Assembly: GCA_041306075.1 (NCBI GenBank)
Contig: JBFYKH010000027.1
Location: 4,226-68,225, forward strand
DNA from: Candidatus Altiarchaeota archaeon
GTDB taxonomy: Archaea; Altiarchaeota; Altiarchaeia; IMC4; SCGC-AAA252-I15
Direction: 5' to 3'
Length of the DNA: 64,000 nucleotides
The notes beneath the pieces are model-generated. The model had not been told where the DNA came from. It saw only the letters and a program-made list of their open reading frames with translations, and did not search any database. The position numbers and the translations under genes were made by a program. Shown in pieces: positions 1 to 64,000 of the stretch; positions within the stretch are counted from its first letter, which is position 1, and the number at the start of each line of letters is the position of its first letter.

Positions 1-832
1 GCTCCCGGGTGGCGTCCGCGACGTCCTGGACCGTGTGGCCGCGGTCGATGAGCCGGTACACCTCGTCGTCCGGGTTCTGGACGCCTATCTCCACCCGCGT
101 GACCCCGAAGTCGAGCATGAAATTTATCTGCTCCGCCCGCGCCCAGTCCGGCCGCGGCTCGAACGTTATGCCGACGCAGCGGACGGCCGCCGTCTCGTTC
201 GTCTCCTGGACGTCCTCCCTGTACCTGAACGTCCTGGCGGACGCCCTGTAGTCCTCGATGAACCTGCCTTCGCCGTCCGCTTTCAGCCTCAGGTGGTTCA
301 CCTGGAAGTCGTTCATGGCGCGGACGCACTCCTTCACGAACCAGTCCTGGTAGTCGAGGGTCTGCGCGGTGAGGGTGCCGCCCATGACTATCAGCTCCGC
401 CTTGTCGACCGGGTGGCCTATGCTCTTGAGCTGGTGGAGCCTGAACGTCGTCTGAAGGTACGGGTCGAAGCCGTGCTGTATCGCCCGGCGGGTGGCGGGC
501 TCCTTCCCGGTGTAGCTCTGCGGCACCTCCAGGTCCGGGCCGCCGGGGCAGTACCTGCACCTGCCGTGGGGGCATTTGCTCGGCGCCGTCATGGCGGCGA
601 CGACTGCGACGCCGCTTATCGTCCTCGTCGGCTTCTTCTGGAGGAGGTGGATGACGAGTCGGCGCTCCTCCTCTGACGCCGTCTTCAGGATGTCGCTGTT
701 TCTGATGTACCGGTTCAGGCCAAGGGCCACCGACGCCACCCGTTTCCGCTCCTCGAGCTCCTGGCGGGAGGAGACCGCACCCGACAGTATCTCCGCGATT
801 ATCCTGCGGTACTCCGGCGTCTCCTCGTCCAT
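1..832 (-). CDS. elp3: Elongator Elp3-like radical SAM/GNAT tRNA modification enzyme (3' portion runs off window start)
   Basis: Minus-strand translation from ATG at 832 gives MDEETPEYRRIIAEIL... with CRYCPGGPDLEVPQSYTGKEPATRRA (Elp3 radical SAM signature); the frame has no stop to position 1, so it is partial and absent from the ORF track. Confidence 0.8.
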   Translation of the reverse strand, partial: MDEETPEYRRIIAEILSGAVSSRQELEERKRVASVALGLNRYIRNSDILKTASEEERRLVIHLLQKKPTRTISGVAVVAAMTAPSKCPHGRCRYCPGGPDLEVPQSYTGKEPATRRAIQHGFDPYLQTTFRLHQLKSIGHPVDKAELIVMGGTLTAQTLDYQDWFVKECVRAMNDFQVNHLRLKADGEGRFIEDYRASARTFRYREDVQETNETAAVRCVGITFEPRPDWARAEQINFMLDFGVTRVEIGVQNPDDEVYRLIDRGHTVQDVADATRE

Positions 833-1050
833 CAGCAAAGAATATGACTAGCCGGTAAAATAACCGGTATGTGAGGAATCGCGAGGTGGTGGTAGGTGGT
901 CAACAGCGTCCGAGAGTTCCCGCAGCTGATGCAGTACAGTCTCCTTCGCTGGAGGTCTTAACTTCTGCGTTCGGAACGAGTGCAGGTGGTGCCCCTCCGC
1001 TATGGCCGTTGACCGACTATATAATAAGCAGGACCACTATAAAAGCACCT

Positions 1051-1797
1051 ATGTCCGTGCCCGTCAACCATCCCCGGAAGGCGTCCCTGGACGTGCGCCA
1101 CAGGCTCACGGAAGGGCTTGGGGGGGGTATCGTGGCGCCGGCGGGGCTGATTGCGCACGGCCGCGGCGAGGCGTTCGACTACCTTCTGGGGGAGAGGACG
1201 CCGGTGGAGGCTGCGCGCGCCGAGCGGGCGGCGGCGGCGCTCCTGTTGGCGGCCAGGCGGCCGGTAGTCTGCGTGAACGGGAACGTGGCGGCCCTCTGCC
1301 CTAGGGAGGTCGTAGCCTTGGCCTCCGCCGTAGGCGCTGAAATCGAGGTCAACCTCTTCTACAGGAGCCTGGGGAGGGAGAGGCGGATTAGGAGGGTGCT
1401 CATGGATGCGGGAGCCAGGAGGGTCTGGGGCGTGGGCTCAAGGGGCAGGACCGTGCCGGGGCTCTCGTCCGAGAGGGCTCGCGCCGACAAGCCGACGGTG
1501 GAGGCCGACGTCGTCCTGGTCATGCTCGAGGACGGCGACAGGACCGAGTGCCTGAGGAGGATGGGCAAGAGGGTCGTCGCCGTAGACTTGAATCCGCTGT
1601 CGAGGACCGCGAGGAAGGCTTCGCTGACGATAGTCGACAACGTCGTGCGGGCGCTGCCGAGGATGACGGATTATGCGCGGGCGATGGGGGCGTGGGACCA
1701 TGGCAGGCTCAAGGCAGCCTACAGGGGATTCGACAACAAGGCTAACCTGCGCCTGGCCGAATCCAGGATTAGGGGCGGATTCAGGCGCCGCCGATAA
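1051..1797 (+). CDS. archaeal 4-phosphopantoate--beta-alanine ligase (phosphopantothenate synthetase, COG1701/DUF137)-like
   Basis: MSVPVNHPRKASLDVRHRLTEGL...LIAHGRGEAFDYLLGE recalled as an archaeal PPS motif; internal Met at 1051 chosen because upstream ORF part is low-complexity. Confidence 0.45.
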   Translation: MSVPVNHPRKASLDVRHRLTEGLGGGIVAPAGLIAHGRGEAFDYLLGERTPVEAARAERAAAALLLAARRPVVCVNGNVAALCPREVVALASAVGAEIEVNLFYRSLGRERRIRRVLMDAGARRVWGVGSRGRTVPGLSSERARADKPTVEADVVLVMLEDGDRTECLRRMGKRVVAVDLNPLSRTARKASLTIVDNVVRALPRMTDYARAMGAWDHGRLKAAYRGFDNKANLRLAESRIRGGFRRRR

Positions 1798-1802
1798 CGG
1801 GT

Positions 1803-2408
1803 TCAGTGCCGCTTCACAGAGTACTTTGACCCGCGTAGGAGGGCGTCGTAGTCCGGAGACACCTCGTTGCCTAGGAAGCGGTAGCTGATAGTCGTGGGCT
1901 TGTATTTCTCGGCGAACAGCCTGAGGGCGTCCGTGAGGGCGTCGGTGCCGGACTTGTCAGGCCTGCCCTCCATCGAATAGTAGAATAGGAGCCGTGACAT
2001 GCCGCCTGTGTGGGTCGCCGTCATCGTCCACACGCCGTCCGGGGGGTACACGGAATCGTCCTCGTACTGCATGAGGTTCCGCCTTGACTCCAAGACGTCT
2101 TTCGCCCGTGCGCTGCCCGGGTCTTCGAGGAGTGCCTTCATGTCCGGGTCGTAGTGCGAGTCAATCCTCGGCTGCTTCAGGCCGAACCTGCCTATCAGCC
2201 ACTCCCGCCTCTCCCTGAAAGCCTCCGGCCGGTCGTCCCCGTAAGTGTAGGTGACTAAGTCGAGGAACTGCTTTTCTTGGCTGCGTTCGCCGACGGCCCC
2301 GCCTTCTTTGGCGAGGGGGTTGACAGCCCGCAGGAACGGGTCCATGGGGGCCGGAAACGCCGGGAAGGCCTCCCGCTGGTCGTTCCGGCTACTGTCTTTC
2401 AGCGGCAT
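1803..2408 (-). CDS. hypothetical protein
   Basis: 201-aa ORF with protein-like composition; no recognised motif. Confidence 0.4.
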   Translation of the reverse strand: MPLKDSSRNDQREAFPAFPAPMDPFLRAVNPLAKEGGAVGERSQEKQFLDLVTYTYGDDRPEAFRERREWLIGRFGLKQPRIDSHYDPDMKALLEDPGSARAKDVLESRRNLMQYEDDSVYPPDGVWTMTATHTGGMSRLLFYYSMEGRPDKSGTDALTDALRLFAEKYKPTTISYRFLGNEVSPDYDALLRGSKYSVKRH

Positions 2409-2431
2409 TTGTATATTACGGGGCGGGTCCG

Positions 2432-3202
2432 CTATTTAACCGTCCATCTGGCGAGCATCTCCTCCTCAAGGTAGTGGAGTCTGCCCGGGACTATCAGTGT
2501 CTGAGGTGGGCCTCCGAAATCCTCCAAGGCCAGTTTCGCCGCCGGCCCGCACCTTATGAGCGCGTCTTCCCCGCCGAGGCGGGCGGCTCCCACGCAGAGC
2601 GTTTCAGCGTCGAATACGCCCTGTTTCTTCCCGGCCTCCATCCGCTCAAGGAGGAGTATGGCCTCCGGCGCTGTCATGTGCCGATTCTCCTCGGCCTTCA
2701 CGTCGAGGAGGCATAGTGTGTGGAGGCCCCTGGCCTTGTTCTCGGCGAGGTAGTCGTAGGGGCTGGCGGGGAAGTACGTCCCCTCGGGGTACGCTATCGT
2801 CACCGTCCTGCCGAACTTGTAGAGTTGGAGGCCTGTTTCGGCGACCGCCGACTGGATGGACGACGAGTGTATCACCCTCGCCTTGAAGCCCGCCTTCACG
2901 GCCCGGAGTATGAGGTCCGAGTGTGTGGTGGCGGCGAGCGGGTCACCGAGGACGAGGAGGGCTGCGGCGCCGCCCTTGAGGACGTTGTCTTCCGGACGTT
3001 CCTCTAGGTCCTTCCGCGAGAGGTGGACTATCTCCTTGCCGGCGAGCCTGGACAGCTCCTTGAGGCTGCCGTTGAAAAAGCTGGTGTAGGATTCGAAGTA
3101 AACCCTATCCGCATCCTTCAGGGCCTGAAGCCCCTTGAGGCTCAGGTCCCCCTCGTCATGGAGGCCGAGGCCTATGAGCCACAGCGTTTTCCCATTTTTC
3201 AT
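2432..3202 (-). CDS. dphB: diphthine synthase (tetrapyrrole-methylase fold)
   Basis: N-terminus LWLIGLGLHDEGDLSLKGLQALKDADRVYFESYTS matches the diphthine synthase signature; length 256 aa. Confidence 0.85.
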   Translation of the reverse strand: MKNGKTLWLIGLGLHDEGDLSLKGLQALKDADRVYFESYTSFFNGSLKELSRLAGKEIVHLSRKDLEERPEDNVLKGGAAALLVLGDPLAATTHSDLILRAVKAGFKARVIHSSSIQSAVAETGLQLYKFGRTVTIAYPEGTYFPASPYDYLAENKARGLHTLCLLDVKAEENRHMTAPEAILLLERMEAGKKQGVFDAETLCVGAARLGGEDALIRCGPAAKLALEDFGGPPQTLIVPGRLHYLEEEMLARWTVK

Positions 3203-3282
3203 CCTGGTGTTAGGTATGTAAGCGGTCGCTATTTATAGTCATGCGGCAAAGTGGTAAGACATGTTTTTTTCTGCGGTGGCTT

Positions 3283-3636
3283 ATGGCGTTTGAAGTCGTC
3301 GTCGAGAGGGTGGCGTACGTCAGGGACGTGCCGTTGGAGCTGACAGTGAAGGCCTTGGAGTGCGGGGTCTTGCGCAGGGGCTCGGTTGTTGGCCTGGACG
3401 TTAGGCCGGCCCAGGAGCCGGGCAGGCCTGTCTCCCTGGAGGTCATGCTGGACGACGACAGGCAGGCGGAGCTCATTAGGCCAGGTCTGACGCTGCCTGT
3501 CGAGGAGGGCTCCGGGACGCTCAGGCTCTCCGGCGATTGGGGGCTGTACATGCCCAGGGACGCTTCACCCGCGCCAGGAGAGGCCGACGTGGACTTCGGC
3601 GGCTCAAGGAGGAGGCCGACGCCGCAGGCGCTCTGA
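3283..3636 (+). CDS. hypothetical small protein
   Basis: ORF starting MAFEVVVERV; TATA-like ctatttatag ~45 nt upstream; divergent from dphB. Confidence 0.3.
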   Translation: MAFEVVVERVAYVRDVPLELTVKALECGVLRRGSVVGLDVRPAQEPGRPVSLEVMLDDDRQAELIRPGLTLPVEEGSGTLRLSGDWGLYMPRDASPAPGEADVDFGGSRRRPTPQAL

Positions 3637-3898
3637 AAGGGCCTATAGTTGATGGAACGCCGCCTTGTCGTTTTTCGTGAATGGTCGGATATTCGACTTC
3701 GTGCCGAATTTATCGGCAGGCAGCGCTGCGGATTCTGAGGCTGTGCACATCACCATTTCGTTGTGGTTCCTGGCAGATCTGTTTTTGGGTTCCTGTGGGG
3801 GTTGGCGTGCGACCTTGCCAGCAGGTAGAGTCTTGTCCATTTTAGGGTTATGGGTGGGGGCTATAGGAACTAAAGGTATGTGGAAACATGGTTTGATT

Positions 3899-3942
3899 AA
3901 AATAAAAAGAAAAAGGGTTTGAACCCCCTTTCGGGGGTTCAA
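3899..3942 (-). terminator. hairpin + oligo-T terminator of the S-layer gene
   Basis: On minus strand: ttgaaccccc-gaaa-gggggttcaa perfect 10-bp stem followed by cccttttTctttttTatttt T-tract, immediately 3' of stop at 3955. Confidence 0.6.
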
Positions 3943-3954
3943 GGCTCGTCAGTC

Positions 3955-6747
3955 CTAAGCGTGGACGTTCGACTGTAGCCAGGATATCAGGGCGTTGCCC
4001 GCGTCGACCGTGTCGGCTGCGGTCCAACCTGCCACGTACACTTTGTTGCCGTCCTTCTTGACGACGTACTGGCCGGTTGCTGCCTGTATCTCCTCTTTGG
4101 CTACGCCGGAGAGGCCGTTGACTGCCGGACCGCCAACAACCACTAGGTTCTTGGTCGTGTCTGCGGCTATCTCGGGTACGACCAGGTTTCCGACGATTGG
4201 GTTCACCATCACGGATGTGGCGGTGACGCCTGTCGTGGAGACCCCGAACTCCTTAACCAGGTACGTGCAGCATCCGACTGTCTTCTCGGTGCCTTCGTCT
4301 GCCTTGGTTATGGTCGTGTCGATGGTCGTGGCCTGCTCGCTGGTTCCGACGAAGACGGTCGCGTAGACCCTGTCCTGCGGCTGGCATATTGTGACAGCTT
4401 CGACTTCTCGGGTTCCCCCGTAGTCGATTGTCGCAATTGTGCCTCCTTCAGGTAGGATGGCTACTGTGTCTTCCTCGTCCTGCCAGACGCCAGAGTACTC
4501 GCCGTCAGCGTCTCCGCTGTCGGGTGCGCCCCAAGCGCCGGTCGCGATGCCTTGGTCGACTGCACTCGTCCATACTCCTTGGCTGTAGTATGTCTCGAGC
4601 GTCTCGTCCGTCCAGTTCCTGTCGTAGAAGTCGATGAGGAGGAACTCCCCTTCGCCGTTCTCGAACTGGATGAGGCGGTCGTCTACGTTCGGCAACCGGT
4701 CTGCGTTCAGGTCTGTCCCGTCTGGGCTGTCGGTGTCCTCGTTGATAACGGTCATGTCGAGGCTGCCTTCGTCAAGTTCGAACTTGTTGAGGGTCTCGCC
4801 ATTCGCGCTGAAGATGCCTTCGTTTATGCCCAGCTTAACGCCGTCCAAATCGGCCGGGACGTTCTCCGGGTCGTCGTCGGTAATCATACCGTTCGGTAGC
4901 AGGTAGATGTCCGAGCCGTCGTAGAGGATGGATATGTCATACAACGTCGCGAGGTCAATCCCGATGAAGACGTCTGTGTCTTCTTCGTTGTCGTTCGGGG
5001 TTATCTCGTCCAGCTCGTCGTCGTTCTCAGAGCTGTCCTCGAACGCGTACTCCTGGAACGAGAACGGGGTCGATGACGACACCGCGCTCAGCTCGTACGT
5101 GTTCTTCCCGCCGCCTAGGAGGTCCTTCAAAGTCAGCTTCATTATGGTCGGGTCGTTGTCCGGCTGGCTGGCTTCGTCGTACTCGTAGACCTTTCCGGCG
5201 ATGACGAACTGGTCACCGCGGGCGAATGGCCCCTGGTCGATGTAGACTCCGTTGTACCTCTGCCCGTCGTCGCCTGTGAAGCTGAGTAGGCCGCGGCTCT
5301 TTCCTTCGCGCTCTACCTTTATGTCGCCTTCACCTGCGCCCGAGCATGGGCTTTCTACGAAGTCGTTTGTCCTGTAGCCGACGAATTCGAGCTTGTATGT
5401 GCTCGGGAAGTCTAGCGACTCGCCGACGCCCAGCTCGACTGCGTGCCTGTACTGGACCGTGATGTTCTCCAGGACCATGCCGACGGTTACGTCGTTGTAG
5501 TCGCTGATGTCGACTTCGGCTGCCCAGGCAACTTCATCGTCCGCGTCAACGGACGTCATGGTTACCTTCCAGTACTTCTTCACTTCGCCGCCCAGTTCCA
5601 TGTCCTTGCCGTCTTCCAATAGGATGTTCGTGGTCGTGTCGTAGACGATGATGCTTGCCGTGGCTACTGCGTCAGCTTCTTCTGCGTAGACGCCCGCAAT
5701 CTCTATGTCGTCGACGATTCCGTTCGCCATCTTGGATATCTGGGTCTGGACTATGGTCCCGTCAGGCTTCTCCACGTCAAGTAGTATACCGGCTACCTGG
5801 TACTCCTCTGAGTATATCAGGTGGTCTATCTTGAACTTGTATCCCATGTACTCCGAGGTGTATCCCTCTGAGGATATGTCGTCCAAGATCTTGCCCTTCG
5901 CTAGGTATATCTTGTCGTCGCCCTGGATGTTCTTGGTGTAGTACTCTTCGCCGAAGAGGATGAACTGCCCCCTCCACTCGAAGTCTATTTCACCGTCTGC
6001 GGTTCCGTCCGTCAGCTTGTTCATCGGGATGTACCCGGTGTCAAGGTTGTACGTCACGGCCTTCGAGTCTATCTTCAGCTCGAGCTTCTCCGCGTCGTCG
6101 GTCCCCAGGCCTGCTTCGTACCAGTGGAGCTTCGTGTAGTCGATTGTTATCGACTCTTCCATCGTGTGCTCCGGGTTCTGGAGGGCTGAGAGACATAGGG
6201 TTTCACAGAACAGGCAGTGTACGTTGTTGTACGTGCCTTTCTTCAGTATCCCTGCCTCTGTCCTCTCCTGCTGGTCGCATGCCAGGCTGTACGACACGAA
6301 CTCTCCGCGCTCGTACTCTACGACGTCAAGGTCTCCTTCAGCGAACTGTAGACCCGTGTTGTCGTCGTAGAAGTCCATCTCGCTGTTCGTGTCGAGGTTC
6401 ACGGCTATCAGGTCAGAGTTCTGGTCCTGCTCGTACTTGCCCGTGGCTCCCCTCGCTGAGACGCCAAGCACTACCTGGCCGCTGGACTCTCCGCCAGAGG
6501 CTGACGCTTGCGCGCTCTTGTACGCTAGGTTTCCGATGACGGCTGCGATGTTGCCCGCAGCTACGGCGTCGGTCGCCATTCCCTTTTCCCCTACGACGAT
6601 TTGGACTATAGGGTTATAGCCCGCATCGTAGAAGAAATCCTTGGTCAATCCCGTGCTGTCCATACCGGCACTTACTGCGCCTGAGACCGCTGCCCCAAGC
6701 ATCACAGCGCCTGCCGCGATGGAACCCACGCGTTTCAAGGTTTTCAT
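3955..6747 (-). CDS. S-layer (surface) glycoprotein, secreted
   Basis: 930 aa with N-terminal signal peptide (MKTLKRVGSIAAGAVMLGAAVSGAVSAG); very acidic and Thr/Ser/Asn/Tyr-rich with many N-x-S/T sequons; no internal TM; AGGAGGT Shine-Dalgarno 8 nt upstream; dedicated terminator. Confidence 0.7.
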   Translation of the reverse strand: MKTLKRVGSIAAGAVMLGAAVSGAVSAGMDSTGLTKDFFYDAGYNPIVQIVVGEKGMATDAVAAGNIAAVIGNLAYKSAQASASGGESSGQVVLGVSARGATGKYEQDQNSDLIAVNLDTNSEMDFYDDNTGLQFAEGDLDVVEYERGEFVSYSLACDQQERTEAGILKKGTYNNVHCLFCETLCLSALQNPEHTMEESITIDYTKLHWYEAGLGTDDAEKLELKIDSKAVTYNLDTGYIPMNKLTDGTADGEIDFEWRGQFILFGEEYYTKNIQGDDKIYLAKGKILDDISSEGYTSEYMGYKFKIDHLIYSEEYQVAGILLDVEKPDGTIVQTQISKMANGIVDDIEIAGVYAEEADAVATASIIVYDTTTNILLEDGKDMELGGEVKKYWKVTMTSVDADDEVAWAAEVDISDYNDVTVGMVLENITVQYRHAVELGVGESLDFPSTYKLEFVGYRTNDFVESPCSGAGEGDIKVEREGKSRGLLSFTGDDGQRYNGVYIDQGPFARGDQFVIAGKVYEYDEASQPDNDPTIMKLTLKDLLGGGKNTYELSAVSSSTPFSFQEYAFEDSSENDDELDEITPNDNEEDTDVFIGIDLATLYDISILYDGSDIYLLPNGMITDDDPENVPADLDGVKLGINEGIFSANGETLNKFELDEGSLDMTVINEDTDSPDGTDLNADRLPNVDDRLIQFENGEGEFLLIDFYDRNWTDETLETYYSQGVWTSAVDQGIATGAWGAPDSGDADGEYSGVWQDEEDTVAILPEGGTIATIDYGGTREVEAVTICQPQDRVYATVFVGTSEQATTIDTTITKADEGTEKTVGCCTYLVKEFGVSTTGVTATSVMVNPIVGNLVVPEIAADTTKNLVVVGGPAVNGLSGVAKEEIQAATGQYVVKKDGNKVYVAGWTAADTVDAGNALISWLQSNVHA

Positions 6748-6842
6748 TTCGTTGCTTACCTCCTTTTTGTTTTAGCTTGCTGAAAAACTTCCTCTGGGAC
6801 ATGGTGTCCCCTAGGGTGTTTCAGACACAATGAATTTAACGC

Positions 6843-6862
6843 GGCCCTATATATAATTTAAG
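6843..6862 (-). promoter_or_regulatory. BRE/TATA promoter of S-layer gene (about 80-nt 5' UTR)
   Basis: Minus-strand ccttaaattatatataggg about 100 nt upstream of the ATG at 6747. Confidence 0.4.
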
Positions 6863-6950
6863 GCGTACGGTAGGGGTCATATGCCGATTTTATAGGAAAT
6901 AACGTCCGAGCGTTCCTTTTTTGAGTAAAAAACGTTCATTTCATCCTTTT

Positions 6951-8015
6951 TCATTCTAGAACCCATGTTTTGAACTTAATCCACTTTAAACGGCCTTCTT
7001 CTCTTCTCTCTATCATATTCCTCTTCTCAAGGTGCTTAAGTATGTCTGAAAGGCTTGATTTAGGTATTCCAGTGGTTTTATAGATATACGCCTGAGTCAC
7101 CTCATCATCAGTCGACTCCTCCAGGAGCCGTATGATGGAGGCCTCGTTCTCATCCAGCATGTTCAATATCGACTCCTTCACCCTTTTGGCCCCGCGGGGC
7201 GCATTTGAGGCGGAATCCAGTTCATACGACACTGAGGCGCCGTCCGTCTTGGACTCCGCCACTATGTCGCTTACGACATTGACCGTCATCCTCTCCCCGT
7301 CAACCCTTTTAGCCTTGACTCTGCCCCTTACGTAGAGGAATGTCGCTGAGAGGGCAACCAAGGCGGTTAAAGCCAGTATAAGACCGTAGAGCGTCCTTGA
7401 GCTGATGTTTCCAGGCCAGTGGGCAGGCAGGGTCGTCGTCGCGAGCGGCGATTTGACGCCGTTGTACTGGTACGATGCCGTGAAGTTGTAGTTCGATTCC
7501 TGGGGGTACACCCAGAACCCGTCCTCCACGTATGTGCGCAGCACGCTCTCAGGCTTCAGGGATTCGAGCTTCGAGCCTTCCGGGAGCTTTACGCGGATTA
7601 CGGTCTTCCTGGGGGTTGCGGCCGTGGCCATCTGGAAAGACCATAATTCCGCGTTCTTGGCGGTGTAGTAGTGGGTCCCGTAAGTCAGAGTCACTGCCTT
7701 GGTCGTCTTGGGTTGCAGCCGCTCCCTGAGGCTTATCTTGACGGCTTTGAAGCCGTCTATTTCCGCGGCCTCATAGGTCAGGTTTCCAGTATCGTCCGCC
7801 ACATTAAGGTCTGCGGCATGGTCGGGTATCTTGACTATGGAGTAGTCGACCTCCCCCTCGACTATCACCCTCTCCACGACAGTGGAGTAGCCGTCGCCTG
7901 AGACCTCCACGTTTATGTCGCTTATGGTGTCCGCGGACGCCTGGGTTGCGAGCAGTAGGAGCGTTATCAGGCTGGCGGACGCTCGGGGGCTAGTCCGTTC
8001 CAAACATCTCCTCAT
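6951..8015 (-). CDS. membrane-anchored transcription regulator: signal peptide + extracytoplasmic domain + 1 TM + C-terminal winged HTH (TrmB/MarR-like)
   Basis: N-terminus MRRCLERTSPRASASLITLLLLATQASA (signal); TM LYGLILALTALVALSATFLYV at ~residue 205; C-terminus ILNMLDENEASIIRLLEESTDDEVTQAYIYKTTGIPKSSLSDILKHLEKRNMIERREEGRLKWI is a wHTH. Confidence 0.6.
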   Translation of the reverse strand: MRRCLERTSPRASASLITLLLLATQASADTISDINVEVSGDGYSTVVERVIVEGEVDYSIVKIPDHAADLNVADDTGNLTYEAAEIDGFKAVKISLRERLQPKTTKAVTLTYGTHYYTAKNAELWSFQMATAATPRKTVIRVKLPEGSKLESLKPESVLRTYVEDGFWVYPQESNYNFTASYQYNGVKSPLATTTLPAHWPGNISSRTLYGLILALTALVALSATFLYVRGRVKAKRVDGERMTVNVVSDIVAESKTDGASVSYELDSASNAPRGAKRVKESILNMLDENEASIIRLLEESTDDEVTQAYIYKTTGIPKSSLSDILKHLEKRNMIERREEGRLKWIKFKTWVLE

Positions 8016-8484
8016 AGAGGCGCCTCCTCTCAGGGTCCTTGAACATGGCTATCAGCTGCTGGCTGTACATGTGAACGAAATCTGAGACGTCGGCCACGAG
8101 CGAGTGCATCTGCTCCGAGTCCAGTTTCACGTCAGACGGCTCCATTATCTCCACGGCGGATGGGCCGTACCGGATTATCGCGTTGACGAACCACCGGTAG
8201 TCGTCAGCCACCACCTTCACTTCGGCAACCCCCGAGAATATCGTCATCCCCTTCTTCTCGGCCTTCTCCTTCATTATATCGTACATTTTGACCTCGAGGA
8301 GGCTTATGTGCTCCTCCTTGGCCATCCTGTTGAAGACGGTCGCATCCAGGGCTTTTTTGGCTGATTCAAGCTCGTTTCCCTGGACGCCTATGTAGAGGCG
8401 GGCGAGGATTCCGCCTTCCCCGAGCTTCCCGTCCACGTCCAGGTCCTCGTTGAACGCCTTCGTGAAAATCGGCTTGTCTGCCAT
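7990..8484 (-). CDS. hypothetical protein
   Basis: 164-aa ORF MADKPIFTKAFNEDLDVDGKLGEGG...; balanced composition; no motif recognised. Confidence 0.45.
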   Translation of the reverse strand: MADKPIFTKAFNEDLDVDGKLGEGGILARLYIGVQGNELESAKKALDATVFNRMAKEEHISLLEVKMYDIMKEKAEKKGMTIFSGVAEVKVVADDYRWFVNAIIRYGPSAVEIMEPSDVKLDSEQMHSLVADVSDFVHMYSQQLIAMFKDPERRRLYEEMFGTD

Positions 8485-8607
8485 GGTATGGTTACCTATA
8501 GCCTCCAGGCCCTTATAAGGCGCCGCCCGTATTTTTTACTTGCGCCGGCATATTCTAATACATGGACGCGGACGCTCTGGAGCGCCTGAACTGGGGGCGG
8601 GGCATGG

Positions 8608-9054
8608 ATGGCTGAGCTTCTCGCCGACATCAAGCTCCGCTGGTACGACGACTCCGCGCTGATGGAGGATGAGCCTCGAAGGCTCCTTGAGCTGTTCATG
8701 GACTCGATAGGCGTCACCTCGGACGTGGCCTGCGACGTCATGGAGGTACTCCTCATGTCGAGGGCTAGGGACCTGCCCCTCACCACCGGCGAGGTGAAGA
8801 TGGGGGTTGTGGAGCTGAGGCGCAGGAGGAGCGTGAAGGACCCGGACTTCGGCATGACGGACAGGAACATACAGATTTGGCTGAAATACTTCGAGCGAAT
8901 CGGCTTCCTGGACGAGCTCGGAGGGAAACACCGCTTCAGCGGCAACAAGAGGCCCTCCGACGCCTTCAAGAAGACCAGGGAGGTCGTAGCGGAAAGCCTG
9001 AGGTACAGCGAAAAGCTGGTCGGGAAGCTTGAGGCGACCTACCGGATAAGATGA
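8608..9054 (+). CDS. hypothetical protein
   Basis: 148-aa ORF; stop overlaps the start of the next gene (ATGA at 9051). Confidence 0.45.
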   Translation: MAELLADIKLRWYDDSALMEDEPRRLLELFMDSIGVTSDVACDVMEVLLMSRARDLPLTTGEVKMGVVELRRRRSVKDPDFGMTDRNIQIWLKYFERIGFLDELGGKHRFSGNKRPSDAFKKTREVVAESLRYSEKLVGKLEATYRIR

Positions 9055-9743
9055 ACTGCGGAAGATGCGGCCGGAAGGCCGTCTACGAGCTTAAGTACTC
9101 TGGGCAGGGCCTCTGCGGCAGGCATTTCACCGGCCTTTTCGAGCGGAGGGTTAAGAAGACCATAAGGGACGGCGGCCTCCTAGGGGACTATTCTGTCGCC
9201 GTGGCGGTGTCTGGCGGGGGCAACAGCATGGCGGCGTTGAGGATAATCCAGGGGATACTGGGGGGGAACCCTAAGGCGCGGCTTGCAGCCTGCACGGTCG
9301 ACGGCGACGGGGAGGCGGTTGAGGCTGCGAGACGGTACTCAGGCGTCCTCGGCGTCCCACACCATATCATAAAACGGAGTCGTGGCGGGCCGTTGGATGC
9401 GGTCTGCGGGTGGGCTGTGAGGCGCGGCTATGGGACGGTCGCCTCAGGGGAGAGCCTCGACCGCGTCGTCCGGGACTCGTTTGTCAGGCTCCTGTCCGGG
9501 AAGCCGGGGCCTGTTAAGTCGCGGAGGAAGACGGCGCTGGCGAGGGTCCTGGGGGCGTGTCTTTCAGATGAGGTGGACGCCTACGTCAGGCTGAACGGGA
9601 TACCGCATGTACCGGCTGGAAAGGGGACGGAGTCCATGGGACTTGCCGTCGACAGGCTCCTTGACGCCTTGGAGGAGAATCACCCCGGCATCAAATACCA
9701 GATGCTCCGCTCCCAGGAGGAGTTGGACGGCATCATCGGCTGA
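9051..9743 (+). CDS. PP-loop ATPase with N-terminal zinc ribbon (TtuA/NcsA-like tRNA thiolation family)
   Basis: N-terminus CGRCGRKAVY...CGRHF (Cys4-type finger) followed by the PP-loop variant AVSGGGNSMAAL. Confidence 0.55.
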   Translation: MNCGRCGRKAVYELKYSGQGLCGRHFTGLFERRVKKTIRDGGLLGDYSVAVAVSGGGNSMAALRIIQGILGGNPKARLAACTVDGDGEAVEAARRYSGVLGVPHHIIKRSRGGPLDAVCGWAVRRGYGTVASGESLDRVVRDSFVRLLSGKPGPVKSRRKTALARVLGACLSDEVDAYVRLNGIPHVPAGKGTESMGLAVDRLLDALEENHPGIKYQMLRSQEELDGIIG

Positions 9744-9752
9744 GGGGGGAAG

Positions 9753-10817
9753 TCACGGCTTCGGTTTCCCGTTCCGTCCGAGGAGCCACAGGTGGCCGCC
9801 GAATACGGACACGAATGCCGGTTCGGGCAGAATCCTGTATGCGGCGTATTGGATGGCAAGGAACGCCCTGAAGAGGGGGGAGGTTATCGAGTCCGCCACG
9901 TCGGCTGAAATCCGCTCTCCGCCGGGCAGGACCCGGAACCCGCACGACTCCAGTAGCCCCTTCAGCCCCCGCCTGTTGAACCGCTGGATGTGGCCGAATA
10001 TCCTCTTCCAGTACGTCCTCCCGTATAGTAGTTGGAGCGTGTCGTGGAGGAGGCTCCTCAGGAACGCGCGCTCGAGGGGGGATTTCACGAGCACGTGGGC
10101 GGACACCCGCGCCTGTTCGAGTAAGACCCTCCTTGGCCCTGGCACGTGCTCGAGGACGTCTATGAGCAGGGCGAGGTCGGCTGTGTTGTTGTGGAGGGGC
10201 AGGTATGCGGCATCGGCAACCACCAGGAGGTCCCGGGGGTCCCGGGGGTGGCGGGACAGCTGTATCGGCGACAGGTCCACGAATATCCGCCTTCCTGAGC
10301 CGGTTTTCTTCGACAGCTCCCGCGAGAAGAGGCCGGGCCCGCACCCCATGTCCAGGAGCGTCTTGAACCTCATGCCCGCCGGTAGGAACGCGGTGATGTC
10401 CTTCAGCTTCCGGTCGACGTCCCGGTGCAGTTCGCTGCCGTGGCGGGCTTCGTACTCCCCGTTCATGTAGAAGTCGTAAAGCTCCTTGGGTGCGGCCGGG
10501 TCGACGACGCTCATGTCGTACACGCCGTCTCTGAGCACGTATTCCCTCTTGCAGACGCCGCACGCCAGCCTGCCGCCCTCTGCCGTGAGCTCTGCCTTGT
10601 CTATCGCGTCATAGGGGCAGGCGGCGACGCACTCCATGCACGACACGCACCTGCCCGTGTCGATGGACGCCCGGCCCCCCGCGTCCTTGACCGCACCGTA
10701 TGCGCACGCCCTGGCGCACGCGAAACCGCACGAGCTCTTCCTGCAATTCCCGGTCGCGACGAGGCATTTCGGGCATGCCAGACAATCCGTGAGGGGGGGC
10801 TCGGACATGGCGGACAT
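9753..10817 (-). CDS. fusion protein: 2x[4Fe-4S] ferredoxin domain + class I SAM-dependent methyltransferase
   Basis: N-terminus CLACPKC...CGFACARAC...CVSCMECVAACP (two CxxCxxCxxxCP clusters); then LDMGCGPGLFSREL (MTase motif I) and LIDVLEHVP (motif II/III). Start chosen at MSAMSEPP because the longer upstream ORF extension is Arg/Glu-rich junk. Confidence 0.6.
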   Translation of the reverse strand: MSAMSEPPLTDCLACPKCLVATGNCRKSSCGFACARACAYGAVKDAGGRASIDTGRCVSCMECVAACPYDAIDKAELTAEGGRLACGVCKREYVLRDGVYDMSVVDPAAPKELYDFYMNGEYEARHGSELHRDVDRKLKDITAFLPAGMRFKTLLDMGCGPGLFSRELSKKTGSGRRIFVDLSPIQLSRHPRDPRDLLVVADAAYLPLHNNTADLALLIDVLEHVPGPRRVLLEQARVSAHVLVKSPLERAFLRSLLHDTLQLLYGRTYWKRIFGHIQRFNRRGLKGLLESCGFRVLPGGERISADVADSITSPLFRAFLAIQYAAYRILPEPAFVSVFGGHLWLLGRNGKPKP

Positions 10818-10847
10818 ATATAGCATATAGGGAATTATTAAGTTGAT
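10818..10847. promoter_or_regulatory. compact bidirectional TATA promoter driving two divergent leaderless genes
   Basis: tatatagcatatagggaattattaagttgat lies between the divergent ATGs at 10817 (-) and 10848 (+); each ATG is ~25 nt from a TATA-like element. Confidence 0.45.
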
Positions 10848-12395
10848 ATGCTTCCCGGGCGCGGTTTCATGGGGTTTGGCGGCAATCCCCTTGATAGCCG
10901 GAAGCTCATCGTCCTCATCGCGCTCGCGGCGTTGGCTGCCAGGCTCACGCTCGCGCCCATGCACATAGACTACGGCCGCACCGTGGCGGATGTTCCCAGG
11001 GGTTACGAGTACTGTCGCGTGTCCGACACGCTGCCGTTCGACTTCTACGGCTACGTGTGCCCGGCACAGCGGATGCTCGCGGGCAAGAGCGTCTACGCCA
11101 ACTATTCGATACATCGGGACGGCTACCGGGGATTCCCGTACCCACCCTACCATCCCCTCGCCATGGCTGCGGTCATCAGCCTCTTCGGCCCAGACTTCAT
11201 GTGGATGAAGGTTCCGTCGGCGCTCTTCGACGCGGGAATCGTCGTCCTCGTGTTCCTCATCGCCGAGAGGCTGTTCGACACAAGGCGCGGCAACGTCGCC
11301 GCCCTGGCCTACGCGTTCTCGTACAACTTCCTCATCAACTCCGGCGCCTACGGGAACGACGACCACTATTTCATGTTCTTCGTGATGGCTGGCGTGTATT
11401 TCCTCATCGCTGGGAGGCTGCCATTGAGCTCCGTATCGATGGCTGGTGCCCTCGCGTTCAAGGTCAGCGCCCTACTCTTCCTGCCGCCGATGGCTTTTTA
11501 TATCTGGAGGAGCCGCGGCCTGAAGGCGGTCTTCGCCTACAATGCGCTGGCCATCGTTGTCACGGGAGCCCTCATAGCCCCGTTCTTCGCGTCCGAGGGC
11601 CAGGCCGTCCTGAACCCGTACAAACCCGGTGAGGGCATGCAGATAGACGGCTACGGTGTACTGAACGTCATCAGGCTGACTTACGGCCTCCCCTACCACG
11701 CCGTTCACAGGGAATTGCTCCTCAGGCACAACGACCCCGCCGACCCGATGACGTACGGGGGGACGCATCCGTTCCAAAGGCTCCTGAGGCTCCTTGAGCT
11801 CCCGTTCAACGCCATCGGCTTCCTGATTGCGGCCGTCTACGTGCTGCGTTACAGGATGGCGTCCGCGGAACGGGAGCTCGCCAGGAACTCGTTCGTCTTC
11901 ACACTGGCGATGATGGCCTTCTCTAAGGCGTTCTACGAGCAATATTTCCTGTGGCTGACGCCCTTCCTCATCATCCTTTTCGCGGAGAAGGCGAGGGGAA
12001 TCGGCCGCCTCGAGGCCGCGGGGATGGCGCTGGTGTACGCGGCCTGCCTAGTCCAGGCGGGCGTGTGGACGACGCTCCTGTACAGGCCGTTCGCGGAGCA
12101 TGCCTGGCTTTGGGCCGCCGCGCTTCTTGCCGTGGCGGGCAGCTGCATGATGTACCGGGTCTTCGGCAACGGCCGGTGGCGGACGATGTCGGCGCTGGCT
12201 CTCATCAGCGTATACTCCAACTTTGCGATGAGCCTGCCGTTCATCGTCTTCCATCCGCTGGTGGCAGGTTACATAGGCCTCGATGCGCTCAGGCAGCTCA
12301 CGTTCTACGTCGGCAACTACGTCGCGGGGATTTTCACGCTGTGCATGATGTATGTCACGGCGGGACAGCTGCGCGGGGAAGAGGGGGGGGCATGA
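10848..12395 (+). CDS. polytopic GT-C-fold glycosyltransferase (PMT/ArnT/DUF2029-like)
   Basis: 515 aa with ~11-13 hydrophobic segments and loop motifs typical of the GT39/83/87 superfamily; first gene of the glycosylation island. Confidence 0.5.
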   Translation: MLPGRGFMGFGGNPLDSRKLIVLIALAALAARLTLAPMHIDYGRTVADVPRGYEYCRVSDTLPFDFYGYVCPAQRMLAGKSVYANYSIHRDGYRGFPYPPYHPLAMAAVISLFGPDFMWMKVPSALFDAGIVVLVFLIAERLFDTRRGNVAALAYAFSYNFLINSGAYGNDDHYFMFFVMAGVYFLIAGRLPLSSVSMAGALAFKVSALLFLPPMAFYIWRSRGLKAVFAYNALAIVVTGALIAPFFASEGQAVLNPYKPGEGMQIDGYGVLNVIRLTYGLPYHAVHRELLLRHNDPADPMTYGGTHPFQRLLRLLELPFNAIGFLIAAVYVLRYRMASAERELARNSFVFTLAMMAFSKAFYEQYFLWLTPFLIILFAEKARGIGRLEAAGMALVYAACLVQAGVWTTLLYRPFAEHAWLWAAALLAVAGSCMMYRVFGNGRWRTMSALALISVYSNFAMSLPFIVFHPLVAGYIGLDALRQLTFYVGNYVAGIFTLCMMYVTAGQLRGEEGGA

Positions 12396-13063
12396 AGTAC
12401 TCCATAGTCATACCGGCCTACAACGAGGAGATGAGGATAGGGAGGACGCTGGAGGCCGTGATTGCGTCCTTCCCGGACGCCGAAGTCATCGTGGTCGACG
12501 ACGGCTCGTCGGACGCGACCGCCGCCGTAGCCGAAGCCGCGGGGGCGAGGGTGCTCAGGCACGGCACGAACAGGGGGAAGGGAGCGGCCGTGAGGACCGG
12601 ATTCGCCGCCGCTGCCGGGGGCGTCGTGGGGTTCATCGACGCGGACGGCTCCACCGACATGGCGGACGTCAGGAGGGTCTTGGACGCGGCGGCTGTGGGC
12701 GACGTCGCGATAGCGTCGAGGCGGATGAGGGGCGCGGTGATACCCAGGGACCAGCCGCTCAAGAGGAGGCTGGCTGGGTATGCGCTCAGGTTCCTGCTAG
12801 TGACGCTCATGGACTTGAACGTCCTTGACACCCAGTGCGGCTGCAAGGCCCTCTCCAGGAGCGCGCTCGACGCCGTGCTCCCCGGGATGAGGTGCGAAGG
12901 CTTCGAGTTCGACGTCGAGCTCCTGTACCTCGCGAAGAGGCGGGGATTCACGATAGCCGAGCTGCCCGTCACCTGGACCGACGACGGGGACACCAGGGTG
13001 AACGTCCTCAGGGACGGCCTCAAGATGCTCCGGGAGATACTGCGCGTAAGGCTGCGGGGCTGA
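12392..13063 (+). CDS. GT2 glycosyltransferase (dolichyl-phosphate hexose synthase type, DPM1/AglD/AglJ-like)
   Basis: MKYSIVIPAYNEE...VIVVDDGSSD...GKG (GT-A DxD); ATGA overlap with upstream gene. Confidence 0.7.
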   Translation: MKYSIVIPAYNEEMRIGRTLEAVIASFPDAEVIVVDDGSSDATAAVAEAAGARVLRHGTNRGKGAAVRTGFAAAAGGVVGFIDADGSTDMADVRRVLDAAAVGDVAIASRRMRGAVIPRDQPLKRRLAGYALRFLLVTLMDLNVLDTQCGCKALSRSALDAVLPGMRCEGFEFDVELLYLAKRRGFTIAELPVTWTDDGDTRVNVLRDGLKMLREILRVRLRG

Positions 13064-13100
13064 TGCCATTAAAAAACAAGGCCGCACATAGTAGCTTCCA

Positions 13101-14603
13101 ATGAAGGTGCTGATAGCCAATCCGCCGTGGTTTGACGAAGGCCACGCCGTCCGGGCCGGGAGCAGGTGGCCGCACGGCGAGTTCGACGAGGAGGGCGACA
13201 GGACCGGCTACGCCCCGTTCCCGTTCTTCATGGCTTATGCGGCCGCGGTCCTGGAGGCCGCCGGCCACAGGGTCAGCGTCCTCGACCCCCTGAGCGCGGG
13301 GGAGCCGAGGGGGAAGTTCATATCCGACGTTAAGTCGTTCAGCCCGGACCTGGTGGTGATGGAGTCATCGACCCCGTCAATCAACTACGACCTGAGGACG
13401 GCACAGGCCATCAAGGACGAGGTCGGCTGCAAGGTTGCCTTGTGCGGGCCGCACGTGAGCTCGCTGCCTGAGGACGTCCTCTCCAACAGGCAGGTCGACT
13501 ACGTCTTCATGGGCGAGTACGAGTACACGTGCCGCGACGCCGCGGCGGTCGTCGAAGGGAGGCTGAAGCCGAAGGACGTGCCGGGCCTCGCCTACAGGGA
13601 AGGCGGCATGGTGAAGGTTAACGCCCGGCGGGCGCTCATTGACCTGGACGAGCTCCCCTACCCGGCCCGCCACCTGATGAGGATGGAAAGCTACTGCGAG
13701 CCGTTCATGCAGACGCCTAACGTGCAGCTGATGCAGAGCAGGGGCTGCACCTTCGGCTGCGTCTACTGCCTTTGGCCGCCCGTCATGTACGGGGGCCTCA
13801 ACTTCCGCCACAGGAGGGCGGAGAGCATCGTCGAGGAGTGCAGGCACGTCGTCGAGAAGTACCGGGCGAGGGAGCTTTACTTCGACGACGACACGTTCAA
13901 CCTCGTCCCCGGCAAGGTGGAGGAGTTCTGCAGGGCTTACAAGGAGTCCGGGATAGGGAGGATATGGGGTGCCATGTGCTCGCCGGTGCCCGTTAACCGG
14001 AAGCTCCTTGAGACCATGCACGACGCCGGATGCGAGGCCCTGAAGTTCGGCGTGGAGTCAGGCTCAAGGAGGATACTGGATCTCGCGAACCGGAAGGCGC
14101 AGGACCTCGAGCACGTCGCCAACGTGTTCAGGTGGTGCAGGGAGATAGGCATCAGGACGCACTCGACGTTCATGATTGGGCTGCCGGGGGAGACGAGGAA
14201 GACCGTGGACGAGACGTACAAATACCTGCTCAGGATTAAGCCCGACTCCTACCAGGTCTCCGTGTGCACCCCCCTGCCGGGGACGGCGTACTACGACATG
14301 GCGAAGGCGAAGGGCCTCCTGCACGCGAAGTGCTGGGATGACTACAGCAACATACACTTCATACACGACAAGCCGGTCGTCAGCACCGAGGAGCTCAGCC
14401 AGGCGGACCTGAAGGCGGCGTCCAACTACGCCAACAACTACCTCATATACCAGCTTTACATGAAGAAGGCCTTGAGCGAGCCGAGGTGGACTGCGTTCAA
14501 GCTGAAGGACACCTACAGGAGGCACGGCCTCGGCACCTTCAAGCTCCTCCACAGGGCCGCGTCCAGGGTGGCGAGGAACAGGCTGGCCAAGAAACAATGG
14601 TGA
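13101..14603 (+). CDS. cobalamin-binding (B12) radical SAM enzyme (class B rSAM)
   Basis: N-terminal B12-binding-like domain (MKVLIANPPW..., VMESSTPS) and radical SAM CTFGCVYC (CxxxCxxC) plus QSRGC. Confidence 0.75.
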   Translation: MKVLIANPPWFDEGHAVRAGSRWPHGEFDEEGDRTGYAPFPFFMAYAAAVLEAAGHRVSVLDPLSAGEPRGKFISDVKSFSPDLVVMESSTPSINYDLRTAQAIKDEVGCKVALCGPHVSSLPEDVLSNRQVDYVFMGEYEYTCRDAAAVVEGRLKPKDVPGLAYREGGMVKVNARRALIDLDELPYPARHLMRMESYCEPFMQTPNVQLMQSRGCTFGCVYCLWPPVMYGGLNFRHRRAESIVEECRHVVEKYRARELYFDDDTFNLVPGKVEEFCRAYKESGIGRIWGAMCSPVPVNRKLLETMHDAGCEALKFGVESGSRRILDLANRKAQDLEHVANVFRWCREIGIRTHSTFMIGLPGETRKTVDETYKYLLRIKPDSYQVSVCTPLPGTAYYDMAKAKGLLHAKCWDDYSNIHFIHDKPVVSTEELSQADLKAASNYANNYLIYQLYMKKALSEPRWTAFKLKDTYRRHGLGTFKLLHRAASRVARNRLAKKQW

Positions 14604-15463
14604 ACGAGCCGGGGATTGCGGTCGTCGTTCCCGCATACAACGCGGGTGGGACAATAGACGAGTGCATAGGCTCCCTCCTCAAGCTGGATTACCCGAGGGG
14701 CCTCCTCGACCTGGTCTTCGTTGACGACGGGAGCGCGGACGACACAGCCCCAAGGATTGCCGCGCACCCCGAGTTCAGGCTCCTGCGGCAGGAGCATAAG
14801 GGCCCCGCCGCCGCCCGGAACCTCGGCTACAGGAGCTCGGCCGCCGACGTGGTCGTTTTCACCGACGCGGACTGCGTCGTCCCGCCTGACTGGCTCGCGA
14901 GGCTGGCAAAGGAGCTCGAGTCCGCGGACGTAGTCGGCGGTGGCCTCGCGCCCGCCTCGTTGGACACGGCCGCGGAACGCTTCGAGCAGGCCAGGAGGGA
15001 GAGGCTGTACGGGAGCGCGAGGAGGTTCGTGGACGCCCTCCCGAGCTGCAACCTCGCGTTCAAGCGCTGCGTCCTCGACGAGGTTGGGGGATTCGACGAG
15101 GACTACAGGTGGGCCTCCGCCGAAGACTATGACCTGTGCCGGAGGGTGAAGGCGAAGGGGCACAGAATACTCTACGAGCCTTCGCTGACGGTCGTCCACA
15201 GGCACGTGACAGACTGGGGGAGCCTCACAAGGAAGGCGTACGTCCACGGAAGGGAGATTATGCTGTACAGGAGGAAGAGCGGGGAGGGCGCCGTATTCGA
15301 GGCCTTCAAGCTCGCCGGGAAGGCCATGGCGCTCCCGCTTATTACCGCCGGACGGTATAAGTTGACGATGGCCTGGCACGGGCTCATGTATGAGGCTTAC
15401 GGCCTGGCCGGCCAGGCGGACGGACTCATCAGGTACTACGCGGGGGCTTATGGCAAGCATTGA
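14597..15463 (+). CDS. GT2 family glycosyltransferase
   Basis: MVNEPGIAVVVPAYNAGGTIDEC...VFVDDGSADDT...FTDADC; start overlaps the previous stop (ATGGTGA). Confidence 0.7.
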   Translation: MVNEPGIAVVVPAYNAGGTIDECIGSLLKLDYPRGLLDLVFVDDGSADDTAPRIAAHPEFRLLRQEHKGPAAARNLGYRSSAADVVVFTDADCVVPPDWLARLAKELESADVVGGGLAPASLDTAAERFEQARRERLYGSARRFVDALPSCNLAFKRCVLDEVGGFDEDYRWASAEDYDLCRRVKAKGHRILYEPSLTVVHRHVTDWGSLTRKAYVHGREIMLYRRKSGEGAVFEAFKLAGKAMALPLITAGRYKLTMAWHGLMYEAYGLAGQADGLIRYYAGAYGKH

Positions 15464-16022
15464 CCTCGGATGCGGGCTCAGGAAGGCCGAGGGGGCGTTC
15501 GGAGTGGACATCGCGATGGTCGGGGGGGTGGACGTCGTATGCGACCTCGAAGGCGAGTTCCCGTTCAGGGACGGGTGCATAGACACGGTCTACGCTAGTC
15601 ACTGCATAGAGCACATAGGGGACACGCTGAGGTTCATGGGGGAGGTGAACCGGGTCCTCGCGCCTGGGGGGCGGGCCGTGTTGACGGTGCCCCTGGCCGG
15701 GAGCCCGAACTCCTACCAGGCGGATCACAAGCACTTCTTCAGGGCGAGGGACTTCTACTACTACGACGACGGGAACGCATGCCACTACTACGTGGCGAAG
15801 GCCGGCTCCTTCATGCTCGAGTCCGTCAGGTACGGGCACGGGTACCCGCTGTGGATTCCACCCCTCTGGCTCGTGGGCGCAGCCCTCGCGTCGGTCCTGA
15901 ATGCGGCGCCCGTCTTTCTGAGGGAAGCCTACGAAAACTTCCTCCTGACCTTCCTCCCCATGAAGGAGTTCACCGTGACCCTGGAGAAGCCCGGGACGGT
16001 TAAAAAGCCCGCCAAGGTATAG
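15450..16022 (+). CDS. class I SAM-dependent methyltransferase (Methyltransf_11-like)
   Basis: MASIDLGCGLRKAEGAFGVD (motif I GxGxG) ... LAPGGRAVLT; overlaps the upstream stop. Confidence 0.55.
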   Translation: MASIDLGCGLRKAEGAFGVDIAMVGGVDVVCDLEGEFPFRDGCIDTVYASHCIEHIGDTLRFMGEVNRVLAPGGRAVLTVPLAGSPNSYQADHKHFFRARDFYYYDDGNACHYYVAKAGSFMLESVRYGHGYPLWIPPLWLVGAALASVLNAAPVFLREAYENFLLTFLPMKEFTVTLEKPGTVKKPAKV

Positions 16023-16028
16023 TTAAGC

Positions 16029-17885
16029 ATGTGCGGCATCGTGGGCGCGATGGGCCTTCAGGACAGGGATCTCGTCAGGTCCATGATGGACGCCGTCCGG
16101 CACAGGGGCCCGGACGACAGCGGATTCTATGTCGGCGACGGCGTCAGCCTCGGGCACATGCGCCTAAGCATAATCGACCTTTCCGCCCGGGGCCGCCAGC
16201 CCATGGGCAACGAGGACGGGACAATCCAGATAACCTACAACGGCGAAGTCTTCAACTACAGGCAGTTGAGGGCGGAGCTTGAGGCCGCGGGGCACACGTT
16301 CCTAAGCGACACCGACACCGAATGCCTCGTCCACGGCTACGAGGAATGGGGCCTCGGATTCGTCAGGAGGCTCCGGGGCCAGTTCGCGTTCGGCCTATGG
16401 GACGGCCTCAATCGGAGGCTCGTACTGTGCCGGGACCGCGCCGGCATACTTCCCCTGTACTACGCGGAGTTGGACGGCATAGTCCTGTTCGCGTCGGAGC
16501 TGAAGGCTCTCCTCAGGTACGAGCCGCTGAAGCCGAGGCTCGACTACAGGGCGCTCGACAACTACCTCACGTTCCAGTACGTCCCGGAGCCGGACACCAT
16601 ACTAGAGGGCGTCAGGAAGCTCGAGCCCGCGCACATGAGGGTGTGGGACAGGGAGGGTGTGAGGGACGTCAGGTACTGGGACCTCGACATCGGACGAGTG
16701 TCCGACCTGGGCGAGGCGGAGTGCGTGAGGGAGCTGACAGCCCGCCTCACCGACTCCGTGCGGGCGAGGCTGGCGAGCGACGTTCCCCTCGGCGTCCACC
16801 TGTCCGGCGGCATAGACTCGAGCGCGATAACGGCGGTGGCGGCCTCCCTAATCAAGGAGCCTGTGAGGACGTTCAGCATAGGGTACGGGCATGACGAGGT
16901 CGACGAACTGAAGCATGCGAGGCTCGTCGCCGAACACCTTGGGACCGACCACCATGAGATAGTGGTCGGCGCCGACGAGGTCCTCGGCGAACTCGAGGAA
17001 GTCGTCTGGCACCTGGACGAGCCGAACGGGGACCCCGCGCAGATTCCCGAATATTTCCTCGCCAAACACACTAAACGGCATGTCAGCGTCGTCTTCAACG
17101 GCGGCGGCGCCGACGAGGTCTTCGGCGGCTACAGGGCCTACAGGTACATGGCGGCTGCGGAGAGGCTGAGGAGGTCGGCTCCCGGGCCCCTGAGGCGGGC
17201 GATGAGGCCCCTCAGGAATCTCCCCATGCCGGCCCGGCACAGGCGGTACGTGGACTACGTCAGCTCAGGGGACGAGGACAGGATTTACTGGGGGCAGGGA
17301 CTCATGTTCGGCGACCTGGAGCGCGGGAAACTCTACTCGGCGGGCCTGTGCGCGAGGACGGCGGGGAACGACCCCGCCCTGATGATTAAGAGGCACTTCG
17401 ACGAGAAGGCGCCGGAGCGCCCGGGGATGCTCAACCTCCTCAGCTACGTCGACTTGAAGGGGTGGGTGCCGGGCAACTGCCTGTCTAAGCTGGACAGGGT
17501 GATGATGGCCCACGCGGTGGAGGCGAGGGTGCCGTACCTGGACCACCTGCTCGTCGAGTATGCTATGACGATTCCCCCGCACCTGAAGCTGAAGGGCGGC
17601 GTCGAAAAGCACATACTCAGGAAGGCGATGGCGGGGAGGCTGCCGGAGGCGATAACGAAGAGGCCGAAGAAGGGCTTCGGAGTCCCCACCAACCACTGGC
17701 TGTTCAGGGACGTGAACGACGCGGTCTCGGAGAGGCTCATGAAGTCGAGGTTCATCAGGGAATGCTTCAGGCCGGAGAGGGTGCGCTTCCTCGCGAAGGG
17801 GACGCGGGACTACAGGCATTCGAGCCAGCTCTACGGCCTCCTGGTGCTGGACATGTGGCATGAGAGGTATCTGGGGGGAAGATGA
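16029..17885 (+). CDS. asnB: asparagine synthase (glutamine-hydrolysing)-type amidotransferase
   Basis: MCGIVGAMG N-terminal nucleophile start, ...HRGPDD..., SGGIDSS PP-loop; 618 aa. Confidence 0.85.
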   Translation: MCGIVGAMGLQDRDLVRSMMDAVRHRGPDDSGFYVGDGVSLGHMRLSIIDLSARGRQPMGNEDGTIQITYNGEVFNYRQLRAELEAAGHTFLSDTDTECLVHGYEEWGLGFVRRLRGQFAFGLWDGLNRRLVLCRDRAGILPLYYAELDGIVLFASELKALLRYEPLKPRLDYRALDNYLTFQYVPEPDTILEGVRKLEPAHMRVWDREGVRDVRYWDLDIGRVSDLGEAECVRELTARLTDSVRARLASDVPLGVHLSGGIDSSAITAVAASLIKEPVRTFSIGYGHDEVDELKHARLVAEHLGTDHHEIVVGADEVLGELEEVVWHLDEPNGDPAQIPEYFLAKHTKRHVSVVFNGGGADEVFGGYRAYRYMAAAERLRRSAPGPLRRAMRPLRNLPMPARHRRYVDYVSSGDEDRIYWGQGLMFGDLERGKLYSAGLCARTAGNDPALMIKRHFDEKAPERPGMLNLLSYVDLKGWVPGNCLSKLDRVMMAHAVEARVPYLDHLLVEYAMTIPPHLKLKGGVEKHILRKAMAGRLPEAITKRPKKGFGVPTNHWLFRDVNDAVSERLMKSRFIRECFRPERVRFLAKGTRDYRHSSQLYGLLVLDMWHERYLGGR

Positions 17886-19033
17886 GAGTCTGCATGTTCG
17901 CGATGATGGCCCCCATCCACGCGCTCGGGGGGATGGAGGTGCACTCCCTCGAGCTTGCGAAGGGCCTTGCCGCATCCGGGCATGACGTAACACTCATAAC
18001 CGGCAGGCACCCGGGGGGAATCAGGGAGGAGTCCGTCGGGGGGGTGAGGGTCCGCTACGCCGACGTGGCCGCCACGAGCAGGAGGCCGATGGAGAGGAGG
18101 TGCCTGGACGCCTTCAGGGAGCTTCAGGGGCGGGGGGGATTCGACGTCGTCCACAGCCAGTCCTTCTCCGCATACTATTACGTCAGGGACGGCCTCAAGG
18201 AGAGGTACGGCATACCGCTCGTGACGACGATGCACGGCACCGCCCGCGGAGAGAAGCGGAGCATCCTCAACCAGGGCCTGGACGCGATGACTGTGCCCAA
18301 GTACCTGTTCCACACGTTCAACCACCATTTCAGGACGGTGGATCTCGTGAGGGGGAGCGACGCCGTCATCGCCGTCAACCGGGAGCTCGCCGAAACCATA
18401 CCCGGCGACTTCGGCGTCAGCCCTGACAGGGTGAGGGTCGTGCACAACGGCGTGGACACTGAGAGGTTCAAGCCGGGGACGGCGCCGCCGGCAGGCAGGA
18501 ACGTCCTCAGCGTGTCCCTCCTCCACAGGCAGAAGGGCCTGCAGCACCTGATAAAGGCGTTCGCCCTGGTGGCCGAGAGCTTCCCGGACGCCCGCCTCCA
18601 CATAGTCGGGGACGGCCCGTACCGAGGCGAACTGGAGGCGCAGGCGAAGAGGCTGGGCGGCCGCGTGGAATTCGTGGGAAGGGTGCCTAACGCCGAGCTC
18701 CCAGGCTATTACAACGGCTGCGACGTGTTCGCGATACCGAGCTTCGGCGTCGAAGGCCTCCCGATGGTGGAATTGGAGGCGATGTCCTCCGGGAAACCTG
18801 TAGTGGCCTCGGACATCGGCGGCATACCGTCCGTGATATCCGACGGCGTCAACGGCCTCCTATTCAAGCCGAAGGACGTGGACGGGCTCGCCGAACGGCT
18901 CGTCAGGGTGCTGTCGGACAGGAAGCTGGCGGCCTCTCTAGGGGCGGCCGCGAGGAAGACGATAGTCGACGGCTTCAGCGTCGAGAGGATGGTGGCCGAC
19001 ACAAGCAGGGTCTACGGGGAGGTGGTGGGGTGA
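17882..19033 (+). CDS. GT4 family glycosyltransferase
   Basis: GT-B fold; E-x7-E region ...ELEAMSSGKPVVASDIGGIPSVISDGVNGLL; ATGA overlap with asnB. Confidence 0.75.
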   Translation: MRVCMFAMMAPIHALGGMEVHSLELAKGLAASGHDVTLITGRHPGGIREESVGGVRVRYADVAATSRRPMERRCLDAFRELQGRGGFDVVHSQSFSAYYYVRDGLKERYGIPLVTTMHGTARGEKRSILNQGLDAMTVPKYLFHTFNHHFRTVDLVRGSDAVIAVNRELAETIPGDFGVSPDRVRVVHNGVDTERFKPGTAPPAGRNVLSVSLLHRQKGLQHLIKAFALVAESFPDARLHIVGDGPYRGELEAQAKRLGGRVEFVGRVPNAELPGYYNGCDVFAIPSFGVEGLPMVELEAMSSGKPVVASDIGGIPSVISDGVNGLLFKPKDVDGLAERLVRVLSDRKLAASLGAAARKTIVDGFSVERMVADTSRVYGEVVG

Positions 19034-20157
19034 GGATAGGGATGACCTCAATAGTCTTCGGGAGGCAGGGGGGCATAGCGAGGTACGTCGCCGAGCTCGC
19101 CGGACGCTTCGCGAAGGATAACGAAGTCCACGTGGTCACCTCCAGGCAGGAGGCGGCGGCCGACGGAGTCACAGCCCACATGAGGAGGATAATCTGGAGG
19201 CCGATATCCCTTCAGGTCGCCTCCGCCGCATACGCCTACACGCGCGCCCTCAACATGCTGAGGAGGGATGGAACAATAGAATTGTCTCATGGGCAGGGGG
19301 CGGAGATGCTGTCGCCGGACGTGGTCACCGCCCACAGCTGCCAGAAGGCCGCGGTACGGGCGCTGGCCCTGGAGCGCGGAGAAGCCTGGAGGCTCCTGAA
19401 AAGTTTCGAGCCCAGGAACAACGTGGTCCTGGCCATTGAGGGGAGGAACGTCCGCGACGCGAAGCGGATAATCGCGGTCTCGAAGACTGTGAAGGAGGAA
19501 ATCGTCCGCGAGTACCGGGTCCCGGCGGAGAAGATAGACGTCATTTACAACGGCGTCGACACCGGCGAGTTCGCGCCCGCCAACAGGCTCTCCATGAGGG
19601 AGCCCCTGAGGAGGAGGATGGGATACTCGAGCGAGGACCGGGTGCTCATGTTCAGCGGCTGGGAGTTCAGGAGGAAGGGCCTGAAGCACATAATAGACGC
19701 CCTCACGAACCTCGATGATTCCGTGAAGCTCCTCGTCGTCGGCGGGGCGGACCCGACCCCGTACACGGCGCAGGCGCGGAGGCTCTCGGTCATGAGCCGG
19801 ATCGCGTTCGCAGGCCACCAGGTCGACATGAGGGCGTACTACGCCGCGGCGGACGCGTTCGTCTTCCCGACGAGCTATGAGCCCTTCGGCCTCGTCATAA
19901 CCGAGGCCATGGCCTCGGGCCTGCCGGTCATTACGACCAGGACCGCGGGGGCTGCCGAAATCATAACAGACGGCGTCGACGGCATGCTCCTCTCAAGACC
20001 CGGCGACACAGAGGAGTTGGCGGGGAAGCTGAAGGCGGTCCTGGACGGCGGGGAAGCCGGGAGGATTGGGGCGGCGGCCCGGAAGACCGCCGAAAAATAT
20101 TCATGGGACAGCGTGGCAGAGAAGACGCTCAGTACCTACCGCGACGTCATCCGCTGA
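19030..20157 (+). CDS. GT4 family glycosyltransferase
   Basis: ...FPTSYEPFGLVITEAMASGLPVITTRTAGAAEIITDGVDG (GT4 C-terminal signature); ATGA overlap. Confidence 0.75.
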   Translation: MRIGMTSIVFGRQGGIARYVAELAGRFAKDNEVHVVTSRQEAAADGVTAHMRRIIWRPISLQVASAAYAYTRALNMLRRDGTIELSHGQGAEMLSPDVVTAHSCQKAAVRALALERGEAWRLLKSFEPRNNVVLAIEGRNVRDAKRIIAVSKTVKEEIVREYRVPAEKIDVIYNGVDTGEFAPANRLSMREPLRRRMGYSSEDRVLMFSGWEFRRKGLKHIIDALTNLDDSVKLLVVGGADPTPYTAQARRLSVMSRIAFAGHQVDMRAYYAAADAFVFPTSYEPFGLVITEAMASGLPVITTRTAGAAEIITDGVDGMLLSRPGDTEELAGKLKAVLDGGEAGRIGAAARKTAEKYSWDSVAEKTLSTYRDVIR

Positions 20158-21676
20158 CGCCGTGCGAGAGGACGCCGGCAAACCCGCGCCTGATTGCCGC
20201 CGGCGCCCCCGCCTTCTCCAGGAGGACGTCCGCGATTTCCGCGTCCTCGCGCCTCAGGCCCCTCAAAGCCAGAAGCGCAAGCGAGTACACCGCGAACAGT
20301 GAGGCGGCGGACAGCACCAGCGAGGCCGCCGGCGCCGACACCGCGCCCTTCACGATGTAGGCGGCCGCGAGCGCGACGAGTGATGAGAACACAATCTTCC
20401 CCACCCGCGCCTTGGAGTACGTGAGGCCGACCACCACGCGCACATGACTGTATGATAGCGCGAGTATTAGGAGTGAGGATGCGAGCGCCGCGGCCGCGGA
20501 CCCCGCCATCCCGAACGGGGGGATGAGTGTCAGGTTCAGGATGACGTTCGCCACAGCCCCGGCCCCCAGGTTCCTCGCGTTCACCTTCGGCCTGCCTTCC
20601 GCGTTGATGAGCTCCGTGAATAACGTCGACAGGCCGATGGAGAACGTGCACAGCGAGAGTATCTGCAGGGGCAGCGCCCCTGACGCGTAATCCGGCTTGA
20701 CGAAGAACACCAGTAGCTCCCGGGAGAACGCGGCCACCGCGACCGACAGGGGCAGGAACAGGAGGAAGAAGGACTCGAACAGGTACGACGTGATGTGCCT
20801 TATCCGCTCGAGCCTGCCGGCCCCGAACAGCTCCGAGACCACGGGGGAGAATATCTGCAGGGCCGCGAGGAAGAAGAGGAGGCTCACCGTCGACGCCAGG
20901 TAGGCGACGTTGTAGACTGCCACCTGTCCGGGCCCGGTGAAGTACTGCAGCAGGAATATGGACGTCCAGGCGAGGAGGTTGTTGGCCGTCGTGTAGACGA
21001 CGTTGAAGGCGCCGAAGCTGAAGAGCTTGACTGCCAGGGCGCGGTCGTACGAGGAGCCGAGACCGAAAGTCCTCACCTCATAGGCGGCCAAGAGGAGCGT
21101 GGAGGCGAGGAAGGAGAGGGCTACGAGGCCCATCACCCCATAGACCGTCGACGCCAGGTACGCGGCGGCCGCGACCGCCAGGAGGCGGGCGAGGTTCTGG
21201 AGCATGTTGAACGTCGATGACACCTCCGGCCTCCTGAAGCCGCTCACCACCCCGGCGAACATGTTGCTCACGGAAGTCAATGCGACTACCGACGCCATGA
21301 ACAGGAGGGACGGCCAGTCGATGCCCAGGATACCGGCCGCCCAGGCGATGTAGCAGGCGACGAGTGCGATGAGGAGGAGTAGGGCGTTCAACGCCATGCC
21401 CGTCCATATCGTGGACTCGACGCCGCGCCCGTCGCCGCTTCCCCGGTAGTATGCCACGTACCTTGACACGGACGAGGATATGTGGGGTATGAGGCCGCAG
21501 ACGAACAGGCCCAGGGAGAAGACGAATATGAAGCTGCCGTATTCCTCCCGGCTGAACCAGCGGACGAATATCAGGTGGAAGACGTAGCCGAGCGAGCGGG
21601 AGATTATTAGGAGGAGCATCACTGTCACGGACGCCTTCAGCATCATGTTCCTGAGGGGTGTTTCGTCGTCTGTCAT
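20147..21676 (-). CDS. oligosaccharide flippase (Wzx/AglR-like, MOP superfamily)
   Basis: 509 aa, ~12-14 TM; polysaccharide-biosynthesis-protein-like N-terminus MLKASVTVMLLLIISRSLGYVFHLIFVRW. Confidence 0.65.
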   Translation of the reverse strand: MTDDETPLRNMMLKASVTVMLLLIISRSLGYVFHLIFVRWFSREEYGSFIFVFSLGLFVCGLIPHISSSVSRYVAYYRGSGDGRGVESTIWTGMALNALLLLIALVACYIAWAAGILGIDWPSLLFMASVVALTSVSNMFAGVVSGFRRPEVSSTFNMLQNLARLLAVAAAAYLASTVYGVMGLVALSFLASTLLLAAYEVRTFGLGSSYDRALAVKLFSFGAFNVVYTTANNLLAWTSIFLLQYFTGPGQVAVYNVAYLASTVSLLFFLAALQIFSPVVSELFGAGRLERIRHITSYLFESFFLLFLPLSVAVAAFSRELLVFFVKPDYASGALPLQILSLCTFSIGLSTLFTELINAEGRPKVNARNLGAGAVANVILNLTLIPPFGMAGSAAAALASSLLILALSYSHVRVVVGLTYSKARVGKIVFSSLVALAAAYIVKGAVSAPAASLVLSAASLFAVYSLALLALRGLRREDAEIADVLLEKAGAPAAIRRGFAGVLSHGVSG

Positions 21677-22830
21677 TTTCCGGACAGCTCCGAATAAAGT
21701 GCGATGAGACGGGACGCGTTCTCCCTGAGGCTGAACCTGGACTTCGCGAGCGCAAGGCCCCGGGAGCCCATCCTCCCCGCCTTCGCCCGCCCCGAAAGTA
21801 GCTCCGCCGCCTTAGAGCCGAACGCGCGCACGTCAGGGAACGGCACATGGTAGCCGCTTTGGCCGTCCTCCACAATCTCCGGGACCGCCCCTATGCCGAA
21901 GGCGACGACAGGCTTCCCGAGCGCCATAGCCTCCAGCATCGAGTACCCGAACGGCTCGTACTCGCTCGACATGGCGACGACGTCAGCGGCCGCGTACGCG
22001 TCCTTGACGCTGTCGTTCGGGACGCCCCCGGTGAAGACTGCGTCCTCCACCCCGAGCCGGGACACCGTTGCGTCTACCTTACGCTTCTCGGCGGGAAACC
22101 AGGGGCCGACGACGCAGAGGACCGCATCCGGCACAGTGCGCTTCGCCTCGGCGAACGCCTCCACGAGGAGGTCTATCCTCTTCTGGGGGTGAAGCCGCGC
22201 GACGCACAAAAGGAGCGGCGCCGACTCCGGTATCCCGTGCCCGCGCCTGAAGCCCGTCCCGTCTGCGCCCGAGTACATGGCCGGGTCTACGGAGTTCGGG
22301 ATGACCCTGACTTTACCCCCCGCCCCCGGGTAGACGCCCAACAAAGCCCTCTTACCGGCCTCGGACAGGCAGACGACCGCGTCCGCGCCGTCCACGAGCC
22401 TGGCGCACACAGGATTAGCCGCAGCGAAGAACAGGCGCTCCCTCAATGTCCTAGTCCTCGGCTCGCTCGCCCGATGGTTGATTATGAAGGGTACACCGCT
22501 CGCCTTCGCATGCCTGTAGGCCGCGAGAGTGGCAGGCTGATAATACTCCTCGGACTGGACGACCGACGGCCTGTCCTCTTCCAGGAGGCCCCGGAGATTC
22601 CGGGGGAACACGAGGCCGCCGAGCGAGAACGCCTGGCGGTAGCGCCTGAGCGTGAGCCTCCCCGAAATCTCGGTCTCATGCTCGTTGACGCCGCCCCGGT
22701 AATACTGCATGTGCCTGGCGACGCACGAATAGTTCACGACGTCGATGGACTCGGACAGCGACCCCATCAGGTTCGTCACCGGCCCCCGGTACTCGCTCGT
22801 GTAGTACTGGCAGACGTACCCCAGTTTCAA
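21673..22830 (-). CDS. GT4 family glycosyltransferase (probable TTG start)
   Basis: C-terminal ...SSEYEPFGYSMLEAMALGKPVVAFGIGAVPEIVEDGQSG. The longest ORF (to 22938) would overlap the upstream kinase gene by ~100 nt. A TTG at 22830, 1 nt after the kinase stop, gives M-KLGYVCQYY, a typical GT4 N-terminus. Confidence 0.6.
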   Translation of the reverse strand: MKLGYVCQYYTSEYRGPVTNLMGSLSESIDVVNYSCVARHMQYYRGGVNEHETEISGRLTLRRYRQAFSLGGLVFPRNLRGLLEEDRPSVVQSEEYYQPATLAAYRHAKASGVPFIINHRASEPRTRTLRERLFFAAANPVCARLVDGADAVVCLSEAGKRALLGVYPGAGGKVRVIPNSVDPAMYSGADGTGFRRGHGIPESAPLLLCVARLHPQKRIDLLVEAFAEAKRTVPDAVLCVVGPWFPAEKRKVDATVSRLGVEDAVFTGGVPNDSVKDAYAAADVVAMSSEYEPFGYSMLEAMALGKPVVAFGIGAVPEIVEDGQSGYHVPFPDVRAFGSKAAELLSGRAKAGRMGSRGLALAKSRFSLRENASRLIALYSELSGK

Positions 22831-22831
22831 C

Positions 22832-23842
22832 CTAGGCCTCCCAGGTCTGGAGGCCCTGCATGTCGAAGCTGAAGCTCCTGACCTGGCAGCCGGAATCGGA
22901 CAGGGCCTTCGCGACCTCCTCCTCCCGCCCGGGCTCACAGTAGAATATCATGTGGCCGCCTCCGCCCGCCCCCCCTATCTTCCCCCCGAGGGCGCCGTGA
23001 CTCCTGGCCTTCGAGTATATCCTGTCTATCCGCGTGTTGCTTATCATCGGGCTGAACTTCTTCTTCTGCGTCCAACCCTCGTGGAGTAGGAGGCCGAACC
23101 TGTCGAGGTCGCCCTTCAGGAGCGCCCTGTGCGTCTCCTCGGCCAGCGCCTTCACCCGGTGGAGCGCGTCCACGACGCCCGCCCTCCCGGTCACATACCC
23201 CCTGACCTGGTCGGATATGATGTCGCCGCTCTTCTTACGCTCCATCACATGGACCAGGATGAGGTTCTTCTCGAGCTCGAGGAGGCGGTCCCGCTTCATC
23301 CTCACCGGATTCACACGCACGAAGTCCTCGCCCCTGAACTCTATGTAGTTGAGGCCGCCGAAGACGGAGGCGTACTGGTCCTGCCTGCCGCCCTTGTTGC
23401 CGAGCTCCTCCCGCTCGAGCCTGAAGGCGAGCTCCGCTATCTCGTAGTCCGTCATCCTAGACTCCCGCCGCATGTGGTTGAACAGGCCGATGAGGGAGAC
23501 GAACGCGGAAGCCGACGACCCGAGGCCGCTACGGGGCGGCACATCGCCGCGAAGCCGCATGCTCAAGCCCCGACGTCCCCCGTGCATGCTCTTCACGACC
23601 GCGGACAGGAGGTCCTGCCGGGTGCCGTACCGTATGTCCCCGAGGGACTTGAACATGACCCGCTGGTAATGGCTGTCGTAGAGCGTTATCTCCGGGCTTA
23701 GAGTCAGCTCCAGGCTGCCCCACGCGTACTTGTTTATGGCGGCCGAGACGACGCAGCCGCCGTGCTCCTCGGTGTACGGCGAGACGTCGGTCCCGCCCCC
23801 GCCGAAGCTTATCCTCACCGGCGCCCGGCTGTGGACAATCAT
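22832..23842 (-). CDS. GHMP-family sugar kinase (HddA/galactokinase-like)
   Basis: PPRSGLGSSASAFVSLIG (GHMP ATP-binding motif) and N-terminal APVRISFGGGGTD. Confidence 0.65.
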   Translation of the reverse strand: MIVHSRAPVRISFGGGGTDVSPYTEEHGGCVVSAAINKYAWGSLELTLSPEITLYDSHYQRVMFKSLGDIRYGTRQDLLSAVVKSMHGGRRGLSMRLRGDVPPRSGLGSSASAFVSLIGLFNHMRRESRMTDYEIAELAFRLEREELGNKGGRQDQYASVFGGLNYIEFRGEDFVRVNPVRMKRDRLLELEKNLILVHVMERKKSGDIISDQVRGYVTGRAGVVDALHRVKALAEETHRALLKGDLDRFGLLLHEGWTQKKKFSPMISNTRIDRIYSKARSHGALGGKIGGAGGGGHMIFYCEPGREEEVAKALSDSGCQVRSFSFDMQGLQTWEA

Positions 23843-24951
23843 CGCTTAATCCTTACCACGAGAGACTTATAAACGGACAGCAGTTTCTCGCAAACCGCGT
23901 CCCTCGTGAAGAGCTCGCGAACGCGGCTGACGCCCTTGAGGCCGAGCCCGGAGCCGAATGCGGGGTCGGAGAGTATCCTGTTGAGGGCGCCGGCTAGCGC
24001 CTCCGGGTCACCGGGCGCGACGAGCATGCCTCCGTCGCCGACGACGTAAGGCATCCCCGAAAAGTTGGTGGACACGACCGGCCTGCCGCACGCCATCGCC
24101 TCCACCAGGACGAGGCCGAACGCCTCCTGCCTCGTCACTGAAGGCAGCGCGAGGACGTCGCACCCCCCGTAGTAGGACGGGAGGAGGCCGTCCGCTACGC
24201 GGCCTTCGAAGACGACGTTCGGCATGTCCCGCGCCTCCTCCGCCAAGGCGGCCTTCATAGGCCCCTCGCCGACTATGAGGAAGACCGCGTCTACCTTCGA
24301 CGCCGCCGCGAGGAGGACGCCGACCCCCTTGTAGGGGACTAGCCTGCCGACGAAGAGGACGATTTTTTTACCGGGGAACCTGGAGCGCACAGCCACGCCG
24401 TCGACTCCCGGATGATACTTCACGGGGTCGATGAAGCTCGGAGCCACCGTCACCTTCCCCATGAAATCCCGCACCGACGGCGAAGACGATGCGTAATCCG
24501 GGGAAGTCACGAATATCCGGCTGGCCCGGGACAGGAGAAGCCGCTCGAACGGCCGGTACAGGATCTTGAACGGCAGGTGCACGAGTCCCTCCCGCACGAT
24601 GTCGGCATGATAAGTCACGGTCAGAGGCTTCCCCCTGAGGACGGACGCGGCCAGGGCGAACAGGCCCCCGAACGGGTCCGGCAGATTGACGTCGACGAGG
24701 TCGTACTCCCGCCGCATCAGCCCCCAGAGAGTCCCGGGCAGAAACGGCGCGTTGAACAGGCTCAGCCACGCCCGCGAACGCCTCACATCGACTCCGCCCG
24801 CGAACTCCCGGCCCAGAGTCCCCGCCTCATGCGACGTCAACACAAGCACCTCCACCCCGCGGCCGGAAAGCCAGGCCCCGAGGTCACGGACCCTGTTCTC
24901 AAGGCCGCCCGCGTACGGGGGATAATGCTTGGACACGAGGCAGACTTTCAT
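23839..24951 (-). CDS. GT4 family glycosyltransferase
   Basis: MKVCLVSKHYPPYAGGLE...; C-terminal ...LPSVTRQEAFGLVLVEAMACGRPVVSTNFSGMPYVV. Confidence 0.75.
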   Translation of the reverse strand: MKVCLVSKHYPPYAGGLENRVRDLGAWLSGRGVEVLVLTSHEAGTLGREFAGGVDVRRSRAWLSLFNAPFLPGTLWGLMRREYDLVDVNLPDPFGGLFALAASVLRGKPLTVTYHADIVREGLVHLPFKILYRPFERLLLSRASRIFVTSPDYASSSPSVRDFMGKVTVAPSFIDPVKYHPGVDGVAVRSRFPGKKIVLFVGRLVPYKGVGVLLAAASKVDAVFLIVGEGPMKAALAEEARDMPNVVFEGRVADGLLPSYYGGCDVLALPSVTRQEAFGLVLVEAMACGRPVVSTNFSGMPYVVGDGGMLVAPGDPEALAGALNRILSDPAFGSGLGLKGVSRVRELFTRDAVCEKLLSVYKSLVVRIKR

Positions 24952-24952
24952 T

Positions 24953-25978
24953 TCAGACCAGCGGGGCGCCGAAATACGAGTAGAAGGCCGCGGCCGAGAA
25001 CAGGGCCTCGAACGCTATGAGCGTCAGCACCAGCTTCTGTTCGGACACGCCGCCGAAGAGGTGCATGACGAGCCTGCCGAGCCCGTAGATTTCGCCCCCC
25101 TTCACGCAGAAGAGCCTCCCATCCTTCACGTCGCACCAGCTCTGCGCCTTGAAGCGGCTCCTCGCCTTCAGGACGAGCTCAAGGAAGAAGGGGGCTATGA
25201 GGATGATGCCGACCTTCTCTATGTTGCCGACGATGACCGAGGAGGCGAGCACCGCCCCTATGCTGAGGGTGCCGACGTCGCCGATGAGTATCCTCGAAGG
25301 ATGCCAGTTGAACCTGAGGAAAGCCAGGAGGGCGCCGAGCATAGCGAACGAGATGACCGCGGACTCCGTCCTGCCGAGCATGAACGCTATCGCCCCGGCG
25401 GTCCCGCACATCACAACCCCGAGGCCCGCCTCCAGGCCATTGAAGCCGGCGAGCATGTTGGTCGCGTTCGAAGCCCCCGTTATCGCGATGGGTATGAGGA
25501 CGAGGGGGTAGAGTATGCCGAAGTCCACGGCCCCCAGGAAAGGCAGGTCCATGGAACCCACGCCCGCGTTCACGGCCACGAGGGGGAGTGCCGCGAATAT
25601 CGGCAGCATCGCCTTCACCCGCTGGTCGAGGCGGAGGAGGTCGTCGATGACGCCTATGAGGGCCGTCGCCAGTATCGTCGAAAGGCATGCGAGGACGAGC
25701 GCCAGGTTCAAAGGCACGTCTATGACGTTGAACGTCGACAACGCTATGGCCGCGAGGACGCCCACCAGGAACCCCCCGATTATCGCGAAGCCGCCCATCT
25801 CGGCCACGACCAGCTTCCCCGGCTTGTTCATGTCCCGGCCGGAAATCCCGGCCTTCAGGAGCCGCGGGATGAACCAGGGGATAGTCACGTAAGTGAACGC
25901 GAACGACGCCAGAAACACCGCGAAAACGCTTAACATCATGGAACATATAATACTTAGTGAATAAAATGGCACTCCCAC
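24953..25978 (-). CDS. UDP-HexNAc:dolichyl-phosphate HexNAc-1-phosphate transferase (AglH/Alg7/WecA family, MraY-like)
   Basis: Polytopic protein with GASNATNMLAGFNGLEAG and LIGDVGTLSIGAVLA motifs typical of GPT-family enzymes; adjacent to GT4 genes. Confidence 0.7.
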   Translation of the reverse strand: MGVPFYSLSIICSMMLSVFAVFLASFAFTYVTIPWFIPRLLKAGISGRDMNKPGKLVVAEMGGFAIIGGFLVGVLAAIALSTFNVIDVPLNLALVLACLSTILATALIGVIDDLLRLDQRVKAMLPIFAALPLVAVNAGVGSMDLPFLGAVDFGILYPLVLIPIAITGASNATNMLAGFNGLEAGLGVVMCGTAGAIAFMLGRTESAVISFAMLGALLAFLRFNWHPSRILIGDVGTLSIGAVLASSVIVGNIEKVGIILIAPFFLELVLKARSRFKAQSWCDVKDGRLFCVKGGEIYGLGRLVMHLFGGVSEQKLVLTLIAFEALFSAAAFYSYFGAPLV

Positions 25979-26571
25979 TGGCGTTTGACCCGCAGTCGGC
26001 CGACTTCAACCTCGTAGTCCTGCCGGTGCTCATATTCCTGGCCCGCATATGCGACGTCACAATAGACACCATAAGGGTCATATACCTGAACCGCGGCATG
26101 AAGTACGTGGCCCCCGTACTCGGCTTCTTCGAAATCATCATATGGCTCCTCGCCATAGGGCAGATAATGATGAACCTCACGAGCCCCATACACTACATCG
26201 CCTACGCTGCCGGCTTCGCCGTCGGCAACTTCGTGGGCATCATTGTCGAGGAGATGCTGTCGGTCGGGACCGTACTCGTCAGGGTGATAACCAAACGCGA
26301 CCCCCAAGCCCTCATCGAACACCTGAGGATGAGCGGCCACACCACCACCTCCCACGAGGCATGCGGCGAGAGCGGACCCTCAAGGATAGTCTTCACGGTC
26401 GCGAAACGGAAGGAGGTCGGGAGCATCGTCGCCATAATAAAGGAGCACAACCCCAACGCATTCTACACAGTCGAAGACGTCAAATACGCTAGCGGAGACG
26501 CCTTGAACACCAGCTTCGACCCCAAGAGAAACTTCCTGGGCTCCCTCAGAAGCCTCAGGAAAAGCAAGTGA
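25966..26571 (+). CDS. UPF0316/DUF2179-family membrane protein
   Basis: About 200 aa, 3 N-terminal TM helices plus a soluble C-terminal domain; architecture typical of the YitT/UPF0316 family. Confidence 0.45.
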   Translation: MALPLAFDPQSADFNLVVLPVLIFLARICDVTIDTIRVIYLNRGMKYVAPVLGFFEIIIWLLAIGQIMMNLTSPIHYIAYAAGFAVGNFVGIIVEEMLSVGTVLVRVITKRDPQALIEHLRMSGHTTTSHEACGESGPSRIVFTVAKRKEVGSIVAIIKEHNPNAFYTVEDVKYASGDALNTSFDPKRNFLGSLRSLRKSK

Positions 26572-26572
26572 A

Positions 26573-26612
26573 CCCCCTATTTTAAAGGATACTGCATATA
26601 GTAAAAACCCCC
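26573..26612 (+). promoter_or_regulatory. TATA-like promoter region upstream of tRNA-like array
   Basis: ccccctattttaaaggatactgcatatagtaaaaacc precedes unit 1. Confidence 0.3.
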
Positions 26613-26628
26613 GGAAACAGGGGCATAC

Positions 26629-26745
26629 GCGACCGTAGTGTAGTGGCTCGGCCTTCCTAAGGCCGGCGAAGGAGCCATCTTCGCTCGGGCTCGATGGCTC
26701 AGGACGTATGAACCCGCAGAGGGGGATGGAACAAACAACAGTGTA
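26629..26745 (+). ncRNA. tRNA-Gly-derived degenerate tRNA-like unit 1 (5' half + anticodon-like arm CCU, no 3' acceptor strand) fused to a conserved hairpin module
   Basis: Starts with GCGACCGTAGTGTAGTGGCT, identical to the 5' 20 nt of tRNA-Gly at 26877; then CGGCC-TTCCTAA-GGCCG (perfect 5-bp stem, 7-nt loop, U33/A37); then CGAAGGAGCCATCTTCGCTCGGGCTCGATGGCTCAG. No CGGTCGC acceptor 3' strand. Confidence 0.4.
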
Positions 26746-26746
26746 C

Positions 26747-26870
26747 GCGACCGTAGTGTAGTGGCTATCACTGAACCTTATTAAGGTTCACGAAGGAGCC
26801 GTCTTCGCTACGGCTCGACGGCTCAGAACGGATGAAGCCTCTGACAAGGGGGTGGATTAAACAAAAAAAA
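26747..26870 (+). ncRNA. tRNA-Gly-derived degenerate tRNA-like unit 2 (acceptor 5' strand + D-arm + anticodon-like arm with loop UUAUUAA) fused to the same conserved hairpin module
   Basis: GCGACCGTAGTGTAGTGGCTATCACT identical to tRNA-Gly positions 1-26; then GAACC-TTATTAA-GGTTC; then CGAAGGAGCCGTCTTCGCTACGGCTCGACGGCTCAG, which shows compensatory A:T to G:C changes relative to unit 1; no 3' acceptor strand. Confidence 0.4.
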
Positions 26871-26876
26871 CCATAC

Positions 26877-26948
26877 GCGACCGTAGTGTAGTGGCTATCA
26901 CTCCAGATTGCCAATCTGGTGACTCGGGTTCGAATCCCGACGGTCGCA
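26877..26948 (+). tRNA. tRNA-Gly (anticodon GCC), intronless
   Basis: GCGACCG-TA-GTGTAGTGGCTATCAC-T-CCAGA-TTGCCAA-TCTGG-TGAC-TCGGG-TTCGAAT-CCCGA-CGGTCGC-A; canonical cloverleaf with 4-nt variable loop; CCA not encoded. Confidence 0.9.
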
Positions 26949-26975
26949 AACTGATTTATTTGTTAACGATTTCTT

Positions 26976-27036
26976 GTCACGAAACCGTCGGGGTGCAAAA
27001 AGCCTGCAGGCTTTTATAGAAAATCACGACTGCCGC
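26976..27036 (+). repeat. ~60-nt structured repeat, copy 1 (immediately 3' of tRNA-Gly)
   Basis: tcacgaaACCGTCGGGGtgcAAAAAGCCTGCAGGCTTTTatagaaaatCACGACTGCCG; about 85% identical to copy 2; inner palindrome AAAAGCC/GGCTTTT. Confidence 0.6.
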
Positions 27037-27073
27037 ATGGATAAAAAGGTATATCCCCTAGGGATGATACATA

Positions 27074-27319
27074 ATGATGGACAAAGGGGATACTCGCGTA
27101 ATCTGGATTATTTCAATAATAATAGTCATGGCAATTTTCCCCCATAGCGAAAAAAGATGTGAACGATGCTCGGAGCTATTTACGCTTGGCTGGCCAATCG
27201 ATACCTATTCAAGAAACAGCACGGGAGATTTGATTGCGCCCGGGGCAGGACTTATAGTATACCCTTTAACCATCCTAATCCTTCTTACCTATCGAAACCA
27301 GCATAAAAAAATTAATTAG
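27074..27319 (+). CDS. doubtful small hydrophobic ORF within AT-rich insert
   Basis: 81-aa ORF in a ~500-bp AT-rich segment between the two structured repeats; no support beyond ORF length. Confidence 0.15.
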   Translation: MMDKGDTRVIWIISIIIVMAIFPHSEKRCERCSELFTLGWPIDTYSRNSTGDLIAPGAGLIVYPLTILILLTYRNQHKKIN

Positions 27320-27536
27320 GTTGATTTTTCCCTAGTACCCATTCACCTTGGAGGTTGAGGTATATTTCTAGGTTTCCACCCCCCCCGACCCATCCGTTCG
27401 CTCGTACAATGTTCTTCGCCTGGTATTGAAGTCCGATACAGCCGCAAAATTTTTCGGAGATGTGGGATGGCTACGCATTAGATATTTTACGCAATTCCCA
27501 ACGGCCGGAAACTGAATTTTTGGCGGACAATTTATC

Positions 27537-27596
27537 GTCACGAAACCGTCGGGGTGTAAAAACCTGAATGGTTTTTAGAAAAATCCCGACGGTCGA
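27537..27596 (+). repeat. ~60-nt structured repeat, copy 2; 3' arm is a 14-nt identical copy of the tRNA-Gly 3' end (att-like)
   Basis: tcacgaaACCGTCGGGGtgtAAAAACCtgaatGGTTTTTagaaaaaTCCCGACGGTcgaaa; AATCCCGACGGTCG (27582-27595) equals tRNA-Gly 26931-26944. Outer 9-bp stem ACCGTCGGG/CCCGACGGT; inner stem AAAAACC/GGTTTTT covaries with copy 1. Confidence 0.6.
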
Positions 27597-27672
27597 AATT
27601 ATATCTATTATCGGTTTGGCTGCTGTGTTGAAATAGTGTAGCGACTTAATATCGTATACTTCCGGCTTGTAT

Positions 27673-28398
27673 ATGACGATGAGGAAGTTGAGGGGGCAGC
27701 CGCTGCTTTCCCCGCCCGGCCCGGATTTGGTGCCTGAGTGGCTGAGGGTGACGCCAGAGGACAGGGAATGCATGAGAGGGACGCTTGAGACGTATAGGAC
27801 GATGGACGGCCTCGACTGGGCGTTGGCGGAGTTGCACTGCCATATGCGGCTTATTGGCGAGACGCAGACCGTGACGGATGAGGATAAGAGGGGGTTTACG
27901 AGCCAGATGGAATCGTATAGGACGGACCGGGACGGCTGGGGTGTGGCCTTGATGCAGTATTCCATGCGGCAGCTCGGGGTGGCGGAAGCGGTAACTGAGC
28001 AGGATAGGAGGCTCATGAGGCGTGAGTTGGAGGCGGACAGGACAGGTCACAAGGGCGGAGAGCTTGCCTGGATGCACTATACTATGCGGCAGCTCGGGGT
28101 GACGGAGGCGGTAACCGGCGAGGACAGGCAGGACATGAAACAGCAGTTGGGCGGATACAGGACGGACCACGACGGCGCGGGAGTCGCCAGGATGCACTAT
28201 TATATGCGGCAGATTGGGGAGGGGGAGGCGGTGACGGGCCAGGACCGCATCGACATGAGGCATTCCCTGGAGGCGTTTAGGTCGAGCCCGGACGGCCGGG
28301 AGATGGCCTGGATGCACCACGTCCTCCGCTCCCTGGAGCCGGACGGCGGGAGGCAGGCGCAAGCCGGGATGCCGCCTTTGAAATCGTTCAGGAGGTAA
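27673..28398 (+). CDS. RP family member 1: novel ~40-aa tandem helical-repeat protein with conserved N- and C-terminal caps
   Basis: MTMRKLRGQPLLSPPG... then 4.5 repeats (..DGxxxAxMHYxMRQLGVxEAVTxEDRxxMxxxLxxYRT..) ... GMPPLKSFRR; paralogous to five other genes in the window. Confidence 0.6.
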   Translation: MTMRKLRGQPLLSPPGPDLVPEWLRVTPEDRECMRGTLETYRTMDGLDWALAELHCHMRLIGETQTVTDEDKRGFTSQMESYRTDRDGWGVALMQYSMRQLGVAEAVTEQDRRLMRRELEADRTGHKGGELAWMHYTMRQLGVTEAVTGEDRQDMKQQLGGYRTDHDGAGVARMHYYMRQIGEGEAVTGQDRIDMRHSLEAFRSSPDGREMAWMHHVLRSLEPDGGRQAQAGMPPLKSFRR

Positions 28399-28416
28399 TA
28401 AGCGCTCAGGGAGAAT

Positions 28417-28662
28417 ATGTTTTGTGGCATGATGAAAAGACACCACATAATATTGCTGGTTCAATGGTTTTTCTTCACGTCGCTGATACTGTTCGTGCTG
28501 ATTCAGCTGGGTATCCTCAACCGCGCCCCGGCCGGGTTGACGGCGTTCGAGAAGGCCGTTGTAATCTTCGAGGCGGTAGTCGGCATCCAGTTCCTCTACC
28601 TCGTGTTGTTCGCGCTCTGCTATGGCCCCGGTTTCGTCTCAAAAAAGCTGGGATTTGATTGA
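28417..28662 (+). CDS. small membrane protein (2 TM), hypothetical
   Basis: 81 aa with two long hydrophobic segments; follows RP1 after an 18-nt gap. Confidence 0.35.
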   Translation: MFCGMMKRHHIILLVQWFFFTSLILFVLIQLGILNRAPAGLTAFEKAVVIFEAVVGIQFLYLVLFALCYGPGFVSKKLGFD

Positions 28663-28812
28663 GCCGGGGGGTTAGTTGGTTTCTGCTTCGCTTTTTTTTC
28701 GTCCGGCTTCTTCCGGGTTTCTTTTTGGGGTGTGTCTTCCCGGAGGGTAAAATCCTTTATTTTCGGCGCTTCTGGGTAGAGTTCGATTCCCGGGAACCTT
28801 GGCTCTGGTTTC

Positions 28813-29208
28813 TTATTTAATCGGATTCTCATTTTGCTGTTTTTCTTCCGTCCTAGGCATCAGTCCCGGGTCCGTCTTCCTCTTGATTAGGAAGTAGTAT
28901 AGGGTGGCGCCGAGCCAGTGTGTTAGGGCGATGATGAGTACCCAGGTGGTCTTGTCGCTTTCCGTTTCGAATTTCCTGTTGACGCAGTCGACGAGCATGA
29001 GTATCCAGAAGACGGTGCCGAGGACTCCCAGGGCCACGATGGCGGCCATGAAGAGGAGCCACAGGAGCCAGAAGCCGCCGAATAAGGCGACTGGGATGAG
29101 CATCAGGAGGATTGCGAAGAGTCCGGCGCCGGCTTCGCCGCCGCCTTCGGCCGCCGCGTATGATGCCGCCGCCGATGCCGCTGCCGCGAGCGCGATTGGC
29201 TTGTTCAT
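28813..29208 (-). CDS. small integral membrane protein (PLDc_N-like)
   Basis: 131 aa with 3 TM; WVLIIALTHWLGATLYYF resembles the PLD-nuclease N-terminal (PLDc_N) small membrane family. Confidence 0.4.
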   Translation of the reverse strand: MNKPIALAAAASAAASYAAAEGGGEAGAGLFAILLMLIPVALFGGFWLLWLLFMAAIVALGVLGTVFWILMLVDCVNRKFETESDKTTWVLIIALTHWLGATLYYFLIKRKTDPGLMPRTEEKQQNENPIK

Positions 29209-29217
29209 GTGTTATAG

Positions 29218-30117
29218 ATGGCGCTCGGGGCATTTATAGGCGGCGGGGGCATTATAGTTCTACGGGTGTTTTTGGTGAGGACGTTCTGGAAGATTTTATT
29301 GACTTTCGCGGTCCTGGGCTTGTTCGTCCTGGTCATCGCCTTCAGTTTCGCCGCAGTTTTGAGCGGCCTTGACGTTCCGGCGCTCGGGGGAGGAGCCGTC
29401 GCGGTCGTCCCGGTTCACGGGAGCATCACGATGGGCGGCTGCCCTGCGGGCCTGTTCGACTCCGAGAGCTGCGCCGACGTTGAGGAGATAAAGGACCTCT
29501 TGAAGAGCGCGGACCGTGACCCGTCTGTGAAGGCGATACTCTTGGACGTCTACTCAGGCGGCGGGAACGTTGTGGCGTCGAGGGAGCTGATGAGGGCTGT
29601 TAAGGCCACGAAGAAGCCGACCGTCGCGTGGATCGGGGAGATAGGGACTTCCGGCGCGTATTACGCCGCCTCGGCTGCCGATACGGTGATGGCGGACGAG
29701 AATTCCATGACCGGGAGCATCGGCGTCATCATGTTCGTGGAGCATTATTACGGGCTCTTCGACTGGGTGGGGATTAACGTTACGACCATCAAGGCCGGGG
29801 ACAGCAAGGACATCGCGAGCCCGTACAGGCCCATGACCGAGGAGGAGAGGCTTGAGCTGCAGTCGATGATAGACAAGGTCTATGACAGCTTCGTCGCCGA
29901 CGTCGCGGAGAACCGGCATATGAGCCTGGACGTGGCGAAGAAGGCCGCGCAGGGGAGGATTTACCTTGGCGTGGAGGCCAAGGATGCGGGCCTCGTCGAC
30001 GAGCTCGGAGGATACGATGACGCGGTGGCGCGGGCCGCCGTCTTGGGCGGCATCAGGGGCGAGCCGGAGGTCAGGAAGCCGGAGCGGAAGGTGAGGCTCA
30101 CGGACCTCCTGAAGTAA
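29218..30117 (+). CDS. sppA: signal peptide peptidase SppA (36K type, ClpP/crotonase fold)
   Basis: N-terminal TM, then ILLDVYSGGGNVVASRELMRAV...GTSGAYYAASAADTVMADENSMTGSIGVIM (SppA catalytic region). Confidence 0.75.
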   Translation: MALGAFIGGGGIIVLRVFLVRTFWKILLTFAVLGLFVLVIAFSFAAVLSGLDVPALGGGAVAVVPVHGSITMGGCPAGLFDSESCADVEEIKDLLKSADRDPSVKAILLDVYSGGGNVVASRELMRAVKATKKPTVAWIGEIGTSGAYYAASAADTVMADENSMTGSIGVIMFVEHYYGLFDWVGINVTTIKAGDSKDIASPYRPMTEEERLELQSMIDKVYDSFVADVAENRHMSLDVAKKAAQGRIYLGVEAKDAGLVDELGGYDDAVARAAVLGGIRGEPEVRKPERKVRLTDLLK

Positions 30118-30152
30118 CGTTTATAAGGGGCGGATGCCTATTAGGAGACACC

Positions 30153-30353
30153 ATGGGAAGGATAAAGCAGATTTTCCTGAAAAGGGTCGCTGTGAAGGCC
30201 ATGAGGGAGTATCCGACCTCGTTCGGGCCGGAGTTCCAGGACAACAAGAGGAAGATTCACGCCTTCACCGACGCCACCAGCAAGAGCATGAGGAACAAGA
30301 TCGCGGGCTACATCACCAAGAAGGTGAAGCAGAACGCGAAGAAGAAGGACTAG
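30153..30353 (+). CDS. rps17e: 30S ribosomal protein S17e
   Basis: MGRIKQIFLKRVAVKAMREYPTSFGPEFQDNKRKIHAFTDATSKSMRNKIAGYITKKV, strongly eS17-like; TATA gtttataagggg ~25 nt upstream (leaderless). Confidence 0.85.
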   Translation: MGRIKQIFLKRVAVKAMREYPTSFGPEFQDNKRKIHAFTDATSKSMRNKIAGYITKKVKQNAKKKD

Positions 30354-31129
30354 ATTCTGTAGCAGGCTCCGCTCTGGGGGCACGGCCGGCATCTTTCCGG
30401 ATTTCCGTGCGGGCAGACGTCCGGTATTTGGCCGTCGAGTATCGCCTCCACGCCGTCTCTCGCCTTGAGGGTCGCCTCGCGGAGGCTCTCGGTGAAGGGC
30501 ACGGGCTGTCTCTTGGCGTGGCGGACGAAGTCCATGAGGCCGTACCCCGCCTCCGTCCCAGAAGATTCCTCGACCAGCATCCCGTAAGAGCACAGCTGAA
30601 TCCGGTCCTCGGTCCACGACGATGCCGGCTGGCCTCTCGTCTTCACGTCCACGGGGACCAGGGCGCCGTGCCACATTATCTTGTCTACGACGCCGCTGAT
30701 CCGCAGGGTCTCCGAGGAGAGCCGGCAGTCGACCTCTAGCGGGGTAAGGTAGTCGACAGCCTCCTCGAAACCCATGTCCTCGGCCATCGCCTCGATCTCT
30801 CCCGCCAGGTTCGCGATTTCGAGTGCCGCTTCGCCGGCTATGCGCGGAAGGTGCGCGCCGTATCCCGTCCGCCACTGCCCCCGGAACGTATGAGGCGCAT
30901 CAGCGATTATCGACTTGAGTTCGGCGGCGAACGCGGCCTGTGCCTCCTCGACGGAGCCGACTGCTGGCAGGAGCTTGGACTGCCTGAGCGACAGCTCCCT
31001 CCGCACCATGTGGCCCACCCTTGCCGCGTCCAGTTCCGCTGTCCGCTCCTCCTCCGCCTTGAGGACGATGGCGAGGTATGCCTGGCGGGGGCAGTAGAGG
31101 AATGCCCCGATGTCGCAGACGCGTATCAT
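30350..31129 (-). CDS. Cas4-like/DUF83 PD-(D/E)xK nuclease with Fe-S cysteine cluster (no CRISPR locus nearby)
   Basis: N-terminus MIRVCDIGAFLYCPRQAYL (Cas4-type first Cys), PVDVKT (ExK-like catalytic motif), C-terminal CPHGNPERCRPCPQSGAC. Confidence 0.55.
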   Translation of the reverse strand: MIRVCDIGAFLYCPRQAYLAIVLKAEEERTAELDAARVGHMVRRELSLRQSKLLPAVGSVEEAQAAFAAELKSIIADAPHTFRGQWRTGYGAHLPRIAGEAALEIANLAGEIEAMAEDMGFEEAVDYLTPLEVDCRLSSETLRISGVVDKIMWHGALVPVDVKTRGQPASSWTEDRIQLCSYGMLVEESSGTEAGYGLMDFVRHAKRQPVPFTESLREATLKARDGVEAILDGQIPDVCPHGNPERCRPCPQSGACYRI

Positions 31130-31572
31130 ACAGGCCTCACGGAGTCCGGCCGCTCGACGACGAGCTCTAGCTTCCCCCGGTACAGCTGCACGGTCCCTGA
31201 AGCCTCCACCCTCCGGCCAAAGAGGGCTGTCACGTTGAGGCCGGCTGCAGCGTCCCGGCTCAGGTACACGTCCAGCGTCGAGCGGCCGTCGGAGAGCGCC
31301 AGTATGACTGCGCCGCCCTTGAAGGTGTGGGTGCGGTTCACGTTCCCGACGACCCTCACAGACTTCTCGAGGGAGTAGGGGGAGATGTCCGAGACCGCCG
31401 AGGCCGGGGGCCGGATGGTCGGCGACACGTAGGCTATGATCATGAGGCCGAGTAGGGACATCGCGAGGGCGAGCTGTAGCATCGTGTCCGCCAAGGTTGA
31501 ACCTCCGGAGGGGACTCTAGACGGAGGGACGTTAAAAGAGGATATAGCATCCGCAAGTAATACAGGCCACAC
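31126..31572 (-). CDS. membrane-anchored OB-fold (tRNA_anti-like) nucleic-acid-binding protein
   Basis: N-terminal TM (LALAMSLLGLMIIAYV) and C-terminal VRVVGNVNRTHTFKGGAVILALSDGRSTLDVYL...GTVQLYRGKLELVV, OB-fold-like; stop overlaps the Cas4-like start. Confidence 0.4.
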   Translation of the reverse strand: MWPVLLADAISSFNVPPSRVPSGGSTLADTMLQLALAMSLLGLMIIAYVSPTIRPPASAVSDISPYSLEKSVRVVGNVNRTHTFKGGAVILALSDGRSTLDVYLSRDAAAGLNVTALFGRRVEASGTVQLYRGKLELVVERPDSVRPV

Positions 31573-31575
31573 CCC

Positions 31576-31731
31576 TTATTGGGCGCTTACGGCCTTCTTC
31601 CTGCTCTTCCGCCTTATCCTGCCGACCTTACCGCATTTGCGGCACTTGGTCGCGTCAAGCGGGTTCTTGGCGTTGCAGTGCATGCACACGCCCTTGAATA
31701 GTCTCGCCTCAGCCTCCTTGAACTTGGCCAT
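31576..31731 (-). CDS. rpl40e: 50S ribosomal protein L40e
   Basis: Minus-strand [54 protein letters not shown] (51 aa; C4 zinc ribbon typical of eL40); below the ORF-track length cutoff. Confidence 0.8.
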
Positions 31732-31797
31732 AATGCAGCCAATATATAGGGTGAACTCCTTAAAAACGGTAGAAGGGGGTCCGCCATCGGCCTTCCC

Positions 31798-31810
31798 GCC
31801 TTATATAAGA
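31798..31810 (+). promoter_or_regulatory. BRE/TATA promoter of initiator tRNA
   Basis: ccgccTTATATAAg located ~40 nt upstream of tRNA 5' end. Confidence 0.4.
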
Positions 31811-31847
31811 AAACGACGTAAGATAAGACACCGTAAGGCACATAGAC

Positions 31848-31922
31848 AGCGGGGTTGAGCAGTCAGGAGTGCTCGTCGGGCTCATAACCCGAAGGTCGGT
31901 AGTTCAAATCTACCCCCCGCTA
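31848..31922 (+). tRNA. initiator tRNA-Met (anticodon CAU) with archaeal A1:U72 pair
   Basis: AGCGGGG-TT-GAGC-AGTCAGGAGT-GCTC-G-TCGGG-CTCATAA-CCCGA-AGGTC-GGTAG-TTCAAAT-CTACC-CCCCGCT-A; three G:C pairs at the bottom of the anticodon stem and A1:U72 are initiator hallmarks. Confidence 0.85.
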
Positions 31923-31944
31923 AACCGTCAAGTATTCAGGCATT

Positions 31945-33921
31945 ATGAGTAAGGTTGAGCACGCCAGATATTATTTCATCATCCTAATAGGTGTGGCTAT
32001 AAGCTACACTATCGCACACTTTTGGATAATCGGGGGGGAGATACCCTGGAGGACCCCTCTGCTCCTCGTTTTCGCCGTTACGAACGCGCTCTTATGGCGG
32101 AGCATAACAGTATGGATGGCCCGGAAGTCGGGGGCTGCTTCCCTGGGGCCGCGGTCCGTGGTCGCCGGCGCTGTGGGGTTATACGCCTTAAGCATGATGT
32201 ACATTCCTCCGCAGGGAAGCCTGGTGCTCGGAGGCCTGGCACGGCTGTACATCATGCTGTTCCTGGTGCTGTCCGGCTACGTCGCATCCTATGCCATGTA
32301 TTCGTCCCTTAGGCGGATATTTCCCGAGGGCGTGTCTTCCGCCTTGCCATCGGCAGTTATGGCGGCATCCGCCACATTCCTCCTTGTACTGTACGCGCTC
32401 AACATCTTTTCCAATGACATACTTGGGACGTACGTCACTTACGACATGGCGGTGATGGCCCTCAACCAGGTGAATGTGGGGGGTTTCATCCTGCGGTCTA
32501 TGGGGCCTTTTTACCTGATGGCGTCGATCAGCATCTTCTCAACGGCATTGCTGGTGTTCTTTGGATTGTACATCCTGGTACGGAATGGACTCAGGAGTAT
32601 GGATGCCAAAAACTGCGGATGGGTCAGGCTTTGGATTGTCGCGGCCATGGTCATCCCATCCATCCTGCTGACGCCTTATTCGACCGAGGTTACCGGGTCT
32701 GAGCCCCTCGTCATCCTGGCAAAATCGGCCTATGATTCTTGGGAGAATGCTCCCGGACACTCGAATGCCCTCAGGGGGATGCCGTTAATCGGCGCGAGGA
32801 GGAGCGTCCTTCTGATACAGGCGGACTCCCTGCGGGCCGGGAGCATGGGCGTGTACGGCTACGGAAGGAACACGACCCCGAACATGGACAGGCTGGCGGC
32901 CAGGGGGCTTGTCGTGGACCGGTTCTACTCGCCGCTGGGAATCAGCGAGTACGCTATGACCTCTATAGTCACCGGCATAGACCCATGCCGCAGAAAGACA
33001 GGCTACCCCTCCCTCTTCGAGGCTATGAAACATAACGGCTACAGGACTGCGCTGTTCTCGTCTGGGGACAACAGGTGGGGGAACATGGATGAGACGATAT
33101 TCGCCTCTGGGGTTGACTCGTACTTCGACTATGGGACGTACAGCGGCGGCGAAGCAAGGTCGTGGAACAGGATAGGGGGGAATATGATCGACGATGCTGA
33201 GACGGCCGCTAAGGCGATAGAATGGCTGAGGGGGCTTGACGGATCAGATGATTTTTTCCTCTACTTTAATCCCCAGTCGGCCCACACGACCTATAACTTC
33301 AACAGGAGCGGGAGCGGCCTGTACAGCCCCTACCACTACGGGAGCGACGTGACGGGGCTGGTTGAGGCCATAAGGGAGCGGCGGCCTTCGGCGACAAACA
33401 CATACGACAACTCAGTGAGGTATCTGGACGAACAGGTGGGGTATGTGCTCGAAGCGCTTGACGAGCTCAACAGGAGCGGGAGCACGGTCATAATCCTCGT
33501 CAGCGACCACGGGGAGGAGCTCATGGAGCACGGCCGCATAGGGCACGGCACATCAGCATACGACGAGCAGTCGCGGGTCCCGTTCATCATCCATTACCCT
33601 GAGGCCAACGGGACCTCGCATACTGGCCTCGGCCAGCACGTTGATGTAATGCCCACGCTGATGGGGGCCCTCGGAGTCGAGCTTATGCCGGGATACGATG
33701 GCGTGAACCTCCTTGCGAAGAACAGGACGCGGGCGTATTTTTGCGGCCAGGACGAGGGTGTTGTCCGGGGGGGCTACAAGTATTTACGCTCGAGGGTGGG
33801 CGGGCGGGAGCGGCTATTCAACCTGGCGGACGACCCCTCGGAGAGCCGTAATCTCGCGGAAAGCCGCGCGGACTTGTTGGAAGAGATGAGGGCGGAGTAC
33901 GAGGCGTACGCCGCCGCTTAG
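31945..33921 (+). CDS. membrane-anchored sulfatase/alkaline-phosphatase-superfamily enzyme (LtaS/MdoB-like)
   Basis: N-terminal ~230 aa with 5-6 TM; then VLLIQADSLRAGSMGVYGY and VILVSDHGEE, GHGTS (sulfatase-family metal-site motifs). Confidence 0.65.
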   Translation: MSKVEHARYYFIILIGVAISYTIAHFWIIGGEIPWRTPLLLVFAVTNALLWRSITVWMARKSGAASLGPRSVVAGAVGLYALSMMYIPPQGSLVLGGLARLYIMLFLVLSGYVASYAMYSSLRRIFPEGVSSALPSAVMAASATFLLVLYALNIFSNDILGTYVTYDMAVMALNQVNVGGFILRSMGPFYLMASISIFSTALLVFFGLYILVRNGLRSMDAKNCGWVRLWIVAAMVIPSILLTPYSTEVTGSEPLVILAKSAYDSWENAPGHSNALRGMPLIGARRSVLLIQADSLRAGSMGVYGYGRNTTPNMDRLAARGLVVDRFYSPLGISEYAMTSIVTGIDPCRRKTGYPSLFEAMKHNGYRTALFSSGDNRWGNMDETIFASGVDSYFDYGTYSGGEARSWNRIGGNMIDDAETAAKAIEWLRGLDGSDDFFLYFNPQSAHTTYNFNRSGSGLYSPYHYGSDVTGLVEAIRERRPSATNTYDNSVRYLDEQVGYVLEALDELNRSGSTVIILVSDHGEELMEHGRIGHGTSAYDEQSRVPFIIHYPEANGTSHTGLGQHVDVMPTLMGALGVELMPGYDGVNLLAKNRTRAYFCGQDEGVVRGGYKYLRSRVGGRERLFNLADDPSESRNLAESRADLLEEMRAEYEAYAAA

Positions 33922-34098
33922 CAGGACGCCGTATGTGATTTCCGGGGGAGTTTCCGCAGTGGCAGCGGCTTCTTAGCCCGGTATTCGAGGGGGTCGAGGA
34001 GCGGGAGGGGTCGCGGCCGGCTTTGCGCTGCCTTTCCATGCCGGATGATGCGCAGGATACGCTCTAGCTTATATCTTCCCTTTAGAATAGTTACTAGT

Positions 34099-35544
34099 AT
34101 GTTCTGGTCTGATGAGGGGGAGTTGCCCAGGATACACGGCAGCCTTGAGCTGAAGATACAGATTGTCCTCCTCGCCGCGGTGACTGCGATACTCGGCTCC
34201 ATAGGCTTCATACTCCTGCCGCTATTGTACACCGAACGGGACCCCGTGGCATCCATAATATTCGCATGCCTCCTCGTGGTGTCGAGCGTCTTCCTCGGCG
34301 GGTCGCTGGTGTTCGCGTACTACAAGATGAGGGTCGGCGCCGAGGCGAGGACGTACGCGGAGGAGATGCTCGAGCACGCACTCCGCGACGGGATGGACGC
34401 TGCGCTCGCGGAGCAGAAGAACAGGTACTCGGAGCTCCTCGCAAGGGAGCGGGGGGAGCTCGTCGAACGGCTTGAGAGGGAGAAGAAGCAGTACACCGAC
34501 GGATTGAAGGCGGAGTTCGACAGGAGGCTGGACGAGGAGGAGAAGGAGTTCATAGAGTCCCACAGGAGGGAGTACGAGGCCAAGCTCGGGCAGGAGCGGC
34601 AGAGGTACATGGAGGAGCTGAGGGTGGAGTTCGACAGGAAGCTGGACGCGGAGAGGCGCAGCATACTGTCGGAGGCCGGAGGCGAGTTCGACAGGCGACT
34701 CGGGGCCGAGCGGGACACCGCCATGGAGGAGGCCCGGCGGGAGATGGAGAAGGCCCTCCAGGAGGACAAGAGGAGGTACATGGACGCCCTCAGGGAGGAG
34801 TACGACAGGAGGCTCGAGGAGGAGAGGCGGCAGTACGAGGAGCGGGCGGGGAAGGAGCTTGAACGGCAGATGTGGGATGAGAGGAGGGCCTACTCCGAGC
34901 AGGCGAGCCGCGACCTGAACGAGAAGCTGGAGGGCGAGAGGCGCTCCTACATGGAGGGCCTCGTCAGGGATTTCGAGTCGTGGAAGAGGAATTTCGCGGA
35001 GGGCTTCAGGAGGGAGATGGAGTGGGGCGCGGTGAAGCCGAAGCCTCCCGAGAAGCCGGCCGCCAGGGAGGAGAAACAGGCCGCTATTGTGGAGGAGAAA
35101 CAGGTCAAGGAGTCGACGGTGGACGAGATATTCGGCAGGGTTGAGGAGGAGGCGAAGGCCAGGCCTGCACCCGTGAATCTCGCTGGACTCGCGGCCGGGG
35201 ACATGCTGGAGGCGGCGGTGAACCACCTGCACGGAGCGGCCTACGGGGCGAAGGTCACGTTCACGAACGCTAAGACTGGGAAGTACTTCAGCCTCGTGAG
35301 GAAGGCGAACAGGGAGGTGCAGTTGGAGGCGCCAATAGAGAACGTCGCCATCAAGGCGAGGCTGATGCTCAGGGAAAACGCGGCGGTGAACAGACTCGTC
35401 TTCGAGAAGACAGTCGACGCCGTCAAGGTGACGTTCCAGGGAGACGCGGACTACGCCGCAAAGAGGCTGGGGGAGGCTGTGGAAATAGCGTTCGGCGAAG
35501 GCTTGGACGCCCTCAAGCTTCAGGCGGATGCGAAGGATATGTAG
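34099..35544 (+). CDS. membrane-anchored coiled-coil protein with ~22-aa charged tandem repeats
   Basis: Two N-terminal TM; then eight or more repeats of the form RRYM(E/D)ALREE(Y/F)DRRL(D/E)EE; C-terminal globular domain. TATA gcttatatcttcc 27 nt upstream of ATG (leaderless). Confidence 0.5.
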   Translation: MFWSDEGELPRIHGSLELKIQIVLLAAVTAILGSIGFILLPLLYTERDPVASIIFACLLVVSSVFLGGSLVFAYYKMRVGAEARTYAEEMLEHALRDGMDAALAEQKNRYSELLARERGELVERLEREKKQYTDGLKAEFDRRLDEEEKEFIESHRREYEAKLGQERQRYMEELRVEFDRKLDAERRSILSEAGGEFDRRLGAERDTAMEEARREMEKALQEDKRRYMDALREEYDRRLEEERRQYEERAGKELERQMWDERRAYSEQASRDLNEKLEGERRSYMEGLVRDFESWKRNFAEGFRREMEWGAVKPKPPEKPAAREEKQAAIVEEKQVKESTVDEIFGRVEEEAKARPAPVNLAGLAAGDMLEAAVNHLHGAAYGAKVTFTNAKTGKYFSLVRKANREVQLEAPIENVAIKARLMLRENAAVNRLVFEKTVDAVKVTFQGDADYAAKRLGEAVEIAFGEGLDALKLQADAKDM

Positions 35545-35608
35545 CTGTTTCGGCGGCGGCCGAAAGAAACTGTCGCAGGGTATATATGCCCGTTACCATT
35601 CATTTAAC

Positions 35609-38233
35609 ATGAGGGTTTTGTGGCTGTGTCTGGCATTGATTGCGCTCGCCTGCGGCTGCATCTATACGCAGGGGGGCGACGCCCCGGCCGAGACCATCCC
35701 CAGCCCGGGCGTTACGACGACCGTCCGGGCGCCTGAGACGACGGTGCCGGCGCCCGCGAGCACGATCGGGCCAGTCGCCGCCAAAGACTCCGCCCCGGAT
35801 TTCTCAGGATACTATGCGTACAGTAAACCGGCGTATTCGCCGAAGGTGCCGGGATACGCCCTGCCCCTGACGCCGTCCGGGATAGCGAACTACGATGATG
35901 TGAAGCCCAAGCTTCTGCTCACGGACGACGCCCGCCTGCTGGCGAACGGCTTCGCCGTAGTCCGGAACCCGTACGACCCCGCCGAGGAGGACATAACGGC
36001 CATGTACAAGAGTCTCAAGGACGACGGGGTGCCGGTGTTCGTGACCGCCGACAGCCTCCTCCACCTTTACCACATACAGTTCGACGAGTCGCTCAGGCGA
36101 ATCGAGGAGAGGCAGTTCTACGACATGGCTTGGAACCTCTCCAGGCGGCTCGCGGACGCGAACATCAGGGGCTACGGTTCCGCGTCGGGCGAGGAGAAGG
36201 AGGCCTACAGGAGGAACATCGCATACTTCACCGTGGCCTTGAGCCTCCTGGAGCCGAAGGCCGGCCAGTACTGCGAGGATGGCGACTGGGAGTGCCGCGG
36301 CTCAGGGGAGAGATTCGACAGGGCAGAGTACGAAAAATACGCCCTGAGGGGCTACCCATGCTGCATATCGGATAGCAGGGAGGTGAAGTGCGAGGCGTGC
36401 GAGTACCCGGTGCAGGGCGACGTGAACTGGGAGCTTGCGCTCATCCGCGCCCACGAAGGCTTTGGCGAGTCGCCGATTTTCGCCTACAAGGAGGACTACA
36501 GCCAGTACCTGCCGCGCGGCCACTACACGAGGAGCGAGAAGCTGAGGAACTACTTCATGGCGATGATGTGGTACGGGAGGATGAGCTTCCTCCTGAAGGG
36601 GAGCGACATAGTCTCCGGGGAGGATGCGAGGATACAGACCCGGCAGGCGAGCCTCATCGCATCGCAGCTTTCGAACGACCCTGAGGCCAAAGCCATGTGG
36701 GACAGGATATACGGCGTCACAGCCTTCTACGTCGGATTCTCAGACGACCTCGGCCCCTACGAGTACAGGGAGGCGGCGAACAATGTGTTCGGCGGCCGGG
36801 CGGACCTGTCCGGGGACGGCTACGCGAAATTGAAGGCCGAGCTCGCCGCTTACAGAAGCCCGAGGATATACGGGGGCACGGGCGACTGCCTCATCATGCC
36901 GCCCTTCAAGCCCGATGACGCGGACAAATGCCTCGAGTCTACGAAGGGCTTCAGGCTCATGGGCCAGAGGTTCATCCCGGACAGCTACATGTTCTCCGAA
37001 CTGGTCTTCCCCTACACCGGCAGATACACGGGAGAAGGCGGCGCCTTCACGGCCTGCATGACCGATGCAGGCGTAGTCAGATGCTTCCCCCGCGGCCTCG
37101 ACGCGATGGCCCTCCTAGGCTCGAAGAGGGCGGCGGACATACTCGTTGAGTCGGGGGACGCCGACTATGCGAACTACTCTGGCGTTTACTCGGCGCTTGA
37201 CGTGGAGTTCGGCAGCTTCACGGAGGCCGAGTGGAACAGGAACCTGTACTGGAGCTGGCTTTACGCCCTGAAGCCGCTCCTGGCCGAGTACGGAGAAGGA
37301 TACCCGACGTTCATGCAGTCGGAGGCGTGGCAGGAGAAGGAGCTGACGACGGCCCTGGCCTCGTGGACGGAGCTCAGGCACGACACGATACTTTACGCGA
37401 AGCAGAGCTACACCATGAGGGCGACTGGCATGCCGTACATCCCCCCCGAGAAGCCGGTGGTCGGCTACGTGGAGCCCCTGCCAGAGTTCTACGGGAGGCT
37501 CCTGGCGCTCTCGAAGATGACGGACAGGGGGCTCACGGAGATGGGCGTCCTCGACGGGGAGGCGAAGGGCAGGCTGGAGAGGCTCGAGGGCATACTCGCG
37601 AGGCTGCAGGATATCTCAGTCGACGAGCTCGAGGACAGGGAGCTCACCGAGGACGACTACGCGTTCATCAAAAACTTCGGCGAAGGGCTGAACGGCGTCA
37701 TAGCCGACGTCGACGAGAAGGCGAAGAAGACGACGATAGTCGCGGACGTCCACACCGACTCGAACACCCTGAGCGTCCTGGAGGAGGGCGTCGGCTACGT
37801 CGACATGATGCTTGTCGCCTACAGGGTGCCCGACGGCAGGGTGCTCCTCGGGGCCGGCCCCGTCTTCTCGTACTACGAGTTCAAGCAGCCGATGGCCGAC
37901 AGGCTCACGGACGAGAAGTGGAGGGAGATTCTAGCATCCGACCCGCCGTCCAGGCCGGAGTGGCTGATGGAGGGGGATGCGGGCGGAACAGCCGGGGGCG
38001 AATGCTCCTCCGACCAGGACTGCGCCAGGGGCGGCTGCTCCGGCACCGTCTGCGCCGCCAAGGAAGAGGCAGCGGACACAATCACCACCTGTGAATGGCG
38101 GCCGCAGTACGAGTGCTACAGGACGGCGAAGTGCGGCTGCTTCGACGGCAGGTGCGGGTGGCTGCAGACGGGGGAGTTCCAGTCATGCCTTGCAGGAAAA
38201 GGCGTTCGCATGCGCGAGCCGGAGGGCGCCTGA
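35609..38233 (+). CDS. secreted lipoprotein, DUF3160-like, with C-terminal Cys-rich module
   Basis: MRVLWLCLALIALACGC (lipobox-like) followed by a TTVPAPAST linker; ~800-aa domain; C-terminal GECSSDQDCARGGCSGTVC...CEWRPQYECYRTAKCGCFDGRCGW (10 Cys). Confidence 0.5.
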   Translation: MRVLWLCLALIALACGCIYTQGGDAPAETIPSPGVTTTVRAPETTVPAPASTIGPVAAKDSAPDFSGYYAYSKPAYSPKVPGYALPLTPSGIANYDDVKPKLLLTDDARLLANGFAVVRNPYDPAEEDITAMYKSLKDDGVPVFVTADSLLHLYHIQFDESLRRIEERQFYDMAWNLSRRLADANIRGYGSASGEEKEAYRRNIAYFTVALSLLEPKAGQYCEDGDWECRGSGERFDRAEYEKYALRGYPCCISDSREVKCEACEYPVQGDVNWELALIRAHEGFGESPIFAYKEDYSQYLPRGHYTRSEKLRNYFMAMMWYGRMSFLLKGSDIVSGEDARIQTRQASLIASQLSNDPEAKAMWDRIYGVTAFYVGFSDDLGPYEYREAANNVFGGRADLSGDGYAKLKAELAAYRSPRIYGGTGDCLIMPPFKPDDADKCLESTKGFRLMGQRFIPDSYMFSELVFPYTGRYTGEGGAFTACMTDAGVVRCFPRGLDAMALLGSKRAADILVESGDADYANYSGVYSALDVEFGSFTEAEWNRNLYWSWLYALKPLLAEYGEGYPTFMQSEAWQEKELTTALASWTELRHDTILYAKQSYTMRATGMPYIPPEKPVVGYVEPLPEFYGRLLALSKMTDRGLTEMGVLDGEAKGRLERLEGILARLQDISVDELEDRELTEDDYAFIKNFGEGLNGVIADVDEKAKKTTIVADVHTDSNTLSVLEEGVGYVDMMLVAYRVPDGRVLLGAGPVFSYYEFKQPMADRLTDEKWREILASDPPSRPEWLMEGDAGGTAGGECSSDQDCARGGCSGTVCAAKEEAADTITTCEWRPQYECYRTAKCGCFDGRCGWLQTGEFQSCLAGKGVRMREPEGA

Positions 38234-38234
38234 G

Positions 38235-38993
38235 ATGGGAGACAAGATAACCCTCGACCGCGAGACGTTCAAGGCCCTGGCCGCTGACACCAGGGTCGAC
38301 ATACTGAAGAAGATTGCAGAGCGGAAGCTGACGCTCACGGACCTGTCCGGCGACATGGGGATGAGCCCCTCCACCATCAAGGAGCACCTGGACCGGCTCG
38401 TCGAAGTCGGCCTCATAGAGCCGGACGAGCGTGGGATGAAATGGAAGTACTACACGCTCACCGAGAAGGGCAGGAACATCGTGAGCCCGAACGAGACCAA
38501 GGTGTGGATACTCCTCGGGACCAGCCTGCTCATCATGTTCGGCGCCCTCCTGTCGACTGCGTGGCAGCTCGCCGGCGCCGGCGTCATGGAGTCCCGGGCC
38601 CCAGGCTCAGCCGAGGTTATAGTGCTCGCCGAGCCCCCGAGGACCGACCTCCTCTTGGCGGCGAGGAAGGATGCTGCTGCACTGGAGGCCGCGCCGAAAA
38701 TGCTCAGGTCCGCAAGCGGCGCCGGCACGGACGAGACGGGAGACTTGAGGCTAGAGGAGGCCCGGGAGACGGATGAAGCCAATGCGTCGGCGGAGGCCGT
38801 GCAACTGATGGTCGCCGCCGCGCCCGCAGGCGGCGGCGAATCCGCATCCGGAGTATACGCCGGCGAGGACAGGCTCCGCGCCCGGGATGGAGGCGGAAGC
38901 CCGGTGGTCGAGGCCATCGTCTTCCTCGCCTCAGCGACGGTGGCGCTAGCCTGCATCGTCCGCATATTCAAGGCAAGGGCGGTCAGCCTCTGA
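38235..38993 (+). CDS. ArsR-family HTH regulator fused to a TM segment and C-terminal tail
   Basis: MGDKITLDRETFKALAADTRVDILKKIAERKLTLTDLSGDMGMSPSTIKEHLDRLVEVGLIE (ArsR/SmtB wHTH); TM WILLGTSLLIMFGALLSTAW; second hydrophobic segment at the C-terminus. Confidence 0.6.
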   Translation: MGDKITLDRETFKALAADTRVDILKKIAERKLTLTDLSGDMGMSPSTIKEHLDRLVEVGLIEPDERGMKWKYYTLTEKGRNIVSPNETKVWILLGTSLLIMFGALLSTAWQLAGAGVMESRAPGSAEVIVLAEPPRTDLLLAARKDAAALEAAPKMLRSASGAGTDETGDLRLEEARETDEANASAEAVQLMVAAAPAGGGESASGVYAGEDRLRARDGGGSPVVEAIVFLASATVALACIVRIFKARAVSL

Positions 38994-39735
38994 CTACCGC
39001 CGACGCCCCCGGGTCGAACGGGTTCAGCCGCATCGCGAGCGAGAAAAGGTAGGGGTAGTTGTTCTTGAGGTGCCGCATGTACGCCGCCCACTCCACGACT
39101 ATGAGGCCGTAGACGCGTTTGACGTCGTTGTGTATGTGGTCCAGGTCCGCCTGCGGCAGCGACGACAGGTCCTCCCGGTTGTCGAGCTCCTCCGCCAGGT
39201 GGAACACCGCCTTCAGGAGGTCTGTGAACGTCTCGTGCTCTAGCAGGTTCGGGTTCTCGGACAGGCGCATCAGGAACTCCCTCTTCGAGTGGAGGTACGC
39301 CTTCATGACGCGCAAGTCCATGGCGCAGCGGTCTATGCCGTATTTGTAGGCCTTGAGCCTGCCGGCCATGCGCTCGAATTCGGCGTCGCTCCAAGTGTCC
39401 CGCACGAGAAGGTCCCGGCGTATGTCGCCGAGCTCCGGGTCGCATTCCGAGAACGTCCGCATCAGCTTCGTCCCCATCTCCGAGAAGAAGAGGCCGATGA
39501 CCATGTTCACCTTCTCGAGGCGGTCCCTGCGCTCCCGTTCAGCGAGGACGCGGTCCACGAGGAATGTCACCAGGAGGACCTGGATGGGCAGGAAGGCCAG
39601 GTCCTCGAGCGAGAATATCCCTATGTGGTGCGGGTCCCGGTACACGAGGTAGTGGGCCCCGTACAGGAGGACGGACGACGCAAGCAACGCGATGCCGAAC
39701 CGCACCTGCCAGTCCTGAGCCTTCAGAGAATCCAC
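38983..39735 (-). CDS. hypothetical membrane protein
   Basis: 250 aa; two N-terminal TM (FGIALLASSVLLYGAHYLVY..., FLPIQVLLVTFLV) plus a soluble domain; immediately downstream of the RP array. Confidence 0.4.
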   Translation of the reverse strand: MDSLKAQDWQVRFGIALLASSVLLYGAHYLVYRDPHHIGIFSLEDLAFLPIQVLLVTFLVDRVLAERERRDRLEKVNMVIGLFFSEMGTKLMRTFSECDPELGDIRRDLLVRDTWSDAEFERMAGRLKAYKYGIDRCAMDLRVMKAYLHSKREFLMRLSENPNLLEHETFTDLLKAVFHLAEELDNREDLSSLPQADLDHIHNDVKRVYGLIVVEWAAYMRHLKNNYPYLFSLAMRLNPFDPGASAVVRG

Positions 39736-39783
39736 CCAGGATATAATTGTCTCATGGCTTTTTAAACCGCTTCAAGGGAGGCG

Positions 39784-40515
39784 TCATCGCGCGAACCTCC
39801 TGAGAGGGGGGAGGGGGATGGCGTCGTCCCCCTGCCGCTCCAGCTGGAGTATCCTCCGGAGCCAGTTGTGGTCCTCGGCCAACTCGATGCCGCGGCCTCC
39901 GAGCCGCGCCTTCTCGGGCTCCGCCGACATGAGCCGCCAGTCCTCTTGCGAGAGCTCCGTCTCCACGCCGACGCTCCGCATGTTGTAGTGGAGGAGGAGT
40001 ATGCCGCGGCCGTAGCCCTTCGCCCGGTCGCTGGCGAGCTGCCCGGCCATGGCCTTACGGTCCTTCCCCGCGGCCTCGGCGTCCACGCCGAGCTCCGCCA
40101 GCCACCGGTGCATCTGCGCGATATTGTAGCCGGGATTCTTCGTGGAACGCAGCGAATCCAATGCCGAGAGCATGAGCCGGGCATCGTCCGCGGATGGTTT
40201 CCCGGCTAGGCCGACATGTTTCAAGTCGGCTAGCATGCCGGCGAGCGGGAAGCCTTCGCCGCGCGAGCGGTACCCGCCTGTGCACTCGGCGAACATCCTC
40301 CCGTCCCCTTCGGCTTTTGGGGCCTCGTGCCCCATCTCCGCCATGCATCGGAGAATCTTGGCCGCGCCGATGCCGTACCCGTCCTTCCTGCATCCGGCGA
40401 GGTTCTCCTCTACGGCGAGCTGGTCGTCCTGGGTGAACTCCAGGGCCTGGAACCTGAACGAGCCTGGCGGGTTCATGAGGGGCTGCATCCGGAAGCCTGC
40501 GAGCCTGACTGTCAT
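39784..40515 (-). CDS. RP family member 2 (last gene of 3-gene array)
   Basis: MTVRLAGFRMQPLMNPPG ... repeats (..LLLHYNMRSVGVETELSQEDWRLM..) ... IPLPPLRRFAR; start overlaps stop of member 3 (ATGA). Confidence 0.6.
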   Translation of the reverse strand: MTVRLAGFRMQPLMNPPGSFRFQALEFTQDDQLAVEENLAGCRKDGYGIGAAKILRCMAEMGHEAPKAEGDGRMFAECTGGYRSRGEGFPLAGMLADLKHVGLAGKPSADDARLMLSALDSLRSTKNPGYNIAQMHRWLAELGVDAEAAGKDRKAMAGQLASDRAKGYGRGILLLHYNMRSVGVETELSQEDWRLMSAEPEKARLGGRGIELAEDHNWLRRILQLERQGDDAIPLPPLRRFAR

Positions 40516-41276
40516 CGCCCATACCTCTTGAGGCCCGGCAGCGGGTGGCCGGCAGCCTCATCAACCCCCGGGTCCGCCCTCAACGTCCCCTGCAGGTAGT
40601 ATAGGAGCCCGACGACGATGAGGCCGTCTCCCTGCCGCCGCCTCTCCTCCAGTTCGCCGCGTATAAGCCCCAGGTCCGCTTCCGTCATCTCCGGCCTGTG
40701 GCCGAGCCCCCTGAGGGCCCAGTGAGTCCAGTTCAGGCTGTACGCGTCCCCCATCCTGCGCGACTCCTCAAGATGCGCCATCGTGAACGCGAGCCCGTCC
40801 TTGCCTAATGCTTCGTTGACTCCGAGGCCGCTGGCGTACACATGGGCGAGCGCCGTCTGCCCCCTCTGAACGAAATGGTTCCTCATCCCCAGGAAGCGCC
40901 GCGCCGCCGCCTTCTCCTCGCCCGACAGTTCGACGCCGATGCCGAGGTTGCGCATGTGCCAGGCGTACTGGAGGAGGCGGACAGGAGTCTGCTCGGCCGC
41001 CTTCCGTATGACCTCAAAGTCATCCACCGACCTCCGGACGTCCTCCTTCCCCGTGGGGACGGAGATGCCGACGCTGATTGCCCGGTCTAGGAGGGGGGCG
41101 TAATCTCCGCCTGCGGCCACACGCCCCGTCCCCGAGTCGGCCCTGAGATTATCGACTGCCGCCTCGATAATCTCCCTGTCAGACTGCGACGTCCGAGCCC
41201 ACTCCGTCAGGGAGTCGTCGAGCCTAGGTGGCTCAAGGAGGGGCTGACCCCTCAGGCCCTTAAGCCTGGGAGTCAT
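40512..41276 (-). CDS. RP family member 3
   Basis: MTPRLKGLRGQPLLEPP ... HPLPGLKRYGR; ATGA overlaps on both sides. Confidence 0.6.
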   Translation of the reverse strand: MTPRLKGLRGQPLLEPPRLDDSLTEWARTSQSDREIIEAAVDNLRADSGTGRVAAGGDYAPLLDRAISVGISVPTGKEDVRRSVDDFEVIRKAAEQTPVRLLQYAWHMRNLGIGVELSGEEKAAARRFLGMRNHFVQRGQTALAHVYASGLGVNEALGKDGLAFTMAHLEESRRMGDAYSLNWTHWALRGLGHRPEMTEADLGLIRGELEERRRQGDGLIVVGLLYYLQGTLRADPGVDEAAGHPLPGLKRYGR

Positions 41277-42004
41277 CTTTGGAACCTCTTCAGCCCCGGA
41301 AAGGGAGGCGCATCGCGAGCCCTGGGCTCTGGTAAAGTGTCCTTGAGGTGGTGAAGCATCGCCGCCACCGTCCAGCCGTCTCCGTGCTCCCTAGCGTAGT
41401 CCAGGGAGAACCTGGCGGCATGCAGGTCCTTTTCCGTGAATTCGCATCCCATCCCCAGCCGCTTCATCAGGTAGTGCATCTCCGCTATGGATTCTCCGCT
41501 GGCCGCGCCGACGCCCTCGCCCCTAGCCTTGGAGAGCTTGCATGCGATTATGGCCCGGTCAGCGGCTTCCACACCCGCCTTGCCGGTCAGAATCTTCCTT
41601 GCGTCCAGCAGGTTGGCGAGGAACCAGCCGTCCCCCGCCTGGCGCGCGGACAACACCCGGCCGTCCAGCGTCTTAAGGACCTTCGCCCCATGGGGGCTGC
41701 CGTCCAGGCCGACGCCCTTCATCTTCGCGAGCACGAGGGGCTTGAATTCCCCGGAGCCGGCCGCATCGTCCGAAAGGAGCCCCCGCATCAAGGCGAGGTC
41801 AGAGTCCGTCACCTCCTCCGGGCTGCCGATGCCCCGGAGGTGGCGGTGGAGGGCCGTCAACTCCATGGCGTGCCCGTCCTTACGGGCGTAGTCGAGAGAC
41901 CTTTTGATGAGCTGCATGTCAGATTCCGCGGCGACCCGCCAGCCCTCGTACTCGCCTGGCTCCGTGAGGAGAGGCTGGGCCCTGAGCTTCCGGAGTGCGG
42001 GCAT
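41273..42004 (-). CDS. RP family member 4 (first gene of 3-gene array)
   Basis: MPALRKLRAQPLLTEPG ... IAEMHYLMKRLGMGCEFTEKD ... PPFPGLKRFQR. Confidence 0.6.
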   Translation of the reverse strand: MPALRKLRAQPLLTEPGEYEGWRVAAESDMQLIKRSLDYARKDGHAMELTALHRHLRGIGSPEEVTDSDLALMRGLLSDDAAGSGEFKPLVLAKMKGVGLDGSPHGAKVLKTLDGRVLSARQAGDGWFLANLLDARKILTGKAGVEAADRAIIACKLSKARGEGVGAASGESIAEMHYLMKRLGMGCEFTEKDLHAARFSLDYAREHGDGWTVAAMLHHLKDTLPEPRARDAPPFPGLKRFQR

Positions 42005-42034
42005 GTAGTATTCTCGGCAGGAGACGGTTATAAG

Positions 42035-43174
42035 TCAGGCGGTGAGGTATTCCAGCTCCTCGTCCTCGAGGCGGAAGCGCTCCTGAAGCCCGCCCGGGTC
42101 GACCTTCCCTTTCGAAAGGAGCGTCCGGTAGAGGGGTATGTAGTCCCTGGCAAAGGACTTTGCGGACGCGTGCAATTCCGGCCCCATCTTCCCTGCGATG
42201 GACTTCTCGAGGTTGCGGTCCCCCTTCGTCCTGCCCATCGCGGCGAAGAAGCCCGGGAACATGTACTGGGTGAAGTTGATTTTCGCCGGCCGCATCACGT
42301 TCACCCCCGCCGTCATCAGCGCGTTCGCGTACCTGAGGAAACCCCAGTGCTGCCTGCGCATTATCCGGCCTAGGAAGACGTCGGCGCGGGAGAGGCTCCC
42401 GTACGCGCCGGCGATGGCCTCCCTGTCGTTGTAGAGCCTTGGCGTGTTCTCCTCCACCCACCAGATTATGTCCCTCGGCTGCTCGCTCAGGCCCCAGGTG
42501 GACTCCACCACCTCCCTGAGGTCGCGGCCGCCGAAGATGATGCTGAGCGCCCGGTATATGTCGCCGCCCCTGTCGCGCTCCGCCAGGACGCCTTCCATGT
42601 CCCGCTCGGACACGTTCTTCTTGCCTTGGCAGAGTGTCTCGAGGTCCGAGAGCGCCGCCCTCACGTCGCCGCCCGCGTTCTTCGCTATCTTTTCCAGGAC
42701 CGGCTTCTCCACCCGGACGCCCTCGCTTTCCGCCACCGACTGCATGTGCTTCACGAGCGACGCTGGCAGCGGCCTCCTGAGCTGCAGGAGCTGGCACTTC
42801 CGCTTCAGGGTCGCGAGCCTCTTGTTGGAGGGGTCGTCCGTCGTCAGGATGAGAGGGTTCTTCGCACCCTCGACGAGGGCGCCGACCGACTTGATGTCCT
42901 TCACCGACTCCACGCCCTCTATGAGAAGCATCCTCCTGCCGCCGAAGAGGCTGCCTGTGTTCGCCGCAGCCTCCGACCGCTTGGCGTCGCCGCCGTCGGA
43001 CTCCACGACCTCCCAACCCCGCTCCGCCGCCAGGAGGCGGGCGAGCAGCGTCTTGCCCGTGCCCGTGGGGCCGGCTATGATGAGGGGCCTGCCGTCCCAC
43101 TTCCTCGCCTCCTCCACGGCCGCCTTCCCGATGAATCCGTCAAGGCTCCCGGGCCGGTGCTTGAGCTGCCACAT
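42035..43174 (-). CDS. rfcL: replication factor C large subunit-like AAA+ clamp loader
   Basis: MWQLKHRPGSLDGFIG...LIIAGPTGTGKT (Walker A), PLILTTDD (sensor 1), GGDVRAALSDLETL (RFC GDxR motif); the Walker B region LLIEGVE is atypical. Confidence 0.55.
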   Translation of the reverse strand: MWQLKHRPGSLDGFIGKAAVEEARKWDGRPLIIAGPTGTGKTLLARLLAAERGWEVVESDGGDAKRSEAAANTGSLFGGRRMLLIEGVESVKDIKSVGALVEGAKNPLILTTDDPSNKRLATLKRKCQLLQLRRPLPASLVKHMQSVAESEGVRVEKPVLEKIAKNAGGDVRAALSDLETLCQGKKNVSERDMEGVLAERDRGGDIYRALSIIFGGRDLREVVESTWGLSEQPRDIIWWVEENTPRLYNDREAIAGAYGSLSRADVFLGRIMRRQHWGFLRYANALMTAGVNVMRPAKINFTQYMFPGFFAAMGRTKGDRNLEKSIAGKMGPELHASAKSFARDYIPLYRTLLSKGKVDPGGLQERFRLEDEELEYLTA

Positions 43175-43210
43175 CCCGGTACATATTAACCGCCTAATGT
43201 TAAAGTAAAC

Positions 43211-44404
43211 ATGATGTCAGGAAAGGTCGTGAGGGACCCCATACACGGCAACATAGGCCTGGAGAGCCCGTACCTGGAGCTCGTGGACGCGCGGGAGTTC
43301 CAGAGGCTCAGGGGGATAAAGCAGAACGGCCTCTGCTACCTCGTCTACCCGGCTATGAACTCCACACGCTTTGAGCACTCGCTCGGCGCATACCATCTCG
43401 GCGGACTCGTGTCCGGTAAGCTCGCGCTGAAGGACAGGGACCAGCGCCTCCTCAGGGCGGCATGCCTCCTACACGACATCGGGCACGGCCCCTTCAGCCA
43501 CACGTTCGACGGGCTCTTCCAGGAGCACGGCCTCGACCACGAGGACGAGTCCTGCAGGCTCATCGCGAAGACCGGCCTGTCGGACGTGCTCGAGGACGCG
43601 GGGATATCGCGGGCGAGGGTGACCGAGCTCATCAAGGGGGAGGGCAGGCTCGGGAAGCTCCTGTCCAGCGAGGTGGACGTCGACAAGATGGACTACCTCG
43701 TACGGGACGCCTACTACGCCGGCGTCGCCTACGGGGTCACGGACGTGGAGAGGCTCCTCGACAGCATAGTCCTCGACGGCGACGACGTCGTGGTCGAGTA
43801 CGGGGGCCTCGAGGCCGCTGAGTCGCTCCTCATCAACAGGAACCTGATGTACCAGACCGTCTACAGGCACCACACGAAGAGGATTGCGGAGGCTATGCTC
43901 CGGCACGCCGTCGACCGGCTCGTGGAGTCCGGGACCCGGGTGCAGGACATCTTCAGGATGGACGACACGGAGCTCGTCCACCTCATGCGCTCAAGCCGCG
44001 GGTACGTGAAGGACATGATGGAGAGGATTGAGGGCAGGACGCTCTTCAAGACAGTCTTCACCGAGCCGCTCGCCCAGCTCACCGAGGACGGCCGCGACGA
44101 GATAGTCGACAACAGGGCCGCGATAGAGGAGAAAATCGCCAGGGACCTGAAGGTGAAGCGGGGCTACCTGATGCTCGACTACCCGGAGGCGAGCATGAGC
44201 GAGTACAGGGTGAAGGTGAAGACCCCCCGGGGCCTCAAGAGCATAGGGGAGGTCTCCGCGCTCGCCAAAAGCCTGGAGTCCAGCGAGACCGAGAAGCTCG
44301 CGCTCAGCATATACGCGCGGCCCGAGGACAGGGGCAAGTTCAGGAGCTTCAGGCCCGAACGGTACTTCGCGTACACGCAGATGAAGATAAGCGGCTACGT
44401 CTGA
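43211..44404 (+). CDS. HD-domain phosphohydrolase (dGTPase/SAMHD1-like)
   Basis: VRDPIHGNIGL...EFQRLRGIKQNGLCYLVYPAMNSTRFEHSLGAYHL...LLHDIGHGPFSH...VDKMDYLVRD. Confidence 0.65.
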   Translation: MMSGKVVRDPIHGNIGLESPYLELVDAREFQRLRGIKQNGLCYLVYPAMNSTRFEHSLGAYHLGGLVSGKLALKDRDQRLLRAACLLHDIGHGPFSHTFDGLFQEHGLDHEDESCRLIAKTGLSDVLEDAGISRARVTELIKGEGRLGKLLSSEVDVDKMDYLVRDAYYAGVAYGVTDVERLLDSIVLDGDDVVVEYGGLEAAESLLINRNLMYQTVYRHHTKRIAEAMLRHAVDRLVESGTRVQDIFRMDDTELVHLMRSSRGYVKDMMERIEGRTLFKTVFTEPLAQLTEDGRDEIVDNRAAIEEKIARDLKVKRGYLMLDYPEASMSEYRVKVKTPRGLKSIGEVSALAKSLESSETEKLALSIYARPEDRGKFRSFRPERYFAYTQMKISGYV

Positions 44405-44958
44405 AACAGCTTCGAGGCCAGGGACTGTATCTCCGCCTGGACCTCCCCCTCGGGGCGGGAGGAGTCGACGTGGGTCATCCGCCTGAACTTCCCGTACTCC
44501 ACCTTCACCTTCCTGAGGAAGTCCTCGCGCTCGAATATCTCGTTAGACTTCGCCCTCTTCGCGGCCTCGGCCGGGTCCACGTCCAGGTAGACGACGAGGT
44601 CCGGGGAGAGCGCGAACATGTTCATCCCCATCAGCCACGCCCTGTCCACGCCCTGCGCGGACTGGTACGCTATCGTCGAATAGTAGTATCTCTCGCAGAC
44701 GACGTCCCTGCCGGCCTCGGCGGCCGAGCGTATCTCGTTCACATGCTCCACCCGGTCCGCGGTGAACAGGAGGGCGAGCGTCTTCGGGTCCGCCTTCACG
44801 CCGCCGGATAGTATCTCGCGTATCAGCTGGCCTATCCTTCCCTTCGTCGGCTCCGCGGTCAATAGGACGTCGCGGCCCTTCTCCTTCAGCCAGTCGGAAA
44901 GCAGCCTCGCATGCGTCGACTTCCCGCACCCGTCGAGGCCCTCGAGGACGACGAACAT
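44395..44958 (-). CDS. tmk: thymidylate kinase
   Basis: MFVVLEGLDGCGKSTHARLLSDWL (P-loop), AEPT, lid ...RA; the longer ORF start (MLNMFVV) is also possible. Confidence 0.8.
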   Translation of the reverse strand: MFVVLEGLDGCGKSTHARLLSDWLKEKGRDVLLTAEPTKGRIGQLIREILSGGVKADPKTLALLFTADRVEHVNEIRSAAEAGRDVVCERYYYSTIAYQSAQGVDRAWLMGMNMFALSPDLVVYLDVDPAEAAKRAKSNEIFEREDFLRKVKVEYGKFRRMTHVDSSRPEGEVQAEIQSLASKLFQT

Positions 44959-44989
44959 GTTTAACAATCAGCGGGCGATAATTAAAGCG

Positions 44990-45988
44990 ATGATAACGGT
45001 TGACGGCTCCCTCGGGGAGGGCGGAGGCCAGGTCCTGAGGACGGCAGTCGCCTTGAGCGCGGTCTCAGGCGAGCCGGTAAGGGTGTCCGGGATACGCAGA
45101 GGCAGGAGCAACCCGGGCCTCCGGCCCCAGCACCTGAAGGCGGTGGAAGGCGTCGGCCTCCTGTGCGACGCCTCTGTGGAGGGGTTGAGTGCCGGCTCCA
45201 CGGAGGTCGCGTTCGCCCCGGGGGGAATCAGGGGCGGCGCCTTGAGCTTGGACGTCGGCACCGCGGGGTCGGCGACGCTTGTTTTGCAGGCTCTCCTGCC
45301 GGTGGCCCTGTCCGCGCCGGCCGGCGTGGAGCTGACCGTCCGCGGAGGCACGGACGTCAGCGCGAGCCCGACAGCGGACTACTTCAGAAACGTGTTCCTC
45401 GGGAACCTCAGGTCCATGGGATGCGAAATCGAGGCCGAAACCGCATTGAGGGGATTCTACCCGAGGGGCGGCGGGGAGATACGGGTCAGCGTGAAGCCGT
45501 GGAAGAGGGGGAGGAGGGAGTTCCCGGAAAGGGGAGACATAGGGTCCATACGAATCCACAGCATCGCATCAGAGCACCTTAGACTGCAGGAGGTCGCGGA
45601 GAGGCAGGTCAAAGGCTTCCTGAAGGCCGTGTCCCCGCTCCACAGGGTGGACGCCCCCGAACCAGCCTACGTCAAGTCCGAGAGCGTCGGCTCCGCAGTG
45701 ACGGCAGAGGCGCGGTGCGGGGGGACTGTCGTCGGAGCCTGCGTCCTCGGGGAACGCGGACTCAAATCAGAGATGGTCGGGAGGATGGCTGGCGAAAGTC
45801 TGCTCGCCGAGCTCGCCCACGGAGCCCCGATAGACTCCCACATGACAGACCAGATAATCCCGTACCTCGCCATCGCCGGCGGCCGGGTGAGGGCGCCGCC
45901 CTTCACCGGACACGCGAAGACGTGCATCGAAGTCGCCAGGATGTTCGGCTTCGACGTCAGGTTCGAGGAGGGGTTGCTGACGGCCTGA
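44990..45988 (+). CDS. rtcA: RNA 3'-terminal phosphate cyclase
   Basis: MITVDGSLGEGGGQVLRTAVALSAVSGEPVRVSGIRRGRSNPGLRPQHL (RtcA signature); start chosen at the second Met to give the canonical length (333 aa). Confidence 0.8.
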   Translation: MITVDGSLGEGGGQVLRTAVALSAVSGEPVRVSGIRRGRSNPGLRPQHLKAVEGVGLLCDASVEGLSAGSTEVAFAPGGIRGGALSLDVGTAGSATLVLQALLPVALSAPAGVELTVRGGTDVSASPTADYFRNVFLGNLRSMGCEIEAETALRGFYPRGGGEIRVSVKPWKRGRREFPERGDIGSIRIHSIASEHLRLQEVAERQVKGFLKAVSPLHRVDAPEPAYVKSESVGSAVTAEARCGGTVVGACVLGERGLKSEMVGRMAGESLLAELAHGAPIDSHMTDQIIPYLAIAGGRVRAPPFTGHAKTCIEVARMFGFDVRFEEGLLTA

Positions 45989-45994
45989 ACCCGA

Positions 45995-46693
45995 CTATGC
46001 CTTAAACCTCTTCAGCGGAGGTACGGACTCCTGCCGCACATCCTCCCGCCCGGGCATGAGCCCGTTCACGTAGAGCAGCATGGAGGACAGGAAATCCCTG
46101 GACCCGGCCATCCTGTGCCGCTCGATATCGTCCCTGAACAGTATGAGGTCCTCGGCCGTCGGCTTAGCCTCCAATCCGAGCCCCTTCAGGTGGTACATGG
46201 CCCTGGCGAGCATCATCCCGTTGCCGTCGGCTCTTGCATGGCCCACCACCTCCGGGAAGACCCTCCTCGTCTCATCGTCCAATGCTACCGGCTGGCCTAA
46301 TGCCGCCATCTGGTGGTATCTGACGATGGCCTGGAAGCCGTCCGGGTCGCTGAACACATGCCTCCTCATCGCCTCGGCGTCTTCTTCGGGTATCTTCTGG
46401 GGCCTGCCCATCTCCTCCAGGCAGTAGTACTTCGTCAGGAGCCCAACCGGATTTTGGCCCCGCCGGTCCCCGGGGATTGACGCGACGACAGTCTTGACGT
46501 GCCTCTCATCGTATTGGAGGCCGAGCGCGTGCAGGCTGTGGAGCAGCCTCGCCAGGGTATGTGAGTCGGCCTCGTCCAAGCCCCTGGATAATAGCTCAGC
46601 GTCCTTCTCGGTGGGCCTCATCCAGTCGTACTCCAGCCGTTTCGGTGCAGACAGAAGCGGCGGCTCCTTGAAGCCTGTGATTCTGACCTTCAT
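45995..46693 (-). CDS. RP family member 5 (second gene of 2-gene array)
   Basis: MKVRITGFKEPPLLSAP ... MLARAMYHLKGLGLEAKPTAED ... VPPLKRFKA; ATGA overlap with member 6. Confidence 0.55.
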   Translation of the reverse strand: MKVRITGFKEPPLLSAPKRLEYDWMRPTEKDAELLSRGLDEADSHTLARLLHSLHALGLQYDERHVKTVVASIPGDRRGQNPVGLLTKYYCLEEMGRPQKIPEEDAEAMRRHVFSDPDGFQAIVRYHQMAALGQPVALDDETRRVFPEVVGHARADGNGMMLARAMYHLKGLGLEAKPTAEDLILFRDDIERHRMAGSRDFLSSMLLYVNGLMPGREDVRQESVPPLKRFKA

Positions 46694-47400
46694 CCCCGGT
46701 ACCTCTTCAGGGGCGGAAGAGGAGGCGCCTTTCCCGCATCCTGAGCGGGCTTCAGGATGTTCGCGAGGTGGTTGTGGATTTGCGCGACTTTATCCCAGTC
46801 GTCGTCCAAGCGGAGGCTTTCAAGGGTCCTTCTCATCAAATCCATGTCCTCCCGCAGAAACGGCTCCGGCGAGCCCGCCTCCCTCAGGCTGTGGTGGAGT
46901 ATCGCCAGTTCCAAGCCGCTATCCGACGCCCTGGACTTCGCAAGTTCCCGCCTCATCGCCGCTACGTCCTGCGGGCGCGGAGCGTACGGCAGAGCGACTT
47001 CCCTGGCCAGAAGGTACATCTGCGCCATGGCGACCGGAGTCTGCGAGGATATCCCGTCGAACAGCGCCTTAAGACGAGCGTCTTGCGACGGCGTCCTCCT
47101 CGCTCCGAGGCCGACCCGGGCGGCGATGCCGGATAATATCAGGAGCGCCTCGCCCTCGCGGGTGGACTTCGCCAGGCGTCTTATCTTCGACTCCTCGTCG
47201 GCCGTCGGTTGACACGGCAGGCCCATGCACTTCAGCGTGTAGAGTGCGGCCGCTTGTGTGAGCACGTCGTCCCCGCCCCGGGCCCGCCTCAGGGACTCCT
47301 CTATCTCGGGCATGTCCCCGGAGGGTATGCGGTAGCCTCCCCTCTCGGGCGGCGGCTCCAGGAGCGGCTGCCCGCGGACGTCCCTGATTTTCACCGGCAT
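46690..47400 (-). CDS. RP family member 6 (first gene of 2-gene array)
   Basis: MPVKIRDVRGQPLLEPPP ... LELAILHHSLREAGSPEPFLRED ... PPLPPLKRYRG. Confidence 0.6.
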   Translation of the reverse strand: MPVKIRDVRGQPLLEPPPERGGYRIPSGDMPEIEESLRRARGGDDVLTQAAALYTLKCMGLPCQPTADEESKIRRLAKSTREGEALLILSGIAARVGLGARRTPSQDARLKALFDGISSQTPVAMAQMYLLAREVALPYAPRPQDVAAMRRELAKSRASDSGLELAILHHSLREAGSPEPFLREDMDLMRRTLESLRLDDDWDKVAQIHNHLANILKPAQDAGKAPPLPPLKRYRG

Positions 47401-47472
47401 CGTACCACATAAACTATCCGGAGCCCGCGGATTATAAGCGATATTTAACGCGAAACAGGGATTATCTTACCT

Positions 47473-48366
47473 ATGGACGACAAGGAGCTCGAATCCTACA
47501 GAAAGGCCGGGAAAATCGCGAAGGAGACCCTGGAGTGGGCCTCCAAGCTCGTGAAGCCCGGGGTGAAGCTCCTTGAAGTCTGCGAGAGGATAGAGGGCAG
47601 GCTCGAGAGGGAGAAGGCGGGCAGCGCCTTCCCGGTCAACATATCCCTGAACGACGCCGCAGCCCATTACACGCCAAGGAGCAGGGACGAGGCCGTGTTC
47701 GGCGCCGAGGACGTGGTGAAGCTTGACATAGGAGTCCACGTGGACGGCTACATAGCGGACACCGCGACGACCATCGACCTGTCAGGGAAGCATACGGGCA
47801 TGCTGGAGGCGAACCGGAGGGCCCTGGACGAGGCGATAGCCATCGCCAGGCCGGGCGTCTCAGTCAGTTCCATAGGCGAGACTATACAGGCCGTCCTCCT
47901 GGAGGCCGGATACAGGCCGATAGAGAACCTCACAGGCCACGAGCTGAAGCAGTACGACCTCCACGCCGGGCTCTCGGTGCCGAACATCAAGGTCCCGTAC
48001 GACTGGAGGCTCAGGGAGGGGATGGTCCTCGCCTTCGAGCCCTTCGCCACCGACGGCGCCGGCCACGTAATAGAGTCCCGCGGAGCCGAGATATACTCGC
48101 TGCTGTCCGAGAGGCCGGTGAGGATGAGGGAGGCCAGGATGCTCCTGGAACTCGTAGGCGACAGGGGGGAGATGCCCTTCGCGGTCAGGTGGTACGCGGA
48201 CAAGATTCCGCCCCTGAAGATAGGGCTCGTCCTCAACCAGCTGACGCAGCAGGGGATACTCAAGGCGTACCCGCCGCTCCACGACAAAGGCAAGGGCACG
48301 GTCAGCCAGTTCGAGCACACGCTGATAATCACGAAAGACGGCTGCGAAGTGACGACCGGCTCATGA
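47473..48366 (+). CDS. map: methionine aminopeptidase, type 2 (archaeal)
   Basis: MDDKELESYRKAGKIAKE...DIGVHVDGYIADTA...HGIG-like; 297 aa typical of archaeal MetAP2; TATA gattataagcg upstream. Confidence 0.85.
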   Translation: MDDKELESYRKAGKIAKETLEWASKLVKPGVKLLEVCERIEGRLEREKAGSAFPVNISLNDAAAHYTPRSRDEAVFGAEDVVKLDIGVHVDGYIADTATTIDLSGKHTGMLEANRRALDEAIAIARPGVSVSSIGETIQAVLLEAGYRPIENLTGHELKQYDLHAGLSVPNIKVPYDWRLREGMVLAFEPFATDGAGHVIESRGAEIYSLLSERPVRMREARMLLELVGDRGEMPFAVRWYADKIPPLKIGLVLNQLTQQGILKAYPPLHDKGKGTVSQFEHTLIITKDGCEVTTGS

Positions 48367-49220
48367 AAGGGGAACACGACGAGGCCAAGCGAATCCTAAA
48401 GTACGTCCTCGCCCTAAACATGGCGGTAGCGGCCGCGAAGGCCGCGTTCGGTCTGTGGGCCAACAGCCTGAGCATGGTCGCCGACGCCGCGCACTCGCTC
48501 TTCGACGCGGCTGCCAACGTCATAGGCCTTGCCGGGCTGAGGATGGCTGGCAAGCCGCCGGACCACGGGCACCCGTACGGCCACGGGAAATTCGAGTCTC
48601 TAGCCACCGCCGGCATAGCAGCCCTCTTATTCCTGACCGCGATGGGCATAGTCCACGGAGTCATCGAGCGGGCAGGGTCGCCGGCAAGCCCGAACATCAC
48701 CGCGGCTACGTTCATAGTCATGGCAGCCACCACAGCGTTGAACGTCATGGTCGCGGCCTACGAGGGCGGCAGGGGCCGCAAGCTCGGAAGCCAGATACTA
48801 GTCGCCGACTCGCAGCACACAAGAAGCGACGTCTACGCCTCCGCGGCCGTGATGACCGGGTTCGTCGCGGTGGGAGCGGGCTACCCGGTAGTAGACTCCG
48901 TGGTGGCCCTCCTCATAGCCGCCCTGATAGCGAAGACGGCCTACGGCATAATCAAGGACTGCTCCCTCGTGCTGTGCGACGCGTCGGCGCTGGACCAGAG
49001 GGCCGTGTGCAGGATAGTCGAGTCTGTGCCGGGGGTCCGCGGCTGCCACAGGATAAGGACGAGGGGGGCTGCGGGGAGGGTGTATGTGGACCTGCACGTC
49101 CAGGTGGCGGCGGACATGAGCGTCGAGCAGGCTCACGGCATCAGCGAGGACGTGGAGACGAGGCTGAAGCGCGAGTTCCGGGTGGTAGGCGACGTCGTAG
49201 TCCACATAGAGCCGGATTGA
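48363..49220 (+). CDS. cation diffusion facilitator (CDF) family metal efflux transporter
   Basis: ADAAHSLFDAAANVIGLAG...HPYGHGKFESLA... six TM plus a C-terminal cytoplasmic domain; ATGA overlap with map. Confidence 0.75.
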   Translation: MKGEHDEAKRILKYVLALNMAVAAAKAAFGLWANSLSMVADAAHSLFDAAANVIGLAGLRMAGKPPDHGHPYGHGKFESLATAGIAALLFLTAMGIVHGVIERAGSPASPNITAATFIVMAATTALNVMVAAYEGGRGRKLGSQILVADSQHTRSDVYASAAVMTGFVAVGAGYPVVDSVVALLIAALIAKTAYGIIKDCSLVLCDASALDQRAVCRIVESVPGVRGCHRIRTRGAAGRVYVDLHVQVAADMSVEQAHGISEDVETRLKREFRVVGDVVVHIEPD

Positions 49221-49229
49221 ATGGCCCGG

Positions 49230-50459
49230 CTACTTAGACGCTAATATCCTCTTAGCCTCGTCCACGCTCACCTTCCCTGAGGCGACCATCGCCTGCGCGA
49301 CCCGGTCCGCGTCAGCCCCCGAGGCGCCGGCGTTGACCGCGATGTTGCGGGCGTGAAGCCTCATGTGCCCCTTCTGTATCCCCTCGGCGGCGAGCGCCCT
49401 CAGGGCCGCGAGGTTCTGGGCGAGGCCGACGGCTGCGAGGACTTCCCCTAGCTCCCTCGCGGACTTGACGCCTAGTATCCTGACCGCGGCCTTCGCGGCG
49501 GGGTGCGTCTTCGTGGCGCCGCCGACGAGGCCGACGGCGACCGGAATCTCTATGGAGCCTTCGAGGTCGCCCGCCTGGTCCTTGGACCATGTCGTGAGCG
49601 ACGTGTACCTCCCGCCCCTTGAGGCGAAGCTGTGGCAGCCGGCCTCGACGGCCCGCGTGTCGTTGCCCGTCGCCAGGACGACGGCGGTGACGCCGTTCAT
49701 GATTCCCTTGTTGTGTGTGACAGCCCGGTACACGTCCGCCCTGGCGAGCCTGTACGCCTGGACTATCCTGTCGACGACCTCCGGGCCGCCTAGCGAGACT
49801 GCCGGCACCGTCACCGACGCCTTCGCGGTCCGAAGGAGCGCGTAGTTGGAGAGTATCTTGAGGATGACGCTGCCGCCCGAGAGCGCCTCTATCTTCGGCG
49901 CCAGGGCCTCGCACATGGTGTTCACCGCGTTCGCGCCCATCGCGTCGGCGACGTTCACCAGGATGTGGACGACCAGCATGTCCTCCACCTCCCTGACGTC
50001 GAGTCCGTCGACGCCGCCGCCGAACTTCACGAGCGTCGGGTCCAGGGACTCTGCGTACGCGACGAGCTCCGCCCGCTTCTCGAGTATCCTCTTCATCGCC
50101 CCCGGCTTCGGGTCCACGACCTGTATCTGGCCTATCATCACAGGCCTCGAGCTCTCCGCCTTGAAGCCTCCGCCCGCCGCCGCCATCTTCGCCGCGTTGC
50201 TCGCAGCCGCTATGACGGACGGCTCCTCCGTCGCCATCGGGACGAGGTACTCCCGCCCGTTGATTCGGAAGTTGACGGCGATGCCGAGCGGCACCTGGAA
50301 GGCGCCGACCACGTTCTCAACCATCTTGTCGGCGGCCTCGAGGGTGAGCGAACCCCGGAGTGCATTCACCTCGTCGTCGGTGAGCTGGCACTCCGCCCTG
50401 ACCTTCTCCATCCTCTCCGCCACAGGCAGCTTATAGAATCCGGAAAGCCTCGAACCCAT
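49230..50459 (-). CDS. hmgA: hydroxymethylglutaryl-CoA reductase (NADPH), class I
   Basis: EPSVIAAASNAAKMA, DAMGANAVNTMCEALAP, GTVGG-like motifs; 409 aa. Confidence 0.85.
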   Translation of the reverse strand: MGSRLSGFYKLPVAERMEKVRAECQLTDDEVNALRGSLTLEAADKMVENVVGAFQVPLGIAVNFRINGREYLVPMATEEPSVIAAASNAAKMAAAGGGFKAESSRPVMIGQIQVVDPKPGAMKRILEKRAELVAYAESLDPTLVKFGGGVDGLDVREVEDMLVVHILVNVADAMGANAVNTMCEALAPKIEALSGGSVILKILSNYALLRTAKASVTVPAVSLGGPEVVDRIVQAYRLARADVYRAVTHNKGIMNGVTAVVLATGNDTRAVEAGCHSFASRGGRYTSLTTWSKDQAGDLEGSIEIPVAVGLVGGATKTHPAAKAAVRILGVKSARELGEVLAAVGLAQNLAALRALAAEGIQKGHMRLHARNIAVNAGASGADADRVAQAMVASGKVSVDEAKRILASK

Positions 50460-50489
50460 ACCCTTTAATATGACCGACGGGGGTAATAT

Positions 50490-51254
50490 ATGCTCATGCC
50501 CCGGGACAGGCTCGCCGCGTATTTCAGGCGTAAAAGACGCGTCCTAGTGGCCTATTCCGGGGGTGTCGACTCCGGAGTCCTCCTTAGGGGGGCCCGTGAC
50601 GCCGTCGGCGACGGCGTCCTGGCGGTCACCTTCGACACCCCGACGACGCCCGCCCACGACCTCAGGTCCGCAGCCGAGACCGCGAGGAAACTCGGGGTGA
50701 GGCATCTCGTCGCCGGCTACGACGAGCTGTCGGACGCGAGGTTCATGGGGAACCCCGCAGACCGGTGCTACTGGTGCAAGAGGATGATGGCCGGCAGGCT
50801 CATGGGCATAGCCAGGGAGCATGGGATAAGGTGCGTGGTCGAGGGGACGAACGCCGAGGACCTGGAAGGCCACCGGCCCGGATACAAGGCCCTCAGGGAG
50901 GCGGGGGTGAAGAGCCCGCTCGCTGAACTCGGCCTCATGAAGGCGGATGTGAGAGCCCTCGCGAAGGAATACGGGCTCGACTGGAGGAGGCCTTCGAGCG
51001 CATGCCTGGCCTCGAGGATACGCACGGGCGTCGGAATCAGGAAGGAGACGCTGTCCGCCGTGGACGAGTCCGAGGACTACCTCAGGTCGCTCGGGCTCAC
51101 GCAGGTGAGGGTGAGGATAGACTCTGAGGAGGGCGATGTCGCGAGGATAGAGGCGGAACCCGGAGAGTTCGGCATAATCATCAGGAACGCCGAAGCCATA
51201 ACGAAGAAACTGCCGTTCAGGCGCGTCAGCCTCGACCTCAGAGGCTACTCGTAG
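50490..51254 (+). CDS. PP-loop ATP pyrophosphatase, LarE/TIGR00268 family (sacrificial sulfur-transferase-like)
   Basis: VLVAYSGGVDSGVLL (SGGxDS) and CLASRIRTG Cys motif. Confidence 0.6.
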   Translation: MLMPRDRLAAYFRRKRRVLVAYSGGVDSGVLLRGARDAVGDGVLAVTFDTPTTPAHDLRSAAETARKLGVRHLVAGYDELSDARFMGNPADRCYWCKRMMAGRLMGIAREHGIRCVVEGTNAEDLEGHRPGYKALREAGVKSPLAELGLMKADVRALAKEYGLDWRRPSSACLASRIRTGVGIRKETLSAVDESEDYLRSLGLTQVRVRIDSEEGDVARIEAEPGEFGIIIRNAEAITKKLPFRRVSLDLRGYS

Positions 51255-51583
51255 ACCGGCTCGTACGCCTCGTAGTCGTCTATGCCGTAGTCGTCGCCGC
51301 GGTAGTCCGGCAGCTCGACCTCCTGGTTGACGGAGGGTATGCCCTTCTTCTTGCCCCACGTGCACGCCGCGTTCAGGTAGTAGTCGCAGTAGTCGCAGCA
51401 CTCATCCTTGTCGTCGCAGTGCTCGAAGTCCGGGCAGTGGCTGCAGCAGCGCACCGCCTTGCCCGCGGCCTTCGGGCGGGCCTTCTTCGCCGCCTTCACG
51501 GCGGGCTTCTTCAGTGTCTTCTTCGCTGCCTGCCCCTTCTTGGCGGGCTTGACTGTCTTCTTTTTTGTCGCCATCCAAACCAC
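51245..51583 (-). CDS. small Lys-rich / Cys-rich protein of unknown function
   Basis: MATKKKTVKPAKKGQAAKKTLKKPAVKAAKKARPKAAGKAVR followed by CCSHCPDFEHCDDKDECCDYCDYYLNAAC (8 Cys in 30 aa) and an acidic tail. Confidence 0.4.
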   Translation of the reverse strand: MVWMATKKKTVKPAKKGQAAKKTLKKPAVKAAKKARPKAAGKAVRCCSHCPDFEHCDDKDECCDYCDYYLNAACTWGKKKGIPSVNQEVELPDYRGDDYGIDDYEAYEPVYE

Positions 51584-51647
51584 GGAACTGAACGCCTATA
51601 CTTTATGCCGTACTCCTATAAAAGCCGCTCCTCCGTATAGTCAAGAT

Positions 51648-52058
51648 ATGATTGAATGGTTCGTCCTCGGCATAGCCGCGTCGGCCGTGCTCGTCACCTT
51701 CGGGAGCCTGCCCGTGGTCCTGAAGGGCGTGGCGCTCGCGAGGAGGAGGGACCGGTTCAAATGCACCCTCTGCGGCAACTGCTGCAGGTTCAGGACGACG
51801 CCGCTCACCCGGGAGGACATTAAGAGGCTTGAGGCGGCTGGATACAGGGACTTCGCCGACACCTCCCAGGAGCCGAAGATGAGGAGGAACAACGGGAAGT
51901 GCGTGTTCCTGAAGGACGACAAGTGCGCGGTCCACGAGCACAGGCCGGAAGTATGCAGGGAATTCCCCTTCTTCAGGGAGTACGGCGTCTCTTACGCGAG
52001 GCGGGCAACATACTGCCCCGCCCTGGAGGAGTTGGAGTATGCGCGCAAAAGGGGCTGA
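51648..52058 (+). CDS. YkgJ/UPF0153-family Fe-S (CxxCxxCC) protein
   Basis: KCTLCGNCCRF ... GKCVFLKDDKCAVHEHRPEVCREFPF; TATA cctataaaag 25 nt upstream (leaderless). Confidence 0.6.
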   Translation: MIEWFVLGIAASAVLVTFGSLPVVLKGVALARRRDRFKCTLCGNCCRFRTTPLTREDIKRLEAAGYRDFADTSQEPKMRRNNGKCVFLKDDKCAVHEHRPEVCREFPFFREYGVSYARRATYCPALEELEYARKRG

Positions 52059-52803
52059 CGAGCTCGCCTGGATGAGGGAACTCCTCTTTCCGCTAGACGA
52101 CATGCTGAAGCCTGTCATGGGAGTCCGCGACTGGGACGACGCCGCATGCCTGGAATTCAACGGCAGACTGGTCGTGTCCGCAGACGGCCCCTATGCGAAA
52201 CGGCTCGTCCTCAAGAGCGCCCTCATACACGCCGCCGGAGACGTCGTAGTCAAAGGCGCAAGGCCGCTCTTCGCCCTCGACACCATGATAGGCCCGGAAG
52301 AGGACGTCCGGGAGATGATTGAAGCGCTGAAAACGCAGGCCGAGGCGATGAGCATACCGTTGATTGGCGGCAACACGCTCTTCGACGACGTCGAGCCCCG
52401 CTCTAGCATAACCGTCGCCGGACGGCTGGAGTGCAAGGAGCCTGTAAGGGACAACGGTGCGAAGGAGGGGGATGCCATAGTCCTCGTCGGCGAACCCATA
52501 TGGGGGACGATGGACGAGAGGATGCCGAAGGCGAAGAAGCTCTTCACGACATGGCTTCAGGCCGTGAAGGAAACCGGCATCCACGCCGCCAAGGACGTCA
52601 CCAAAGGCGGCCTACGCGCTGTCGTCAGGGAGATGGAGTGGAAAAGCGGAAGAAAATTCAAACTAGACGAGAAACTACCCTACCCGAGCGGCCGCAACCT
52701 CGACAACTTCATCGCAACACTCACGGAAAACGAGTGCGTGAACCTCGAGAAAATCTGCGCCAAACACGGATGCAAACTCACGAGGATAGGGACGGTCGGA
52801 TAG
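52039..52803 (+). CDS. AIR-synthase-related (PurM-like superfamily) protein
   Basis: DWDDAACLEFNGRLVVSADGPY (PurM N-domain signature) ... IPLIGGNT ... ; 254 aa. Confidence 0.55.
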   Translation: MRAKGADELAWMRELLFPLDDMLKPVMGVRDWDDAACLEFNGRLVVSADGPYAKRLVLKSALIHAAGDVVVKGARPLFALDTMIGPEEDVREMIEALKTQAEAMSIPLIGGNTLFDDVEPRSSITVAGRLECKEPVRDNGAKEGDAIVLVGEPIWGTMDERMPKAKKLFTTWLQAVKETGIHAAKDVTKGGLRAVVREMEWKSGRKFKLDEKLPYPSGRNLDNFIATLTENECVNLEKICAKHGCKLTRIGTVG

Positions 52804-52844
52804 AGTCGGCCTACGGATATATACGCTGAGTACAATAGGGGTAT

Positions 52845-53504
52845 GTGCCAAACAGCCAAAAACTCAAGGTCTCTGAGGCCGCGCTCATCGCCTCCAACGC
52901 GATGGTGCTGCTTTACGCCCTGATATCCTATAGGGACCAGCTTTTCATCATCTACGCCTTCCTCGGGGAGAACGCCGTTATATGCGCCTTCGTTTTTTTG
53001 AAGTTGATGGTCGTGGCGTTCTACGGGGCCCGCGAGAGGGTAAGGGGGAAGGCCCGGTTGACGTTCAGCAACGAACTCTTCGGCCATATAGGATTCCCCT
53101 TAAGCTTCCTTATCACCAACGCAATCCTGGTGATGATTAGTTTCTGGGTTGTCAGTGGCATCCTCGCCCGCCGGAGCAGGGGCATGGAGTGGGCCATTTC
53201 GATAAACATACTCGACCTGATAGCCATTCCCATGCTGGTGTACACCGCAAGTCACCTCGTGTCCTTCGCCTCCAATTTCATAGGCCTGAGGGAGTACGGC
53301 AGAGAATATGGGAGGCCGGGTATGGTCCCGATAATTAAGTACCCGTTCATCAGGATGATTTCGTTCGCCTTCTTCGGAGTTGCGGCCGCGGCTATGTCCG
53401 GCCCGGCCTCGGTCTCAGCGGTCCTGCCCGCCGTAGCCCTCACGATAGCCAAGACGTCGACGGACCTGTACTACCACAGAAGGGAGCACGAGACGGGAAG
53501 CTGA
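52845..53504 (+). CDS. hypothetical polytopic membrane protein
   Basis: 219 aa, 5-6 hydrophobic helices; sits between the PurM-like gene and a duplicated PurM-like 3' fragment. Confidence 0.4.
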   Translation: MPNSQKLKVSEAALIASNAMVLLYALISYRDQLFIIYAFLGENAVICAFVFLKLMVVAFYGARERVRGKARLTFSNELFGHIGFPLSFLITNAILVMISFWVVSGILARRSRGMEWAISINILDLIAIPMLVYTASHLVSFASNFIGLREYGREYGRPGMVPIIKYPFIRMISFAFFGVAAAAMSGPASVSAVLPAVALTIAKTSTDLYYHRREHETGS

Positions 53505-53596
53505 TGGTCACACTCACAGGATACGAGTACGTCAACCTCGAAAGGATATGCGCGAAAACCGGATGCAGGCTCGCGAAGATAGGGACAGCAGAGTAA
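53504..53596 (+). pseudogene. orphan 3' fragment paralogous to the C-terminus of the PurM-like gene
   Basis: Encodes MVTLTGYEYVNLERICAKTGCRLAKIGTAE*; nucleotides 53518-53596 are ~75% identical to 52723-52803 (TENECVNLEKICAKHGCKLTRIGTVG*). Confidence 0.45.
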
Positions 53597-53686
53597 AAAA
53601 AACGGGCGATTCAAGCCACGCCTCCGACAAGCTTCTCCAGATAGGATAAATGCGATGTTATATTTCGTCGCGCGGATAGGTAGATT

Positions 53687-54868
53687 ATGGCCCTGGTTGA
53701 GAATGAAGAAGTGAACGAGCTGGTTCTTAACGAAGTACGCAGTTGGGTTGATGACGGCATCATCACAGAAGAGCAGGCATCCAGGATATCTGAAAGATTA
53801 AGGTGTAAGGGAAAAAGCTCCACGTTGACAAGCTCTCGTTTTATCACCATCTTGTCGGTCATGGGCGCCCTGCTTCTGGGCCTTGGAGTAATCCTGTTTT
53901 TCGCCGCCAATTGGCAGGCAATCCCCAAATTTGTAAAGGTGCTGATGATATTAAGTTTAATTGCAGCCACCTACCTCATCGGCTATTACCTGAAATATGT
54001 GAAAAAAGACTATCCAATGGTGGGCAGCGCCCTCATCTTCCTTGGCTGTTTGCTCTATGGTGCGGGAATCTGGCTTATCGCCCAGATGTACAATATGAAC
54101 GCACATTACCCAAACAGCATACTCCTATGGGTCGCCGGCATACTCCCGATGGCCTATCTTGGCTCTTCTTCAGCCATACTCGTATTATCCCTGTTGTTGA
54201 TGTCGTTTTGGGTCACGTCCGAAGTTACCTTCCTGACATATGCGACAAGATACTCCTACCTCAGCCTGATAATGCTCTACGGAGCCGTATTGCTTGCAAT
54301 AGGCAACAGACATAGGCTCGGTAGGTACTCGTTTTTTAGCGGCTATTATGCGGTACTCGGGATGATACTCATCCACGTCTCTGCATTCCCGCTGACATTC
54401 TCATTCACCCATGCGGGGAGCGCTTTCGAGCCAGTCCCAGAAACCCTTGCACTCATAGAGATTCTAGTCATGGTTTTGGCAGCAGGCTTAACATTCCCTT
54501 ACGAAGCGATTAAATCACGGAATATCGACGTCTCCTTTACAGACGTTATAGGAGTTGTGCTGATCTGCCTTCTTGCCATATCCGTGACCGCGGCCCCGTC
54601 ACTTTTTTCAAACTATATTATTTCGAACACCTTATACTTCCTTCTGCTCGTTGGCTCAGTGTATATGGGAGTTACAAAACAGTCCTCGGGGATTATTAAC
54701 ATTGGTGTTGTTTTCTTCTGCCTTGACGTTATTGCCAGATACTTCGGCTTATTCTGGGAGTTGTTGCCCACGTCGCTATTCTTCCTCTGCGGGGGTGCCC
54801 TGGTACTCGGCGGCGGGATAGCACTGGAGAGGAAGAGGCGCGGCATACTAAGAGCCCTAAAAAAATGA
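53687..54868 (+). CDS. DUF2157-family polytopic membrane protein
   Basis: N-terminal soluble segment (VRSWVDDGIITEEQASRISE) then ~10 TM; paired with a downstream GDYXXLXY-domain gene, as is typical for this family. Confidence 0.5.
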   Translation: MALVENEEVNELVLNEVRSWVDDGIITEEQASRISERLRCKGKSSTLTSSRFITILSVMGALLLGLGVILFFAANWQAIPKFVKVLMILSLIAATYLIGYYLKYVKKDYPMVGSALIFLGCLLYGAGIWLIAQMYNMNAHYPNSILLWVAGILPMAYLGSSSAILVLSLLLMSFWVTSEVTFLTYATRYSYLSLIMLYGAVLLAIGNRHRLGRYSFFSGYYAVLGMILIHVSAFPLTFSFTHAGSAFEPVPETLALIEILVMVLAAGLTFPYEAIKSRNIDVSFTDVIGVVLICLLAISVTAAPSLFSNYIISNTLYFLLLVGSVYMGVTKQSSGIINIGVVFFCLDVIARYFGLFWELLPTSLFFLCGGALVLGGGIALERKRRGILRALKK

Positions 54869-55386
54869 AAAAGAGACGCTTCATCAGCATAGTCGTATTT
54901 CAGATGACGCTATTACTGTTGATGATAGCCTACAAACAGTATTCAGTCTATACCGGAGAAACGATACGCCTCCACCTCCAGCGGCCTGTTGACCCGCGGA
55001 GCGTGTTCTCGGGCAATTATGTCATTCTCTCCTATGATATTTCGACCTTAAACCAAAGCTTGGCCCGGGGGGAATCGTTCAATTATGGGGATACGGTTTA
55101 CGTGGCATTATCAAAACAGGGGGAGTACTGGGTTCCCGCATCGATTGAAAAGATTCCGCCAAAAAAAATCTTTATCAAAGGGACAGTAGCGAGTTCATGG
55201 GGAGGCAGTATACAGGCAAGGTATGACATAGAGCAGTTCTATATCCCCGACTCCCGGGCGAAGGAGATGGAAGAACGACTGAGGATTGCTGAACGATCTG
55301 GAGACGCCTATGCCGAGGTTGTAATAGACGGCAACGGGAATGCCATTGTGTCAAAGGTATTCCTAGGGGTGGAGGAACTGGTATAG
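54865..55386 (+). CDS. GDYXXLXY-domain protein (membrane-anchored)
   Basis: N-terminal TM; FSGNYVILSYDIS contains the GDYxxLxY-like motif (GNYVILSY); ATGA overlap with DUF2157 gene. Confidence 0.55.
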   Translation: MKKRRFISIVVFQMTLLLLMIAYKQYSVYTGETIRLHLQRPVDPRSVFSGNYVILSYDISTLNQSLARGESFNYGDTVYVALSKQGEYWVPASIEKIPPKKIFIKGTVASSWGGSIQARYDIEQFYIPDSRAKEMEERLRIAERSGDAYAEVVIDGNGNAIVSKVFLGVEELV

Positions 55387-55749
55387 GACCTAGTAGGACA
55401 TACACGGACAGGATGCTGTCACCTGAGTGGCTGAAGTTTGGACACAATACATGCTAAATTTCTTATGACCTGAGTAAAAAGGTTTGTCAGGGACATGAAC
55501 CACAACTTCAACAGAAGAGGCCTTTGCCCCTTCCGGCCTGAAGAGCCTGCGGCCCTCCAATCAAGCCACGCCAACGACACGTCAGTAAAAAGGCGGCTTA
55601 TAGAGGGTTGTTTTTCGAGTTGCCGGTTTGTTTATAGACCGATACTATCAGTAAATAGAGGGATTATGGGTACTTCCGTTAGAAGAGACATACAGATATT
55701 ACAAAACCTGGTGAAAATACGTCAATGCAAAGCCCAATATGGTATACGC

Positions 55750-57993
55750 TCATTCAATCTTTGGTTCGCTTATGGTTATCTTTTGTCCTGCTCGCACGTA
55801 TAGGACATCTTTGTCCTTGAACCTATTCAAAAGCTTTTCCTCCTCGGATTCCAGTTTGGGTATGGAAAAGCCGAGGATTATTATGTCTGCTAAAGCTGAT
55901 CTCTCATCAATCAAGGCCTCGAGGGTTTTTTCTCCTTCGTCGTATTGTATCTCCTGGATTATGTCCTTTGAAAGCGGCAGTTCCTCTGATTCGATGAGTG
56001 CGGTTAGTTTCTGGAGGTGGCTGTCGAGATGATTCTTGTGGAATGTGGCGAATATATCTATTGATGAGCCCTTCCATTCAGGGTGCTCGCTCAGGATATA
56101 TGCGAGCATTGTCATCAACTTAGCGTTTCGGTAGTCCTCAGGATTAAGCCAAACATGTATCCTGGTCTTATAGCCAAAGCGTTTCTCGGATGGACGTAGT
56201 ATGCAGATGTTGTAGCTCATCATGGCTGCAAGGCGGCTGGCGTCTATGATGTTCCGTATACTGTCCGGGTCTTCGGCATCATATTCCACAAGTAAGCCGT
56301 TGTTTTCCATCCCGGATACGCCAGGCATCTGGATAATATCTTCCACTGCAGACTTGAATGACGGGGCGATGATTGTGTCTGCGTATATGGATGATTTGCT
56401 CGCAGCCCCGATTTGCACCAGCCCCTCAAGGTCCTTCTTAGACCTCCGTTTAGTCTCCTGGGAAAGCTCGCCTTTGATGTAGTGTATGTAGGTCCCAAAG
56501 CCATAGTAGTGTGAGAACCATCTTAGGAGGTCGAACAGCGCAAGTCGTTTGAAAGATGTGGATGATAGACCGATAAACGAGGGTCTCCATCCCGTAAATG
56601 ATAGGTCCATCTGGTAGTGTTGGATGATCACCCGGAGCTTGCGAGATAGCTGGAAGAAAGCACCTGTGACCATATCCGAGAGGTCAAACTCATCGGAGTG
56701 ATTTTTTTTGATGTTGAGGTATATCCCGCCTATCGCTATCAGTGAGAGGGTTGCGTAGAATGGAGACATCTGAAACATAATAAAGAAGCATAGTACAGCC
56801 CCCGTAAGGGAGAGATACCATTTTGTCCTGAATGTGGGTTGGTAGGACAGATTTCCTGCGAAATGCTGTAGGAAACTCACAAGGCATACGGCGCCGTAGG
56901 TTACCATGAAGAACATGCTGATTATCTGCGCTACGAAATCTACGGTGCCTATGAATACGAAGAATAAGACGATTATGGCTGTCACGAATGTCGCGTTTGC
57001 CGGTTCATTCGCTTCTCCGAAACCCTTGCTTAGATAGTGGTTCAGTGTCTTTGACGGAAAAACCCTATCCTTTGCCAATGCCTGCATAGTGCGTGGAGCT
57101 ATGAGGAGTGAACCGACAGCGGAAGACAATGTCGCACAAGCCAGACCAACCAGGATGAGCGGACCCCACAATGCGATCTTACCCATGATTAGCTGGTCAG
57201 CCGATAAATCCCCAGGTGACGCCGAAAGAGCTAACTTTATCACCACAAGGAAGTATACGACCATTCCAACCAAAGTAGCAGAGACCGTCCCTAATGGAAT
57301 CGATTTTGCCGGGTTTTTCAAGTCGCCAGACAAACCCACTCCTGCGGTGAGGCCGGTGAATGCAGGGAACACTATCGCAAACACCAGGAAGAAACTGGCT
57401 GGATTGTCGATTGTGGAAAAAAAGTTGATGTGTTGAATCCCATCCACTGGCGAACCTAGTAAGAATGAGGCAAGAGATATTCCCATAATGGAGACGATAA
57501 CCCATAAAGCATTAATGCCGATATTGGCGCCTCTGCGGAGTATCGTATATAGGAGCAGGATTGTGGCGGGAATACTCACCATCCTAAGGTCGGGGGTAAT
57601 ACCTGTGCTGGTTTGGATGAAATCAAATAGTGGAGTGAACGCTTGTGAAAATGCAATCATATAAAACGAGACCGAAATCGCCTGCGCAGCGTACAGGGAT
57701 ATGCCGATAGTGCCACCTATCATTGTCCCAAAAGAACGGCTGATGATATAATATTCCCCGCCACCGCGCACTTTCAGATTAGTCGCAATCTCAGAGACGG
57801 CAAGGGCGGTAGGTATAGTTATTGCATGGCCGAGCAGGATTACTAGGAATGCACCGCCCAACCCAAGATTAGCTACCAGATAACCGAACCTGAGGAAGAC
57901 TATCGCCCCCAATATGGTGCTTATCGCTGCCAGGAATACCGGGGCAGTACCGAAATTATGCCCTTTACGTTGGTCATCCATATAGCCTCTCAC
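55750..57993 (-). CDS. APC-superfamily transporter with C-terminal cytoplasmic domain (cation-chloride cotransporter SLC12-like)
   Basis: About 12 TM with amino-acid-permease-like motifs (GGGEYYIISRSFG, FPAFTGLTAG), then a ~300-aa hydrophilic C-terminal domain typical of CCC transporters. Confidence 0.65.
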   Translation of the reverse strand: MRGYMDDQRKGHNFGTAPVFLAAISTILGAIVFLRFGYLVANLGLGGAFLVILLGHAITIPTALAVSEIATNLKVRGGGEYYIISRSFGTMIGGTIGISLYAAQAISVSFYMIAFSQAFTPLFDFIQTSTGITPDLRMVSIPATILLLYTILRRGANIGINALWVIVSIMGISLASFLLGSPVDGIQHINFFSTIDNPASFFLVFAIVFPAFTGLTAGVGLSGDLKNPAKSIPLGTVSATLVGMVVYFLVVIKLALSASPGDLSADQLIMGKIALWGPLILVGLACATLSSAVGSLLIAPRTMQALAKDRVFPSKTLNHYLSKGFGEANEPANATFVTAIIVLFFVFIGTVDFVAQIISMFFMVTYGAVCLVSFLQHFAGNLSYQPTFRTKWYLSLTGAVLCFFIMFQMSPFYATLSLIAIGGIYLNIKKNHSDEFDLSDMVTGAFFQLSRKLRVIIQHYQMDLSFTGWRPSFIGLSSTSFKRLALFDLLRWFSHYYGFGTYIHYIKGELSQETKRRSKKDLEGLVQIGAASKSSIYADTIIAPSFKSAVEDIIQMPGVSGMENNGLLVEYDAEDPDSIRNIIDASRLAAMMSYNICILRPSEKRFGYKTRIHVWLNPEDYRNAKLMTMLAYILSEHPEWKGSSIDIFATFHKNHLDSHLQKLTALIESEELPLSKDIIQEIQYDEGEKTLEALIDERSALADIIILGFSIPKLESEEEKLLNRFKDKDVLYVRAGQKITISEPKIE

Positions 57994-58011
57994 TAAACCT
58001 TCGTTATTGAT

Positions 58012-59241
58012 TTATGTACTGGCATTAATACTCTTTTGATAAAGCCATTTCTGAAGGACGATAGGGGTTATTATGGTGGTTATGAGGCTCATGAATATTA
58101 TGACGACGTATATCTCCTGCGTTATTATGTTCGAAGATAATCCGATGAGGCCGACTATCATGGCGACCTCCCCGCGCGGGGACATCCCGAAGCCGACTAT
58201 GAGGGATTCCCGGTGGCTCATCCCCTGCAGCTTGGAGGGTATGTAGCAGGCCGCGACCTTTGTCAGGACCGCTACGAGCGTCAAAAGAAGCGTGAAAAGC
58301 ACGATTGATGGCTGCGCCTGGCGGATGTCCACCAGGATTCCGAGAGAGACGAAGAATATCGAGGAGAATATTATGTGCAGGTACTCCGAGCCCTCGTGGA
58401 AGTCCTTGCTGTGCTTTAGTTTCACGCCCTCTATCGAGACGCCGGCCAGGAAGGCCCCGATTATCGCCGACAAGCCCATGACCTCCGCTATCAGGCTGTA
58501 GAGGAACGCCACCATCATGGCGAAGATGAAAAGCATCTCCGGGTATTTCCTGGACATCGGGTGCCTGTCCCGCCGCTGGAGGTATTTGCTTATGACGTTC
58601 TGGCCTACTATCGACCCGACGACGACGAACAGCAACGCCTTGAGGATGATGTAGGCGTCCTCCGCCAGCGATACGTCCCCGCGAACAACCTGGTTCGAGA
58701 CCGCAAGCACAAGGAGGCTTAGTATGTCGTCTATGACCGCCGCGCCGATTATCGCCTCGGCGGCCCTGGTGTTGAGCTTCCCCATCTCCCTGAGGACGTG
58801 GGCTGTTATGGCTATGCTGGTGGCCGTCAACGCCGTGCCTATGAATACGGACGTCTGGAAATCGTAAAGGAATAGCTGGGACAGGTAGAAACCGCCCGCC
58901 CAGGGCAAAGCCACCCCGGCCAGGGCGATGACGAAGTAGTTGAACCTGTAGATGCTGGAGAACTTGAACTCCAAGCCCACCACGAACAGCAGGATGACCG
59001 CCCCAAGGTGGGCGAGGCCCTCGACGAAGTCGGCGTAGGTTATCAGCCCCAGGAAGCTCGGTCCTATCAGGAGGCCGACGAGTATCTCCCCGACGACCAC
59101 CGACTGGTTGATGCGGGACGCTATGTGGTATCCGAGGAGCGCCACGAACAGCAGCAGGCTCATCTGGAATTCTATGGTGGACTCGATGCCTGACAACATT
59201 TTAACCTCAAGCGGGGGGAGTGGGCGCGACGCGCCCGGCAA
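58012..59241 (-). CDS. monovalent cation:proton antiporter (CPA family, Na+/H+ exchanger-like)
   Basis: Polytopic; GEILVGLLIGPSFLGLI and later segments typical of the Na_H_Exchanger family. Confidence 0.7.
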   Translation of the reverse strand: MPGASRPLPPLEVKMLSGIESTIEFQMSLLLFVALLGYHIASRINQSVVVGEILVGLLIGPSFLGLITYADFVEGLAHLGAVILLFVVGLEFKFSSIYRFNYFVIALAGVALPWAGGFYLSQLFLYDFQTSVFIGTALTATSIAITAHVLREMGKLNTRAAEAIIGAAVIDDILSLLVLAVSNQVVRGDVSLAEDAYIILKALLFVVVGSIVGQNVISKYLQRRDRHPMSRKYPEMLFIFAMMVAFLYSLIAEVMGLSAIIGAFLAGVSIEGVKLKHSKDFHEGSEYLHIIFSSIFFVSLGILVDIRQAQPSIVLFTLLLTLVAVLTKVAACYIPSKLQGMSHRESLIVGFGMSPRGEVAMIVGLIGLSSNIITQEIYVVIIFMSLITTIITPIVLQKWLYQKSINAST

Positions 59242-59304
59242 CCAGTCCTAGGGGGCGAGCCAATATAAGCGGCCCGTAGGCGGTCCTTCGCGACTGAGCC
59301 CTCG

Positions 59305-60192
59305 CTATCCCCTGCTGCCCATGAACAGGCTGAGGGACAGCCCGGTCACGAGCGCGACCAGGGAGTCGGTGGCGAAATACCCGAGGGACAGGAGATGCCC
59401 GAGGGGATAGTCCCCCCAGAAGTGGCCGAGTACTATTGAGAGCGCACCCCCGAACGCTAGAGCTACGGCAAAGTGCGACAGGCCCTTACGGTATTCCCGG
59501 TAGCTTTGCCGGATGAAGATAAATGCCGCGAGCATGAACACTAAGAAGAACCCGAGCCCGACGCCCGCTGTCGGGGCGGGTATTGTCTTCGACGAGAACA
59601 CGCCGAATTCGGCTATGACCATGTAGGTGAGGACGGCCCCAAGGCTTTTATCGTCCTTCAGCGTGTTGATGGAGAACATGCCCCCCGCGGTCTCGTCGGC
59701 CTTCACCGGCCTGTCCGGGGTGGGGACGCGCCCCCCGGCCTGCTCATGCCCCCTCAACTCCGACCCGGCCGCCGCGTCCCCGCGGACGGCGCGACCCAGC
59801 CCCCTGAAGGAGTAGACGGCGGCGTACAAGGCGATGAGAATGGCTGTGAAGCCCAGCAACGCCCCGGCCGCGCCGAATATCACGAGGTCTTGGGTCGGCC
59901 CCTCCTCGCTGATTCTTGAAACCAATGACGCCAGGAACTGGTAGAACGCGAGGGTGACTATCGTCAGCAGGAAGAGCTTCTTCAGCAGGAATATTATCAG
60001 GCCGGTCAGCCGGTTTATGGCGAGCACCGCCAGATAGACGAGGATAAGTAGCAGCGAGACTGCGAACACGTCGCCCGCCACAACCCTCTCCGGAAGAACG
60101 CTGATGTTGTCGGAGATGAACCCGATTGCCGCGTCAGTTTCAAATGCCATTTTAACGCCAAGTGGTTCCCCGGCGGAGAGGCTGCGTACCAT
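59305..60192 (-). CDS. hypothetical membrane protein
   Basis: 295 aa, 6+ TM; no motif recognised. Confidence 0.4.
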   Translation of the reverse strand: MVRSLSAGEPLGVKMAFETDAAIGFISDNISVLPERVVAGDVFAVSLLLILVYLAVLAINRLTGLIIFLLKKLFLLTIVTLAFYQFLASLVSRISEEGPTQDLVIFGAAGALLGFTAILIALYAAVYSFRGLGRAVRGDAAAGSELRGHEQAGGRVPTPDRPVKADETAGGMFSINTLKDDKSLGAVLTYMVIAEFGVFSSKTIPAPTAGVGLGFFLVFMLAAFIFIRQSYREYRKGLSHFAVALAFGGALSIVLGHFWGDYPLGHLLSLGYFATDSLVALVTGLSLSLFMGSRG

Positions 60193-60221
60193 ATGTGTAT
60201 TGGAGGTTAATATGGCCAGGC

Positions 60222-61283
60222 CTACCTCCGCAGTATCAACGTTTGTGTTGGGTAGGCGAAGTGGATGCCCTCCCGCTCAAACGCGGCCATTATCTCGTAG
60301 TTGATGGCCTCCTGCACATCCATATGCAGGTTATAGTCCGGGCTATCCAGGTAGTACACGGCCTCGAAATTGAGGCTGAAGTCGCCGAATGCCTTGAAGT
60401 GAACCCTGTCCAAGCGGACGAGGTTATGGGATTCGACTATCTGCCGGATAATCCCGGGTATATCCTTGAGTTTTTCAAGGGGGGTTTCATACGTGACCCC
60501 CAGCTTGAATTCCACCCTGCGATGCGGCATCCTCCCGAAATTGTGCACCCGGGTGTTCGTCATCTCTTTGTTTGAGACGACCAGCTCCTCGCCCCGGAGT
60601 GTCTTGACGCGAGTTGTCTTAATACCTATTTTCTGGACTTCCCCCATGTCAGTGCCTATAAGGATGAAGTCCCCCACCCTGTAGGGTTTGTCGAAGTATA
60701 TGCTAAAGGAACTGAAGATGTCGTCAAGGATGTTCTGTGCGGCCAAAGCGACGGCTATTCCGCCCACGCCCATCCCGGCGATTAGCGCCGAGACGTCTAT
60801 CTGCATGTTCGCAAGGACGAGGAGGAACCCGAAGACCCACAGCGAGTATTTTAGCATACTGGCAAGGAGATGGATTACGGACATGTCCTCCTTAGGGTCG
60901 TCCATTCGCCTCTTGGCTATGAACCGGTCTCTGAAATGGTTTATTGCAGTATGTGCCAGTTTGATGCCGTAGTATACTGTCACCAAGGTCACGGCATATC
61001 GCAGGACGTTATTGACGAAGGGCGGGGCGGGCGCGAATTGCAGGGAGACGTATAGGGCGAAAAGCAGGTAAACGGTGCCAGGTATATCCTTAAGCACCTT
61101 GACTAGCATGTCGTCCAACTCCGACCGCGTCATACTCGAAATCCGTTCCATATAGCGGAGTATGAAGCTCCTGAAAACCCCCAGTAGTACAATGGACACA
61201 AAGAATGCCGTGACCGATGCCAACACCCACGAATCGTTGGTTATCCGCAGCCCCCAATTTAGTGCATCAACAATAGCGTCCAT
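60222..61283 (-). CDS. mscS: small-conductance mechanosensitive channel (MscS family)
   Basis: Three N-terminal TM then the conserved MscS beta-domain (VGDFILIGTDMGEVQKIGIKTTRVKTLRGEELVVSNKEM). Confidence 0.75.
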   Translation of the reverse strand: MDAIVDALNWGLRITNDSWVLASVTAFFVSIVLLGVFRSFILRYMERISSMTRSELDDMLVKVLKDIPGTVYLLFALYVSLQFAPAPPFVNNVLRYAVTLVTVYYGIKLAHTAINHFRDRFIAKRRMDDPKEDMSVIHLLASMLKYSLWVFGFLLVLANMQIDVSALIAGMGVGGIAVALAAQNILDDIFSSFSIYFDKPYRVGDFILIGTDMGEVQKIGIKTTRVKTLRGEELVVSNKEMTNTRVHNFGRMPHRRVEFKLGVTYETPLEKLKDIPGIIRQIVESHNLVRLDRVHFKAFGDFSLNFEAVYYLDSPDYNLHMDVQEAINYEIMAAFEREGIHFAYPTQTLILRR

Positions 61284-61488
61284 TATTTTACCTTGGCCAA
61301 TTTCGCATAACGTTCCATGCGCTGAACTTCAACCGGGCATGATTCCGTTAAAAGTATTCAATGGAAGCACGGATATAATAATATCAGGCACATAGTGGTT
61401 GCCTTTTTTCTTTTGGCTGGCGGTCGTCCTGCGGCACTAAGAGAAAAAGAACACCGCCTTTTATGTCTGGCCGCAATGTATCTCCCTT

Positions 61489-62040
61489 ATGGAGCTTGAC
61501 GCCTGCATCAGGGGGAGGAGGAGCGTGAGGGCGTATACTGACGAGCCGGTCCCGAAGGAGCAGATTGAGGCCGTCCTCGAGGCCGGCGTCTGGGCGCCGT
61601 CGGGGATGGACAGGCAGCCGTGGAGGTTCATAGTCGTCGAGGACAAGGCCGTCATCAAGTACGTGTCGGACGAGACGAAGAAGGCGGTCGGCGAGATGAT
61701 GCCGACTATGAAGAAGGCGATGGAGTCGGACAAGGACGTCATCTGCTACGGCGCGCCGGTCCTGATACTCGTGTGCGCCGAGAAGGACGAGGCGTGGAGG
61801 CAGGTCAGCCTCCAGGACAGCGTCCTGGCGGCACAGAACATGTTCCTGAAGGCCTACGAGCTCGGCCTCGGGACCTGCTACATGGGCTTCATCAGCTTCC
61901 TCGCCGGGAAGCCGGAGGTCATGAGGAAGGCGGGCGTCCCCGACGGGTACGAGCTCGCGGTCCCCTTCATACTCGGCCGCCCGAAGATGAGGCAGGGGGC
62001 CGGGAAGAGGAGGAAGCCCAACATCCTGAAGTGGGTCTGA
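61489..62040 (+). CDS. nitroreductase-family protein
   Basis: MELDACIRGRRSVRAYTDEPVPKEQIEAVLEAGVWAPSGMDRQPWRFIVV (classic nitroreductase N-terminus). Confidence 0.7.
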   Translation: MELDACIRGRRSVRAYTDEPVPKEQIEAVLEAGVWAPSGMDRQPWRFIVVEDKAVIKYVSDETKKAVGEMMPTMKKAMESDKDVICYGAPVLILVCAEKDEAWRQVSLQDSVLAAQNMFLKAYELGLGTCYMGFISFLAGKPEVMRKAGVPDGYELAVPFILGRPKMRQGAGKRRKPNILKWV

Positions 62041-62048
62041 GGTGCTAG

Positions 62049-62228
62049 ATGCCAGTGGTGAGGATAGAGTTGCTTGAGGGAAGGACGAAGGAGCAGAAGA
62101 AGATGATGATTGAGGGCGTGACCCGGGCCATGGTGGAGGCCACCGGCGTCGAGGCCGAGAAGGTGTGGGTCATCGTCTCGGACGTCGCCCGCGAGAACTG
62201 GGGCAGCGGCGGGAAACCGAAGATGTGA
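62049..62228 (+). CDS. 4-oxalocrotonate tautomerase-family protein
   Basis: MPVVRIELLEGRTKEQKKMMIEGVTRAMVEATGVEAEKVWVIVSDVARENWGSGGKPKM (59 aa; Pro1 tautomerase signature); below ORF-track cutoff. Confidence 0.7.
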   Translation: MPVVRIELLEGRTKEQKKMMIEGVTRAMVEATGVEAEKVWVIVSDVARENWGSGGKPKM

Positions 62229-62325
62229 CGGTCCCTGCCAAAACCAGGCCTCGCCCGCCATATGCAAAGAACCACGGGGGAGACGGCAGCCCAGAGACTG
62301 CATAGCATTGACGCCGATGGGACGC

Positions 62326-63033
62326 TCAGGCGCCCCCGACCGGAAACATGTAGAGTGGCGTCTCATCCGTGGGGAGGTTCAGGGCATCGCGGACTTCCTG
62401 GTCGTTGAAGGCCCCAACGGAGACGGTGCCGAGGCCGAGCGCCTGTGCCTGCAAGTAGATGTTCTGGCCTGCGTGGCCGGCCTCCATGTCAGCGTATCTC
62501 ACGCCCCTCGCCCCATAGACCTGCGTTGTCCTGTTGTAGCGTGCTGTCAGGACAACCGTGGCTGGGGCATCAGTTATCATCCCCTGACCGAGGGCTGCCC
62601 TGTCCAGGTTTGCCCGAACGTCGCCTGAGACCGTCTTCTCGAGCTTGTGGCCATTAGGCAGGTAATGGTATGCCCCGGGGCTGATGCCTTCGACACCCCC
62701 TGCGACAAGGTACGCCTCAAGAGGGTATGTTCCGCCGGCTGACGGCGCCGTCCTGCCTCCCCAGCCCGCGGTCAGACCCTGCGCGCTATAGAGGAGCTGA
62801 GACGCCTCGGGAAGTGTTAGGGGCCTGCCGCCATAAGACCTCACCGAACGCCTCTTGGACAAAGCCTCCTCCACGGACATCGCCCCGATGGTCGAGGGAG
62901 GGGGAAGATTTATGGAGCCGCTGCCGCCGGACTCCCGGGAAGACGGCGCATCATCCCCGCGGTAGATGATGTAGGCTGCAGTCAAAGCCAGGAGTGCCAG
63001 GACCGCCAACAAGACCATGTAAAAGCGGCTCAC
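62326..63033 (-). CDS. membrane-anchored SagB-type / nitroreductase-superfamily dehydrogenase
   Basis: N-terminal TM, then RRSVRSYGGRPLTLPEASQLLYSAQG...LGQGMITDAP...AGHAGQNIYLQAQALGLG. Confidence 0.55.
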   Translation of the reverse strand: MSRFYMVLLAVLALLALTAAYIIYRGDDAPSSRESGGSGSINLPPPSTIGAMSVEEALSKRRSVRSYGGRPLTLPEASQLLYSAQGLTAGWGGRTAPSAGGTYPLEAYLVAGGVEGISPGAYHYLPNGHKLEKTVSGDVRANLDRAALGQGMITDAPATVVLTARYNRTTQVYGARGVRYADMEAGHAGQNIYLQAQALGLGTVSVGAFNDQEVRDALNLPTDETPLYMFPVGGA

Positions 63034-63088
63034 ATAAGCCTATACGACCCCGTAAATAAGGATGATGCTTCCTGGCTTCGGCGCCATG

Positions 63089-64000
63089 CTATCTCGTCCT
63101 GACCGCCATCCCGCGCTTGAAGTCCCTTATCTCCCTGGGGCTGAGCATGAGGGTCCCGCAGCGGATGAAGTCGTCCTTCCCGTCGACGAGGATGCACTCG
63201 TCGCCAGAGCGGAGCTCCGGGTCCACTTCCTTGACGAACTTGCACATCGCGCTCTTGCCCTCGCGGACCGCGGCCAGCGCCTGCTCGTCGTCCGAGAGGA
63301 CGACCCTCAGCCGCGGGGCCTGGAACCGCTCCTTGAGCCGGAGGGCCAGCTTCTCGTGGGGGATTATGAAGTGGTCGGAGGCCCTCACGGACGCGAGCAT
63401 CCCGCCGCCGTCGTACAGCCACCTGATGCGCTTCGTGTTTTTCGACTTCTTTATCCTCAAGCCGTCAGGCAAAAGCTCGCCTGCGCCCTTCCCGAACTGG
63501 TACTCCATGATGGCGCGCAGCTTCGCCATGTCCCTGACCCTAGGCTTCGAATCGTCCGTCATGCTGTAGACGCCGTTGAACGGGTAGATGTCCAGGAGCT
63601 CCTCGTTCACGAGGCCGAAGGGCGGAAGCTCCAGGGTGTTTGCGGTCGTAATCCTCGCGAGCCTCGAGCGCGCGTTCACCACCTCGGTGCGCAGCTCCGA
63701 CTCCGGTCCGGTATGGCACAGCTGCGTCCCCTTGCTTATCTGGTCGACCTCCGCCATCCAAGCGGAATGGGCCATCAAGGCGTCCAGCGCCTTCATCATG
63801 GCCGGATGAGCCCTCGCCTGCGTGAGCACCAGCTCCCAGAGGCCGCCCTCCGCTATCGCCTGCTTCACGCGCTCGACCATCGCCAACGACACGTAGAGGT
63901 TGTGTTTGGCTATCGCCTTTACCTTGTCGTCCCCGTACAGCCGCTTTATGCCCAGGCCGTTTTGGCTGCACACCGGGCACGTGCACGAGACGTACTCGAG
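63089..64000 (-). CDS. tgtA: archaeosine tRNA-guanine transglycosylase family, C-terminal part (Zn site, C1/C2, PUA); 5' end beyond window
   Basis: Minus-strand frame is open to the window end (...LEYVSCTCPVCSQNG = CxCxxC Zn motif); C-terminal ECILVDGKDDFIRCGTLMLSPREI is a PUA domain. Confidence 0.6.
   Translation of the reverse strand, partial: LEYVSCTCPVCSQNGLGIKRLYGDDKVKAIAKHNLYVSLAMVERVKQAIAEGGLWELVLTQARAHPAMMKALDALMAHSAWMAEVDQISKGTQLCHTGPESELRTEVVNARSRLARITTANTLELPPFGLVNEELLDIYPFNGVYSMTDDSKPRVRDMAKLRAIMEYQFGKGAGELLPDGLRIKKSKNTKRIRWLYDGGGMLASVRASDHFIIPHEKLALRLKERFQAPRLRVVLSDDEQALAAVREGKSAMCKFVKEVDPELRSGDECILVDGKDDFIRCGTLMLSPREIRDFKRGMAVRTR

Follow-up and report, generated by a model that had tools for sequence, protein, structure and literature searches.

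The tRNA-Gly locus

The window, that is, the whole stretch of 64,000 nt analysed, is a high-GC (about 0.64) archaeal segment that encodes S17e, an RFC subunit, an HMG-CoA reductase, an MJ-type S-layer protein and a CGP-CTERM protein. The locus described here (Table 1) runs from a tRNA-Gly(GCC) gene to the gene for an S49 signal-peptide peptidase. Between the two lie a pair of modules that contain copies of the tRNA 3′ end, a gene of the RP family (the solo RP gene), a short ORF with two predicted transmembrane segments (the 2-TM ORF) and a gene for a PLDc_N-domain membrane protein.

Table 1. Features of the tRNA-Gly locus and the RP paralogs in the window (positions are those of the window; DR, copy of the tRNA-Gly 3′ end).
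Feature	Position	Strand	Description
Leader elements	26628-26745, 26746-26876	+	Two tandem tRNA-like elements; context, outside the RP gene
tRNA-Gly(GCC)	26877-26948	+	ARAGORN; Rfam, 69.8 bits
DR0	26933-26948		Last 16 nt of tRNA-Gly, AATCCCGACGGTCGCA; att-like core
Module 1	26949-27037	+	Spacer, inverted tRNA-end copy ACCGTCGGGGT, A5-hairpin-T4, DR1
DR1	27022-27037		Degenerate direct copy, 13/16
Filler	27038-27493		AT-rich, 456 bp, GC 0.43; separates modules 1 and 2
Filler ORF	27074-27319		81 codons; probably non-coding
Module 2	27494-27597	+	DR2, spacer, inverted arm, inner hairpin, DR3; intact long hairpin
DR2	27494-27509		Degenerate copy, 12/16
DR3	27582-27597		15/16
Solo RP gene	27673-28398	+	241-aa alpha-solenoid; four full and two half 40-aa helix-pair repeats; disordered conserved tails
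Antisense ORF	27646-28464	-	272 aa; rejected as a gene
2-TM ORF	28417-28662	+	81 aa; two predicted transmembrane (hydrophobic) segments
Intergenic spacer	28663-28812		T-rich, convergent; end of the variable interval; only a chance-level T-loop match at 28781-28792
PLDc_N-domain membrane protein gene	28813-29208	-	Right flank; shared with the nearest relative alone (75% aa identity)
S49 signal-peptide peptidase gene	29218-30117	+	Conserved right anchor of the empty-site comparison
RP paralog array, three genes	39784-42004	-	243, 254 and 243 aa; tblastn matches from 39787
RP paralog array, two genes	45995-47400	-	232 and 236 aa; tblastn matches from 45998

The filler gave no Pfam match in six frames and has no homolog in any fetched locus; the codon-usage score of its ORF is -0.75. 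The 2-TM ORF starts 18 nt past the RP stop codon, with a GGAG motif 4 nt ahead of its ATG, and is probably co-transcribed with RP. It carries a gene call in the source NCBI record and forms a singleton cluster. It has no family match in Pfam, NCBIfam, PHROG or PADLOC, nor a homolog in any fetched locus; its composition is atypical (GC 0.51, codon score -0.05). Because of the atypical codon usage and the lack of a known homolog, it may not be a real gene: the ORF that the earlier note called a small 2-TM protein gene after RP is there, its status as a gene being uncertain.

The solo RP gene

The RP reading frame has two candidate starts, 27667 and 27673, and we have chosen the ATG at 27673 on account of the family-wide N-terminus, MT.K.K.LR.QPLL. 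With a codon-usage score of +0.15, against -0.36 for the ORF in antisense, the + strand is identified as the coding strand; the antisense ORF, rejected on the same score, is also absent from the protein collection. Translated from three alternative start codons, the solo RP has no exact entry in a collection of 15 billion proteins. We conclude that this is a genuine gene for a soluble alpha-solenoid protein.

Four 40-aa repeats occupy residues 45-204 of the translation, and they include all four sequences that had been quoted as the repeat architecture of this ORF. Repeats 2-4 are 50-62% identical to one another and 33-38% identical to repeat 1. In the DNA, TRF detects a 120-nt period (score 304, 76% matches), and a repeat search found three copies of 162 nt. 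Half a unit of extra periodicity is present at either end, bringing the protein to five helix pairs.

The gene is of near-native composition: its GC content (0.628), GC3 (0.826) and codon score (0.15; core genes, 0.16-0.52) are within the core range or at its low edge. The comparison with core genes, in which the earlier note saw a way to recognise an imported gene, thus gives no compositional sign of a foreign origin. Atypical composition at the locus is confined to the filler and the 2-TM ORF.

A fast-evolving family of repeat proteins

Searching the window with tblastn, we identified five paralogs of the solo RP, with 25-31% identity. Since all five sit elsewhere, in tandem arrays, the copy beside tRNA-Gly is indeed solitary, as had been noticed from the sequence. 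We have built a profile from the six window paralogs and searched it against 1.84 billion cluster representatives. This exhaustive HMM search retrieved 203 clusters at E ≤ 1e-3 and 138 at E ≤ 1e-10, while word-indexed homology searches returned just 0, 5 and 3 matches. Most of the clusters listed are 230-260 aa long and match end to end. Family members start with M(T).K.K.LR.[QP]PLL.PP and finish with [ML]PPLK[RK]F. The solo RP, with the termini MTMRKLRGQPLLSPPG ... GMPPLKSFRR, fits the family definition (about 240 aa, five 40-aa helix pairs) and aligns with other members over their complete length (phmmer, E 1e-37 to 1e-22). Two members carry C-terminal fusions to HEAT repeats. The member P0099 overlaps with the gene that comes after it, which is about as long (255 aa) and likely another RP paralog.

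None of the six window paralogs matches a Pfam family at E ≤ 1, or an NCBIfam, PHROG or PADLOC model, and a search of PDB sequences gave nothing better than E 0.03. A literature search on the C-terminal motif found nothing relevant. The RP family is an unnamed one, without a Pfam, NCBIfam or PDB neighbour, and is defined in the present analysis.

Family members evolve faster than core genes, and their copy number varies between close relatives. Core proteins of the window are 87-95% identical to those of its relative. Counterparts with 71-85% identity exist for RPc, RPd and RPe (in L078) and for RPa (via P0003), which makes four of the five paralogs; for RPb, public protein data contain just the sequence of the window itself (P0001). 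For the solo RP, the best public match reaches 39% identity. The RP family, usually of about 240 aa and often arranged in tandem arrays, is a fast-evolving and unannotated one. A recent internal duplication can be dismissed as the source of the solo RP: against it, foreign members score up to 120 bits, and the paralogs from its own genome at most 71 bits, ranking 43rd or lower among 153.

Predicted structure of the RP protein

An AlphaFold2 model of the solo RP (pLDDT 87, pTM 0.79), computed from nine family sequences, consists of ten helices in five antiparallel pairs at residues 28-221. The pLDDT exceeds 90 over residues 21-220 and falls below 50 in both tails (residues 1-20 and 222-241), which are disordered in the model. 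The segments that carry the conserved family motifs are exactly those that the model leaves disordered.

Foldseek searches of the PDB and BFVD with the model gave nothing better than E 0.3 (TM 0.2-0.5), the weak, non-significant neighbours being designed helical repeats, TPR and Sel1 proteins. As in TPR, Sel1 and HEAT proteins, tandem helix-turn-helix units of about 40 aa are stacked into a solenoid, and the two fusions mentioned above provide a further likeness to HEAT. The RP family differs from these in that no Pfam repeat model matches at E ≤ 1 and no structure below E 0.3, and in its fixed length and conserved Pro-rich terminal tails. Fold and conserved tails together suggest that the RP protein would most likely be a protein-binding scaffold or adaptor, the two tails serving as short linear docking motifs.

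The interval in related genomes

We have compared the locus with five informative metagenomic loci, obtained from a metagenome scan with the S49 peptidase as the query. (The DUF5698 neighbour, used as the query of a contig scan, brought up only distant homologs of at most 56% identity, with no synteny and no tRNA-Gly.) The nearest relative, L082/L083, is 93% identical in S49 and 95% in S17e (amino acids) and about 85% in the flanking nucleotide sequence. Its sample also yielded the syntenic contig L079; the two likely represent one population, with core proteins 87-93% identical to those of the window. From tRNA-Gly to S49, L082/L083 has an unrelated AT-rich stretch of 713 bp, in which an ORF of 152 codons lies on the minus strand, and then the PLDc_N gene: there is no RP gene, no 2-TM ORF and no module. 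Homology between the window and L082 ends exactly at position 26948, the last base of tRNA-Gly, and resumes at 28842 within the PLDc_N gene.

In L085 (S49 65% identical), tRNA-Gly is followed by two modules and then, within about 20 nt, by S49; the site is essentially empty. In L086 (70%), two intact modules and a decayed third one precede an antitoxin/ParE pair (Pfam, E 1e-8) and S49. In L084 (66%), the module of leader and tRNA is inverted, and 3 kb of other genes are present. The RP gene is absent from the tRNA-Gly site in L082/L083, L084, L085 and L086.

Because its contents differ across the five related loci, the interval between tRNA-Gly and S49 is a hypervariable islet, and the RP-2TM pair is accessory DNA specific to the window lineage. 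The earlier note had proposed an empty-site comparison at tRNA-Gly, and sites that are empty or differently occupied are there. It would have counted against its own proposal the occurrence of the gene in relatives without the duplication of the tRNA end; we found the opposite, the duplication in relatives without the gene. With the same modules present in relatives that lack RP, the duplication is not tied to the RP gene.

The toxin-antitoxin pair that L086 carries in the same slot, the 18 nt between the RP and 2-TM ORFs on one strand, and the fast evolution and variable copy number of the RP family would all suit a two-gene cassette of the defence or abortive-infection type, in which the repeat protein is the sensor or regulator and the small membrane protein the effector, carried as island cargo. 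We think this very improbable. PADLOC found no match for RP, its five paralogs, the 2-TM ORF or PLDc_N, and PHROG none for RP or the 2-TM ORF; the five other RP genes, like those in L078 and L103, have no 2-TM partner; and the 2-TM ORF itself is a doubtful gene.

Palindromic modules made of tRNA-end copies

The modules share one build: a copy of AATCCCGACGGTCGCA, a spacer of about 35 nt, the inverted copy ACCGTCGGGGT, an A5-stem-loop-T5 hairpin and a direct copy of the tRNA end. Counted from DR0, module 1 spans 26933-27037. The 14-nt 3′ end of tRNA-Gly, AATCCCGACGGTCG, has an exact second copy at 27582-27595, within DR3. DR3 ends at 27597, which leaves 75 nt before the RP start codon, the distance already given in the earlier note. 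The AACTGA trailer that follows tRNA-Gly also follows DR2. Over 88 nt (26935-27022 and 27496-27583), the two modules are 75% identical, and a 20-mer within this duplication has two exact occurrences where none is expected.

The hairpin of module 1 has decayed (fold z-score -0.06); module 2 folds with -26.3 kcal/mol (z -5.3). The modules take the form of near-perfect palindromes, about 50 nt long, with z-scores from -5.3 to -8.7. From unit to unit, the inner stems vary in sequence without losing their complementarity, and G-U pairs are tolerated in the outer arms. Beyond the tRNA genes themselves, the window, L085 and L086 together contain seven copies of the tRNA end: all start with (G)AATCCC, at nucleotide 57 or 58 in the T-loop, and finish with CGCA, at the discriminator base. 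In L085, the tRNA has a variant acceptor stem, and its tRNA-end copies bear the same variant. The tRNA-Met gene in the window has no such hairpin module.

Below, the units between DR0 and DR1 and between DR2 and DR3 are called U_A and U_B. The spacer of module 1 is orthologous to the distal unit of L086; since the distal L086 unit is the orthologue of unit A in the window, the other L086 units were added next to the tRNA, in the manner of serially built islands.

Much in these structures recalls terminator-like hairpins with oligo-T in tRNA trailers: an A5-stem-loop-T5 core lies just past the tRNA, and the fold is very stable. They differ from such trailers in that the hairpin is extended by 11-bp arms, which are the inverted and the direct copy of the tRNA 3′ end, in that it is repeated two to three times and in that the other tRNA of the window has none. 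The modules could accordingly be functional trailers of tRNA-Gly (terminator or processing hairpins) that were duplicated locally, the RP-2TM pair having entered, or the whole intergenic stretch having been exchanged, through homologous or illegitimate recombination between the conserved flanks and without an integrase. Such an origin is possible, but we consider it distinctly less than probable. It would account for folds far better than those of shuffled sequence, for the terminator-type hairpin flanked by A5 and T5 in each unit, and for inner stems that vary and still pair, an outer stem that covaries with the tRNA variant and the G-U pairs. The spacers shared by units A and B (the 88-nt duplication) are what local duplication gives, the breakpoints of homology coincide with conserved genes (tRNA, PLDc_N), and no integrase occurs anywhere in the interval. 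It is harder to reconcile with the sharp and constant boundaries of the copies, from T-loop to discriminator base, which are typical of att identity blocks, and with spacers that are unrelated between most units. Moreover, the T5 run precedes the 3′ arm, whereby efficient termination would leave the outer stem untranscribed; the tRNA-Met gene lacks a module; and the ParE toxin pair in the L086 slot is typical island cargo.

The question of a mobile element

According to the earlier note, RP may have arrived via, or as the cargo of, an element that once used tRNA-Gly as its integration site. This idea is supported in part: the hypervariable islet and the empty sites speak for it, the absence of an integrase and of bracketing repeats speaks against it, and no observation shows that RP was delivered by a mobile element. 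Neither an integrase nor another mobility gene or remnant was found between 26949 and 28841. In particular, a six-frame Pfam scan of 26949-27672, where remnants of an integrase had been thought worth seeking, finds none. The RP, 2-TM and PLDc_N ORFs and the same six frames contain no integrase and no PHROG match better than E 0.009, and neither these frames nor the RP and 2-TM ORFs have a Pfam match at E ≤ 1. The direct repeats bracket just 26949-27581, with the RP-2TM pair distal to the last copy, and no att copy was found downstream of the pair: the best candidate for an attR, in the convergent spacer, matches the generic T-loop only (11/12), which is at chance level. A tRNA-end duplication beside a gene does not, by itself, make that gene the cargo of an element.

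A viral origin of the RP locus was considered and rejected: IMG/VR contains no match to the RP protein, to the 22-nt tRNA end or to the pattern of the hairpin unit. Four IMG/VR matches were obtained with the bare 17-nt tRNA end; they lack the hairpin and the tRNA context and look like chance, and one of them (L109) proved to be part of a coding ORF.

The tRNA-end copies do have the form of an att identity block, from T-loop nucleotide 57/58 to the discriminator base. Williams reportedly described in 2002 a T-loop sublocation, with an att identity block of this form for a T-loop crossover. Accretion of elements and their decay to remnants without an integrase are known from the CIMEs of Streptococcus.

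Tracts of tRNA left as attR scars of integration have been documented in archaea (PMC9897764). As at archaeal tRNA-gene integration sites such as that of PYG1 in Pyrococcus yayanosii, the tRNA copies reach from T-loop to discriminator base, and variable, lineage-specific DNA begins at the tRNA 3′ end. Unlike those sites, the present locus has no integrase or recognisable element; the bracketed segments measure only about 90-560 bp, with RP outside them; and the copies are themselves the 3′ arms of long palindromes.

Islands can also grow by serial integration, in which older elements are pushed distally (bioRxiv 10.1101/2020.12.28.424599). With the tycheposon islands of Prochlorococcus, the locus has in common several partial-tRNA repeats in a row at one tRNA, newer insertions in proximal and older DNA in distal position, and cargo that differs between close relatives. 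It differs from them in its size of about 2 kb instead of tens of kb, in its archaeal host, in having no active element in any of the five loci and in the native-like composition of RP.

Origin of the islet

On balance, and by no wide measure, we hold it probable that the RP-2TM pair is accessory cargo, old or acquired by recombination, in a tRNA-Gly hot spot, with the modules as scars of recombination and the RP protein as a scaffold or adaptor. The islet, which extends from exactly the 3′ end of tRNA-Gly(GCC) to the PLDc_N and S49 genes, would be a recombination hot spot. In the simplest reading, the modules of direct repeat, hairpin and direct repeat would be the scars of repeated site-specific recombination at tRNA-Gly, with crossover in the T-loop, where newer insertions push older DNA distally. 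Because the RP-2TM pair is distal to the last scar, it would have been acquired before the surviving scars were formed or else by replacement recombination between the conserved flanks; the composition of RP is by now close to native.

If a small circle (U_A-DR1-filler) were inserted at the tRNA end in a Campbell-type event, the outcome would be the order seen here, DR0-U_A-DR1-filler-DR2-U_B-DR3. Such an insertion would have displaced the old tRNA end and its trailer to DR2-U_B, at a time when RP was presumably already in place. Two observations sit less easily with scars: palindromes whose inner stems differ and are nonetheless complementary fit selection for a hairpin, for instance a terminator, equally well; and DR3, the copy nearest to RP, has kept more of the tRNA sequence than DR1 and DR2, which lie closer to the tRNA, and this is not what a simple age gradient predicts.

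A variant of this history, distinguished from it by timing only, has the RP-2TM pair and PLDc_N as ancestral to the lineages of the window and L082, lost in the latter by a newer insertion next to the tRNA, with the window copy as the survivor. The distal part of the islet must predate the split of these two lineages, as PLDc_N is common to just the two of them; the ancestral trailer unit, still present in L085, L086 and the window, is gone from L082 as well; RP has near-native codon usage and, distal to all scars, the "oldest" position. We nevertheless regard the variant as unlikely. No RP ortholog above 39% identity exists in public protein data, although the population of the relative is well sampled in several metagenomes, and the more distant L084, L085 and L086 have no RP.

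More speculatively still, and with rather little probability, the modules might be no dead scars but miniature integrative elements, non-autonomous and dependent in trans on a recombinase that is specific for tRNA-Gly and encoded elsewhere. They would pick up neighbouring genes, RP-2TM among them, and carry these from one related archaeon to another; in that case, the RP family would be fast-evolving island cargo, with its conserved tails plugging into a host machine.

The locus is a small archaeal case of a tRNA-anchored variable islet without a surviving integrase, a kind of feature already known. The more useful by-product is a compact, well-modelled and unannotated alpha-solenoid family of about 200 clusters, which, by its conserved disordered tails, tandem arrays of paralogs and quick turnover between close relatives, offers a target for interaction studies.

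Leader elements upstream of tRNA-Gly

The leader elements and the palindromic trailer modules of tRNA-Gly may be structures of RNA or of DNA. The leader elements have no Rfam match. Inspected by eye only, they lack the 3′ acceptor strand, the T-arm or the proper box spacing, and were rejected as C/D-box sRNA, split tRNA and intron-containing tRNA. Each begins with the first 20-26 nt of tRNA-Gly (the 5′ strand of the acceptor stem and the D-arm), followed by two hairpins. One copy is present in each of L082, L084 and L086, and seven base pairs show compensatory changes.

Turnover in the RP family

The unannotated family of alpha-solenoid repeat proteins (RP) to which the solo RP gene belongs has five further members in the window, arranged in two tandem arrays (3+2 genes), whereas the close-relative contig L078 has RP arrays of 2+3 genes, so that array copy number is not constant (see the table). 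Of the window's five array genes, no more than three have orthologues in L078, and these share 71–77% identity, as against 87–93% for neighbouring core genes. The RP family is thus one of rapid turnover and divergence. Two large family members, P0121 (1060 amino acids) and P0134 (1087 amino acids), carry the RP repeat domain at the C-terminus, preceded by HEAT repeats; they are the sole RP-family domain fusions among the matches listed.

Coordinates of the leader elements and of the RP arrays
Feature	Sequence	Coordinates	Remarks
tRNA-like leader elements, two copies	window	26628-26876	immediately 5′ of tRNA-Gly
Leader element, single copy	L082	155-266
Leader element, single copy	L086	138-253
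Leader element, single copy	L084	5338-5438	minus strand
RP arrays	window	39784-42004 and 45995-47400	3+2 genes
RP arrays	L078	3876-6027 and 10001-11481	2+3 genes

The solo RP gene and its surroundings

The solo RP protein (window 27673-28398) is absent from a collection of 15 billion proteins, with each of three possible start codons tried. The same collection includes the 2-TM ORF, PLDc_N and S49 products encoded downstream, as well as three RP paralogues, all from one 93,375-bp NCBI contig. In the record for that contig the solo RP gene was probably either missed by gene calling or called with other boundaries. The whole gene is covered by an antisense ORF of 272 codons (27646-28464, minus strand), which we rejected as a gene: its codon score of -0.36 marks it as a shadow ORF of the kind typical of high-GC DNA.

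Two direct copies of a 19-nt sequence (17/19 positions matching; 27227-27245 and 28652-28670, starts 1425 nt apart) enclose the distal filler, the second tRNA-end hairpin module, the RP gene and the 2-TM ORF. By a rough estimate, the chance expectation for such a repeat is 0.03–0.1.

The tRNA-Gly locus and its leader elements

Among the related metagenomic loci, L086 carries an antitoxin/ParE-toxin pair (609-1075; ParE_toxin, Pfam E 9.7e-9) in the slot that the window fills with the RP and 2-TM genes. In L084, the leader-plus-tRNA-Gly module (5264-5438) is inverted with respect to DUF5698 and S49, the genes that flank it, and the variable genes fall on its promoter side.

Each leader element consists of the 5′ acceptor strand and D-arm of tRNA-Gly followed by two hairpins, the T-arm and 3′ acceptor strand being absent from every copy. 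The element is duplicated in the window, single in L082, L086 and L084, and missing from L085. Compensatory changes affect seven base pairs; an Rfam search with the leader elements gave no match. A TATA-like box lies 5′ of the leader and none is so placed before tRNA-Gly itself, which suggests that both are transcribed as one precursor.

Other features of the window

A 5S rRNA gene (898-1013, minus strand; Rfam 67 bits) has no adjoining large-subunit rRNA within the window. A low-GC stretch (0.46–0.53) at 53000-58500 codes for DUF2157, GDYXXLXY and an amino-acid permease, whose genes depart from core codon usage (scores -0.30 to -0.39), close to DUF6498 and Na/H exchanger genes. Possibly this stretch, too, was acquired; no integrase was found among the scanned ORFs. 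A stand-alone gene for a Cas4-like PD-(D/E)XK nuclease (30350-31129, minus strand) lies between S17e and tRNA-Met, with neither a CRISPR array nor further cas genes nearby in the examined stretch; its product shares just 75% identity with its counterpart in the relative, compared with about 90% for core genes.

Follow-up and report, generated by a model that had tools for sequence, protein, structure and literature searches.

We analysed 64,000 nucleotides of a contig from a Candidatus Altiarchaeota archaeon, hereafter the window. Three consecutive genes lie on its minus strand: gene C, the first of the array (41273–42004, 243 aa), gene B, the second (40512–41276, 254 aa; P0002 in the protein collection searched), and gene A, the third (39784–40515, 243 aa). 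Each is an open reading frame matched by the family HMM (E = 2.7e-60 for C, 1.7e-51 for B and 6.5e-64 for A). A sequence-only reading of the window had placed three minus-strand ORFs of 243–254 aa at exactly these coordinates and had called them mutual paralogs, which blastp bears out over full length (27–28% identity, E = 2e-10 to 3e-14); overall, their pairwise identities are 22–28%. It had also described an ATGA stop/start overlap at each junction. Read directly from the sequence, these overlaps are at 41273–41276 (C/B, minus strand) and 40512–40515 (B/A, minus strand). Recent tandem amplification of A, B and C was considered and rejected: there is no DNA-level repeat among them, and adjacent array paralogs are 15–35% identical.

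A Shine-Dalgarno (SD)-like AAGAGGT, the putative ribosome-binding site of gene B, occupies 41284–41290 (minus strand), within the K-R-F codons of gene C and 7 nt before the ATG of gene B. The same sequence recurs from B to A (40523–40529) and from E to F (46701–46707). Gene C is separated from the stop codon of the upstream gene by a 30-nt spacer (42005–42034, minus strand), which is kept in a related metagenome contig, L001 (cttattatcacctcctgccgagaatactatATG). Since the spacer contains a TATA-like CTTATAAC about 24–31 nt upstream of the ATG of gene C, it may be the array's own promoter, with a leaderless start.

The flanking genes are not family members, and both are of the kinds previously suggested, an RfcL-like clamp loader and a membrane protein. 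Upstream is the large subunit of RFC (RFC-L; 42035–43174, minus strand, 379 aa; NCBIfam E = 4e-68). It is a short form, as in Altiarchaeota homologs; its homologs named Candidatus Altiarchaeota are 44–67% identical. Downstream is an MJ1433-like protein (38983–39735, minus strand) with two hydrophobic N-terminal segments, whose orthologs in L001 and L019 carry PF27246/PF27232 (MJ1433_N/C domains).

Three further copies had been reported, making six in 64 kb, and this count holds: an HMM of the six copies gives exactly six matches in the window and nothing further at E ≤ 1. Gene E (46690–47400, minus strand, 236 aa) is the first of a second, two-gene array and shares an ATGA at 46690–46693 (minus strand, read from the sequence) with gene F (45995–46693, minus strand, 232 aa). 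Gene D is solitary, on the plus strand (27667–28398; 243 aa from a TTG, or 241 aa from the ATG at 27673). It is the window's top family-HMM match (E = 8.6e-81) and has the most regular 40-residue repeats among the copies. A tRNA-Gly adjoins gene D, and the 3' end of the tRNA is duplicated, as at integration sites. Gene D was rejected as foreign DNA, its GC (0.62) and GC3 (0.82) being like those of the other copies; a local dip in GC near it stems from a 718-bp spacer. Two regex matches to the N-terminal motif were also discarded as relics and attributed to chance. One (45959–45982) is antisense to the conserved RTC C-terminus (...GLLTA, also in L001), and the other (1344–1370) falls within a real gene but in a different frame.

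Extent, tails and predicted fold of the family

Exhaustive searching with HMMER yielded 204 clusters of the family, almost all of 225–262 aa, and a metagenome scan found three family loci, one of them already in the set. The family is therefore kept elsewhere, and going by the sequences collected it has so far been found almost only in uncultured archaea. The earlier statement that it fits no named repeat class agrees with the profile searches. Pfam gave no match for A, B or C at E ≤ 1 and none for D and nine relatives at E ≤ 0.1; newer precomputed Pfam annotation of the relatives' genes is blank for the family. NCBIfam, PADLOC and PHROGs gave no family match, collections of phages, plasmids and viral contigs held no copies, and a search of the literature library used here for the signature motifs returned nothing relevant. 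The family is new in the sense that it is without an entry in Pfam, NCBIfam, PADLOC or PHROGs and without a sequence relative of known structure. As judged from sequence, genes A–F are members of a real, undescribed protein family.

The N- and C-terminal motifs of A–F are present as first described. Family-wide they read MTVKIKxLRxQPLLxPP and MPPLK(R/K)F, and most members have both (104/152 family sequences collected). Aligning 96 sequences leaves just three invariant columns, P12, L13 and P236, each a tail position. The tails are basic, proline-rich and almost invariant across the family, with a charge of about +2 per tail beside a core pI of about 6 (median 6.1). Thr at position 2 is in part a by-product of the ATGA overlap, because the overlap forces codon 2 to begin with A. 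The array-first genes C and E carry Pro there instead. The C-terminal motif was also considered as a mere embedded SD and rejected as such. L008 retains PPLKKF with AAAAAATTC codons and no SD-like sequence, so the constraint acts at the level of the peptide; L007 places GGAGG in extra Gly codons, not in the C-terminal motif.

Between the tails, the core is predicted to be a curved alpha/alpha solenoid of five stacked 40-residue hairpins. Two independent AF2 models, of gene A (pLDDT 84.2) and gene D (pLDDT 91.6, pTM 0.85), each have ten helices forming five hairpins with a period of 40 residues, and a loop of 2–4 residues joins helix A to helix B in both. The helix-turn-helix alpha-solenoid first proposed from sequence is thus what AF2 also predicts. 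Of the 4–5 units of about 40 aa given earlier, the period is right and the count is five in every protein; gene C, for example, consists of an N-terminal tail, five hairpins and a C-terminal tail. The termini had been taken for caps, which does not hold. Both models show them as tails of low confidence with no predicted secondary structure, and not as helices capping the solenoid. Each protein is soluble, with no long hydrophobic stretch, signal peptide or membrane segment.

The repeat consensus is eVTxeDreaMreeLeeaRkegDGleLAElHYYMkeLGlpe. The core motifs given previously, MHYxMRxLGV and EAVTxEDR, are a good description of copy D and not of A, B and C, in which they are degenerate. Within the repeats, conservation is confined to framework positions (a T-x-x-D helix capping box, buried Met/Leu, the Arg that ends helix A, and Gly turns), and exposed positions vary freely among paralogs. 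Two long relatives have family repeats fused behind HEAT repeats.

Selection, decay and array organisation

The genes are real, because their orthologs in L001 are 71–77% identical with dN/dS of 0.18–0.32. Individually, the values are 74% and 0.21 for C, 71% and 0.32 for E, and 77% and 0.18 for F (ortholog P0005), and these three genes are under purifying selection. Gene A has an 83%-identical ortholog, P0004. That the genes are frame artefacts or decaying pseudogenes, which a GC-rich genome with many long spurious ORFs and one decayed array member might suggest, is already refuted by these dN/dS values, the full-length orthologs, the 204 clusters and the confident AF2 models.

The decayed member is a relic of a fourth array gene at 39752–39787 (minus strand), which has an ATGA overlap on the stop of gene A. 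It is a mini-ORF encoding MTPPLKRFKKP and a stop, that is, a start codon and Thr joined directly to the C-terminal motif. Its counterpart in L001 is a truncated, frameshifted gene ending PLPPLKRFKKA, and the DNA is near-identical. Paralog content also differs between close relatives, with B and A in the window versus X1 in L001.

The three-gene array A-B-C is a small instance of a common arrangement. Arrays in relatives have 3, 2+7 and at least 11 family genes, mostly with 4-nt overlaps; counting solitary genes, array size ranges from 1 to at least 11. Over all arrays read, family junctions are −4 overlaps in 20/27 cases, −1 overlaps in 2/27 and spacers of 5–7 nt in 3/27. Stop/start overlaps are therefore a family-wide trait. 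Compact archaeal genomes often contain ATGA overlaps, which alone are no proof of physical interaction.

Arrays lie among housekeeping genes: at the loci read, neighbours include RFC-L, RTC, Tmk, an M24 peptidase, L21e and IleRS. At L007 there are in addition an AAA_14/DUF4143 ATPase and an IS630-type transposase with arrays on either side. Lineage-specific expansion had been proposed from the six copies alone, and the wider comparison agrees. The arrays are lineage-specific insertions, because three other Altiarchaeota MAGs keep the same housekeeping gene order and lack the family in that syntenic block. An RFC-L scan of genome contigs found two loci, neither with family genes.

Possible function and rival explanations

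Our main reading is that these proteins are binding scaffolds, not enzymes, in which the framework is conserved, the surfaces vary and the constant tails serve for docking, and that they are produced in coupled sets. We give this a probability of about 0.5. Because the ATGA overlaps run head to tail, termination and re-initiation down the array is possible. Translation would initiate once, at the first gene, and ribosomes would then terminate and re-initiate along the array through the overlaps, such that the paralogs would be made together in a fixed proportion. Each paralog would owe a specificity of its own to its variable solenoid surface. The constant tails would be short docking motifs, their target being either the groove of a neighbouring paralog, which would form a hetero-oligomer or chain, or a single shared partner. 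Coupled translation, binding and tail docking are all inferred. In archaea, overlapping co-directional gene pairs are translationally coupled by termination-reinitiation, and their products are often subunits of heteromeric complexes (PMC6728339, PMC10666635); operon order tends to track assembly order (PMC4742563).

The HEAT-fused repeats of the two long proteins fit a protein-binding module. Foldseek against the PDB found nothing below E = 1e-3; the top match was 7ue2 (E = 0.012), a designed repeat protein that binds the proline-rich peptide (PLP)x6. Variation in array length and paralog content argues against one complex of fixed stoichiometry, and the solitary gene D means that a partner from the same array is not obligatory. 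A bolder form of this reading, which we offer tentatively and regard as doubtful, has Altiarchaeota and a few related archaea encode dozens of 'five-sixths toroid' modules with hypervariable surfaces, each flanked by two proline-rich tails that do not vary. Through these tails the modules would either link up into heteropolymers or all attach to one common machine, and whole arrays would spread in cassette form to intergenic sites of housekeeping regions.

Among the alternatives, it is possible though unlikely that the family is a diversified repertoire for conflict or host interaction, either an immunity/antitoxin-like array or a set of effectors or adaptors whose tails would serve for export or targeting and whose variable solenoids would bind foreign or host targets. 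Altiarchaeota coexist with episymbionts and viruses. The long tandem arrays of paralogs that are highly diverged even when adjacent would suit this explanation, as would the birth-and-death turnover seen as relics in the window and L001, the patchy insertion into conserved housekeeping synteny, the ATPase and transposase beside the L007 arrays and the tRNA-Gly beside gene D. However, no locus read has an adjacent toxin, nuclease or secretion gene; the neighbours are housekeeping genes. The PADLOC and PHROGs searches and the phage, plasmid and viral collections were negative, selection on orthologs is ordinary purifying rather than diversifying, and the proteins have neither a signal peptide nor a hydrophobic anchor.

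We consider it improbable that the proteins are sequence-specific nucleic-acid binders of the PPR/PUF/OPR/TALE type, with one repeat per base. Five modular 40-residue units with variable surface positions could serve such a role, and replication (RFC-L) and RNA-repair (RTC) genes are neighbours. But the acidic-to-neutral core has no conserved basic ladder, and Pfam gives no PPR, PUF or OPR match. Nor is the neighbourhood conserved: RFC-L has no array in the three other Altiarchaeota, and elsewhere the neighbours are unrelated.

It is quite improbable that the family are degenerate, calmodulin-like EF-hand proteins that bind Ca2+, in which one 40-residue unit would run from the F-helix of one EF-hand through a linker to the E-helix of the next. 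Calmodulins do come up when the PDB is searched with a profile (E = 0.002–0.07, over 3–4 units), hhalign against human calmodulin gives a probability of 75%, and the two share the pattern ELxxxMxxLG, a 2–5 residue linker, TxxE/D and DG. In that same PDB search the de novo designed 8gaa outscores calmodulin (E = 5e-4), so the pattern arises easily in idealised hairpins. The hallmark of an EF-hand is a 12-residue Ca2+ loop in which positions 1, 3 and 5 are conserved D/N/S ligands and the last is Glu. In this family the loop between helices A and B is far shorter than that, the 'DG' turn is only 26% D and 46% G, no Glu is conserved at loop position 12, and the Pfam searches described above, at the thresholds given there, found no EF-hand.

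Very improbable, finally, are minimal alpha/alpha-toroid enzymes or ligand carriers akin to prenyltransferase beta, terpene cyclase, GH88/105 or the transcobalamin alpha domain. The family has five hairpins where these enzymes have a closed barrel of six (or seven), about half the size of the enzymes and 5–13% sequence identity to them. It has no Pfam Prenyltrans, SQHop_cyclase or GH match, no Foldseek match below the threshold given above and no conserved Asp-rich, Zn-ligand or acid/base residues; its invariant columns are all in the tails.

Significance and comparison with known systems

The family combines traits in an unusual way: a conserved framework, free surfaces, near-invariant and unstructured-looking tails, and overlapping arrays of diverged paralogs. 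It belongs to the Altiarchaeota, which have not been cultured and whose cell biology is poorly known. If the tails are docking motifs, the family would offer a tractable entry to the protein-interaction networks of Altiarchaeota, and protein designers would gain a minimal alpha/alpha-repeat scaffold from nature. Even as nothing more than a structural protein, it would remain a well-defined new domain family that deserves curation.

The predicted solenoid superposes on five of the six hairpins of alpha/alpha toroids (transcobalamin/haptocorrin alpha, C3d/TED, prenyltransferase beta, terpene cyclases, GH88/GH105). It differs from them in having five hairpins in about 200 residues and no sequence similarity, catalytic or ligand residues, or Pfam match, and the tails and array organisation are unique to the family. 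With TPR, Sel1-like and armadillo/HEAT repeats and the designed RPB_PLP3_R6 (7ue2) it shares a repeated helix-turn-helix unit, a conserved framework and a variable surface. It differs in its own 40-residue consensus, which no named-class HMM matches. Repeat periods are 34 residues for TPR, 36–44 for Sel1, 37–47 for HEAT, 42 for ARM, 35 for PPR, 36 for PUF and 33 for ankyrin. The likeness to EF-hand proteins and calmodulin is a borderline profile similarity over several units; the family lacks the Ca2+ loop and conserved ligands, and its unit is predicted to be a tight hairpin in a solenoid, in contrast to paired EF-hands.

In gene organisation, the closest comparison is with coupled operons for heteromeric complexes (ATGA/TGATG; PMC6728339, PMC10666635), in which the genes likewise share one direction and meet at −4 or −1 overlaps. 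The SD-like sequence in the window lies within the last codons of the upstream gene. The difference is that here every coupled gene is a paralog of one family, in arrays that reach at least 11 genes and vary in length and content among relatives. In the bolder form of the main reading, the family would be a prokaryotic counterpart of F-box adaptors or effector families, which pair a constant handle with a variable binder.

A new helical-repeat family

The genes belong to a new, uncurated helical-repeat family with a five-hairpin, toroid-like fold and a 40-residue period, mainly limited to Altiarchaeota-like archaea. It is recognised by two invariant proline-rich tails and by arrays of several overlapping genes. 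The family is relevant to specialists in archaeal genomics and in repeat proteins.

Three minus-strand genes lie where the sequence-only reading placed them: C at 41273-42004 (243 aa), B at 40512-41276 (254 aa) and A at 39784-40515 (243 aa). The C/B and B/A junctions are ATGA, with stop and start sharing 4 nt. By blastp the three are paralogous over their full length at 27-28% identity (E = 2e-10 to 3e-14), as that reading had proposed. Searches by tblastn and by an HMM made from the copies recovered the three others it had counted, D (27667-28398, plus strand), E (46690-47400, minus) and F (45995-46693, minus), and no more at E <= 1 in the 64-kb window. The E-F junction is likewise ATGA, and the terminal motifs are present as described. 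There is no DNA-level repeat between copies, so the paralogy is old and recent amplification is ruled out as their source.

A related metagenome contig (L001; L002-L004 hold the same sequence) shares synteny with the window, and its orthologs of C, E and F are 74, 71 and 77% identical to the window copies, with dN/dS of 0.21, 0.32 and 0.18; the values for RFC-L, the replication factor C large subunit encoded beside the array, are 88% and 0.16. A has another ortholog, P0004, at 83%. Identities of 71-83% and dN/dS of 0.18-0.32 exclude the explanation that the ORFs are frame artefacts with no conservation elsewhere, a risk the sequence-only reading had named. The start of one L001 gene, X1 (16147-16899), is placed in the record at 16210 (TTG, 229 aa). 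The true start is GTG at 16147, which gives a GTGA overlap with the upstream stop and restores the canonical N-terminal motif (MTVRFRNLKAAPLLSPPG).

Pfam, NCBIfam, PADLOC and PHROGs models matched neither the copies nor nine diverse relatives. The precomputed Pfam annotation of the relatives' contigs, from a newer release containing PF27xxx and PF28xxx families, is blank for every family gene, in agreement with the earlier failure to assign a named class. A search of the literature library found no relevant paper on the terminal motifs. Searching 1.84 billion representative proteins exhaustively with HMMER gave 204 family clusters at E <= 1e-3, 52 of these at E <= 1e-30, nearly all 225-262 aa long and spanning the entire profile. 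Viral contigs, phage genomes and plasmids yielded no family members.

Among 152 collected family sequences, 104 show both terminal motifs: MTVKIKxLRxQPLLxPP is the consensus at the N-terminus, and (P)MPPLK(R/K)F, with 1-5 residues after it, the one at the C-terminus. The only invariant columns in a 96-sequence alignment (P12, L13 and P236) all fall in these tails. Tail-less members are rare. Two of them, P0118 and P0137 (L006 4773-7955; ~1,070 aa), are the sole domain fusion seen, with an HExxH-containing N-terminal region (LLHEHTHYVQG), HEAT_2 repeats and four family repeats at the C-terminus; their contig is probably bacterial, since BipA and a hybrid histidine kinase are encoded on it as well. 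Other exceptions are a membrane-anchored copy from an uncultured archaeon (VVB51135.1) and a few internally expanded forms.

Predicted fold and repeat anatomy

Confident AlphaFold2 models of A (pLDDT 84.2, pTM 0.79; aligned with the six paralogs only) and D (pLDDT 91.6, pTM 0.85; 96 family members) each show five hairpins built from ten helices. In D the A helices begin at residues 30, 71, 111, 151 and 191, a period of 40. Each unit comprises helix A (16 residues), a turn of 2-4 residues, helix B (13 residues) and a loop of 8 residues. These models agree with the solenoid of 40-residue units proposed from sequence and settle its 4-5 units at five. They do not agree with the description of the termini as caps: residues ~1-22 and ~224-243 lack secondary structure, have low confidence (below 50 for the shallow alignment of A, ~60 for the deep one of D) and are predicted to be tails.

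Foldseek gave no match below E = 1e-3; the best was 7ue2, a designed repeat protein in complex with a (PLP)x6 peptide (E = 0.012). About 180 of ~195 ordered residues superpose on six-hairpin barrels. From this fit we infer that the hairpins follow six-fold toroid curvature and form a 'five-sixths' ring, which would bring both ends, and hence both tails, near each other.

Stacking 480 units gave the consensus eVTxeDreaMreeLeeaRkegDGleLAElHYYMkeLGlpe, in which T3, D6, M/I10, L14, R18 (77% of units), G23, A27, L36 and G37 are conserved. T3 and D6 form an S/T-x-x-D/E helix capping box, an established structural motif. Since the remaining positions all have entropy near 3.5-4 bits, the conserved residues look like a framework, with the exposed surface free to vary.

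Arrays and their genomic setting

Arrays are the rule in the family. One 8-kb contig (L008) consists of 11 consecutive family genes and the start of a twelfth. Another locus (L007) has 2 + 7 around an AAA_14/DUF4143 ATPase gene, beside an IS630-type transposase; L005 has three, L013 two, and L001 3 + 2 plus a relic. Neighbouring paralogs share only 15-35% identity, except for a single pair that reaches 51%. Family junctions are -4 overlaps in 20 of 27 cases, -1 overlaps in two and 5-7 nt spacers in three. An ATGA overlap makes codon 2 start with A (Thr, Lys, Asn or Ile), and the array-first genes C and E have Pro there, which explains the T/P alternative in the motif as first described. With array size, codon 2 and the tails so refined, the sequence-only interpretation holds overall.

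At the window junctions, a Shine-Dalgarno-like AAGAGGT (41284-41290, 40523-40529 and 46701-46707, minus strand) lies inside the upstream gene's last codons, in those for K-R-F/Y (AAG AGG TTC/TAT/TAC), 7 nt ahead of the next ATG. In L007, Gly codons added after Phe make GGAGG (tails end FGGGG). We infer that both sequences act as ribosome-binding sites. The L008 junctions have no Shine-Dalgarno-like sequence, yet PPLKKF is kept. The C-terminal motif is thus constrained as a peptide, with a putative ribosome-binding site fitted inside it in differing ways.

An 11-codon ORF, MTPPLKRFKKP* (39752-39787, minus), overlaps A's stop by ATGA and joins a start codon and Thr to the C-terminal motif; it is what remains of a fourth array gene, now deleted. 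Its counterpart at L001 16896-17130 is truncated; it runs for ~75 codons before a frameshift and ends PLPPLKRFKKA on nearly identical DNA. The ancestral array was therefore one gene longer, and the extra gene is decaying in both lineages. L001 also has the single gene X1 in place of B and A, and a third gene after F with no counterpart in the window.

All RFC-L homologs at 44-67% identity carry the name Candidatus Altiarchaeota or Altiarchaeales, which places the window in an Altiarchaeota genome. Three Altiarchaeota MAGs (L019-L021) retain the M24 peptidase / RTC / Tmk / HD / RFC-L / MJ1433-like block, and none of the three has family genes within 10 kb of it: RFC-L immediately adjoins the MJ1433-like gene in L019, and M24 adjoins Tmk in L021. 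The arrays are therefore lineage-specific insertions at intergenic sites of a conserved housekeeping region, in keeping with the lineage-specific expansion first proposed.

The window's RFC-L (42035-43174, minus) has only 379 aa and scores under the curated NCBIfam cut-offs. Altiarchaeota homologs are mostly ~378-382 aa, against ~465 aa in homologs at 33-34% identity, so the clade appears to have a shortened RFC-L lacking the usual C-terminal region. Directly upstream of the solitary D, within a 718-bp spacer of 43% GC, the 3' end of tRNA-Gly(GCC) and downstream sequence are repeated (26877-27609): 26935-27022 has a 75%-identical copy 561 bp further on (27496-27583), and 27582-27609 is a third, partial one. 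The repeats look like scars that integration has left at a tRNA gene. A 901-aa secreted-looking protein (35528-38233, plus) is encoded past an HTH regulator, two genes downstream of the array; its L001 ortholog combines DUF3160 with a C-terminal 'Heavy_Cys_CGP' domain rich in Cys. At 898-1013 (minus; Rfam 67 bits) there is a lone 5S rRNA gene, and no other rRNA genes were detected in the window.

Proposed function

With a median pI of 6.1 the cores are mildly acidic; the charge on each tail is ~+2, and long hydrophobic segments are absent. The family lacks conserved polar residues outside the framework, motifs for cofactors or metals, and export signals, which points to soluble, non-enzymatic scaffolds. 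In archaea and bacteria, overlapping co-directional gene pairs undergo translational coupling by termination-reinitiation, and subunits of heteromeric complexes are over-represented among their products (PMC6728339, PMC10666635); assembly order tends to be mirrored by operon order (PMC4742563). The presumably coupled expression of the arrays suggests that the paralogs act together.

A conflict or effector repertoire would fit the diversity within arrays, their gene turnover and patchy insertion, and the mobile elements nearby in L007, but toxin and defence genes are absent and purifying selection is of the ordinary kind, and we consider this unlikely. Binding to nucleic acid is less plausible still, given the acidic cores and an RFC-L and RTC neighbourhood that is not conserved. 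Toroid enzymes or carriers share the family's geometry but not its hairpin number, size, motifs or HMM matches, making such a role very improbable.

The contrast between a variable surface and invariant tails, together with the coupled arrays, favours co-expressed binding scaffolds with tails that would act as short linear docking motifs (probability about 0.5). The structural and genomic parts of this model are well supported; binding and docking are what we propose from them. The variable solenoid would be the binding module, and the tails would dock into a groove of the neighbouring paralog or onto one shared partner. Proline-rich peptides are usually bound by aromatic cradles, and positions 30-33 of every unit, in helix B, offer His, Tyr and Met. 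The nearly invariant tails and variable solenoid surface seen here match the architecture of proteins in which a constant handle for docking is paired with a variable module for binding.

Follow-up and report, generated by a model that had tools for sequence, protein, structure and literature searches.

A pair of tandem paralogs between rtcA and map in an Altiarchaeota genome points to an undescribed family of five-repeat proteins

We identified two paralogous genes, A and B, between rtcA and map in a 64,000-nt stretch of a Candidatus Altiarchaeota contig (JBFYKH010000027.1), called the window in this report. A and B are genuine protein-coding genes. They very probably belong to an undescribed family of soluble proteins with five repeats, known so far only from Altiarchaeota-like archaea. 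Our best guess is that this family is a birth-and-death repertoire of binding modules. The mechanism proposed for it, in which the tails of the proteins would dock and a variable body would recognize, is tentative, and for the explanation as a whole, identity blended with mechanism, we estimate a probability of about 0.55.

Results

Both genes are on the reverse strand, with B upstream of A. The features of the pair and of its flanks are as follows.

46690..47400, minus strand: ORF B, 236 aa, first gene of the pair (MPVKIRDVRGQPLL...PPLPPLKRYRG), with the N-tail MPVKIRDVRGQPLLEPP, five 40-aa helical repeats and the C-tail PPLPPLKRYRG
45995..46693, minus strand: ORF A, 232 aa, second gene of the pair (MKVRITGFKEPPLL...VPPLKRFKA), with the N-tail MKVRITGFKEPPLLSAP, five repeats and the C-tail VPPLKRFKA
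46690..46693, minus strand: ATGA overlap shared by the TGA stop of B and the ATG start of A (junction GGGGATGAAGG)
about 44990..45988, plus strand: rtcA, assigned by Pfam
44395..44967, minus strand: tmk, assigned by Pfam
47473..48366, plus strand: map, assigned by Pfam

The stop codon of ORF A is 6 nt from that of the convergent rtcA. The ATGA overlap probably reflects translational coupling of B and A, and the two genes are probably co-transcribed as well. The original prediction of two paralogs joined by an ATGA overlap between rtcA and map is thus confirmed by the ORF list and the junction. Its further claim, that the flanks are the core genes rtcA, tmk and map and not an island, is supported by the Pfam assignments, and no compositional sign of an island was seen. 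The GC3 of A and B (0.81-0.82) is near that of the neighboring host genes.

Many long ORFs occur on all six frames in this high-GC DNA, which would be the ground for regarding A and B as spurious or decaying frames. We give this reading essentially no credence, as it is refuted by several findings. Both genes have intact orthologs on L001, an independent metagenome contig of a related organism, with identities of 77% for A (dN/dS 0.18) and 71% for B (dN/dS 0.32), and we therefore consider them real genes. Frame decay or loss of the ORFs in a close relative, named in the original prediction as evidence against the pair, was looked for in L001, where both genes are intact. The start, the stop and the ATGA overlap of the pair are conserved. 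In addition, A and B each aligned over their full length to the family HMM (E = 2.9e-56 for both), and ORF A was modeled by AlphaFold with a pLDDT of 90.8.

Two candidate expression signals were found.

46701..46705, minus strand: GAGGT, Shine-Dalgarno-like sequence with a putative role, 7 nt upstream of the ATG of A
47432..47438, minus strand: CTTATAA, TATA-box-like sequence 32-38 nt upstream of the ATG of B, within the 72-bp spacer between the divergent genes B and map

CTTATAA is a putative promoter element of B, judged by the spacing of archaeal TATA boxes. Over the spacer between B and map, extended by about 20 coding bases into either gene, identity to L001 is 91%, and the box is retained there as TTTATAA. 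The GAGGT ahead of A is within the K-R-Y codons (AAG AGG TAC) of the conserved C-tail of B. Conservation of the C-tail merely as the Shine-Dalgarno sequence of the next gene was rejected, because the motif persists in terminal and singleton genes and because low-GC lineages keep it though their codons give no such sequence.

Complete members of the family have a median length of 245 aa (5-95% range 235-278). The body consists of five repeats with a period of exactly 40 aa and the consensus vT..D...M...L...R....G...A..HY.MK.LG.... The repeat count is near-fixed at five, with a few members of 284-313 aa carrying six or more. A and B have this five-repeat architecture (232 and 236 aa, for a test range of about 235-260 aa). 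The body is preceded by the N-tail '[KR]x[QP]PLLxPP' and followed, near the C-terminus, by the C-tail 'PPLK[KR][FY]'. No other part of the protein is as conserved as these tails, which have the highest column information and share a 'P-L-[LK]' core. Each was present in 105/115 members, when the N-tail was scored as xPLLxxP in the first 25 residues and the C-tail as PPLK[KR][FY] followed by 0-5 residues; A carries KEPPLLSAP and PPLKRFKA, and B carries RGQPLLEPP and PPLKRYRG. Between orthologs, the tails and the A..HY.MK.LG helix are nearly unchanged, and the substitutions cluster in the 'LG-xxxxx-T..D' loop and the first helix turn. The pI of the family is near neutral (median 6.8, range 5-10). 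A TM-like segment was found in 0 members, and the proteins are predicted to be soluble.

Three candidate roles for the tails were rejected. Since no hydrophobic segment is present, they cannot be signal peptides or membrane anchors. The canonical PIP box, Qxx[LIMV]xx[FYW][FYWL], does not occur in the tails; its pattern was matched in 1/115 members, at an internal position. The proteasome HbYX motif does not fit the C-tail, whose aromatic residue varies in its distance from the C-terminus (most commonly -3, and penultimate in 14/105).

In the AlphaFold model of ORF A (pTM 0.84), ten helices are arranged in five pairs, and the five repeats are predicted to form one compact all-alpha domain. A Foldseek search of the PDB gave no match at E < 0.1. 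Alpha/alpha toroids, among them haptocorrin, transcobalamin, intrinsic factor and the thioester domain of alpha-2-macroglobulin, reached the highest TM-scores (0.43-0.52), and open TPR and designed-solenoid structures only 0.14-0.28. From these scores, the near-fixed repeat number and the intermediate pLDDT of the tails (65-73), we tentatively infer ring closure and tail docking: the modeled domain is probably a closed toroid-like ring and not an open solenoid. The members with six or more repeats speak against a ring of strictly constant size.

When 1.84 billion protein representatives were scanned in full with HMMER, 199 clusters passed a threshold of E <= 1e-3 and 138 one of E <= 1e-10; most are full-length, at about 240 aa. 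P0143, from Candidatus Altiarchaeota, is the only member to which the cluster look-ups gave an organism name, and Altiarchaeota-like archaea (MAGs) are so far the only taxonomic anchors of the family. A metagenome scan with the narrower EQPLLNPP pattern found 3 loci, and IMG/VR gave no match with the pattern used. In Pfam, none of the six window proteins matched at E <= 1, and the matches of 77 members were scattered chance ones with no repeat family at E <= 0.1. For the six window paralogs, NCBIfam and PADLOC gave no meaningful match, and PHROGs none except one function-unknown PHROG (E = 0.07). A profile search of PDB sequences returned weak calmodulin-like noise only, at E of at least 0.02; an EF-hand likeness was rejected on inspection, since the 'R..gDG..iA' loop misfits the EF-hand ligand pattern. 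The fusion proteins P0122 and P0135 add HEAT repeats only, and their neighborhoods were uninformative. A description of the family was not found in the literature. By these searches, it appears to be an undescribed multigene family without annotation.

A tblastn search of the window with A and B found four further paralogs, C1, C2, C3 and F, so that the window has six in total.

41273..42004, minus strand: C1, 243 aa, 30 nt downstream of the RFC large subunit gene on the same strand
40512..41276, minus strand: C2, 254 aa, with ATGA overlaps with C1 and C3
39784..40515, minus strand: C3, 243 aa
39752..39787, minus strand: relic of a fourth copy, a mini-ORF (M-T-P-P-L-K-R-F-K-K-P and a stop) with an ATGA overlap on the stop of C3
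27673..28398, plus strand: F, 241 aa, singleton

In the relic, the family start is fused straight to the family C-tail, the body being deleted. The ortholog of C1 in L001 is 74% identical (dN/dS 0.22), and an 83%-identical homolog of C3 (P0003) was found elsewhere. F, with an HMM score of 274 bits, is the member nearest the family consensus; it is located in a low-GC stretch, with a tRNA gene about 700 bp away. A stand-alone Cas4/PD-(D/E)XK gene lies about 2 kb from F. Compared with L001, the neighboring core genes have dN/dS values of 0.10-0.20, against 0.18 for A, 0.32 for B and 0.22 for C1, and the dN of the family genes is 2-4 times that of most of them.

The A/B array had been proposed to be an older duplication than the array of C1, C2 and C3. 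The pairwise identities do not support this, as they are flat at 21-30%: C1, C2 and C3 are mutually 25-28% identical, A and B 23%, and the top pair is B and C3 with 30%. Judged by these values, the window copies look like equally old paralogs.

The family had also been described as integrated into core-gene context at several loci. This holds for the context, in the window as well as in other genomes, where the neighbors are purL/PCNA, L21e/IleRS/RFC-S, SMC and CSD/pyruvate kinase, but not for conserved integration, because the copy number is variable. L001 has 3 copies at the rtcA/map site, where the window has 2; at the RFC site the order is reversed, with 2 copies plus a fragment in L001 and 3 plus a relic in the window. 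The core genes of the two are mostly about 84-93% identical, and the extra copies of each are non-orthologous. These differing counts indicate that the copy number of the family varies, and so does the synteny check suggested with the original prediction, in which distant loci without the family were also seen. At eight more distant Altiarchaeota-like loci, each with at least one of the core genes of this site beside map, no family member was present within 10 kb of map; in the closest of them, rtcA and map are separated by an unrelated 326-aa ORF.

Elsewhere, an array comprises between 1 and about 10 copies, most of which overlap by 4 nt, and fragments and relics are present as well. L088 and L091 carry arrays of about 10 copies; internally deleted relics and extra-repeat variants also occur. 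The 4-nt ATGA overlap also occurs at C1/C2 and C2/C3, and in the arrays on L001, L088, L091, L092, L093, L098 and L100. F in the window and the copy on L101 are functional-looking singletons. Three independent arrays are at most 2 genes from RFC-L, PCNA or RFC-S, an association noticed after the fact, and no gene was consistently linked to the arrays. A gene for an AAA_14/DUF4143 ATPase and a transposase-like gene were observed inside or beside some arrays.

Discussion

If confirmed, the family would be a well-defined piece of archaeal 'dark matter': about 200 clusters of about 245-aa proteins that are confidently foldable, lack annotation, and have no sequence relatives and no significant structural neighbor. 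Its genetics would also be unusual, with coupled tandem paralogs that sit among core informational genes and turn over between close relatives. Altiarchaeota are uncultivated, and such families may underlie lineage-specific biology that is missed by annotation pipelines. The invariant terminal peptides offer an experimental handle, as they can be used as baits for partners.

In the mechanism that we propose, the proline-rich tails would be docking peptides, either for a shared cellular partner or for the bodies of neighboring subunits. The repeat body, chiefly its fast-changing inter-repeat loops, would set the binding specificity of each paralog. The arrays probably evolve by birth and death: copies are duplicated, diverge until about 25% identity is left, suffer internal deletions and are lost. 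Lineage-specific repertoires inserted between core genes would be the outcome.

Coupling through ATGA agrees with an equimolar complex no less than with a repertoire. The paralogs might be obligate subunits of one hetero-oligomer, such as stacked rings or a polymer in which tails are inserted head to tail, and translational coupling would then supply equal amounts of each subunit. The ATGA overlaps at nearly every array junction, the Shine-Dalgarno-like sequences carried by the C-tail codons and the conservation of both tails with their common core all agree with such a complex. It is nevertheless unlikely, because close relatives differ in the number and identity of copies (2 versus 3 at the rtcA/map site, 3 versus 2 at RFC) with non-orthologous extras, arrays span 1 to about 10 copies, and F and L101 look functional as singletons. 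Strongly diverged tandem paralogs, birth and death with relics, a dN 2-4 times that of most neighboring core genes, and the ATPase and transposase-like genes at some arrays might instead suggest immunity or defense cassettes, comparable to the orphan immunity arrays of polymorphic toxins, that diversify under conflict with competitors or viruses. We consider this improbable. No recognizable toxin, Rhs or nuclease domain was present in the gene tables of L001, L088, L092, L093, L098, L100 and L101 (L087 and L091 are almost wholly array, and their flanks were unusable for this search), and none among the window genes from about 20 to 61 kb except the Cas4/PD-(D/E)XK gene near F. The lack of a PADLOC or PHROGs match and of an IMG/VR match with the pattern used, the native codon composition and dN/dS values well below 1 also count against it. 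Immunity families are not known to have invariant motifs at their termini.

Modular binding of nucleic acids, as by PPR, PUF or TALE proteins, with each 40-aa repeat reading part of an RNA or DNA target, is suggested by the helical hairpins of about 40 aa and by the position of several arrays beside genes that handle RNA or DNA (rtcA, RFC-L, PCNA, RFC-S and SMC). However, the near-neutral pI, the repeat number almost fixed at five, the lack of profile similarity to PPR, PUF, TPR and HEAT, and the location of the most variable positions in loops and not on a helix face make it very improbable. It is also conceivable, as a long shot, that the family has a new closed five-hairpin alpha/alpha fold, with tails that dock on the sliding clamp and chromosome machinery (PCNA, RFC and SMC), and that the paralogs are rapidly turning-over, lineage-specific clamp-associated adaptors. 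If true, this would be a kind of system undescribed in archaea. Clamp-binding peptides include the PIP box of archaea and eukaryotes and the bacterial beta-clamp motif, for example the N-terminal QL[SP]LPL of Hda. The family tails resemble them as short terminal peptides rich in Q, L and P, but contain no canonical PIP box, and the putative link to the clamp is drawn from gene neighborhood.

The family has partial parallels in known systems. The esaG strings of type VII secretion are tandem arrays of non-identical immunity genes, and such polymorphic-toxin immunity arrays resemble the family in being diverged tandem paralogs that evolve by recombination, gain and loss (PMC9484751). The family differs from them in its core neighbors and conserved termini, in the absence of nearby toxin or secretion genes, and in showing no homology. 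TPR, Sel1-like, PPR and HEAT proteins likewise consist of tandem repeats of two antiparallel helices (about 34-47 residues), typically serve as scaffolds that bind protein or RNA, and often form multigene families. In contrast, the family has near-fixed five repeats and two invariant proline-rich terminal motifs, its repeat consensus is different, and 77 members gave no profile match to TPR, Sel1, PPR, HEAT or ankyrin.

The best geometric match is to the alpha/alpha toroids, namely the alpha-domains of transcobalamin, haptocorrin and intrinsic factor, the alpha-2-macroglobulin thioester domain and the class II terpene cyclases (TMq 0.43-0.52 over about 250-285 columns), a match that is non-significant (E at least 0.17) at 9-12% sequence identity. 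Toroids are closed rings of hairpins, which would explain a near-constant repeat number. They have six or more hairpins in 270-400 residues, whereas the family has five, and its near-fixed five-repeat body may represent a closed helical-repeat architecture that is new and would interest structural biologists and protein designers.

The A/B locus and its paralogues

ORF A and ORF B, the overlapping minus-strand pair, were predicted to be two paralogues sharing an ATGA overlap and flanked by the core housekeeping genes rtcA, tmk and map. The ORF listing and the junction sequence agree on the pair, and Pfam agrees on the flanks.

45995..46693, minus: ORF A, 232 aa, MKVRITGFKEPPLLSAP...VPPLKRFKA (ORF listing)
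46690..47400, minus: ORF B, 236 aa, MPVKIRDVRGQPLLEPPP...PPLPPLKRYRG (ORF listing)
end at 45988, plus: rtcA (RTC and RTC_insert, Pfam), 6 nt from the A stop
44395..44967, minus: tmk (Pfam)
47473..48366, plus: map (Peptidase_M24, Pfam), divergent from B over a 72-bp spacer

The junction reads ...CGG GGA TGA AGG..., so that the B stop and the A start share the ATGA at 46690..46693. The farther neighbours are an HD-domain gene, the RFC large subunit (RFC-L), a CDF transporter and HMG-CoA reductase. The A stop is TAG, not ATGA, and just the nucleotides 45989..45994 separate it from the rtcA stop.

A tblastn search of the window with A and B recovered four further copies, of which C1, C2 and C3 form the first array, directly downstream of RFC-L.

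42035..43174: RFC-L, adjoining C1
41273..42004, minus: C1
40512..41276, minus: C2, with ATGA overlaps within the array
39784..40515, minus: C3, with an ATGA overlap with its array neighbour
39752..39787, minus: mini-ORF of 12 codons, ATG ACG CCT CCC TTG AAG CGG TTT AAA AAG CCA TGA (M-T-P-P-L-K-R-F-K-K-P*)
27673..28398, plus: F, a singleton paralogue

The mini-ORF directly follows C3 and retains an ATGA overlap with the C3 stop. Because it fuses a family start straight to a family C-tail, it is what an internal deletion has left of a fourth copy in the first array. The singleton F, which scores 274 bits, is nearer to the family consensus than any other member. A tRNA gene (26877..26948) lies about 700 bp away from it, the local GC is 0.52 against about 0.64 elsewhere, and this region may be an insertion hot spot.

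The original prediction also held that A and B are more diverged from the first array than its members are from one another, and represent an older duplication. This was not borne out. The six window copies span a flat range of pairwise identity (21-30%): C1, C2 and C3 are 25-28% identical to one another, A and B 23%, A and every other copy 21-26%, and the closest pair is B and C3 (30%). B is no farther from the first array than the members of that array are from each other, and A is marginally farther. The nearest non-orthologous relatives of each copy are found in other genomes at similar identity. The copies look like paralogues of equal age.

Evidence that the family ORFs are real genes

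Several independent metagenome contigs carry a protein 77% identical to A. L001, the longest of them, comes from a close relative and mirrors the window in its gene order, map - 236 aa - 232 aa - 249 aa - rtcA - tmk - HD - RFC-L - 243 aa - 229 aa. Absence of the ORFs or loss of their frames in close relatives had been named as grounds for rejecting the genes; L001 carries orthologues of B (71% identity), A (77%) and C1 (74%). In Nei-Gojobori comparisons of the window with L001, dN/dS was 0.18 for A, 0.32 for B and 0.22 for C1, and 0.10-0.20 for the neighbouring core genes. The family dN was 0.14-0.20, that of map, HD, RFC, HMGR, tmk and the QueC-like gene 0.04-0.09, and that of rtcA 0.145, within the family range. 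By these values purifying selection acts on the family genes, which evolve faster than most flanking core genes except rtcA. Their GC3 (0.81-0.87) is near that of host genes, so recent import is discounted. We conclude that A and B are real genes.

Over 116 nt, made up of the 72-bp spacer before B plus some 20 coding bases to either side, the window and L001 are 91% identical. L001 keeps the TATA-like box listed below and a second AT-rich box that faces map.

47432..47438: TATA-like box CTTATAA, 32-38 nt before the B ATG, retained in L001
46701..46705, minus: Shine-Dalgarno-like GAGGT, 7 nt before the A ATG, encoded by the K-R-Y codons of B

From the two boxes we infer that the spacer would hold two back-to-back archaeal promoters, one giving a short-leader B-A transcript. 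The layout of the two genes is suited to translational coupling. Codons of the conserved C-tail also supply a Shine-Dalgarno-like site to the gene that follows, in the B, C1, C2 and C3 tails, in L001 and in locus L088. In the window lineage K-R-F/Y is written AAG AGG T (GAGGT) and in the L088 lineage F-G-G is written TTC GGA GG (GGAGG), each some 7-8 nt ahead of the following ATG; L091 and L092, both low-GC arrays, have no such site.

An undescribed helical-repeat family

None of the six window proteins had a meaningful match in Pfam, NCBIfam, PADLOC or PHROGs, and none of 77 members scanned singly matched a Pfam repeat family. The family profile found nothing credible among PDB sequences, and a literature search found no description of the family. 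A word-indexed protein search returned 4-6 clusters only; against 1.84 billion representatives, a full HMMER search returned 199 with a cut-off of E <= 1e-3 and 138 with E <= 1e-10, the majority about 240 aa long and aligned end to end. The consensus begins with an N-tail, M-t-v-K-l-K-x-l-R-e-Q-P-L-L-x-P-P followed by x6-W, continues with five units of exactly 40 residues (vT..D...M...L...R....G...A..HY.MK.LG....) and ends in a C-tail, l.P-x8-10-mPPLKRF followed by 0-5 residues. Column information across the whole protein peaks in the two tails, each motif being found in 105 of 115 members. Among complete members the median length is 245 aa (5-95% range 235-278), so that five repeats are near fixed, and a few members have six or more. 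The proteins are soluble. No TM-like segment or signal peptide was found in family members, and pI centres on neutral (median 6.8).

Several fusion proteins lack the canonical tails. In P0122 and P0135 (1060 and 1087 aa; L089 4773..7955) the family repeats are the C-terminal module, preceded by an N-terminal region with an HExxH-like 'HEHTH' string and then HEAT repeats. In P0143, from Candidatus Altiarchaeota, and P0146 (L090 10001..11443) they lie on both sides of an inserted non-helical domain.

AlphaFold2 confidently predicts an all-alpha, five-repeat fold. With a 77-sequence alignment the model had a mean pLDDT of 90.8 and a pTM of 0.84. It comprises ten helices, arranged as five pairs, and its tails score pLDDT 65-73; a six-sequence run gave pLDDT 83. 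Foldseek detected no significant structural neighbour of the model in PDB or BFVD, though the geometry is still of use. The top TM-scores (0.43-0.52, rmsd 7-9 A) were to alpha/alpha toroids (haptocorrin, transcobalamin, intrinsic factor and alpha-2-macroglobulin thioester domains), a likeness that is geometric only and not significant, whereas open solenoids (TPR variants, designed helical repeats, 14-3-3) scored 0.14-0.28. The family appears to work like other helical-hairpin repeat scaffolds, but it failed every membership test run for TPR, Sel1, PPR and HEAT. Tests against known families of defence or immunity proteins failed too, as did those against PIP-box proteins, its tails being off the canonical PIP box. 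We class it as an undescribed helical-repeat multigene family of narrow taxonomic range, set apart by its invariant tails and the genetics of its arrays. As a part of archaeal dark matter the family is well delimited and testable, and the A/B array is one of its several loci.

Turnover of the arrays

The window belongs to an Altiarchaeota-like organism: the best matches of the MAP protein in the genome collection are Candidatus Altiarchaeota MAGs with at most 71% identity, and P0143, the single family member bearing an NCBI name, is assigned to Candidatus Altiarchaeota as well. At least one of RFC, HD, rtcA and tmk adjoins map in eight of the twelve closest more-distant loci (L007-L011, L014 and L015 among them), most completely in L008. 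A family member lies within 10 kb of map in none of the 80 genome loci, and the closest, L007, has an unrelated 326-aa ORF between rtcA and map. This makes the A/B array a lineage-specific insertion in a locally rearranged core block and not a conserved core feature. The order HD-tmk-rtcA in the window (43211..45988) and L001, against HD-rtcA-tmk-map in L008 (7019..9942), the sole more-distant locus with all four genes, shows that the core block was rearranged at the array site. Beside map stands a CDF transporter in the window and a P-type ATPase in L001.

Most core proteins shared by the window and L001 are 84-93% identical (rtcA 78%), and the synteny comparison shows A, B and C1 kept while copy number and makeup differ at both sites. 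At the A/B site a third L001 copy, 249 aa long (10696..11445, plus), lies between the A orthologue and rtcA and overlaps the rtcA 3' end by 11 nt; among the window copies it best matches F, with an identity of only about 32%. The RFC site of L001 carries the C1 orthologue, a 229-aa copy that is very divergent, and a fragment from the N-terminus, where the window has C1, C2 and C3. Copy numbers vary widely at other loci.

Family copies at further loci
L087: 4 copies
L088: at least 9 copies and an internally deleted relic
L091: about 10 copies, including extra-repeat variants and one split copy
L092: 3 copies and a fragment
L093: 3 copies
L098: 2 copies
L100: 4 copies + 1
L101: 1 copy

These results show that the arrays turn over between relatives. 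The visible flanks elsewhere are core chromosomal genes (purS/L/Q and PCNA; L21e, Rpo4, IleRS and RFC-S; SMC; CSD and pyruvate kinase; Thi4 and ferredoxin). Thus the claim that the family sits in core context at multiple loci holds for the flanks, but not as a conserved position.

Extra-repeat variants of 309-313 aa (L091 3080..4021 and 4740..5669), a copy split over two frames (L091 5570..6382) and an N-terminal fragment joined to a C-terminal one (L088 1507..1892) show recombination acting between repeats as well as genes. An AAA_14/DUF4143 ATPase gene lies within the L088 array (1952..3259) and about 4 kb from that of L093 (4241..5497), and a transposase-like gene with an HTH_32 domain lies at the end of the L088 array.

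Possible roles

Orthologues differ chiefly in the loop that follows 'LG' and in the opening turn of the next helix; the tails, which are nearly invariant, and the A..HY.MK.LG helix barely change. The tails may be short linear docking motifs that bind a shared partner or neighbouring subunits, and the variable body would provide paralogue-specific recognition, in which case the arrays would form a birth-and-death repertoire. We put this reading at roughly one in three. An obligate hetero-oligomer of the paralogues would suit the translational coupling, but varying copy number and the existence of singletons make it unlikely. That the arrays are immunity-like or defence-like cassettes is more doubtful still: their dynamics fit, but no recognisable toxin gene lies nearby, the defence databases gave no matches and codon usage is native. 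Slightly less probable again are PPR- or PUF-like nucleic-acid readers, for neutral pI, fixed repeat number and the location of variability in loops all speak against them. Spurious ORFs are excluded, with a negligible residual chance.

Three independent arrays lie at most two genes from a sliding-clamp or clamp-loader gene, namely RFC-L (window and L001), PCNA (L093 11974..12705) and RFC-S (L098 9210..10148), and a fourth (L100) is two genes from SMC (5174..8545). The tails are Q/L/P-rich terminal peptides. This pattern, spotted after the fact among about nine informative loci, could reflect a functional link or chance.

Other features of the window were also recorded.

898..1013, minus: stand-alone 5S rRNA gene
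30350..31129, minus: Cas4/PD-(D/E)XK nuclease gene, no CRISPR array noted nearby
31848..31922, plus: second tRNA gene
53687..57993: stretch of low GC (0.47-0.48 against about 0.64) with DUF2157 and GDYXXLXY membrane-protein genes and a 747-aa amino-acid permease, which may be foreign DNA
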